Assembly: GCF_035084215.1 (NCBI RefSeq)
Contig: NC_090345.1
Span: 26,102,001-26,166,000 of the forward strand
DNA: 64,000 nucleotides
Reading direction: 5' to 3'
From: Heptranchias perlo
Taxonomy: Eukaryota
Part shown: positions 1 through 64,000 of the stretch, in pieces
Position numbering within the stretch: the first letter of the stretch is position 1
Layout: every line of letters begins with the position of its first letter
Made by a program: the position numbers and the translations under genes
Notes under the pieces: model-generated
Database searches by the model: none
Told to the model about the DNA's origin: nothing
Seen by the model: the letters and a program-made list of their open reading frames with translations, nothing else

Positions 1-98
1 ATGTTCCAGAAATTCTTTATCAATCCTTCATCCCTGATTCAACAACAGTAAGTCGAGCTAACTTTTGTAACATCAGCAACTCTATCATCTACACAAAC

Positions 99-260
99 TT
101 TTTTTTCATTATTCATTCTCAGGATGTGGGCGTTGCTGGCATTGGCGGCATTTATTGCCCATCCCTAGTCACCCTTGAGTAGGTGGTGATAGGCCTTTTT
201 GCTTGACTAGCTGCAGTCCGTGTGGTGAAGGTGCTCCCACAATGCTGTTAGGTAGGGAGT
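99..260 (-). mobile_element. 3' fragment of the tRNA-headed LINE family
   Basis: Reverse complement of the 3' end seen at 15000-15154, with poly-T at 99-106. Confidence 0.75.
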
Positions 261-626
261 ATAATTGTAGAATGTCTATTTGGTTATCTAAAAAGTGAAA
301 CACTGAAGCACTTGAGATTAAAATCGAAAACCATTTCAGGAGTGGAATTTTCCTGTCTGTTGTTCCACATAGGATGGCTGAGTGGAATGATGAGTAATAT
401 GTCGATGGAATTCAACCTTTTTAACTAACAAAATTAAGTTAGAAGCACACCTGAGAACACATGTACATATCAACTTGTTGTCCTGAAAGAACAAGCAATC
501 TGAATATTATTTACATTTGTAATATTATCTCATTTTATTTGTGGATATTTAATAAGTGAAGGGTAATGTCTCACATATAAATTAAAGATATTAGAAACTG
601 TTCGCACAGTTTAATAACCCACTTAC

Positions 627-723
627 CTTCTCTGATAGCCTTTTTACCCAAACATAACTTCACAGCAGCAACTGCTCTGGGACTGGTAAATATCAGACCA
701 CCATAAGCTTCAGGGTGTGAAAG
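627..723 (-). CDS. UROS: UROS third coding exon
   Basis: tag|CTTTCA...GAAG|gtaagt, 97 nt, [12 protein letters not shown] motif. Confidence 0.93.
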
Positions 724-3034
724 CTACATGCAGATTAGGATGAAATTCAGTTACTGCAGAATTAATTGCCTACAATAAACATTTTGGATGGCAGTGATCG
801 CCTTTACAATCATGAATCAATCCCTGCATTACAGCACATTCCACAAAACCATTATTTTCACAGTAATAATATTTTCATGGGCTGCCTGTTGAAAATATTT
901 CTACTGCAAAAATAACCAGGTGTATAATACATTTATATGTACAAAACACAGAAAATACAACTCGATTGTCTATTACAACATGTTGGTATAAAAATTCTAC
1001 CATGAATTTCACTGTGTTATTTGAACCAAGTATTATTCAAACTATTCAGGCTACCATTGTTATAAAAATCTCAAATTCCATCAAGCTTCATCAACAGTAT
1101 TTTCAGCACTGAATCGCACTTGCCTCTTATACAATTTATAAAGTTAATATCTCTCTTTGGATACTGATGTACAATGATTCTGTAAAAAAGAGTTGTCCAA
1201 AAGAAATTGCTGACTAGCCACAGGTGTGGCTACGGCGACACCATTTTAACCATGTGCACTAACTTTAGTAGTGGCCTCATATTGGCTCTGATATTTATGG
1301 GGAGGCGGCGAGGGTGCGGGGAGCAACCCAGCGAGGCGGGGAATGCAGAGGTCCTGCCAAATTTAACAGCGGGACCTCGTTATCATTTATTCTTCCCCGC
1401 CCGGCAGCCGGCCAAATTGATAGCCTATGTGGCTGCAGAGCGAAGAAAACAGCAGCAGGAGAATGCGGCTGTGGACCCTTGAGGACAGTCCCTGGCAATT
1501 GGGAGGGAGGGGGTCGGCCAGGATCGCAGCAATGAGAGAGGCATTGGGCCTTTTTTGTTTGGTGGGGGGGGGGGTGGGGAGGTCAGCGATTGCGGCAAAA
1601 GGGAGAGAGAGGCCATGATTGCTGTGGTGAGGCTGACGGCTTCCTTGAGGGGCTGGGGGAAGCACTCCTGCTCCTCCTGGCACACATGGAGTGCTGTAAA
1701 AGGCACATACCATCTTGGGGCCGGCAGCCCCCGCCTCTCTTTCACTGCCGAGTTTCCCGAACCCTGGGAAACCCACGCAGCAACTGTAAAATTTAAATTG
1801 GGCTCCCAGTTTCACTGTGGGAACCCGACTTAAATATGTTAATGAAGTGTCCTGCCTTTCCACAACGGGACACTCGGACCAACCGCTGTAAAAACGGCAA
1901 CGAGCGCATATTCGGCGGTTTGGGGACACATTCTCTGGGGTTAATATCGAGGCCATTATATGAATAAACATACAATTGTTCTCCAAAACAGTAGGCTCTA
2001 AAGAACCATAAGTCAACAAAAGTTCATCAGTTATGGAGCAATTAATTTCAGGAATACTACAGTTGTAATAAATTGGAATATTGTACAATAGGTAACATTA
2101 TAACATTTTAGAATTACTTCAGGATTAACTTCAGCTTCTATTTGGTCTCATATTTATAATAAATGTTATTATTGAAAAATAAAAATTTATGCAACTTTAT
2201 CCTTTTGAAAAAAGTGATGCAAAGGTATGGATTTAATAAACTGCAACTATAAATGTTTCTGAGTTTCTTACAGTTTTCTCTCAATAGGTTTTATTTAATC
2301 GTCTTGATTTGCCAGTTTTTCTGCTCTTTTGCATAAAACATCTATTTCCAGTGCCAATTAAAATATAATTCTGATCCTTTTCAAATTTATAATCCCCAAT
2401 ACAAAATTTTGCAAGTTATCAGTGCGTCAACTTCTGTACTTACTGTGCTATAATTTGGATGTCTTAGTGGACATACACTAGCTCTTCTCAGAATCTGACA
2501 ACTAATACATTATAGCTGATAACTTTTAAACATTCAATTTTTCATTGCCCTCTTTACCTTCCTTGATAAGTCTTGAAGTGATACAAATTCAAATGATAAA
2601 ACAGGAATTAAAGTTGCTTGAAGGTCAAGTGAAGCAAATTCCTGATAACAAAAATAGTCCAAATTAGATTACATCACAAAATTCTCATTTCTTTTCATAT
2701 GCAATTAGACCTGTAGCTGATTCAAGTACAATCTTCCACTGAAAATGCCCACTCCAAAATCACATTAAATACATGGAGGCTAATTGCGATATTTTATGGC
2801 AAGATAATCTTAACAAGAAACTAACCTACAACAATGAAATCTATTACATTGAATAAATAACCATTCTATAATAGCAGTTTCAGTGTTTCAGTTAGTTGGC
2901 ACAATACACAAACACAACTGGGACATACTGATATAAAATAACATCAAAATCAATGCTTTCAGGCCACTCACCTGAACATATGGATCAAGTCCCAATTCTC
3001 CTTCTTTGGGATCTTTAAGTAAAAGGACTTTCAT
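627..3034 (-). CDS. UROS: Uroporphyrinogen-III synthase, 5' part; coding exons 3034-2972, 2641-2558, 723-627; continues beyond left edge
   Basis: Spliced translation [81 protein letters not shown] matches the vertebrate UROS N-terminus; GT-AG boundaries, exon sizes 63/84/97; head-to-head with BCCIP as in human. Confidence 0.95.
1271..1956. mobile_element. Probable non-autonomous DNA transposon (MITE-like)
   Basis: GC-rich block in AT-rich intron bounded by imperfect inverted termini GTGGCCTCATATT / AATATCGAGGCCAT, TA on each side; no credible ORF. Confidence 0.4.
2558..2641 (-). CDS. UROS: UROS second coding exon
   Basis: tcag|GAATTT...AAG|gtaaag, 84 nt, [11 protein letters not shown] motif. 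Confidence 0.93.
2972..3034 (-). CDS. UROS: UROS first coding exon ([21 protein letters not shown])
   Basis: ATG at 3034, donor CAG|GTGAGT, likely acceptor near 3057. Confidence 0.93.
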
Positions 3035-3059
3035 TTCTCACACTTAATCAGTATTCCTA

Positions 3060-3580
3060 CTATCAACAGAATGGAATTACAAATAACTAAACTGCTTGGA
3101 GCACAACTGAAACTAACAGACCCATATTTCATTATAACAAGATAACAGCATGTCAAATAGTTAGGCGTCAATGTCTTCTTTTGTAACAATGCCCTCTATT
3201 AAGGAATGGATAACATTATCTAAAGGTCTCACTCAAATTCAAGACTTTCACTGCAGTCAGTGAACCACCCATTTCAACAAATGTCTTCTATGATAAGCCT
3301 TTATTGTTGAGGCCAACAGGTCAGTTAGTGCCTGTCTGAATCTCTCTTTCTAGAAAATGTTGCTTCAGATACTCAGTGGGGTGACTGTCTATCATTGCTG
3401 AAAAAGTAAATGTTTGAAGAAATAATTGCACAGTACATGTGTGTATCTTAGAATCATATTATTAAAATAGAGCACTTGATACTTCGGTTAGACGAATGCA
3501 GTTCAAAAACTTTTAAAAAGTTTAACTTTTACGGTATCATTATCAAAGGAGTGTAGCTGTGATAGTTCCTTTATCATTCA
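3060..3580 (-). promoter_or_regulatory. Candidate erythroid-specific UROS promoter (GATA cluster)
   Basis: 8 WGATAR sites in about 520 bp plus CACCC boxes directly upstream of the first coding exon. Confidence 0.55.
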
Positions 3581-3619
3581 AAAAAACTTTTTTTGGCAAA
3601 TCTTATGCTGCAAAAGTCA

Positions 3620-3802
3620 GTTGTTCATGGCTAATTTTTCATTTCCCTAGCCAGGAGTGCTGAGGCCATTTGTAGCACATTCAGTCCTATCTTGACTGAG
3701 ATCAGCTAATTCAGCACAGACTGGAGATTGAATCCTGAATTTCTCTCATCTGTATTGCTGCACTACATTATGCAATGCATTTACTCACTGAGCTACTGGG
3801 GG
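3620..3802 (-). mobile_element. Ancient tRNA-derived SINE (AmnSINE2-like)
   Basis: Minus strand TAGCTCAGTGAGTAAA...GGATTCAATC...TGTGCTGAATTAGCTGATCTCAG...GGCCTCAGCAC; related copies at 44520-44670 and 58260-58460; family name from recall. Confidence 0.55.
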
Positions 3803-5379
3803 CTCAAGTTTGTATATAAAGAATTGGCAACAACATCTCAGGGTTGAGAAACCACTTTACCTCATCAATATCATTTCAACTCCTAAAGCTTTAATGTACT
3901 GAAACAACATTGGAGACTGTGCTTCCTAGTCTATATTTTTTTCTCTAATCAGTTAGATGAATTGGTATTGGACAATCCAGACTAGCCAAACTCTTGTCAG
4001 TTTAAGTTTAATTGTTAAAAAGATAAATTTAGAAGTGAAATATGCTTTTTTATGAATACATTTCCTAATGTTGCACAGCACTGAATGCACTATCCACAGG
4101 AACAAAGAACAAAACAAAACTCTGACAATCTCTTCCAATTCTTTCCAGTTGGGCTTCCATTTGGGTGTTATTCAGGTTGTGTGTTATTAGGTCATTAGTA
4201 TGTTGACCCCAACTGATTTTACAGATTAAACTTCATTCAATATCTCAGCCCATATTGGGCTTGACATTGAGAGCTTGGCAGAGGGATGCAGGAAATCACG
4301 TGTAATTAGCCCATAAAAGACCACTCACTGTGTATGCTTTTTCTGTGTATCTATTTACATCTGTATCTGTTGTCACTCTCTTCAAATACAATATATCTTG
4401 AGTTTATGTCCTTCATCAGTGTTTTTATTTATTTCTCACTCAACACCTAATGCATACCGTATTTCTATGTGCTTGGTAGTGCAATGCCAGATGCCCACAT
4501 TACTGGGTTCAGAGGCGACTGTGCATTCAATTTGCCTTGCAGGTGCGGCCAACAACCACAAATCATGTTGGTAGCCTACGTACAAAACATGCGCAATGCT
4601 CACTAAGCTCCTAAAGAGTGCAAACTCATTAAGATCCCACATTTTCTTCAAATTAAGGGCCGCCCCATAATGTGACTGCAGTATTTTTAAGCAAGCTCCA
4701 GTCATTAAGTACTCATTTGGTGCAGGCATGTCAGGGAAGATGGTGCTGCGGGAGGGGGGGGGGGGCGGCGGCGGGGATATATTTTACAGCCTAGTGGCAA
4801 TGTTTGGGCAGTCATCAGCCCTTCATTGGCTGATGGTGGCTAACATTCCAGCTGCCACCCAGCTCCTTCCTGACTGATGTTCCCAATATACTGCTTGCCA
4901 TATGCCTGGAGTGCCACTAAAATATTTAAATAAACTAACCTTGCATTATGGTGTGAGATCAGTTCATTTTGGTTTAGGTTCATGGAGCAGCAATAATGCC
5001 AGGACCACAGTATTGGCCCCATGTCTTTGTTGATTATTCATAGTGTGTATATCTATCCATGTCTATCACACAAGGCCCTTTTACATTACTTTAATACCAT
5101 TGACTCCCGATGGGCAGGATTCTAATTTGCTCTAGCAAATATAAACTTGCTGGTTCTATTTAGCCAATGATAGTACAGACCCACATTATCCTGGCTCACC
5201 AGTGTCACTAGTACTCTAAGAACTCTTGTTTGTCTTGTATATGTGCTGAAGGACTATTGAACCAGTCCAGTTCACTGTCTAAACATGTAGAAGTGATGCA
5301 TGTAGGTCACTGTCTGATTGATTAAGATCCTGAAAGACAAAATCCACTCTGTGTATTCATATCTATGTTTCTGGTGCTC

Positions 5380-6320
5380 ATTCACAGTACGTCTCTGTGC
5401 CGCTCAATGTAGGTATCTCTCACTCCTAAGCGTTTCTATATCTTTGTCTGTTTCATACAAAGTGTGTATATGTATTCACATCAGTCAGAGGATTTCTTAC
5501 TTTGTGTGTGTCTCAGTTACTCACTCAAAGTATTCCATCTCGGTGTCACTTTATGTGTAATTGTCATTCACTATTTCTTTGTCATTCTGTATGCACCTGT
5601 CATTCAGTATGTAGCTGTCACTGTTTCTATCACTCTGTATGTATTTGTGAGTTACACTGTTTCTGTATCTCTTTACACATGTCACTCATGGTTTATGTGG
5701 CTCTATATGTAGCTGACACTCACACTGTTTCTGTGTCCTTATGTTGCTCTATGTATTGGACACTCACTCAGTATGTACCTCTCATTCACTCTATGTCCCT
5801 GTGTCATTCTGCATGTATTTGTTTCTGTGTCAGTGTGCATTTCACTCACATTTTGTTCCTACATCACTCTGTCACATATTTTTGTCATTCTGTATATACC
5901 TGTCACTCACATTATTTTCATTACTATATGTACCTGTCACTCATTGCTTCTGTGTCCCTGTATGTTTATCACTCACTGTCCCAGTACTCTGCATGTATCT
6001 GACACTCATTGTTTATGTGTCATTCTATATATTTATATTTGTCACTCACTATCCCTATCACTCTATATGTGTGTCACTTATTGTTTGTGTCATTCTATAT
6101 GTTTGTCACTTGCTGTCCCTGTCACTATGTATGTCATTTATTGTTTCTTTGTCACTATCCTCTGTACGTACCTGTCACTCATTGTTTGTGTTATTTTATG
6201 TTTGTCACTCACTGTCCCTGTCACTCTATTTGTACCTCTCACTCACTGTGTCATTCTATGTTGTCACTCACTGTCCCTGTCACTCACACATTTTGTATGT
6301 TTCTCACTCACTCACTGACA
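5380..6320. repeat. Degenerate tandem/low-complexity repeat (TGTCACTCA and TGTGTCATTCTATAT units)
   Basis: Recurrent short units; produces spurious Cys/His/Leu-rich ORFs in all plus frames. Confidence 0.85.
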
Positions 6321-6329
6321 GCAGGCCCC

Positions 6330-6620
6330 TACCACCAATGACGTTACCGGAGTGCAGTAACTCGCTGGTTCTGTTGGGGGTCTAAGTTCGCAGATGATGG
6401 GCTGCTCCAAATCGTCATTGGGCCAAGCGGAAGAATAGATCAGTCACTAGTAGTCAGGAGCCCGTTCGCATAATACAGTATAAAAGATAATTTTCAGAAG
6501 AAACAAGACTGGTCAAGGACACGTCAACAGATTAGCAGCTGTAATTTCTCGCTCCCTAAATGGTAGGCTCCGGGACAGTGTACTTCCGCTGACAGCGCGC
6601 GCAGGAAGATGGCGTCCTTC
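6330..6620. promoter_or_regulatory. CpG-rich bidirectional promoter UROS/BCCIP
   Basis: Local CpG enrichment, ETS cores (CGGAAG near 6428, CTTCCG near 6583), GCGCGCGC NRF1-like run, YY1-type AAGATGGCG over the BCCIP ATG; possible minus-strand donor CCG|GTAACG at 6347 for a non-coding UROS exon 1. Confidence 0.7.
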
Positions 6621-6725
6621 ACGAAGCGACGGGTGTTGGAGCCGCGACGTGATGAGTCGAAAGAGAGCGAGTCGGGGGAAGAGTCCGAAGAAAGCAGCGG
6701 GGAATCGGATGAAGAAATGCACGAG
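6609..6725 (+). CDS. BCCIP: BCCIP exon 1 (acidic N-terminus)
   Basis: AAGATGG start context, donor GAG|GTGAGG. Confidence 0.93.
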
Positions 6726-9700
6726 GTGAGGAGCTAACTGGAGCCGCTCAACCGCCGCCTCACGTGGGGCCGCAGATCGAACTCTAAAGCAGCTCGAGCG
6801 CAGTGGCTTCGAGACTCCGGAACCACGTGGCTAGAAGCGCGAGGTACGGTGCAGAGAGGTACACGTAGAATGCAGACAGATATACACATACTGTGGGTGG
6901 GAGGGATATACGTATACATATACGGGAGTGAGTGAGTGGGAGAGAAATGTATACACACGGGGGGAGGTACGGACGGGAGTGGGTGGGGAAAGAGATATAT
7001 TCACACGAGAGGGGGGTGGGCAGAGAAGAGGGGGGAGGGAGAGGCGGACAAGGGGACGTGTTGTGACGCAGAACATTATGTATGGAGAGGGCTTTGCCAG
7101 GATCATATATATATATATATGTGCATAGAGGGAGAGGGAACCCTGCCCACCTGCAAAATAGCAGCTCTATCCGCTTGGCTCTAAATGCGATCAAGGCAGT
7201 GTCCTAGGCCCAACCATCTTCAACTGCTTCATCAACGACCTTCCCTCCTTCATAAGGTCAGAAATATGGACGTTTGCTGATGATTGCACAGTGTTCAGTT
7301 CCATTCACAACCCCTCAGATAATGAAGCACTTTGTGCCTGCATGCAGCAAGACCTAGACTGATAAGTGGCAAGTAACATTCGCACCAGACAAGTGCCAGG
7401 CAATGACCATCTCTAACAAAAGAGAGTCTAACCACTTCCTCTTGACATTCAACGGCATTACCACCGCCGAATCCTCCACCATCAACATCCTGGGGGGTCA
7501 CCATTGACGAAAAACTTAACTGGACCAGCCACATAAATACTGTGGCTACAAGAGCAGGTCAGAGGCTTGGTATTCTGTGGCGAGTGACTCACCTCCTGAC
7601 TCCCCAAAGCTTTTCCACCATCTACAAGGCACAAGTCAGGAGTGTGATGGAATACTCTCCACTTACGAGTGCATCTCCAACAACACTCAAGAAGTACGAC
7701 ACCATCCAGGACAAAGCAGCCCGCTTGATTGGCACCCCATCCACCACCCTAAACATTCACTCCCTTCACCACCGGCGCACCGTGGCTGCAGTGTGTGCCA
7801 TTTACAGGATGCACTGCAGCAACTCGCCAAGGCTTCTTCGACAGCACCTCCCAAACCTGTGACCTCTGCCATCTAGAAGGACAAGGGCAGTAGGCACATG
7901 GGAGCAACACTACCTGCACGTTCTCCTCTAAGTCACACATCATCCTGACTTGGAAATATATCGCCGTTCCTTCATTGTCCCTTCCTAACAGCACTGTGGG
8001 AGAACCTTCACCACACGGACTGCAGCAGTTCAAGAAGGCAGCTCACCACCTTCTCAAGGGCAATTAGGGATGGTAAATAAATGCTGGTGTTGCCAGCGAC
8101 GCCCACATCCCATGAACAAATATATTAAAAAATGTGACCAGGATTTGACTGTTTCCCGTCAGCTCACTCATAACAACTGAGTCTCATTCAACTGGAGACT
8201 CCATCATTGTTTGTTATTTATAACAATGAGTGTGCTGCCAGGCATTATATCAGGGTGTCCAAACTATGGCCCGGGGTTCATTCCCAACCTTTGAGGCCTG
8301 GCAGTTTGGCCCAAGAAGCTTAGGTAACTTGTATATGTGCTTAAAGTTCTTATTCACTGGTTTTGTGGGTCTGGAAATTTGGAAAGGGTTGTCCTTAGCA
8401 CCGTGACCTCATTGTTTGATAAATTCTAAATCAAAACACCCGTTAGTATCGGCAGTTTGAGATGCATGCATATTAATGGAAACATTAATTCAAACTTTAT
8501 ACGTGGCCCACAAAGGCACAAAGCATTTTTGCTTTGCATGGCTTTTTCTGATAAACTATTTATTGCAATGAATATGACTGTGGCTTGCAGTGATTGGTGT
8601 CATCAGCAATACACATTTACAAATATTTCTATTCCACAGGAGGTGCAAGTAGATTTTGAAGCACATACTATATCTGACAATGATTATAATGGAATCAAGA
8701 AACTGCTACAACAGGTAACTTGGAATATCTGAAAATATTATAAAGTAGAAAGTTTTTGGGTGGCTAAGTTAATGTATACTTACCACAGTTGTAATGATGC
8801 ACTCTATTATCTTTTTATTTGCAGTTATTTCTTAAGGCCAGTATAAACACCGCTGAACTAGCTGGTATCATTATACAGCAGAATCATGTTGGAAGTGTTA
8901 TTCGGGTAAGGTAACTGGTTACAAAATAAGTTCTTAAATTCTATGACAATGTACCAGATCAGAACTGAGGGAAAGAATAATGCTTGTGTTTAACAAAACA
9001 CTACTGTTGTTTTTGATCTTCATCAGCATCGCTGGAATAGGTTGATGAACTCGGACAGAGTTGAAGTTGACTTTCAGATAAATTTAACCTAATCAAAATT
9101 AAGTTTTACAGTTTTTTTTATAAACTTACATGATAGCAATAACGCTGCAAAGTGAAGGAGCTGTGCACATTTACTGTTGAGAAACACTTTGGGGAGAGAG
9201 CATTCTGTACTTGCATAAATTTGGTTTGAAAAATACAAAGAACATTCACGTTTAGGGATCTCTGTGTAACTAAAAATATTTTTCTGACATAATACATAAT
9301 TTACTTAGAAGCAACATTTCACTGAGTGAAAAATGTACCACAGCTGATTTAGCAATAACATTTTCCTTGAGCAAAACAATTATTCATCCACTGTGTAAAA
9401 TCCATTGGCATCAATACAAGTAGAGCATTCCCTGGTATTTTTTTTTCTAGGAGTACAATTTGCTAGTTACAGAATTTTCTCTTGTGGCCTCAGTGTTTCA
9501 TACCATTAATATGATTTCATCAATACAAGTAAGAGACCTGTTGAAAGATAGAGCAGTTATATTATGAGCAGATGACATTTGTTTAGTGTCACTACGATGA
9601 CTTCCTCAAACACCAGCAATGGATCTATATTATTTGTAGTCCTGTTTCAAAGCCGTAATGTAACAGAGTTTAGGCTGCATAGCAAGCAGATGCTGTTTAG

Positions 9701-12700
9701 GAGGTGTATAATTGTCATGGACACCTGTATGTACAAAGCATATTCTCCTCTAACGTGCAGTGAAATAAATCCTGGTATTGCTACATTACCCCTTCAGGTC
9801 AATTATACAAGGACAAGGGCATTCTGGCAGTTTGAAATTGTACCACTTTCATGCACGTTGTCAAAAGAATAAAACAGAAAATGTTGGAGATGCACAGCAG
9901 GTTGATGATCTGAAGGAGAAAGATATGTTAATGTTTCAGGTGTGGTGCTTTATCAGAATGTATTTATTATTATCTACCTTATTTCTGCCAACAAAATCTT
10001 TATATTTTTCCAGACACTTGTATTTATTGTAAGAATGATACTGGAGTGTGTTGCAAGCTAGAGGTGCATCTTGAGATTAGGATAATGAGAACTGCTCTTG
10101 TCTTGTACAATCTTGATATTATTGTCGTGTAGTGTGCCATTTGGTAACCTGTAAATAGTACACTATAATATTTATAGTACATATTTACTGGAATAAAAGG
10201 GCTTGTTTTAGGTGTGTATGATTTCTGGAAGAAATCTGGATGTAGAGGAGATAACTGCTGATGAGATTCAAAAGAAAACTGGATATATATCATGTCACAT
10301 GATGCATTGTACTTCCTGGTATTAAATGGAAGTAGAACTTTTTATGTTTGGCTTAGCATGGATATGGGTCTCGCTGTATGGTATAACTGGATTATTTTAT
10401 ATTTTAAAGCAAGCTGAGATATTGGATGAAAGTGGTGATGAAGCCGACGAAGATGATGTCTTTGGGTTCATCAGTGTTTTAAATCTGACTGAAAGAAAGG
10501 CAAGTACACCATACATTATCTGAGTTGACCAGAAAGTTGCATTACATTTGGGAGTGAATTATTCATCATGCTGGATTTGCATGTGAAATGACAGCTTAAT
10601 AGTCTATATGTTATCCAGTTATTTTCTTGTTTTGCTTGATTGCTTTGAAAATCCTCTTAAGGACCCAAATATTTAGCAATATTGTAGACCATGACTAAGT
10701 TCAACTTTTTGAGGTTCATGAAATATAAGGGTGTGTGCCAAATAGCTGTGATCAAAATTCCTTTGGTGCTTTGCCCTGGAGACAGGGTCAGTCAGCATAG
10801 ATTTGTAAAAGGCAGGTAATGTTTGATCTTTTTTTGGAAAATTGCAGTGTGTAGATAAAGGGAATGTAATATATGGATGGATGTGTGTGTGAATATGTAT
10901 GTATATACATCTCCACATGAGAGGTTTGTTACAAAAATTAGAGCGCATGGTATTAAAGAAATGAAGCTGCATGGAACGGCTAGGGGACAGAGATCAAAGA
11001 ATAGGGTAACTGGGTGTTTTTTGGATTCACAGGATGTAGGTAGTAGTGTGCCCCAGGGATCTGTGCTGGAATGTCAAGTTCTCCTTTTCCATAACTGATT
11101 TAACCATATGCACAATGGGAATTAGATCAAAGTTTGCTGATGATGTCAATTAGGTGGCATGGCAAAGTGTGATGAAGAATGTAAGAGATTGTAGGAAGAT
11201 ATAGTTTGGTGGAGTGGACAGATAAGTGTCAGATGCAGTTCAATGTGGACTAATGGGATGAGTAAGATCATAAGAAATAGGAACAGGAGTAGGCCATAGG
11301 GCCCCTCGAGCCTGCTCCGCCATTCAATAAGATCATGGCTGATCTTCTACATCAATTCCACTTTCCTGCCCTATCCCCATATCCCTTGATTCCCTTAGTG
11401 TCCAAAAATCTATCGATCTCAGTCTTGAATATACTTAATGACAGAGCAACCACAGCCCTTTGGGGTAGAGAATTCCAAAGATTCACAACCCTCTGAGTGA
11501 AGAAATTTTTCTTCATCTTGGTCCTAAATGGCCGAACCCTTATCTTGAGACTATGACCCCTTGTTCTAGATTCTCCAGCCAGGGGAAACAGCCTCTCAGC
11601 ACCTAACCTGTCAAGCCCTCTAAGAAATTTATACGTTTCAATGAGATCACCTCTCATTCTTCTAAACTCCAGAGAATATAGGCCCATTCTACACAATCTC
11701 TCCTCATAGGACAACCCTCTCATCCCAGGAATCAATCTAGTGAACCTTCGTTGCACCGCCTCTAAGGCAAGTACATCCTTCCTTAGATAAGGAGACCAAA
11801 ATTGTACACAGTACTCCAGATGTGGTCTCACCAGAGCCCTATATAATTGCAGCAAGATCTCCTTACTCTTGTACTCCGACCCCCTTGCAATAAAGGCTAA
11901 TTTATTGCAAGGGGGTTGGAGGGGTACAATAGCATAGTGGTTATGTTACTGGACGAGTAATCCAGAGGCCTGGACTAATAATCTGGAGTTATGAGTTCAA
12001 ATCCTGCCACGGCAGCTGGGGAATTTAAACTCAATTAATTAAATAAAACCTGGAATTTAAAAAAAAATACTATCAGTAATGGAGGCCATGAAACTACCGG
12101 ATTGTCGTAAAAACCTATCTGGTTCACTAATGTCCTTTTAGGGAAGGAAACCTGCCGTTGTTACCCGGCCTGGCCTATGTGTGACTCCGGACCCACAGCA
12201 AAATGGTTGATTCTTAATCGCCCTCTGAAATGGCCCAGCAAGCCACTCAGTTGTACAATACAGAAAGTCACAATAAGAATAAAACCGGACGGACCACTAG
12301 GCACCGGACATGACAAAGGCAAACCAAGCCTAGTCGATCCTGCAAAGTCTTCCTCACTAACATCTGGGGACTTGTACCAAAATTGGGAGAGCTGTCCCAA
12401 AGACTAGTCAAGCAACAGCCTGACATAGCCATACTCACAGAATCATACTTTTCAGCAATGTCCCGGACTCTTCCGTCACCATCCCTGCTATTTCCTGTTC
12501 CACCGGCAGGACAGACACACCAGAGGTGGCGGTACAGTGATATACTGTATGGAGGGAGTGGCCCTGGGAGTCCTCAACATTGACTCCGGATCCCATGAAA
12601 TATCATGGCATCAGGTCAAACATGGGCAAGGAAACCTCCTGCTGATTACCACCTACCGCCCTCCCTCAGCTGATGAATCAGTCCTCCTCCATGTTGAGCA

Positions 12701-15700
12701 CCATTTGGAGGAAGCATTGAGGATAGCAAGGGCACAGCATGTACTCTGCTTGGGGGAATTCAATGTCCATCACCAAGAGTGGCTCGGTAGCACCGCTACT
12801 GACCGAGCTGGCTGAGTCCTGAATGACATAGCTGCCAGACTGGGCCTGCGGCAGGTGGTGAGTGAACCAACACGAGGGAAAAACCTACTTGATCTTGTCC
12901 TCTCCAATTTACCTGTTGCAGATGCATCCGTCCATGACAGTATTGGTAGGAGTGACCACCGCACAGTCCTTGGGGAGTGCCACACACTATCCAAAGTGTG
13001 TGGCACTACCACCGTGCTAAATGGGATAGATTCAGAGCAGATCTAGCAGCTCAAAACTGAGCATCCATGAGGCGTGGTGGGCCATCAGCAGCAGCAGAAT
13101 TGTATTCCAGCACAATCTGTGTAACCTCATGGCCCGGCATAATCCTCACTCTACCATTACCAACAAGGCAGGGGATCAACCCTGGTTCAATGAGGAGTGT
13201 AGAAGAGAAAGCCAGGAGTAGCACCAGGCGTACCTAAAAATGAAGTGCCAACCTGGTGAAGCTACAACACAGGACTACATGCATGCTAAACAGCGGAAGC
13301 AACATGCTATAGACAGAGCTAAGCGATTCCACAACCAACAGATCAGATCAAAACTCTGCAGTCTTGCCACATCCAGTCGTGAATGGTGGTGGACAATTAA
13401 ACAACTAACGGTAGGAGGAGGCTCCGTGGACATCCCCATCCTCAATGATGACAGAGCTCAGCACGTGATTGCAAAAGACCAGGCTGAAGCGTTTGCATCC
13501 ATCTTCAGCAGTGCCGAGTGGATGATCCATCTTGGCCTCCTCCCGATATCCCCATCATCACAGAAGCCAGTCTTCAGCCAATTCGATTCACTCCACGTGA
13601 TATCAAGAAACAGCTGAGTGCACTGGATACAACAAAGGCTATGGGCCCCGACAACATCCTGGCTGTAGTGCTGAAGACTTGTGCTCAAGAACTAGCCGCA
13701 CCTCTAGCCAAATTGTTCCAGTAAGCTACGACACTGGCATCTACCCAACAATGTGGAAAATTGCCCAGGTATGTCCTGTCCACAAAAAGCAGGACCATTC
13801 CAATCCGGCCAGTTACCGCCCCATCAGTCTACTGTCAATCATCAGCAAGGTGATGGAAGGTGTCGTCGACAGTGCTATCAAGTGGCACTTACTCACCAAT
13901 AACCTGCTCAGTTTGGGTTCCGCCAGGACCACTTGGTTCCAGACCTCATTACAGCCTTGGTCCAAACATGGACAGAAGAGCTGAATTCCAGAGGTGAGTT
14001 GAGAGTGACTGCCCTTGACATCAAGACAGCATCTGACCGAGCGTGGCACCAAGGAGCCCGAGTAAAATTGAAGTCAATAGGAATCGGGGGGAAAACTCTC
14101 CAGTGACTGGAGTCAGACCTAGCACGAAGGAAGATGGTAGTGGTCATTGGAGGCCAATCATCTCAGCCGCAGGACATTGCTGCAGGAGTTCCTCAGGGCA
14201 GTGTCCTAGGCCCAACCACCTTCAGCTGCTTCATCCCTCCATCATAAGGTCAGAAATGGGGATGTTCGCTGATGATTGCACAGTATTTAGTTTCATTCGC
14301 AACCCCTCAGATAATGAAGCAGTCCGTGTTTGCATGCAGCAAGACCTGGACAACAACCAGGCTTGGGCTGATAAGTGGCAAGTAATATTTGCGCTAGACA
14401 AGTGCCAGGCAATGACCATCTCCAACAAGTGAGAATCCAACCACCTCCCCTTGACATTCAGCGGCATTACTATCGCCGAATCCCCCACCATCAACATCCT
14501 GGGGGTCACCATTGACCAGAAACTTAACTAGACCAGCCACTTAAATACTGTGGCTACAAGAGCAGGGCAGAGGCTGGTGTGTGACTCACCTCCTGACTCC
14601 CCAAATCCTTTCCACCATCTACAGTGCACAAGTCAGGAGTGTGATAGAATACTCTCCACTTGCCTGGATGATTGCAGCTCTAACAGCACTCAAGAAGCTC
14701 CACACCATCCAGGACAAAGCAGCCCGCTTGATTGGAACCCCGTCCACCACCCTAAACATTCATTCCCTTCACCACCGGCGCACCCTGGTTGCAGTGTGTA
14801 CCGTCTAGAGAATGCACTGCAGCAACTCGCCAAGGCTTCTTCGACAGCACCTCCCAAACCCGCGACCTCTACCGCCTAGAAGGACAAGGGCAGCAGGCAC
14901 ATGGGAACAACACCACTTGCACGTTCCCTTCCAAGTCACACACCATCCCGACTTGGAAATATATCGCTGTTCCTTCATTGTCGCTGGGTCAAAATCCTGG
15001 AACTCCCTACCTAACAGCACTGTGGGAGAACCTTCACCACACGGACTGCAGCGGTTCAAGAAGGCGGCTCACCATCACCTTCTCTGCAATTAGGGATAGG
15101 CAATAAATGCTGACCTTGCCAGCAACGCCCATGTCCATTGAACGAATAAAAAAATATATATTACCCGCAATCCAGCGAGCCCTAATCTTGTGTGGCACCT
15201 TATCGAATGCCTTTTGAAAATCCAAATCTACTTCATCCACTGGTTTCCCTTTATCTACCCTGCTAGATACACCCTCAAAAAATTCGAATAGATTTGTCAA
15301 ATATAATCTCCCTTTCACAAAACCGTGTTGAGTCTGCCTAATAATATTCTGATTTTCTAAGTGCCCTGATTCTACATCATTAATAATAGATTCCAGCATT
15401 TTTCCTTTTACTGATGTCAGGCTAACCGGCCTAAAGTTCCCTGTTTTCTTTTTTTCCCCCCTTTCTTGAATAGCCGGGTTACATTTGCTACCTTCCAATC
15501 TACGGAGACCATTCTAGAATCTAGAGAATTCTGGAAGATCAAAACCAATGCATCCATTATCTCTGCCGCCACCTCTCTTTTAAAACCCTAGGATGTAGGC
15601 CATCAGGTCCAAGGGATTTGTCGGCTTTTAGTCCCATTAATTTCTTCAGTAATCTTTCTTTACTAATATTAATTACTTTAAGTTCCTCACTCTCATTAGA

Positions 15701-18700
15701 CCCTTGGTTCTCTACTATTTCTGGTATTTTTTTTATGTCTTCTACTGTGAAAACAGATACAAAATATTTGTTTATTGTCTCTGCCAGTTCCTTATTCCTC
15801 ATTATAATTTATCCTGTCCCTGCCTCCAAGGGATCCACATTTACTTTCACTAAACTCTTCCTTTTTACATATTGAGAAGAAGCTCTTACAATCTGTTTTT
15901 ATATTTCTTGCTAGTTTACTCTCATTCAGTTTTCTCCTCCTTTTATTAATTTCTTGGTCATCCTTTGCTGATTTCTAAAACCCTCCCAATCCTCAGGCTT
16001 GCAACTCTTTGGCAACGTTGTAAGCCTCGTTTAATCTAATACTATCCTTAACTTCTCTAGTTAGCCACGGTTGGATTACTTTTCCTCTGGAGTTTTTATT
16101 TCTCAAGGGAATGTATATCCGTTGAGAATTATGAATTATTTCTTTAAACGTTCGTCATTGCTTATCTACTGTCATATCTTTTAATCTAATTTCCCAATCT
16201 ACCTTAGCCAACCCACCCCTCATACCTATGTAATTGCCTTTGTTTAAATTTAAGACCCTAGTTTTGGCCTTAACTACATTGCTCTCAAACACAATATGAA
16301 ATTCGATCATATTATGATCATTCTGCCCCAGAGGATCCTTAACTGTAAGATTACTAATTAACCCTGTCTCATTACACAATACTAGATCTAAAATAGCCTG
16401 TTTCCTAGTTGGCCCCTCAACATATTGTTCTAGAAAACTGTCTCGCATGCATTCCATGAACTCATCCTCTGAATTACTTTTGCCAATTTGGTTTGCCTAG
16501 TCTATGTGAAGATTAAAGTCCCCCACGATTATTGCATTAATCTTGTTACTTGCTCCTCTAATTTCCTGATTTATACTCTGTCCAACACTACAACTACTGT
16601 TAGGAGGCCTATAAACTACTCCCACTGGTGTTTTCTGCCCCATGTTATTTCTTAGCTCCACCCATACTGATTCTACATCCTGATTTTCTGAGCTAAGATC
16701 CTTTCTCATTACTGCCTTTATCTCATCCTTGATTGTCAGGGCTAGCCCCCCTCCTTTGCCATTTTGCCTGTCTTTTCTAAAAGTCAAGTACCATGGCATA
16801 TTTAGTTCTGAACCTTGGTCACCCTGCAACCACGGCTCAATCCCATTTATCTCTATTTGTGCCATTAATTCATCTATCTTGTCACGAATGCTTTGTGCAT
16901 TCCGATATAACGCCATTAATTTTAACTTAGTATTTTTTCCCTGATGTGACCTTAGTCACTAATACCCTATTATCTTTGTTACACTCTCTGTCCCTTCCTG
17001 ACACACTACTTGTTTTTACCCAAATCGCTACTCTGCACTACAGCCTTGACTTTTCTCTTTAGACTTATTTTTACCCTTACCTGAACCCTCCCCCACTCCC
17101 ACCCCCCTTATTTTTTTTTATTTGTTCAGGTGATGTGGGCATCGCTGACTAGGCCAGCATTTATTGCCCATCCCTAATTGCCCTTGAGAAGGTGGTGGTG
17201 AGCCGCCTTCTTGAATCGTTGCAGTCCATGTGGTGAAGGTTCTCCCACAGTGCTGTTCGGTAGGGAGTTCCAGGATTTTGACCCAGCGACGATGAAGGAA
17301 CGGCGATATATTTCCAAGTCGGGATGGTGCGTGACTTGAAGGGGAACATGCAGGTGGTGTTGTTCCCCATGTGCTTGCTGCCCTTGTCCTTCTAGGTGGT
17401 AGAGGTCGCAGGTTTGGGAGGTGCTGTCAAAGAAGCCTTGGTGAGTTGCTGCAGTGCACCCTGTGGATGGTATACGCAGCAGCCACAGTGCGCCGGTGGT
17501 GAAGGGAGTGAATATTTAGGGTGGTGGATGGGGTTCCAATCAAGCGGGCTGCTTTGTCCTGGATGGTGTGGAGCTTCTTGAGTGTTGTTGGAGCTGCACT
17601 CATCCAGGCAAGTGGAGAGCATTCCATCACACTCCTGACTTGTGCCTTGTAGATGGTGGAAAGGCTTTGGGGAGTCAGGAGGTGAGTCACTCGCCGCAGA
17701 ATACCCAGCCTCTGACCTGCTCTTGTAGCCACAGTATTTATGTGGCTGGTCCAGTTAAGTTTTTGGTCAATGGTGACCCCCCCCAGGATGTTGATGGTGG
17801 GGGATTCGGCGATGGTAATGCCGTTGAATGTCAAGGGGAGGTGGTTAGACTCTCTTGTTGGAGATGGTCATTGTCTGGTTATAAGTTTTAAGCCCTATTT
17901 ACCACCCTAGTTATTCGATTCGTCAGGACACTGGTCCCAGCCCTGCTTAAGTGACTCCGGTCCCAAAGGAACAGCTCCCTCTTTACCTAGCACTGGTGCC
18001 AGTGCCCCATGAGTTGAAATCCCTTCCACCCGCACCACTCTTTCAACCACGCATTTAACCATCTAACCTGTTTGTCCCTATGCCAGTTTGCGTGTGGCTC
18101 AGGTAGTAATCCAGAGATTATTACCTTTGAGGATCTTTTTAATTTGGACCCTAGCTCCTTAAACTCCCTCAGCGGAATCTCATTCCTAGTTCTACCTATG
18201 TCGTTGGTTTCTACACGGACCACGACAACTGGATCCTCTCCCTCCTTCTCCAAGTTCTTCTCCAGTTGCGAGGAGATGTCCTTAACCCTGGCACCGGACA
18301 GGCAACACAGTCTTTGGGACTCCCGGTCGCGGCTGCAGAGAACAGTATTTATCCCCCTGACTGTACTATCTCCTAACGCTACTACATTCCTTTTCACTCC
18401 CACCACTTGAATAGCCTCTTGTACCACGGTGCCATGGTCAATTTGCCCATCCTCCCTGCAGTCTTTGTTCTCATCCACACAGGTAGCAAGTACCTCGTAC
18501 CTGTTGAACAAAGGCTGAGGCTCGTCCACCACTGGATCTGGGGTCCCCTTACCTGCCTGACTCGCAGTCACATCCTTCTATCCCTGACCACTAATCAAAT
18601 GTAAACAACTACCTAACCTAAGGGGTGTGACTGCCTCCTGGTTCAAAGTGTCCAGGTAACTCTCCCCTCCCTGATGCATTGCAATGTCTGCACCTTGGTC

Positions 18701-21700
18701 TCCAACTCAACACCTCTGAGCTGAAGTTCCTTGAGTTGCAGACACTTACTGCAGATGTGGTTGCCTAGGATCACGTTGCTCTCCACAAACTCCCACACTC
18801 ATGTATATTTTGGGAACAAGAACTGCATGGAATTATACTTTAATGGTTAGATTCTTAATAGATTGGAGGAGCAGAGGGATCTATGGGTGTAGATATGTAG
18901 ATTTTTGAAGTGGGAATGCAGGTTGAACAGGCCATTAAAAAAAATGTGATTCTGTGTTTTGTATATAGAGGCATTGAATATGAAAGCAAGGAAGTGATGC
19001 TGAATTTGTAAAAGACGTTAGTTGGGTCCTAGTTGAAGTTTTGCGTGCAGTTCTGGGCACCCCATTGTCCGAAAGATATTAGAGCTTATGGAAAAGGTAC
19101 AGTGAAGATTCACTGGAATGATATCCGGAATGAAAGGTTATTGTTAGAAGTTGAAGTGGAATCCAGTAGAGGTTTTCAAAATTCTGAAAGGTTTGGAGAG
19201 GATGAATAGTGAAAGATTGTTTCCACTGTTTGACAAACTGATAATAAGAAGGCATTAACTCAAGATTATTACCAGAATAATGAAGGAAGAAGTTAGAGGA
19301 AATGTTTTTACATAAAAGGCTATTAGAACATGGAATGTTTTTCCAAAAGTGACTACCAAGACAGTGATTAAACATCTTTAAAAACAAAATTGGATGATTT
19401 ATAAAAGGGAAAAATCTGCCTGAGAAGAATCAGGGAAATGGAATAGACTCAATAGCTCCAGTTGAAAAGCTAGCACAGACGCAATGGGCCAAATGGTCGC
19501 CTCCTGTGCTGCAATATAGAAGTTACACCGCCTCTGAAAGCAGGGCTGTAATATAAATTGGCTGTTATAGAATCATAGAAAGGTTAGAGCACGGAAGGAG
19601 GCCTTTCGGCCCTTCGAGTCCGTACCGGCTCTGTGCTGTTGTTAATGTACCTTACAGTTTGGTAACAACTATTTTTTAATAGGTCTGGAATATTTGTAAT
19701 CCTTAATGTCTTTATGACTACTTAGTAATTTTGATTCTTGGCGTGGCACTTTTGATACCTCACATATGACGGAACTGCTTTTGACGTGTGCAATTCAGCT
19801 GCTCCATATTTTGGGTTTTCGTACTGTATCTATGCCATGATGGATATAAATCCTGCACAATACAAGCAAAAAAACTTGATCTGTAGGATGAGGCACTGTT
19901 AACTTATCAAGAGGAGGTGGTTTTGTGCCGTTCAAGGTACAAAAACAAACTGGTTCATAAATGACCCATAGTAGAAGCTCAATCTGGCTAGATTCTTGAG
20001 TTCAAGAAATGCACTGCCATGGAGAAATGATTTGAGTGGAGGAATAAATGGATAGTGAGTCTTAAAAAGGAGAATTATCAAACTAGGAAATGAGGGAAAG
20101 TAGATTGAGAATTAAAGATGGGCTGGAAAAAGCTATGTGAAGAGATGAAGTAGATACTATGAAAACTTCAATTGTACTGGTTAACCTTTATTACCTAATT
20201 ACAGTTGCAATATTTTTCCTTTAAAAGTTCATGAAATAATTTGAATTTTCCTGCTGTGGAAGTATAAATAATATTTGAGGAACCTGTTTTCATATTTTTT
20301 TGGTCTCTAATGTAAAATGCAAGAAAATTGGTATCGCATGACATATATTTTAGGTATTGGTCCAATTAATTGAAACCAGAATATATGAAAATAACAGTTT
20401 GTTACATACACAGTTTTTTTTAGAAGCAGTTATAAAACCATTTAAAAAGAGACATTATAATTATTAAAAGCACATCTGACCAAATTGAACAAGTTTACTT
20501 AATTATGGTAGCCACAATCGAATAATTTTGATTTGCACATTCTCCAGTGTTACATTAACATCAGTAGATTAACATCTGCTGAATGCACTCCAGTGGGAAA
20601 GATTTTCTCTATGCTCTGTGTCATGAAAGTGTAAATTTAAATGAATAGAAAGTAGAAACAAATAATATAAATGGCTCTTTAATACAGTTTATTTTCATAA
20701 TAGCTTTCAAAATAAGCATGCTGTTTCTTCCTTGTAACAGCTACAAAACAGATTTTTAATTTAATAAACTTTTGAAGCCACTGCATATTGAGTAACGTCT
20801 GTTTAGCTCTTGTAACCGTTTCAGTAACATGAATGATTGATTTGTCTGCAAGTTTGTTTGACAATTGTGCACCATTTCAGTACACATTTTATAGTTTGTG
20901 GATTTTTTTTAATATACAGGAACAGTATAAATCAGAGTATGGCTGACTGATGTCTTTCTATAATCTCTAGGGAACGGAGTCTGTTGAACAGATTAAAGAA
21001 TTGGTTCTGAGCCAGTGCGATACCCATCACCAGAGTGCAGCTGAGCAGCTGGACAAAATACTAAATGACAACAGCAAGCCAGTGAGCTTTCTCATCAGTG
21101 AGCGCTTCATTAATGTGCCACCTCAGATCTCTCTGCCCTTGCACAAACAGCTCCAGTAAGGACCCCATACTGAGCTATTATGTTATAATAAAAGGCCTGT
21201 TTGTGAACAATCCAAGGGGGGGAAACTGTTATGTTTCTAATCTAGTGACATAAATTAGCACAGTGGAACTGGTTAAAAGTTCCTATTAAATGAGATGAGT
21301 CCCTCATTAATAGAAACAAAGTATTGATTCATGTTTGGAGTAGACTGTCAGAAAAGTAGACTGCGATAATTGTACTTGTTAGTTAATAATGTGCATATTC
21401 CATAGGAACGTGTAAGCAGATAAGAGAAGTAAAAGGCATGTTTGTTGGGCAGCCTAAGTCTATTGTTGACATTTGCGATAAATAGAGATAAGATTTTATT
21501 TTTGTAATTTTAAACTTAAGGAGTTGTATAAGTATTTTTAAGTGTGTGTTGGTACATTTTTAATTCGGTTACTCCCATTTTCCCTGCGCTTTGAAGCTAA
21601 GGTACAGTAAATGTCACAAAAATGGGATAATTGTGCCCGGTCACTTGCAGTCCAACTCAGTTTTCCTGGTACGAGCTCGCAGCTGGAAATTTCCCAAATT

Positions 21701-23773
21701 ACAACACAGTTTGACATACTATTATGGGATGGCTGAAAAGTATGATCTGGCAGCTCAAAATTGGGCATCCATAAGACGCTGTGGGTCGCTGCCAGCAGCA
21801 GAATTGCATTCTGCCAGTTTGTGACCTCATGGCTTGGCACATTCCTTCACTACCAAGCTGCTAAATAAACCCTGGTTCAATGGGGAGTGTAAAAAGGCAT
21901 GCTAAGAGCAAGATCAGACGTACCATATAATGAAGGAAACCTACAATCCTGGGCTACTTACATCTTAAACACCAAAAGCAGATAAGTGGTTCCATAACCA
22001 ATAGGTCAGAGCAAATCTCTGATAACAAATTAGAGGGCATGGCAAATTGTGAAACAGAATGCAAGAGATTACAGGAAGATATAGTGTGGTGGAGTGGACA
22101 GATAAGTGGCAGATGCAGTTTGATAGACAAATGTAATGTGTACATTTTGGGAACAAGAACTGTGCAAGGAACTATACCCTAAATGGTTAGATTCTTAATA
22201 GAATGTAGGAGCAGAGGGATCTATGGGTGTAAATATGTAGATCTTTTAAAGTGGGAGTGCAGGTAGAACAGGCCATAAAATGGTAAATTAATTTCCTGCA
22301 AACCACCTTCTTCAGGCAGCTGGAGATATGCAGTGACTGGATTTGCCTGCGTAGCCCACATTCTGAGAACTGCGTATGAAAGGTTAGGTAGATTTTGGGG
22401 AATGTGTCTCCCAGTCATTGTGGTCTCTTAGAGCTTGTTTATTCACCTTTCAGAGTTTTTTTCCCTCTCCCAGAAGATTGCTTAGGTGGGGAGGGGATGT
22501 AGAGGATGGTGCTGATGTTGTACAATGACAGTATGGGACAGATTTAATGGACCAGCTTGCCTTTACCTGTCCTTTTTTGTATGGTTGTGCAAGGAAAATT
22601 TTAAAAAATCCAATACTGCTGGAGTAGAGGGATGTTGTTTTGAGGTTGAAGTTAAGAAATTGTCACACTATTTATGCTTCACCTAACAATGTGCTGTCAA
22701 TGCTGGCACTGTTACACAAAATGGAAGTGTTTCTTCCATTTTGCAGCACCAAGTGTCGTTGCCTTGAGCTCAGAAATTCAAAACAAAGCAATGGAATAAA
22801 GCGTGATCCAATCGACTGGTGCAAACCTGCATGTGTAAAAAATATTTCTTTCTCTCTCATCCCCTCCTCACTAGCCCAACAACTTACTAGCTAATGACAC
22901 TGCTGTCTAGTGGATTCAGGCTGGTGGTGAGGAAATATTGTGAATTTGAAGGATATGTACAATTACTAGAATGACTTACTTTATTTGCACGGTAGCACAT
23001 TAATGCACTTGTAATGCTTTGTTAAAATAATTGCACTTTCGTTTGCCATCCCATTTGTATGCAGTGTACCTATCTCATCAAATTTTTCCTAGTATTGTTA
23101 TTTTTGATTGATTCCCGTACCATTTTGAATGTGTTTAGGGCTGAATTGATTGATGCCCAGAGAACCAATAAACCTTGTGGCAAGAGTCATTATTACCTTA
23201 TGATCAGCAAGACCTGTGTGGAAGTGGGAAAGAAAAACAAGCCACAGCAAAAGGGCAAGCAGAAAGAAGAATTAATGTTTGCAAATGCAGAAGAGGAGTT
23301 CTTTTATGAGGTGAGTTTCCCTTCCCCTTCAAAAAAGTCTTTGTATTTGGTAGGTTAAACCAATTATGCTATAAGCTTATCTTGGCAAGAAAGTGAATGA
23401 AGTTATATGTTGATGCTGTTTATCACCAAAATGCTTGTATTGCATGGCTGGGTATTGTGTTTTAATGATATCTGCATATTAGAAAAAAAAAATCAAACAA
23501 TGCAGATTAGGGATTTTTTTAAAGCTGAAGCAGCACATCAATTTATTTTGTTAAATTTTTTAGTATGATTTTCCAGTTCTCAATTATCTGCCTTTGTTCT
23601 AGCAAGCTATTATGAAATTCAGCTACTCTGTGGCAGAGGAGAGCGATAGCTGTCTGACTGGACGCTGGTCTTTTGGTGACATTCCTATGAAACCTCTTCG
23701 CACAGTTATGCTAATTCCAGCTGACCGCATAAATGCAGTAATGGACAAACTCGAAGAATATCTAGCGATATAA
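6609..23773 (+). CDS. BCCIP: BRCA2 and CDKN1A-interacting protein (beta-type C-terminus), 296 aa; exons 6609-6725, 8640-8714, 8825-8905, 10410-10499, 20971-21155, 23139-23310, 23603-23773
   Basis: Open spliced frame of 891 nt: MASFTKRR...EVQVDFEAHTISDNDYNGIKKLLQQLFLKA...VFGFISVLNLTERKG...SERFINVPPQ...MFANAEEEFFYE...PLRTVMLIP...EEYLAI*, matching BCCIP/BCP1. Confidence 0.97.
7192..8132 (+). mobile_element. 5'-truncated copy of the tRNA-headed LINE family (RT C-terminus and 3' UTR)
   Basis: QGSVLGP, FADD and LHHRRTVAAVC remnants, family 3' hairpin and A tail; near-identical to 14195-15154. Confidence 0.9.
8640..8714 (+). CDS. BCCIP: BCCIP exon 2
   Basis: cag|GAGGTG...CAG|gtaact, 75 nt. Confidence 0.95.
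8825..8905 (+). CDS. BCCIP: BCCIP exon 3
   Basis: cag|TTATTT...CGG|gtaagg, 81 nt. Confidence 0.95.
9866..9960 (-). mobile_element. Decayed Penelope-type short element with degenerate hammerhead motif
   Basis: Minus strand TTCTGATAAAGCACCACACCTGAAACATTAAC followed by CCTGCTG...CATTTTCTGTTTT, resembling shark PLE-derived repeats (from recall). Confidence 0.5.
10410..10499 (+). CDS. BCCIP: BCCIP exon 4 (GC donor)
   Basis: aag|CAAGCT...AAG|gcaagt, 90 nt. Confidence 0.93.
10890..11262 (+). mobile_element. Old CR1 LINE, left part (resumes at about 18800)
   Basis: PHERFVTKIRAHGI, VPQGSVL and KFADD remnants. Confidence 0.8.
11263..11900 (-). mobile_element. CR1 LINE, 3' part of a near full-length copy (ORF2 C-terminus and 3' UTR)
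   Basis: ORF 11352-11855 [21 protein letters not shown]...RGDLIETYK...WNSLP. Confidence 0.92.
11922..15154 (+). mobile_element. Full-length tRNA-headed single-ORF LINE (APE endonuclease + RT), frameshifted
   Basis: A box 11930-11940, B box 11993-12004, ATG 12230, APE motifs LTNIWGL / PDIAILTESY / YRPP / GEFN / SDH, RT motifs YRPISLLS / VPQGSVLGP / FADD, 3' hairpin and A tail. Confidence 0.92.
15155..17105 (-). mobile_element. CR1 LINE, middle part (ORF2 endonuclease to RT N-half)
   Basis: [54 protein letters not shown]. Confidence 0.92.
17110..17880 (-). mobile_element. 5'-truncated copy of the tRNA-headed LINE family, inserted between CR1 ORF1 and ORF2
   Basis: Reverse complement of 14410-15154; ORF 17427-17834. 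Confidence 0.9.
17881..18800 (-). mobile_element. CR1 ORF1 remnant (CxxC/coiled coil plus SGNH esterase)
   Basis: HICSKCLQLKELQL upstream; VALGDSTVRG, CLSGARVKDI, VVVRVETNDIG esterase blocks in ORF 17987-18571. Confidence 0.88.
18801..19515 (+). mobile_element. Old CR1 LINE, right part with 3' tail
   Basis: Continues 10890-11262; CVQFWAP remnant and GGGCCAAATGG...CCTGTGCTG tail. Confidence 0.8.
20971..21155 (+). CDS. BCCIP: BCCIP exon 5
   Basis: tag|GGAACG...CA|gtaagg, 185 nt. Confidence 0.95.
21720..22030 (+). mobile_element. Old internal fragment related to the tRNA-headed LINE family
   Basis: Aligns by eye with 13020-13350 (GATCTGGCAGCTCAAAA, GCAGCAGAATTG, AACCCTGGTTCAATG). Confidence 0.65.
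22063..22280 (+). mobile_element. CR1 fragment matching 11186-11262 joined to 18801-18940
   Basis: Direct similarity across the nested-insertion junction. Confidence 0.75.
23139..23310 (+). CDS. BCCIP: BCCIP exon 6
   Basis: tag|GGCTGA...GAG|gtgagt, 172 nt. Confidence 0.95.
23603..23773 (+). CDS. BCCIP: BCCIP exon 7 to stop
   Basis: tag|CAAGCT...ATA TAA, 171 nt. Confidence 0.95.
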   Translation, partial: QAIMKFSYSVAEESDSCLTGRWSFGDIPMKPLRTVMLIPADRINAVMDKLEEYLAI

Positions 23774-23808
23774 TCATCTGTAACTACAGAAATCATTCAT
23801 TTTGGGTA

Positions 23809-23950
23809 AATAAATTGGAATCTGAAGTTTCAAAATGTAAATATTGTGCATTTATTTTATCCTATTCAGTATTTTAATAAAAAGTGAATTAACTCTTTTG
23901 AATGGAAAAATAACATTCATTTCTTGTGATGTTTTGATCTAGATTTTATT
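23809..23950. terminator. Convergent polyadenylation signals of BCCIP (AATAAA 23809, 23876) and DHX32 (minus-strand AATAAA 23945, 23851)
   Basis: Hexamers on both strands in the 402 bp between the two stop codons. Confidence 0.6.
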
Positions 23951-24175
23951 TAGTCAAAGGAATATTAAAACTTTTAGACAAAGTAATACACTTGGGCTAA
24001 AATTTAACCAGCGTAGAGAAACTATGGAGTCAGCTCTAAACAGGATTAAAGCCATACAAATCTCTGGAGAGGTTTTGTGTGACTTTACACCACAACATGT
24101 AAACATGGTAAGCTTTTGGCCCTTATTGTTCTTTGCATCATTTTGCCTAATACAGAAATCATGAAAGTTAGTCCA

Positions 24176-49327
<25,152 letters not shown>

Positions 49328-49399
49328 GGCAGCGACAGTGTGCATAAAGAGAGCCAAGTAGACCGTGCGGAACTATCAGATACAATATTTGTACTGTTA

Positions 49400-50030
49400 G
49401 TACCTGCTCCTGTAACTAGGTAAAGATCCAAACCAGCAATTCCTGCTACAATTCACAGCCGCTTTCCATCGTCTATTTTCGCAGCGCTCACCTGTAAATA
49501 ACATTAATATTTATTGAAGATGTTTATAGCTTTTGGAGTAAAACAAATTGACTCCTGCGATCATCTTTTTAGTTCAAAGCCGCTGGATTTTTCTCCCCCC
49601 ATCCCAGCCCACGTGTCGGCCTATTGATTGACTCTGAATAGTCCGGACTAAACGAGAGAGTATTGTACGGAATAATACGGTCATGTGGCCACTTAATCTC
49701 ATGACAATACGGGCCGGGAAATGCTTGTTGGAAACTGCAGAGTGTGAAAGGTTTAATTGGTCTCTCAGTAACCGGCTGCACAAACACATCTGTCACAGGA
49801 CCGGCTGGCCACGGCACTGAAAGAAATGCGAATTATTACTCTCTGCTTGCTTTGAATGTGAATCACATCACATTTAATTGTACTTGCGCGTAATCTGAGC
49901 GGGCACTGAACTGTGGACGCCTTCCACATATCCAGAAAGTAAACTTCCAAAAGGGACTAACCAAATATGTTGCGTTATTTTCATACGTAGCCTTAAAAGG
50001 AGCACGAAGTAAGCGTTGCAATTTAAGAAA
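49400..50030 (-). promoter_or_regulatory. CpG-enriched 5' region / probable promoter and 5' UTR of DHX32
   Basis: CpG density rises upstream of the first coding exon; CAG|GTGAGC donor at 49491 and acceptor at 49410 suggest an 82 nt UTR intron. Confidence 0.45.
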
Positions 50031-50074
50031 ACATAATTCATGTTCATGTAACTTAGACAGCTTTTATTTTACTA

Positions 50075-51475
50075 ACTACAACAACGATAACTTGCATATA
50101 TATAACGCCTTTAACGTAGGATAACGTCCTAAGGCGCTTCACAGGAGAGTTATCAAACAAAATTTGAGGCCAGCCACATAAGGAGATATTAGGATGGGAA
50201 AGCTTGGTCAAAAGAGTTAGATTTTAAGGAGCGTCTTAAAGGAGGAGAGGTAGAGTGGTGGAAGAGTTTAGGGAGGGAATTCCAGAGATTAGGGCTTCTG
50301 CAGCTGAAGACACAGCCGCCAATGGTGGAGTGATTAAAATCGCAAGAGGCCAGAATTGGAGAAGTGCAGAGATCTTGGAGGGTTGTGGGGCTGGAGGAGG
50401 TTACAGAGATAGGGAGGTGTGGGGCCATGGAAGGATTCTACAACAAGGATGAGAATTATAAAATTGAGGCGTTGCCAGACTGTGAGGCAATGTAGGTCAG
50501 TGAGCACAGAGCTTAAATTTATGGAGGGTGGAAAATGGGAGGCCGGCCAGGAGAGCATTGGAATAGTCGAGTCTAGAGATGTTAAAGGCACGAATGAGGC
50601 TTTCAGCAGCAGATGAGCAGAGGCGGGGCGGAGACGGGAGATGTTACAGAGGTGGAAGTAGGCGGTCTTGGTAATGGAGTGGATATGGGGTTGGAAGCTC
50701 ATCTCAGGGGCAAATAGGAATCCAAGGTTGTGAACAGTCTGATTCAGCCTCTGATTTGGTGTCGTGGTGTCCTGGCCCATATTTATCCCTCAACCAACAT
50801 CACTAAAATAGATTATCTGGTCATTATGAAATTGCTGTTTGTGGGAACTTGCTGTGCGCAAATTGGCTGCCCTGTTTCTTACATTACAACAGTGACTATA
50901 CTTCAAAAATACTTCATTGGCTGTAAAGCGATTTGGGACATCCTGAGGTCATGAAAAGCGCTATATAAATGCAAGTCTTTCTTCTTTCTTTCTGAAAGTG
51001 ACCAGGGAGAGGGATGGAGTCAGTGGCTAGGGAATGCAGTTTGTGGCAGGGACCAAAGACAATGGCTTCGGTCTTCCCAATATTTAGTTGGAGGAAATTT
51101 CTGCTCACCCAGTACTGGATGTCGGACAAGCAGCATGACAAATCAGAGGCAGTGGAGGGGTCGAGAGAGGTGGTGGTGAGGTAGTGCTAGGCATCATCAG
51201 CGTACATGTGGAATGTGACATTGTATTGTCAGATGATGTTGCCGAGGGGCAGCATGTAGATGAGAAACAGGAAGGGACCAAGACTGGATCCTTGGGGGAC
51301 TCCAGAGGTAAAGGTGCAGGAGCAGGAAGAGAAGCCATTGCAGGTGACTCTATGGCTACGACTGGATAGGAATGGAACCAAGCAAGGGCAGTCCCACCGA
51401 GCTGGACAATGGAGGAGAGGCATTGGAGGAGAACAGTGTGGTCAACCATGTCAAAGGCTGCAGACAGATGGAGAA
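50075..51475 (-). mobile_element. L2-like LINE, 5'-truncated, interrupted by a SINE
   Basis: TSGVPQGSSLGPFLFLIYMLPLG, NFLQLNIGKTEAIVFG, TAYFHLCNISRLRP. Confidence 0.9.
50755..50990 (+). mobile_element. Deu-SINE 3' half inserted in L2
   Basis: GGTGTCCTGGCCCATATTTATCCCTCAACCAACATCAC...GCGCTATATAAATGCAAGTCTTTC. Confidence 0.8.
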
Positions 51476-51729
51476 GGACTTATCAACCTAAAGCGCGTCT
51501 TACCTTCACTTTTTAATGAGATTGAAAAGAATAAAATAAACTATGTAAGTTAGGAAATATTAATTCTGTTAGTTCGAGTTTATTTTGAAAGCCCGAGGAT
51601 TGCAGGAGGGGAAGTAAAGAATTCCACGGTTTTGCGATCCTGGGTAAGGAAGCAAACTGCCATGAATCTTGATTTCAAGACAGTAGGGATGTAGTGAAGA
51701 GACAGATCTTGTCGGCCTTCACTAGCACC

Positions 51730-52745
51730 TCTCATCCTTACTCCTCTTCTTCATCTACATGCTGCCCCTTGGTGACATCATCTGCAGACATGGGATCAGC
51801 TTCCACATGTACGTTGACGACACCCAGCTCTACGTCTTCACCCTGTTTCGATCCGTCCGATGCCTCTGTGTTGTCAGATTGCTTGTCCGACATCCAGTCC
51901 TGCAATTTCCTCCAGCTAAACATTGGAAAGACTGACGTCATCATCTTCAGACCCGACCACAAACTCTGTATCCTTGCTGATTCCATCCCCCTCTCCAGCC
52001 ACTGTCTTAGGTTGAACCAAACTGTTTGCAATCTCAGCATCCTATTTGACCCCGAACTGAGCTTCTGACCCCATATCCTCTCCATAACAGAGACCACCTA
52101 CATCAACCTCCATAACATTGCCCGCTTCTGCCCCAGCCTCAGCCCATCTGCCTCTGAAGATCTCATCCATGCCTTTGTCGCCTCCAGACTCAATTGTTCA
52201 ATCATCACCTGGCCAGCCTTCCATCCTCCACCCTTCATAATCTTCAGCTCATCCAAAACTCTGCTGCCCCTATCCTATTCTGCACCAAGTCCAACTCACC
52301 CATCACCTCTATCCTTGCTAACTGATCTGGTTCCCAGTACTCTAACATCTCCAATTTAAAATCCTTATCCTCATGTTTAAATCTCTCATGGCCTTGCCCT
52401 CTCCTATTGCTGTAACTGTATCCATCCCTACAACCTCCCCCACCTCCATGAACTCTGCGTTCCTCTGATTCTCCCTTCATGTGAAATCTCCCCACTCCTT
52501 GTCCCATCATTGGCTGCTGTGCCTGCAGTCATCTAGGCCCTAGGCTCTGGAATTCCCTCCACAAACGTCTCCACCTCTCCTACTTTAAGGCTCCCCTTAA
52601 AATCCACTTATTTGACCAAACTTTTCGTCACCCCTCCTAATATCTCGTTGGGCTCCACCTCCATTTTTGTCTGATTAGTCTTCTGTGAAGTGCCAAGGGA
52701 CGTTTTTCTACTTTAAAGGAGCTATGCAAATACAAGTTATTGTTG
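51730..52745 (+). mobile_element. L2-like LINE, 5'-truncated
   Basis: LLFFIYMLPLG, YVDDTQLY, NFLQLNIGKT; L2-type tail. Confidence 0.9.
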
Positions 52746-53190
52746 AAATATTTACATCCCATAAAATGATTTTTTTAATCGACGGTGTTGAATATTAACC
52801 TAGCATAGGCTAAAAAATAAAGCCTACGGTCATATACCATGTATCTACATGCTGGTTTACTGAATATCTCTTTATTTAATTTGTTCTTTGTGATTATTAC
52901 AAAATATGCATAGTTTAATTTGAAGTGCCAATGCTTTGAAAATAACTGTACTTTGTTTTGCTGTTGATAAGATCTCACCCTTGGTGCTCACTTTTCAGTT
53001 AATGAGTGCACTCAGCACAGTGACCAGATCATTTAACACTCAGATTCTCCAAGTGTATAATTAAACAACTCAACTGATCCGGAGCGCACTGCATGCAAAC
53101 ACGAGCACAATGCAAGGACAAAACGAAACGCCAAAGGACCTGGTTTGGTTTGTGCGGGGCGCCGTAGTCGGCAGAGTGGCTCTGATTCGT

Positions 53191-53204
53191 GTTTCCCTGG
53201 CAAC
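53191..53204. promoter_or_regulatory. RFX X-box motif in a small CpG-rich promoter
   Basis: GTTTCCCTGGCAAC, a near-consensus X-box, within CpG-rich 53075-53225. Confidence 0.65.
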
Positions 53205-53519
53205 AGTGGATCGGCGTCGAAAGGGAGAGAGAAAAAGACAAAAAGAAAGGAAAAGAATCAGACGGAGAGGAAGGGTCAGAGAAAGAGAGAGAGCATCAAA
53301 GAGACTGAGCAGGGGCTCAACAGACAGAAAGAGCAGTTAGCAGAGGTGGGAAGAGATTGAGAGAGGGGCAGACAGAGATTGTAATAAAGAGAGAGCAGGC
53401 AGGGTAAGGGAAGGGGTTAAAAATCGTGGTGTAATAGATATTGGGAGTCTGCAACTGCAGACTTAATTTAGGAAAAAATGAACTTTTTTCAAATGAAAAA
53501 TAGTAACATACATTACTTC

Positions 53520-53526
53520 ATGGAAG
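53520..53526 (+). CDS. FANK1: Candidate first coding exon of FANK1 (ATG GAA G, phase 1)
   Basis: ATGGAAG|GTAAGT with consensus donor downstream of the X-box promoter; identity from synteny only; no further exon found in the window. Confidence 0.42.
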
Positions 53527-54004
53527 GTAAGTTAGATTTACTGAGCATAAAGTCTGACTATGAGTGAATATTGCTGATTGAAAACAAATGTATGTGATTC
53601 TGGTTCGTCGGTTCCCTTTTCCATTTATCAGCTCAAGGTGTTACTAAATGTTAAAGGTGCTTGTCTAGAATGGAAAAACAATCAAAAACGCATGAAAGCA
53701 CAGACTGCTTCTGGTTGGTAGAAATATGTCTGGGCAGATGCATTAGGCAGCAAAGGATGTAAGTCTCATGCCAACGTAAACAAGCACAGTAAAATGCATG
53801 CACACAGTACAACATATACATACATTCACAATGATGGCTTAATGTTGCATAATAACAATTATGGCACGTGCGCAATGAAAACATACATTTGTGTACATAT
53901 GCTCCTCAAAGAGTAGGAAATATTAATCATACTGAACTCAAGTATAAAACTTATGGATTACTTAATTATATATATTTAAAAAAAAGATTTAGAATTATAT
54001 AGAA

Positions 54005-54460
54005 AGAAAGAACTTACTTATTTGTAGGGCCTTTTAACATCCTCAAGATGTCCCTAAGTGCTTCACAACCAATCAATTACTTTTTGAAGTTTAATCACTG
54101 TTATTTTGTAGAAAAATGTGGCAGCCAATTTAGATATAGAAGGATCTCTCAAACAGCAAATAAATGACTAGTTTTGGTGGCGTTAGTTGCGGGATAAATG
54201 TTGGCCAGGTTGCAGGGAGAAGTCCCTGTTCTTCGAATACTGCCATGGGATGTTTTAACATCCACCTGAACAGAGAGACAGGGCCTCAGATAACATCTCA
54301 TCCAAAAGATGGCATCTCCAACAATACAGCACACCCTCAATACCGCATTGAAGTGTCAGTCAAGATCTAGATTATGTACTTAAGTCTTGGAGTGGGGCTT
54401 GAATCCACAATTTTATGACCCAGAGGCAAGAGTGCTACCACTGAGCTAAGGCTGATGCTT
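54005..54460 (-). mobile_element. Deu-domain SINE (SacSINE1-like), full length
   Basis: Minus-strand TAGCTCAGTGG / GGATTCAAGCC head, Deu core, L2-like tail. Confidence 0.82.
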
Positions 54461-54589
54461 TAGTTGTTAAGCACTTTGTGGGGGGGGGGGGGGGTGGTGA
54501 TGGTTGGGTTTGTTTCTGATTTTTAAAATATACCCTGAATAGACCAAATATAAGGCTTAATAATTTATTCACCCATCAGATTCAAAGCT

Positions 54590-54862
54590 ATGTTTATTTT
54601 TCACATGAGATAAATAATCAATTTAATCTGTTTTTGGTTGAGGGAGGAATGTTGACCAAGAAACTGGGAAAACTTTATGCTATTCTTCAAATAGTTCCAT
54701 AGGATCTTTTGCATTCACCTGACAGGCTGTCAGCACCTTGGTTTATCTCTTGGTACTACACTGCTCTCAACCTAGATTATGTACTGAACTCCTGGAGTAG
54801 GGTTTGAACCCATAAGTTTCTGATGCAAAGGTGAGAATAAAGCCAACTGAGCCAAACTGATA
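54590..54862 (-). mobile_element. Deu-domain SINE, older partial copy
   Basis: Colinear with 54005-54460. Confidence 0.65.
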
Positions 54863-55242
54863 CTAGTGAATGAGTACTACCTCTTATGTGAATTGTCCTG
54901 AAAATAGTTCTGCGAGTGGTTAAGAAAATAATCTAATATAGGGGTTCGGAAGGTGTCATATTTTCTTTGCAATCCTTCCTACACACATTATTTTTAAATA
55001 CTATATATAAATAGCAGTGTTATTTTTAACATTGAGATTAAGTCTGACCTGGTGTTGCCGTGTCAAAGCCATTTTTTTTCTTGCTGGATGATCATTAAGA
55101 TGAGGAATTTGTGGCACTGACAATGGAAGAATTTTTCTCTTTATTTTCAGTGACAGCAGTAAGAAATCTGTAGAGTTAGAACACAAGATAGACTCGGCTC
55201 AGAGTCAGATCTAACATCACAGATATTACTATAATAAGGAGG

Positions 55243-55640
55243 AACTTGAATTCATGTAGTATTTTTCACATCCTCAGAATGTCCCAAAGTGCTTCACAGC
55301 CAATTAATTACTTTTGAAGTGTAGTTACTGTTGTTATGTAGGCATACACAGCAGATAATTTACATAGAACAAGGTTCAGTAGACAGCTTTGCAACAAATA
55401 ATCAGTTAATCTGTTTTAGTGGCATTGGTTGAGGTATGAATGATGACCAGGACACCAGTGAAACTCCTTGCCGTTCTTTAAAAAGTGCCATGGGATCATT
55501 TACATCCATCTGAACAGCGAGTTAGGGGCTTTGTTTAACATCTCATCTAAAGTACTACACTGAAGTGTCAGCCTATACTATAAACTCAAAAAATCTTGTA
55601 GACTCAGAGGTGAGAGTGCTACCAATTGAGCCAAGCTGAT
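55243..55640 (-). mobile_element. Deu-domain SINE
   Basis: Colinear with 54005-54460 with internal deletions. Confidence 0.75.
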
Positions 55641-55847
55641 GCTTAGAGTAAATAAAAAACAGGAAATGCACAGTAGAAGAATACATTGATATTTGTACTG
55701 ATAATTTTATCTTTATCACAGAATAAGAGTCATAAGAAAGTTTGGCCTCTGTTGTGATGCTGGCCCCAGTTAAATCAGATATCCACACGCATGCAGTTAT
55801 AATCACTATCAAGTTTCATTCCGGAAGAATGAATACTTGGATACAAA

Positions 55848-57487
55848 CATATGTACGTACATACGAAATAGGAGCAGGAGAAGGCCATACGGCCCCTCGA
55901 GCCTGCTCCGCCATTCAATATCATGGCTGATCTTCGACCTCAACTCCACTTTCCCGCCCGATCCCCATATCCCTTGATTCCCTTAGAGTTCAAAAATCTA
56001 TCAATCTCAGTTTTGAATTTACTCAACGACTGAGCATCCACAGCTCTCTGGGATAGAGAATTCCAAAGATTTACCACCCTCTGAGTGAAGAAATTCCTCC
56101 TCATCTCAGTCCTAAATCGCCCACTTCTTATCCTAAGACTATGCCCCCTAGCTTTAGACTCTCTCCAGCCAAAGGAAACAGCCTCTCTGCCTCCCTGTCA
56201 AGGATTTTATATGTTTCAATGAGAACACCTCTCATTCTTCTAAGTTCCAGAGAATATAGGTCCATTCTACTCAATCTCTCCTCATAGGACAACCCTCCCA
56301 TCCCTTGAAACAATCTAGTGAACCTTCGTTGCACCGCCTCTAAAGCAAGTATATCTTTCCTTAGGCAAGGAGATCAAAACTGTACACAGTACACCAGGTG
56401 TGGTCTCACCAAAGCCCTGTACAATTGTAACAAGACTTCCTTACTCTTGTACTCCAACCCTCTTGCAATAAAGGCCAACATACCGTTTGCTTCCCTAATT
56501 GCTTGCTGTACCTGCATGTTAACTTTCTGTGTTTCGTGGACAAGGACACCTAAATCTCTCTGAACACCAATATTTAATAGTTTCTCACCATTTAAAAAAT
56601 ATTCTGTTTTTCTATTCTTCCTACCAAAGTGAATAACCTCACATTTCCCCACATTATACTCCATCTGCCACCTTCTTGCTCATTCACTTAACCTGTCTAT
56701 ATCCATTTGCAGACTCTTTGTGTCCTCCTCACATCTTACTTTTCCACCTAGCTTTGTATTGTCAGCAAATTTGGATACATTAAAGTCGGTCCCTTCATCT
56801 TAGTCTTTAATATAGATTGGAAACAGCTGAGGCCTAAGCACCAATCCTTGCGGCACCCCACTAGTTACAGCCTGCCAACCTGAAAATGACCTGTTTATTC
56901 CTACTCTCTGTTTTCTGTCCGTTAACCAACCCTCTATCTATGCTAATATATTACCCCCAACCCCATGAGTCTTTATTTTGTGTAACAAACTTTTGTGTGG
57001 CACCTTATCGAATGCCTTTTGAAAATCCAAATATACAACATCCACTGGCTCACCTTTATCTACCCTGCTAGTTACATCCTCAAAAAACTCTAATAAATTT
57101 GTTAAACACGATTTTCCTTTCATAAAACCACGTTGACTCTGCCTAATCATATTATGATTTTCTAAGTGCCCTTAATAATGGATTCCAGCATTTTCCCGAC
57201 GACCAATGTCAAGCTAACTGGCTTGTAGTTCCCTGTTTCGCTCTCCCTCCTTTCTTGAATAGTGATGTAACATTTGCTACCTTACAATCCACTGGGACCG
57301 TTCTAGAATCAAAGGAATTTTGGAAGATCACAACCGTTGCATCCATTATCTCTGCAGCCATCTCTTTTAGAACTCTAGGACGTAGGCCATCAGGTCCAGG
57401 GGATTTGTTGGTTTTTAGTCCCATCAATTTCTCCAGTATTTTTTCTTTACTAATATTAATTATTTTAAGTTCCTCACTCTCATTAGG
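55848..57487 (-). mobile_element. CR1 LINE, 5'-truncated, same subfamily as 11263-17105
   Basis: [48 protein letters not shown]; same 3' UTR. Confidence 0.92.
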
Positions 57488-58259
57488 TAGGTACTGTAGG
57501 TCTGCAGGCACAATGGCTCTCAAGCAATGGTCAGTATCTTTACAAGAAGAGGATATAACAATGTGGGGGGAAAAGAAAGTACTTTCCCAGACTTTCTCTT
57601 TATTAAAAAACGTTCCCTATCAATACAAAAGCAAGAACAAGTTAACATATTTTATTGTTGACTTAATGTTCCAAATCTTGCAATGTCCTGCTGTTTCTGT
57701 ATGTTGGCTTTACTGTTGAATTCTATTTTATCTTGCAGTGCTGAATTACATTTAATGTTCAATACAACAGAATTCACAAGACACCTACTGCTTATCATTT
57801 ACTGAATTTCTGTTAATGGTGCATTTTTAAACTGACAGATGATCTCTCTACTGCTTCAGTGAACAAAGTGTATGTAGTCACTATAGCATTGTTTTATGAG
57901 TCAGATTAAACTTAATGTCATACAGATTTACACAGCACAGTTGTCACCCCATATCTTAAGATTTAGTTGCCTGTGTGTTCTGAAATCTTCAGACAAAACT
58001 CCTAGCTTGATGGCGAGCTTCTCATATTACCATTGCTCTACTTTGCATACATTTATAGGACCAAGCCATAGGACCAGGACCCAGCTGATTGCTAGGACTT
58101 TAAAACCAATAATGAATTATAAATATTTTCCAGATTTCTCACTTTTCTTTTCTCCTGAAGTCTCGACATTGACTGTTAATAGATTATTTGTCTTTGGGAG
58201 CATCAAAGCCAAGTCCAATTCTGTCCTGATCCAACATCCACATATATTTTCTAGCAGAC

Positions 58260-58460
58260 GATTCTGGGTTGTGATCAGTAACAGGAAGCATAGCCATTTC
58301 TTACTTCTCCCTAACCCAGGGATACTGAGGCCAATTGTATTATCGCTAATGCTGTCAGTGCTGAGATCAACTAACTCAGAATAGAACATTGAACTTGGGG
58401 CCTTCCTGGAATGTATATTCATGCAAGCAATACATTTATCCACCGAGTCTTTGGAGAATT
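58260..58460 (-). mobile_element. Ancient tRNA-derived SINE (AmnSINE2-like)
   Basis: CTGAGGCCAATTGTA...CTGAGATCAACTAACTC, similar to 3620-3802. Confidence 0.55.
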
Positions 58461-58479
58461 CCTCTGTTTACAATGATTT

Positions 58480-58607
58480 TACCCAGCCCTACCTCTCCAC
58501 CACCTCTCTTAAACTCTTTACTGCCTCTGTGCTGTCAGACTGCTTGTCTGACATCCAGTCTTGGATGAGCCACAATTTTCTCCAGCTAAACATTGGGAAG
58601 AGCGAAT
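58480..58607 (+). mobile_element. L2-like LINE, left part (resumes at 60860)
   Basis: SVLSDCLSDIQSWMSHNFLQLNIGK. Confidence 0.8.
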
Positions 58608-60857
58608 TATAGAATCATATAAAGTTATGGCACAGAAGGAGGCCATATGGCTCATCATGTCCTTGCCGACCGAAAAAGAGCTGTCCCGCTTAATCCCACT
58701 TTCCAGCACTTGGTCTATAGCCCTGTAGGTTACGGCACTTCAAGTGCACATCCAAGTGCTTTTTAAATGACTTGAGGGTTTCTTCCTCTACCACCCTTTC
58801 AGGCAGTGAGTTTCAGACTCCCAGCAACCTCTGGGTGAAAAAATTTCCCCTCAGCTCTCCTCTAATCCTTCTACCAATTACTTTAAATCTATGCCCCCTG
58901 GTCACTGACCCCTCTGCTAAGGGAAATAGGTCCTCCCCATCTACTCTATCTAGTCCTGTCATAATTTTATATACCTCAATTAATTAAATATCCCCTCAGC
59001 CTTCTTTGTTCCAAAGAAAACAACCCCAGCCTATCCAATCTTTTCTCATAGCTAAAATTCTCCAGCCCTGGCAACATCCTCGTAAATCTCCTCTGTACCC
59101 TCTCAAGTGCAATCTCATCTTTCCTGTAATGTGACCAGAACTGTACGCAGCACTCAATCTGTGGCCAGATCAATGTTTTATACAGTTCTAGCATAACCTC
59201 CCTGCTCTTATATTCTATGCCTCGGCTAAAAAAGGAAAGTATCCCGTATGCCTTTTTAACCACCTTTAACAACCTGTCCTGCTACCTTCAGGGATCTGTG
59301 GACATGCACTCCAAGGTCCCCTTGTTCCTCTACGCCTCTCATTATCCTCCCATTTATTGTGTACTCCCTTGCCTTGTTTGCCCTCCCCAAATGCATTACG
59401 TTACACTTCTCTGGATTGAATTTGATTTACCACTTTTCTGCCCACCTGACCCAGTCCATTAATATCTTCCTGCAGTCTACAGCTTTCCTCCTCACTATCA
59501 ACCACATGGCCAATTTTTGTGTCATCTGCAAATTTCTTGATCAAGTGCCCCATATTCAAGTCCAAATCAATAACATATACCACAAAAAGCAAGTGATCTG
59601 GTACTGAGCTTTGCAAGACCCCACTGGAAACAGCCTTCCAGTCGCAAAAACACCCGTCAACCCTTTGCGTCCTGCCATTGAGCCAATTTTGGGTCCAATT
59701 TGCCACTTTCCCTTGGATCCCATGGGCTTCTACTTTTTTGACCGGTCTGCCACTGTCAAAAGCCTTGCTAAAATCCATGTACACTACATCAAATGCATTA
59801 CCCTCATTGACCCTCCTTGTTACCTGCTCAAAAAATTCAATCAAGTTAGTCAGACACGATCTTCCCTCAACAAATCCATGCTGACTGTCCTTGATTAACC
59901 TGTGCCTTTCTTAATGATGATTTATGCTGTCCCTCAGAATCGATTCCAATAATTTGCCCACCACTGAGATTAGACTGACTGGCCTATAATTACTTGGTCT
60001 ATCTCTTTCTCCCTTTTTAAACAACGGTATAATGTTAGTAGTCCTCCAATCCTCTGGCATCACGCCTGTAGCCAGGGAGGATTAGAAAATGATGGTCAGA
60101 GCCTCCGCTATTTCCTCCCTTGCTTCTCTTAGCAGCCTGGGTTACATTTCTTCCAGGCCTGGTGATTTATCTACTTTCAAAGATGCTAAACCCCTTAATA
60201 CTTCCTCTCTCACTATGTTTATCCCATCCAATATTGCACACTCCTCCTCAACTACAATCTCTGCATCGTTCCCCTCTTTTGTGAAGACAGACGCAAAGTA
60301 TTCATTACGAACCATACCCACATCTTCGGCCTCCACACATAGGTTACCTTTTTGGTCTCTAATGGGCCCTACACTTTCCTTAGTTATCCTCTTGCTCTGT
60401 ATGTATTTATAAAACATTTTTGGGTTTTCTTTAATTTTACTTGCCAGTATTTTTTCATGCTCTCTCTTTGCTTTCCTAATTTCCTTTTTAATTTCACCCC
60501 TGCATTTTCTATATTCCTCTAGGCTTTCTGCGGTATTGAGCTCTTGGTGTTTGACATAAGCTTCCCTTTTTTGCCTTCTCTTACCCTGTATGCTCCTTGT
60601 CATCCAGGGGGCTCTAGATTTGGCAGTCCCACCCTTTTTGTGGGAACATGTTTACTCTGAACCCCATGAATTTCCCCCTTGAATGCCTCCCACTGCTCTG
60701 ATTCTGATTTACCTTCAAGTAGCTGTTTTCAGTCCACTTTTGCTAAATCACTTCTTAGCTTAGTAAAATTGGCCTTTCCCCAATTTAGAATTTTTACTCC
60801 TGTTCTATCTCTGTCCTTTTCCATAACTATGCTAAATCTAACTGAATTATGATCACT
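58608..60857 (-). mobile_element. CR1 LINE (second subfamily) inserted in L2
   Basis: SDHNSVRF, KIKENPKMFYKYI, YMDFSKAFD, KKFADDTKIG; TTCTAT tail. Confidence 0.92.
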
Positions 60858-60859
60858 AC

Positions 60860-61540
60860 AGAAGCCATCATCTTTGGTCCCATCAGCAAACGCTGTAGGC
60901 TTGCCACCCACTCCAACCCCTCCTTGGTACTGCTTCAGGCTGAACCAGACCGCTCGTAAGCTCAGCGTTCTATTTGAGCCTGAGCTGAGCTTCCTACTCC
61001 ATACCCTCTCCATAACAGAGACCATCTTCCTCCACCTCCATAACATCACCTGCCACTATCCCTACAACAGCCCATCTGCCGCTGCGACCCTCATCTGCCC
61101 TTTTGTCACTTCCATACTCAACTATTTCAATGTTCTCCTGGCTGACCTCCCATCCTCCATCCTCAATAAACTTTAACTCATCCAAAAATTCTGTTGCTTT
61201 TATCCTACTCTGCACAAAGTCCCAGTTGCCCAACATCTCTGCCCTTACTGACTCAATGTCTCACATTTAAAATTCTTATCCTTATGTTTTAATCCCCCCT
61301 AAGCATCAGCTATTCCTCAATCTGTAACCTTCACCAGCGCTGGACTCCCTCCCTCCCCCCACCCCCCTAAACTCCCTATTCATCTGACTCTGACATCCAC
61401 TCCCTTTGCTGCACCATTGGTGTCCATGCCTTCAGGTGCCTAAGCCCTAAGCTCTGGAATCTCCTCCCTAAATCCTTCCACCTCTGCACTTCCCTCTCCT
61501 CCTTTAGGATGCACATTAAACTCCACCTTTATGACTATCA
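60860..61540 (+). mobile_element. L2-like LINE, right part
   Basis: RLNQTARKLSVLFEPELSF...FLHLHNI, colinear with 51930-52620. Confidence 0.82.
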
Positions 61541-62189
61541 ATTTCTCAATGAATACAACTACTTATTGCTGTTTTTGGGACAGCACTCACTTTAGGAGTA
61601 TGGACCAGTAATGATAACAAAGCGCTTATTAGCCAGGAGTTCAAAATTACTTGTTCACACATCCTTCTGGGCCGTGCTTTACACAAACCTGGGACAAATA
61701 GTGCGAAACCTGGTCTCACCATATTATATGACCTGTGGCTTCTTTCTACCCTGAACATAAAATATAGGCTAGTATACAGTACTTCATAGAAAATCCTTAA
61801 AGATGTTCATTCTTAATGTGTTGTCATCAAATTTTCATTGCTAGGTCACTTCATACCTTTTGTGCATAGTATTTAAATAATTCATTGATTTTCAATAGAT
61901 TATTTGTCAAAATAAAATTCTTTTTATGAATACTGAAGGATCTCTCCTATGTTACTTACAGTGAGTGGGAGGTGGGGGTGGAATTTGCTGTTGTATAATA
62001 TTTTATGCCAGGTAATAAAGAATGTATTGTTCTCAGGGCAAATGAAGTTGATTGTATAAGTGAAAATCAATCTTTATTACATGGTATTGTGGGATTTTCC
62101 AGTATTTTGGGAATCAAATCTCATGATTAATTCCATTTTTATGAAAATTATAAATTAGTGGCCACGATGACATACTGCTTGGATAATGA

Positions 62190-62685
62190 GAGTCTAAATG
62201 GGATATAGGAGCAAAGAGATCTGGGGCTACAGATATACAAATCAACAAAAGCAGTGAAGCAGGTTAATAAGGCTTTTTTCTCTGGAAAAGAGAAGACTGA
62301 GAGCTGAACTGGTAGAGGTCTTTAAGATTATGAAAGGGTTTGATAGGGTAGACATGGAGAAGATGTTTCCATTTGTGGGGGAGAATAGAACTAGGGGCCA
62401 TAAGTATAAGATAGTCACTAATAAATCCAATAGGAGAAACTTCTTTACCCAGAGAATGGTTAGAATGTGGAACTCGCTACCACAAGGAGTAGTTGAGGCG
62501 ACTAGCATAGATGTATTTAAGGAGAAGCTAGATAAGCACATGAGGGAGAAAGGAATAGAAGGATATGCTGATAGGGTTAGATGAAATAGGAAAGGAGGAG
62601 GCTCGTATGGAGCATAAACACCGGCATAGACCTGTTGGGCCGAATGGCCTGTTTCTGTGCTGTAGATTCTATGTAATTCTATGTA
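62190..62685 (+). mobile_element. CR1 3' fragment
   Basis: EVFKIMKGFDRVD, NFFTQRMVRMWNSLP, GGGCCGAATGGCCT...TTCTATG tail. Confidence 0.88.
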
Positions 62686-63285
62686 GTTCTATGATGATTA
62701 TTATTTATGTATTGAAATTTGATCTCTTTTTTAAAAAACAAAGGATATAGAGTAAGATGGTATGCAAAGTGTACTAGATTGGAAATAGGTAATTGAGCCC
62801 TGAAATTCCCACCATAGCAAGTGCGGTGGAACAAGATTTCTGCTGACCGACCTGCCTCAGCGCTGACCCCGTCCCAGTGATGGATGGGACATTAGCATAA
62901 AGGCAGAAAACATGTGCGTCATTTATGATGCTCCCTGTGCTTCTGACCTGTGGGGGAGAGGGCGAGGAAATATGGAGTAGTATCTTGTGCCCCATTGGGG
63001 GGGCAGGCCATTCCTGCCAGAAAATCTGATTTTTATTTCTAAACGCTGTGCGAATTGACTTTTGGCAGGATTGCTGGTGGATGATGTCATCCTGCCAATC
63101 CCACCTCCTCTTGATGTAACCATGTAAAGGGAGGGTAGATACAAAAATTGCCTGCCCACTCTCGTTGGAATTTCACAAATGAGAAGAAAGAGTAAGAGAC
63201 TTGGCAGAACCAGGTTCCTCCCCAACTTTGTCACTCACGCTATGTTGGTCAGAAATTTCTAGCTGCTGGTGTTTAGCTGTACCGG

Positions 63286-63590
63286 GAACATAGGAACAGG
63301 AGTAAGCCATTCAGCCCCTTGAGCATGTTTCACAGTTCAATGACATCATGGCTGATCTGTATCCTAACTCCATTTACCCGTCTGGGTTTCATATCCCTTA
63401 ATACCCTTGGCTAGCGAAAATCTATTGATCTCAGATTTAAAATTATTAATTGAGCTAGCATCTACAGCTTTTTGTGGGAGAGAGTTCCACACTTATACCA
63501 TCCTTTGCATGAAGAGGTGTTTCCTAACTTCTCTCCTGAATGGCTCTGATTTTAAGGTTATATCCCCTTAGCCTAGACTCCCTCACCAGG
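63286..63590 (-). mobile_element. CR1 3' fragment
   Basis: Same 3' UTR type as 11263-11580. Confidence 0.82.
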
Positions 63591-64000
63591 AGGAATGGGG
63601 GAGGGGAGTCATGGAGTTTAACAGTATTGGGGGGAACTCCTGGGCTTTGGTCGCATTGGATCTGGCCATGGAGTTTAGCCGAACTGGGGGGTGGAATATG
63701 GGGTTTGGCACACTGCCGGATTTCCAGGTTCTGTCAGCACTTGGAGCAGAACAGGTCTCATAACGTGGGGAAAAAGCCATGGGTCTGTAGCACTGCTTTG
63801 TAACACATCTCTGCAGAGGCATTACATTGCTGCTTTAATAATATTTATTTTTATTTTCAACTAACAAAGCTCTGTCTGCAATTTTTGAATCTCTTGGAGA
63901 GTGGGTAGGAGGAGCAGAGTTAGAAAACAGCATATTTTGTGAATGACTAATCTTGCTGTCAATTATAAATACTTCCAGAATTTACGTGGAAACATTATCT

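What the first reader, a model, noticed from the sequence alone, without database searches (positions are those of the whole stretch)
11922..15154. tRNA-headed, single-ORF LINE: candidate Pol III-transcribed autonomous retrotransposon
Seen: the element starts with a tRNA-like head (A box TAGCATAGTGG, D-arm AGCATA/TATGTT, anticodon arm CTGGA-C(T/G)AGTAA-TCCAG, B box GTTCAAATC). About 225 nt later GAAATGG (12230) opens a frame leading into APE motif I (KVFLTNIWGL), then RT. There is no ORF1. A second independent copy (41757-38287, minus) starts at the same nucleotide with the same layout, so the head is integral rather than a neighbouring SINE. Established: LINEs normally use Pol II, tRNA heads define non-coding SINEs, and the loop CTAGTAA is that of tRNA-Thr(AGT). 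Inference: a SINE-LINE hybrid that drives its own EN/RT from an internal Pol III promoter. I cannot tell whether the family is already catalogued.
Basis: partly seen in the sequence, partly recalled or inferred. Interest (0 to 1): 0.88.

Follow-up and report, generated by a model that had tools for sequence, protein, structure and literature searches.

The report
Shark Zenon LINE with tRNA head
This is a decayed copy of a shark-and-ray jumping gene whose full-length, protein-coding copies begin with the tRNA-type promoter normally seen only on small non-coding SINEs, lack the T-runs that stop RNA polymerase III and lack a usable AUG start in the youngest intact copies, so it is likely a protein-coding retrotransposon made by polymerase III and translated without a cap, which has not been tested in cells.

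Summary
Observation confirmed, start codon corrected. The element is the elasmobranch Zenon LINE (CR1 group, no ORF1), whose consensus sequences appeared in a 2026 supplement; all six start with this tRNA-like head, which the paper never mentions. Here, full-length copies start at the head and none extends upstream. 14 of 20 selected loci keep stop-free EN-RT frames of 945-1006 aa, and the ORF evolved under purifying selection (pN/pS 0.11), so the family is autonomous. 13 of 14 young copies have no sense-strand TTTT in 3.3 kb; same-genome CR1 has 4-6 per kb and 34 of 35 relatives have some. The proposed ATG is cut off by in-frame stops in all 14 young copies and is mostly GTG in the oldest subfamily; the frame is likely entered without AUG near a conserved GCU behind a structured leader. 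Short SINE-like head+tail deletions exist. Pol III transcription and IRES-like translation are inferred, not shown. The head is not securely tRNA-Thr. This scan noted the tRNA-headed shark LINE five times before in other genomes; the Zenon identity and non-AUG start were not in those notes as shown.

The parts
11922..15154 (+). Full-length, decayed copy of the tRNA-headed elasmobranch Zenon LINE (mid-age subfamily)
   Evidence: 5' region matches published Zenon consensus 5' ends
11922..12010 (+). tRNA-derived head, 5' end of the element
   Evidence: 20 of 30 best loci align from base 1, the rest from bases 9-12, with unrelated upstream flanks except four segmental duplicates
11930..11940 (+). 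A box (Pol III type 2 promoter consensus, recalled)
   Evidence: sequence; 0 changes in 152 aligned bases of young copies
11949..11986 (+). Anticodon-like stem-loop and a second, similar stem-loop that widens the A-B spacing
11993..12004 (+). B box
   Evidence: sequence; 1 change in 168 aligned bases of young copies
12118..12259 (+). Conserved structured leader, candidate internal ribosome entry element; ends in a hairpin (12225-12250) with a 7-nt anticodon-like loop. The conserved GCT codon that follows in most copies is deleted in this copy
12230..12232 (+).
12260..15093 (+). Decayed single ORF: basic N-terminus, APE endonuclease (motif I 12344-12373), reverse transcriptase (FADD 14265-14276)
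15094..15154 (+). 3' UTR and short A tail, shared with the short head+tail derivatives
38287..41757 (-). Second full-length copy, same first base
40587..40823 (+). Antisense 3' fragment of the same family inserted into copy 2
7191..8122 (+). 5'-truncated copy (element bases 2272-3227)
17113..17878 (-). 5'-truncated copy (element bases 2484-3233)
102..260 (-). 3'-tail fragment
21724..21935 (+). Old internal fragment, 71% identical

Best explanation
This is an autonomous, single-ORF Zenon (CR1-group) LINE of sharks and rays whose full-length copies start at a built-in tRNA-derived A/B-box head; it is likely transcribed end to end by RNA polymerase III and likely translated from an uncapped RNA without an AUG, starting at or next to a conserved GCU codon behind a structured leader. 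Shown: the head is the fixed 5' end, the ORF encodes APE and RT and was kept by selection, the sense strand is free of TTTT, the youngest intact copies have no open AUG frame, and head+tail deletion derivatives exist. Inferred: TFIIIC binds the boxes, Pol III reads 3.3 kb into flanking T-runs, ribosomes enter internally, the protein copies the RNA by target-primed reverse transcription from the A tail (established for CR1-group LINEs), and internal deletions give ready-made SINE-like elements because the promoter travels inside the RNA.
For: Head: endonuclease-only query, 8 of 29 loci start at bases 1-9, 21 are truncated inside the element, none continues into shared upstream sequence; 15 of 20 loci chosen only for a long ORF begin with the head; the oldest subfamily starts at the same place; all six published shark/ray Zenon consensuses begin with it, with A boxes varying only as T[AG]GC[ACG]TAGTGG and B boxes [AG]GTTC[AG]AATCC in five, whereas the hagfish and coelacanth Zenon 5' ends shown lack it and hold T-runs (first 400 nt, read by eye). 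Autonomy: 14 of 20 loci with 945-1006 aa frames, Pfam EN and RT, young copies 98.1% alike, 11 synonymous vs 4 replacement differences between two subfamilies that both carry the upstream TAA (pN/pS 0.11, p 7e-5). Pol III signature: no TTTT in 13 of 14 young copies against about 20 AAAA, 12 CCCC, 6 GGGG; TTT-runs 5-6 vs 12-13 after synonymous codon permutation (p 0.0005-0.0025); CR1 of the same genome 4.3-6.4 TTTT per kb (12 copies), L2 1.3-6.9 (8 copies); TTT observed/expected 0.32, below all 35 metagenome relatives (0.61-1.68), none of which showed an A/B-box pair upstream. The folded 5' RNA pairs the B-box stretch with downstream sequence instead of forming a tRNA, fitting a DNA-level promoter. 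Non-AUG start: TAA in frame in 14 of 14 young copies, GTG at the ATG site in 17 of 27 oldest copies, 7-11 upstream ATGs; distance GCT to endonuclease is a multiple of three in 84 of 104 copies with a GCT-like site, in length classes 90-114, and in 4 of the 5 published full-length consensuses by eye; one compensatory pair U-A/A-U closes the leader's long helix; GCU is the commonest start of factorless viral IRESs (PMC12221177).
Against: No RNA 5' end, cap state or polymerase occupancy was seen. TTTT absence alone is weak against composition-keeping nulls (p 0.06-0.09); the strong signal is TTT and the contrast with other LINEs. The oldest subfamily has TTTT about 30 nt after the B box in 7 of 14 covering copies and 0.69 TTTT per kb overall. 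One unrelated metagenome relative (L209) also has none. The stingray consensus B box lacks one base. An AATAAA lies about 40 nt before the tail, as a Pol II element would have. In the mid-age subfamily of the window copy 16 of 26 copies have lost the TAG, so an AUG-open source there cannot be excluded. The spiny dogfish consensus is one base out of frame from GCT. No covariation supports either pseudoknot pairing. Young copies were selected for open frames, and all genome searches return only the best 40-150 of thousands of candidates.
Confidence: 0.6

Rival explanations
1. The head was captured once from a tRNA or SINE and now rides along as, or overlaps, an internal Pol II promoter; the LINE RNA is capped and T-poor for another reason.
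For: AATAAA near the tail; poly-A tail is a Zenon hallmark (PMC13343379); TTTT absence alone p 0.06-0.09; TTTT after the B box in half of the oldest copies; LINEs are held to be Pol II elements and Pol III to be poorly processive (PMC10886601).
Against: Boxes kept at consensus positions across sharks while neighbouring head sequence changed; T-run deficit not seen in CR1, L2 or 34 of 35 relatives; 7-11 upstream ATGs and no open AUG frame suit a capped, scanned mRNA badly.
Confidence: 0.2
2. Pol III makes the RNA, but translation starts at the leader ATG (or GTG) and reaches the ORF by stop-codon read-through or reinitiation, not by an IRES.
For: The ATG site is in frame with the ORF in 94 of 120 copies; the TAG is followed by CAA, a leaky context (recalled); termination-reinitiation is reported for SART1 and LINE-1 (PMC5972666); 16 of 26 mid-age TAC copies lack the TAG.
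Against: Two stops of different kind in the young lineage, whose ORF stayed under selection; GTG in the oldest subfamily; the whale shark consensus spacer is 8 nt, breaking the frame from the ATG but not from GCT (by eye).
Confidence: 0.12
3. Copies are read through from host Pol II promoters and the 5' end is cut by RNase P or a ribozyme at a tRNA-like structure, as ribozymes do for R2 and RTE elements.
For: The 5' end falls within one base of where a mature tRNA would start; both window copies lie among exons of a host helicase gene; 5' ribozymes are known in several LINE clades (PMC5786205).
Against: The head does not fold as a tRNA: acceptor and T stems are broken and the B-box stretch pairs downstream; ARAGORN of 14 young copies; Rfam finds no ribozyme; it does not explain the T-run deficit.
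Confidence: 0.06
4. A common SINE happened to insert in front of 5'-truncated LINEs.
For: Short head+tail elements exist.
Against: 22 of 29 best head-only hits run straight into the ORF, the junction is collinear in every subfamily and in six published consensuses, and the short forms have many different breakpoints.
Confidence: 0.02

Closest known systems
Elasmobranch Zenon elements (CarCar, HypSab, RhiTyp, ScyCan, SquAca Zenon; PMC13343379; 'CR1-Zenon like LINE' of the whale shark preprint 10.1101/443036)
   Same: Same family: about 3.3 kb, no ORF1, APE+RT, A tail; 5' 400 nt nearly identical to SquAca_Zenon-1 by eye
   Different: The paper's text has no occurrence of tRNA, Pol III, promoter or start codon, and its supplement none of tRNA; head, T-run deficit and non-AUG start are not described there
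Lepidopteran Zenon and its internally deleted derivative Persaeus (PMC6740152)
   Same: Single-ORF 3.3 kb Zenon giving short 5'+3' deletion elements several times
   Different: Persaeus has no tRNA homology and no Pol III promoter; here the deletion products carry one
tRNA-headed SINE2 with bipartite LINE parts (Bov-tA, SINE2_Gav, CoeSINE4; PMC5786205)
   Same: tRNA head plus LINE 5' part plus LINE tail, as in the short forms here
   Different: There the head was added to a non-coding LINE remnant; here the coding LINE itself has the head
RTE-1_DAn and relatives (one sentence in PMC5786205)
   Same: A LINE family noted to contain a tRNA-like sequence
   Different: RTE clade; position and function of the tRNA-like part are not given, and the name occurs in no other held paper
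Dicistrovirus intergenic (type 6) IRESs (PMC12221177, PMC10275262)
   Same: About 130-190 nt structured leader, non-AUG start, GCU first codon, anticodon-loop mimicry as a possible parallel
   Different: No pseudoknot is demonstrated here, the published loop motifs were not recognised, and the host is a retrotransposon
Chondrichthyan SINEs CmiSINE and SacSINE1 (PMC5499810)
   Same: tRNA-headed repeats of cartilaginous fish
   Different: Ala-tRNA head with CORE body or Deu body and L2 tail; non-coding; not compared by sequence here

Membership tests
Zenon (CR1 group) | Single ORF with APE and RT, no ORF1 | tested here: met
Zenon (CR1 group) | Poly-A 3' end | tested here: met
   short A tails in all 20 loci
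Zenon (CR1 group) | Sequence match to published elasmobranch Zenon | tested here: met
   a 15-nt leader motif hits 5 supplement rows, all Zenon; the first 400 nt agree by eye; the rest of each cell is cut
Zenon (CR1 group) | RT falls outside canonical vertebrate CR1, near crustacean elements | tested here: met
   43-row tree: in a 95/95 clade with Scylla and Petrolisthes proteins and unnamed metagenome proteins, apart from same-genome CR1; no named Zenon reference protein was available
SINE2 (tRNA-derived SINE) | tRNA-derived head with A and B boxes at the 5' end | tested here: met
SINE2 (tRNA-derived SINE) | Short and non-coding | tested here: not met
   3.3 kb with a selected 970-aa ORF; met only by the deletion derivatives
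Pol III type 2 transcription unit | No T4 terminator inside the transcript | tested here: met
   13 of 14 young copies none; exception near base 110 in the oldest subfamily
Pol III type 2 transcription unit | TFIIIC/Pol III occupancy and 5'-triphosphate RNA | not testable with these tools
   only contigs, no raw reads
Type 6 (IGR-like) IRES | Non-AUG start, typically GCU | tested here: inconclusive
   AUG excluded in young copies; conserved in-frame GCT; start not observed
Type 6 (IGR-like) IRES | PKI pseudoknot pairing with the triplet just before the start codon, plus PKII | tested here: inconclusive
   pairings of loop AGC with GCU and of AGGG with CCCU are possible in 85% and 93% of cells but show no subfamily-level covariation; the loop pairs GCU itself, not the triplet before it
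Type 6 (IGR-like) IRES | Factor-independent ribosome binding | not testable with these tools
   needs toeprinting or reporters
tRNA-Thr(AGT)-derived head | Best match among host tRNAs is Thr(AGT) | tested here: inconclusive
   Leu(AAG) scores higher than Thr(AGT); other isotypes not compared

The most novel reading that the evidence does not exclude
A vertebrate retrotransposon that has left the capped-mRNA pathway altogether: Pol III transcribes a 3.3 kb coding RNA from a tRNA promoter, and a tRNA-mimicking, dicistrovirus-type factorless IRES loads ribosomes at GCU, conserved from stingrays to sharks and spawning SINEs by simple internal deletion.
Probability: 0.3. Interest if true: 0.95.

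Novelty: new variant of a known kind. Interest (0 to 1): 0.8.

Why it matters
The standing division is that LINEs use Pol II and code, SINEs use Pol III and cannot (PMC10886601, PMC5786205). A natural, long-lived, selected 970-aa ORF on a Pol III unit would break that rule and show how an uncapped RNA is translated in a vertebrate. It offers a direct route for SINE birth (deletion from a Pol III LINE), a compact promoter-plus-entry module and a one-protein retrotransposon for gene-insertion work, and it makes both questions testable with simple reporters.

Tried and rejected
Target-site duplications: none consistent. Rfam scan of the window: two chance hits, no tRNA or ribozyme. Overlapping upstream frame (MWL...) as a mini-ORF1 with a frameshift: not conserved in length in published consensuses and no canonical slippery site seen. 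tRNA heads in relatives: ARAGORN 0 of 34 metagenome loci, no A/B pair in 35; many contigs may lack their true 5' end, so this is weak. Viral contigs: no relative of the protein; 48 exact hits to a 15-nt hairpin motif are at chance level and were not followed. Sequencing runs: no RNA holder listed; four guessed-RNA runs laid were contigs only and show neither start, strand nor level. Folding energy of the leader alone is not unusual (z -0.16), though the whole 5' 449 nt is (z -3.3). A PKI pairing of GGUU with the bases before GCU fits the oldest subfamily but not the young one. Pfam gave nothing on host exon frames. No earlier scan note held the words Zenon/IRES and none matched by sequence. 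Repbase and Dfam could not be searched; full Zenon consensuses beyond 400 nt and the paper's external data were not visible.
Full report
1. Observation. The window lies at G000:C24:26102001-26166000 of a 3.25 Gb genome. Copy 1 is decayed: its ATG frame stops at 12311 and the ORF is in pieces. The host is an elasmobranch by inference: a protein annotated from a sevengill shark contains a stretch of this ORF and the 5' end matches shark consensuses.

2. The head is the family's 5' end. With head plus endonuclease as query, 20 of the 30 loci fetched (of 41 matches listed) align from base 1 and 10 from bases 9-12; upstream flanks are unrelated except four segmental duplicates. To remove the bias I queried with endonuclease DNA only: of 29 non-self loci, 8 start at bases 1-9 and 21 are truncated between bases 42 and 420; no two share an abutting flank. 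Of 20 loci picked only for long open frames, 15 begin with the head and 5 are 5'-truncated. With the head alone as query, 22 of 29 loci run on into the ORF, 5 join head to tail directly and 2 end after the leader. A pattern search found 27 exact head-tail junctions with varied breakpoints, control 0, so short SINE-like forms are repeated internal deletions. An older subfamily (79-84% identity to its query copy) starts at the same place. Contigs of four other coded organisms cover all 30 bins of the element and show head-tail joints.

3. Identity. PMC13343379 (passages, section 15, supplement rows cut at 400 characters) reports Zenon elements in five elasmobranchs, ORF1-less, poly-A-tailed and absent from repeat databases. 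Its six shark/ray consensuses (2886-3314 nt) all open with this head; hagfish and coelacanth Zenon do not in the part shown. The text holds no 'tRNA', 'Pol III', 'promoter' or 'start codon'. A 43-row RT tree puts the protein in a 95/95 clade with crustacean and unnamed metagenome proteins, away from same-genome CR1, as that paper describes. Best protein homologues are 44% identical or less apart from the shark hit, and many sit on contigs of 3-4 kb. The head scores 55.5-57.5 against a host tRNA-Leu(AAG) and 46-52.5 against tRNA-Thr(AGT): tRNA-derived, isotype open.

4. Autonomy. 14 of the 20 loci hold stop-free frames of 945-1006 aa; the 973-aa example has Pfam endonuclease and RT domains. The 14 young full-length copies are 98.1% alike, 11 older ones 93.1%. 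Differences between subfamily majorities: young versus mid-age with TAA 11 synonymous, 4 replacement; versus mid-age with TAC 14 and 4; versus oldest 55 and 44; changes in single mid-age copies run 419 to 1011, as expected of neutral decay.

5. Polymerase. Pol III stops at runs of four or more T (established knowledge). 13 of 14 young copies have none in 3.3 kb, 6 of 11 older ones none, and no site is shared by more than two of the 25; the window copies have two and three. Against nulls, TTTT p is 0.011 (base shuffle) but 0.06-0.09 (dinucleotide or codon-keeping); TTT p is 0.0005-0.014 (four related copies, so one test). Controls: CR1 4.3-6.4 per kb with 15 shared sites, L2 1.3-6.9 with 7; of 35 metagenome relatives (the longer or closer of 80 loci) 34 have TTTT, and TTT observed/expected is 0.61-1.68 against 0.32 here. 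Against: TTTT near base 110 in 7 of 14 oldest copies; T-expansions at T/A junctions also arise at the tails of 5 of 20 young copies, which may explain it; an AATAAA before the tail; a one-base gap in the stingray B box. The 5' RNA folds with the B-box stretch paired downstream, not as a cloverleaf, which argues against RNase P processing.

6. Translation. Over 120 copies the ATG site is ATG in 90 of 93 main-family copies but GTG in 17 of 27 oldest; the next-but-one codon is TAG in the majority of both groups and in all six published consensuses; a second stop, TAA, is in 61 of 93 and in all 14 young copies; only 5 of 120 are open from ATG to the endonuclease. The first in-frame Met of most intact frames lies past the endonuclease start. 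Yet indels between the GCT after the leader and the endonuclease keep the frame (84 of 104). The leader is strongly conserved, has one compensatory pair between subfamilies and ends in a hairpin whose loop CU-AGC-AA has anticodon-loop form and could pair the GCU 12 nt after the stem. In factorless viral IRESs GCU is the commonest start and PKI pairs the triplet before it (PMC12221177, PMC10275262, passages), so the resemblance is partial, and no covariation backs the pseudoknots. In the window copy's own subfamily 16 of 26 copies lack the TAG through three different substitutions; that site is mutation-prone, but an AUG-open source there is not excluded.

7. Print. Ten searches found no description of a Pol III-headed coding LINE in sharks. 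[quoted passage not shown] Also seen: PMC6740152 parts 1-2 of 5, PMC5499810 parts 1-2 of 6, passages of PMC7245038, PMC10886601, PMC11481361, 10.1101/443036, PMC5972666. Subscription journals, Repbase Reports and Dfam were not searched, so priority is not established. Five earlier notes of this scan describe the same kind of element in other genomes; I saw them after my own head and T-run tests and count them as no support.

8. Verdict. A real, integral and apparently unremarked feature of a known LINE lineage. Head and autonomy: near certain. Pol III transcription: about 0.7. Non-AUG start in the young lineage: about 0.8. Both together: 0.6. Virus-type tRNA-mimic IRES on top: 0.3.

Noticed in passing
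L151-L167 (young Zenon copies): T in sense-strand TA changes 4.5% per site against 1.4% for the A of TA and 0.7% for other T, to C, G and A alike, most in CTAG; CpG decay is strand-symmetric and same-genome CR1 shows no such asymmetry. Suggests an RNA- or RT-level error signature.
   Followed up: partly
L151, L154, L160, L166, L167 tails: T-runs appear at the T/A junction before the A tail in 5 of 20 young copies.
   Followed up: no
window 48917-49372, 42174-42608, 34555-35034 (minus): Exons of a DEAH-box RNA helicase related to DHX15/PRP43 (for the middle one); copy 2 lies between them in the same orientation.
   Followed up: partly
L279-L303 (G000:C23): tRNA-Leu(TAG)-like genes in units about 4 kb apart, 92% alike within a pair and 99% between distant sites, duplicated at many places along C23; tandem 1.7 kb tRNA-Leu arrays on C38.
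   Followed up: partly
L008, L012, L015, L030 (G000:C34:3.77-3.89 Mb): Four headed copies share one flank; the one fetched at length stops near element base 886: segmental duplicates, not independent insertions.
   Followed up: partly
L152:1192-4212: A deletion in this copy puts an upstream ATG frame in line with the ORF, giving a 1006-aa stop-free frame.
   Followed up: no
L209:137-1625: A distant metagenome LINE fragment also has no sense-strand TTTT; its 5' end is missing and it is not close in the tree.
   Followed up: partly
window 5400-6400: TG/CT-rich low-complexity tract giving spurious long frames.
   Followed up: no
window 11352-11900, 15150-16950, 57200-57620, 59400-60650; 50330-52070: Canonical CR1 and L2 fragments; copy 1 is inserted inside an antisense CR1 copy.
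   Followed up: partly

What the first reader, a model, noticed from the sequence alone, without database searches (positions are those of the whole stretch)
12005..15100. Sense strand of the tRNA-headed LINE is almost free of Pol III terminators (TTTT)
Seen, by manual count: this copy has only two T4 runs in 3.2 kb (about 12135 and 12448), and both are T3 or less at the matching sites of the second copy. The few T4 runs of the second copy (plus-strand A4 at about 39249, 39940, 41672) are absent here. A4 or longer runs are common on the same strand, and neighbouring CR1 sense strands have many T4 runs. Established: four or more Ts terminate vertebrate Pol III. Inference: the ancestral element was selected to be read through by Pol III over a 3 kb coding sequence, independent support for the Pol III hypothesis.
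Basis: partly seen in the sequence, partly recalled or inferred. Interest (0 to 1): 0.8.

Follow-up and report, generated by a model that had tools for sequence, protein, structure and literature searches.

The report
Terminator-free, tRNA-headed coding retrotransposon
This is a decayed copy of an abundant 3.3-kb protein-coding retrotransposon that begins with a tRNA-type promoter and whose coding strand has far fewer T-runs than other retrotransposons in the same genome, so it is likely made by RNA polymerase III, an enzyme that normally makes only short non-coding RNAs.

Summary
The counts are right: two T4 runs here, three in copy 2, none shared. One decayed copy is not beyond chance (P 0.1-0.3).

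The family is more telling. The majority of 27 copies has 0 T4 in 3,298 nt, and 18 of 19 natural copies with a ~970-aa open frame have 0 T4 in it. T4=0 alone is marginal: P 0.013 on base composition, about 0.10 on codon or dinucleotide nulls. The stronger, post hoc signal is TTT: 5 against 12 expected (P 0.001-0.003). That ratio of 0.4 compares with 0.93-1.35 in 12 other LINE frames of this genome and at least 0.75 in 66 relatives. Pyrimidine tracts, splice sites and poly(A) signals are not depleted. A fitted TT penalty absorbs the signal.

The element has an intact A/B-box head at nt 1, one endonuclease-RT frame under purifying selection, no ORF1, and a ~410-nt SINE derived from it by internal deletion. 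It does not carry the Deu domain.

Pol III transcription is the best explanation (about 0.55). It is inferred, not shown.

The parts
11922..12017 (+). tRNA-derived head, element nt 1-96
   Evidence: 10 of 19 copies picked by their RT frame start at nt 1-2, with unrelated flanks; ARAGORN calls tRNA-Thr(AGT) on copy 2 and on 1 of 25 loci; no stable fold, z -0.27
11930..11940 (+). A box of a type 2 Pol III promoter
   Evidence: located; consensus recalled; 0-4 mismatches per position among 40 copies
11995..12003 (+). B box core
   Evidence: located; five core positions invariant in 40 of 40 copies; consensus recalled
12018..12229 (+). AT-rich spacer and unnamed 5' body shared with the derived SINE; not Deu, not Meta
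12136..12139 (+). private T4 (family state T3)
12449..12452 (+). T4 from a recurrent change at a family T3 site (3 of 46 aligned copies)
12230..15093 (+). single endonuclease (APE) + reverse transcriptase frame, here broken by stops and frameshifts; 973 aa in young copies
   Evidence: Pfam PF03372/PF14529/PF00078 on an intact copy
15094..15154 (+). 3' UTR with AATAAA (15102) and short A tail
38287..41757 (-). second full-length copy, interrupted at 40577-40852 by an inverted 3' fragment of the same family
7191..8133 (+). 5'-truncated copy
17109..17878 (-). 5'-truncated copy

Best explanation
This is an autonomous single-ORF LINE with a tRNA-derived A/B-box head and a T-run-poor coding strand, and it is likely transcribed end to end by RNA polymerase III. 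Shown: the head, the single frame under purifying selection, the lack of T4, the T3 deficit and the SINE derived by internal deletion. Inferred: TFIIIC/TFIIIB start Pol III at nt 1; selection on active masters removed T4 and near-terminators so that 3.3 kb can be read through; transcription ends at the first T-run in the flank. Also inferred: the uncapped RNA is translated without a cap (in the young subfamily without an AUG before the endonuclease), and the protein copies the RNA by target-primed reverse transcription from the encoded short A tail, with no ORF1.
For: Terminators: 0 T4 in the 27-copy majority. 0 T4 in 18 of 19 natural open frames, and none in the body of 13 of 15 copies that reach the head.

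T3: 5 against 11.8-12.8 under synonymous permutation, P 0.0007-0.0033. Whole element 7 against 13 under dinucleotide shuffles, P 0.012. TTTT/TVTTT 0 against 3.5, P 0.013. TTT is the most depleted of 64 triplets, O/E 0.27. Third-position T is used in 5 of 40 sites where it would make TTT, against 45 of 147 where it makes only TT (P 0.015). All 7 control frames go the other way or are flat.

Controls: 6 Tx1-like frames with T 19-21% hold 2-12 T4 and 6.9-9.7 T3/kb, against 1.7/kb here. 6 CR1 frames hold 8-13 T4. All 66 relatives have at least 2 T4, a T3 ratio of at least 0.75, and no upstream B box. That includes 4 in the same clade; L093 has T 21.5% and 18 T3 in 1.95 kb. Pyrimidine tracts, splice motifs and AATAAA are not depleted. 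Phe is 2.0%, below all 69 full-length protein relatives.

Architecture: precise 5' ends (51 contigs leave at nt 1 in another organism). A mobile ~410-nt deletion SINE uses the same head (7 of 20 loci). Shared changes are 22 synonymous to 7 non-synonymous, against 303 to 819 for private ones.

Literature: Pol III RNAs retrotranspose without ORF1 (PMC2666806). Pol III can make translatable RNA, and removing a TTTT about doubled reporter output (PMC8223928).
Against: T4=0 is not significant on codon or dinucleotide nulls (P 0.09-0.11). The T3 test was chosen after seeing the data, one of 12 run classes (about 0.02 after correction), and A2 runs are also low (P 0.006).

With a TT penalty fitted to the observed TT count, T3 is unremarkable (P 0.13-0.39; likewise). 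2 of 66 relatives have a T3 z-score below -2.6, the lowest -3.49. T3 is not itself a terminator (PMC8466645).

The young subfamily carries one TCTTT near nt 565 in 15 of 19 copies, a motif reported to stop about half of B2 transcripts. For L072 the terminator test gives only P 0.076.

All copies descend from one lineage, so this is one evolutionary sample, and the control frames are a few families. DNA of the nearest relatives (44-50% identity) could not be obtained, and some relative contigs have little upstream sequence. No RNA evidence of polymerase, strand or start was obtained (contigs only). Box conservation between subfamilies has no power. The clade has a single ORF anyway, so the missing ORF1 is not diagnostic.
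Confidence: 0.55

Rival explanations
1. Composition with a relic head: the lineage has a C-ending, TT/TA-poor codon bias for reasons unrelated to termination, and the LINE is made by Pol II from an internal or neighbouring promoter; the tRNA head is a captured SINE end that serves only the short derivative.
For: A fitted TT penalty absorbs the T3 deficit. T4=0 has P about 0.1. TA is also low. One TCTTT is tolerated.
Against: TT-only sites are not avoided (31% T against 32% at matched sites) while TTT sites are (12.5%). LINEs of the same T content in this genome and in the clade have 4-5 times more T3. The boxes are intact at nt 1 of coding copies.
Confidence: 0.25
2. Host Pol II read-through transcripts are cut at the tRNA-like head (RNase P-like processing), giving precise uncapped 5' ends; U-runs are avoided for RNA stability (AU-rich elements, U-binding proteins).
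For: It predicts the same 5' ends. ATTTA is 0 in the frame, though only 1.3 are expected (P 0.2). Self-processed 5' ends of other LINEs are recalled, not tested here.
Against: The head does not fold well (z -0.27) and passes ARAGORN in only 1 of 25 loci. The 5' UTR itself holds an ATTTA-type T3. No ribozyme family reached threshold.
Confidence: 0.12
3. Selection at the reverse-transcription or integration step: this RT slips or stalls on oligo-U, or the endonuclease avoids its own T-runs.
For: It would be T-specific and strand-specific, as seen.
Against: Clade relatives with the same enzymes carry many T4. Flanks show no evident T/A-run preference by eye, and no clear target duplications were found. 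A-runs on the same strand are T-runs on the other and are not depleted.
Confidence: 0.08

Closest known systems
tRNA-derived SINEs (SINE2) and their partner LINEs
   Same: A/B-box tRNA head at nt 1, LINE-type 3' end, short encoded A tail, no internal T4; a ~410-nt derivative is such a SINE
   Different: carries a 973-aa endonuclease-RT frame under purifying selection; the SINE is the LINE with its middle deleted, so head and tail are both shared
RTE-1_DAn and relatives (Repbase; passage in PMC5786205)
   Same: a LINE reported to contain a tRNA-like sequence
   Different: RTE clade; the passage treats it as an accidental hit and gives no position, promoter test or terminator analysis; the paper states that autonomous LINEs are Pol II transcribed
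Single-ORF APE-RT LINEs of the CR1/L2 group, e.g. from Branchiostoma and Scylla
   Same: 930-1,000 aa single frame, 44-50% identity over the region searched, one clade (support 99) apart from the host's CR1
   Different: the 4 in-clade loci with DNA have 3-36 T4 and no upstream B box (two are partial); the exact Repbase clade (L2, Crack, CR1-Zenon) could not be tested
SacSINE1/LmeSINE1 DeuSINEs and their tail donor L2-2_CM (PMC5499810)
   Same: tRNA-headed SINE paired with a CR1/L2-group LINE in cartilaginous fishes
   Different: Deu motifs are absent from this element (0 of 4) but present in an unrelated neighbouring repeat (3 of 4), so this is a different family
Bipartite non-autonomous LINEs of RTE and Vingi (PMC5786205)
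   Same: short derivatives made of a LINE's 5' and 3' ends
   Different: there the tRNA head is added to the derivative; here the autonomous element already has it

Membership tests
Autonomous non-LTR retrotransposon (APE type) | APE endonuclease plus RT in one frame | tested here: met
Autonomous non-LTR retrotransposon (APE type) | common 3' end with A tail and 5' truncation | tested here: met
Autonomous non-LTR retrotransposon (APE type) | purifying selection on the frame in master lineages | tested here: met
   22:7 shared against 303:819 private, non-CpG, 46 copies
Autonomous non-LTR retrotransposon (APE type) | target site duplications | tested here: inconclusive
   no convincing duplication among 70 loci, some without the 5' end in view
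Canonical two-ORF CR1/L2 | ORF1 upstream of ORF2 | tested here: not met
   only about 300-350 nt precede the frame
Named clade (L2, Crack, CR1-Zenon, Vingi) | RT grouping with reference elements | not testable with these tools
   no reference set; the tree shows only that it is apart from host CR1 and Tx1-like frames (quick tree)
Pol III type 2 transcription unit | internal A and B boxes at the 5' end | tested here: met
   consensus recalled
Pol III type 2 transcription unit | no internal T4 terminator | tested here: met
   one TCTTT in the young subfamily
Pol III type 2 transcription unit | Pol III occupancy, inhibitor profile, 5'-triphosphate, oligo-U end | not testable with these tools
   only contigs were laid
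SINE2 | short and non-coding | tested here: not met
   3.3 kb and coding; met by the ~410-nt derivative
DeuSINE (SacSINE1) | Deu domain after the head | tested here: not met
   0 of 4 motifs from the PMC7245038 supplement at 1 mismatch or fewer; control flank 3 of 4
MetaSINE | Meta domain after the head | tested here: not met
   0 of 2 motifs
T+ SINE (AATAAA, terminator, poly(A)) | terminator before the tail, inherited by a subfamily | tested here: not met
   705 of 11,340 exact 3' ends have T4+, but with the same divergence (P 0.68), the same total tail length and no diagnostic site

The most novel reading that the evidence does not exclude
A natural, autonomous, protein-coding retrotransposon transcribed by Pol III over 3.3 kb. 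Its coding sequence has been purged of terminators down to codon and amino-acid choice, it is translated cap-independently (without an AUG in the youngest subfamily), and it repeatedly spawns tRNA-SINEs by internal deletion: in effect an autonomous SINE.
Probability: 0.5. Interest if true: 0.92.

Novelty: new variant of a known kind. Interest (0 to 1): 0.72.

Why it matters
The Pol II (LINE) versus Pol III (SINE) split is treated as a defining line (PMC2666806, PMC5786205), and Pol III is said not to make coding RNA in normal biology (PMC8223928). A high-copy vertebrate element with intact young copies would be a natural Pol III mRNA of 3.3 kb, a testable case of cap-independent and possibly AUG-independent translation, and a direct route by which SINEs arise. 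The terminator analysis is sequence evidence that does not rest on the look of the head, and it suggests a simple decisive assay.

Tried and rejected
1. A4 abundance as a contrast: equals expectation.
2. The single-copy T4 count as evidence: not significant.
3. My recalled label 'Deu domain / SacSINE1': rejected.
4. T4-5 before the A tail as a footprint of Pol III termination: rejected. It fits the post-insertion A-to-T boundary change described in PMC8466645.
5. Splice-site or poly(A)-signal avoidance: not depleted; pyrimidine tracts are enriched.
6. Stable 5' structure or ribozyme: z -0.27 and -0.14; Rfam gave only sub-threshold hairpin hits at the insertion junction.
7. Sister families without the head in this genome: two diverged fragments proved to be old copies whose best hits are at about 76%; 8 of 20 intended control loci were this same family.
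8. Viral contigs: no relative.
9. Cross-species changes: 0 of 9 listed changes to T make T3+, about 0.9 expected, so no power.
10. The fixed-TT swap chain probably mixes poorly; it was replaced by a tilted chain, which also removes the signal.
11. Runs guessed to be RNA are contigs and show no strand, start or level. Small-share runs were not used.
12. Nishihara 2006 was not held. The supplements of PMC5499810 and file 1 of PMC4824008 could not be read and may hold related consensus sequences.
Full report
Observation. Copy 1 spans window 11922-15153 (+). Copy 2 spans 41757-38287 (-) with an inverted fragment inside. For one copy this is within chance (2 against 5.1 or 3.6; P 0.105, 0.28), and the A4 excess is what 29% A predicts (17 against 15.4).

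The family. The window lies in a 3.25-Gb genome; a cartilaginous fish is my inference from its repeats, not a call result. The 5' kilobase had 11,660 candidates. I fetched 39 copies and dropped 14 as truncated or rearranged. I aligned the other 25 with the two window copies. They are 2-6% from their majority, which is 3,298 nt, 19.9% T, with 0 T4 and 7 T3; 14 of 27 copies have no T4 at all. A protein search then gave young natural copies. Of 20 fetched, one (L078) is a chimera and was dropped. Of the other 19, 18 have no T4 in a 970-1,016-aa open frame, 10 start at nt 1-2, 5 at nt 9-11, and 4 are truncated further. T4 runs in copies are private or recurrent at family T3 sites. The frame is APE plus RT with no ORF1. 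Changes shared by 6 or more of 46 copies are 22 synonymous to 7 non-synonymous, against 303 to 819 for private ones, so masters were translated. Organisms B-E hold 69-74% of the element's words, and contigs of four runs cover all 30 bins.

Is the deficit beyond composition? For T4 alone, barely: P 0.013 on base composition, 0.09-0.10 with protein and codon usage fixed, 0.11 on dinucleotide shuffles. Only about 2 are expected. For T3, yes under most nulls: 5 against 11.8-12.8 (P 0.0007-0.0033) and 7 against 13 (P 0.012). TTT is the rarest triplet relative to expectation. The shortest reported terminators, TTTT and TVTTT (PMC8466645, passages), number 0 against 3.5 in the majority (P 0.013) and 1 against 3.6 in L072 (P 0.076). 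Synonymous T is used at 5 of 40 sites where it creates TTT and at 45 of 147 where it creates only TT (P 0.015); the latter rate equals that of matched non-TT sites. Against this: the T3 test is post hoc among 12 run classes; A2 is also low; a TT penalty fitted to the observed count absorbs the deficit (P 0.13-0.39), although that null is partly circular because each TTT holds two TT; and 15 of 19 young copies carry one TCTTT.

Controls. Of 20 loci fetched as controls, 12 were other families. Six Tx1-like frames (label recalled) with T 19-21% have 2-12 T4 and T3 ratios of 0.93-1.35. Six CR1 frames have 8-13 T4 and ratios of 0.96-1.19. Of 80 metagenome loci, 66 had a matching frame of at least 400 aa. 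All have at least 2 T4, T3 ratios are 0.75 or more (mean 0.99), and none has an upstream B box, though some contigs are short; two have z below -2.6. Only 5 of the 66 have T under 25%. Four fall in this element's clade, and the composition-matched one (L093) has 9.2 T3/kb against 1.7 here. Phe (2.0%) is below all 69 full-length protein relatives. Pyrimidine tracts, splice motifs and AATAAA are not depleted, so Pol II processing signals do not explain it.

Head and SINE. The A and B boxes are intact at nt 9-19 and about 73-81. A pattern joining the end of the 5' body to the tail has 568 matches (control 0). Seven of 20 such loci are a young ~410-nt SINE equal to nt 1-359 plus the last ~60 nt, and the junction includes the first codons of the frame. 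The SINE therefore came from the LINE; that it is Pol III-driven follows from established SINE biology, not from a test here. The body is not Deu or Meta, so my first recalled label was wrong. In the older majority and the window copy an ATG (12230) is in frame. In the young subfamily it is followed by stops and the first Met of most frames is near codon 249. Shared changes upstream of it are 7 synonymous to 2 non-synonymous (unpolarised), which suggests non-AUG initiation. The 6% of 3' ends with T4-5 before the tail look post-insertional.

Mechanism. Most likely (0.55) Pol III starts at nt 1, reads 3.3 kb because masters with terminators left no progeny, and stops in the flank; the uncapped RNA is translated and copied by its own protein. 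The anatomy and the T-run deficit are shown; polymerase, cap state and initiation are inferred. Rivals are listed with weights.

Literature seen. PMC5786205: abstract and passages. PMC5499810: parts 1-3 of 6. PMC2666806: abstract and first part of the Discussion. Passages only: PMC11481361, PMC12101331, PMC8466645, PMC3747384, PMC5753468, PMC10468316, PMC4824008, PMC8223928. PMC7245038: part 2 of supplement 1. PMC4824008 and PMC5804259: motif searches of supplements, no hits. Gunnery and Mathews 1995: seen only as a citation. Nine searches listed no paper describing a Pol III-transcribed coding LINE or this family. The library lacks most subscription papers and Repbase/Dfam could not be searched, so prior deposition is possible. 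Three earlier AI notes on other genomes describe the same kind of element; they are leads, not independent support.

Verdict.

Noticed in passing
window 11866-11932: The 5' junction of copy 1 carries an inverted duplication (hairpin) of the CR1-like target DNA it inserted into.
   Followed up: no
L070-L089, element nt about 325-360: The young subfamily has a two-codon upstream ORF and no in-frame ATG until about codon 249, yet the endonuclease part shows purifying selection; an ACG lies at codon 4 of the open frame.
   Followed up: partly
L190-L209 and first 100 matches: Many different deletion junctions join the 5' body to the tail, so SINEs seem to have arisen from this LINE repeatedly; older ones are 70-80% identical.
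   Followed up: partly
G000-wide; L210-L239: 705 of 11,340 exact 3' ends have T4-5 replacing the start of the A tail with total length kept, giving an AATAAA-terminator-A-tail layout like T+ SINEs; probably post-insertional.
   Followed up: yes
runs X5, X10-X16: Four other organisms hold 69-74% of the 31-letter words of the element, meaning very high identity: slow evolution or horizontal transfer.
   Followed up: partly
L075, about 620 nt upstream of the LINE match: A separate SINE with Deu-domain motifs on the opposite strand (3 of 4 motifs).
   Followed up: partly
G000 C38, C13, C725, C1626, C424; L170-L172: Clusters of intact 1,311-1,319-aa GC-rich Tx1-like RT frames about 7 kb apart, and one 2,095-aa frame; possibly a site-specific element in a tandem array.
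   Followed up: no
window 34555-35034 (-) and 48917-49372 (-): Exons of a DEAH-box helicase gene (DHX32-like by recall); copy 2 lies between them on the same strand.
   Followed up: no
window 5430-6385: Low-complexity TG/TC-rich tandem region giving spurious open frames.
   Followed up: no
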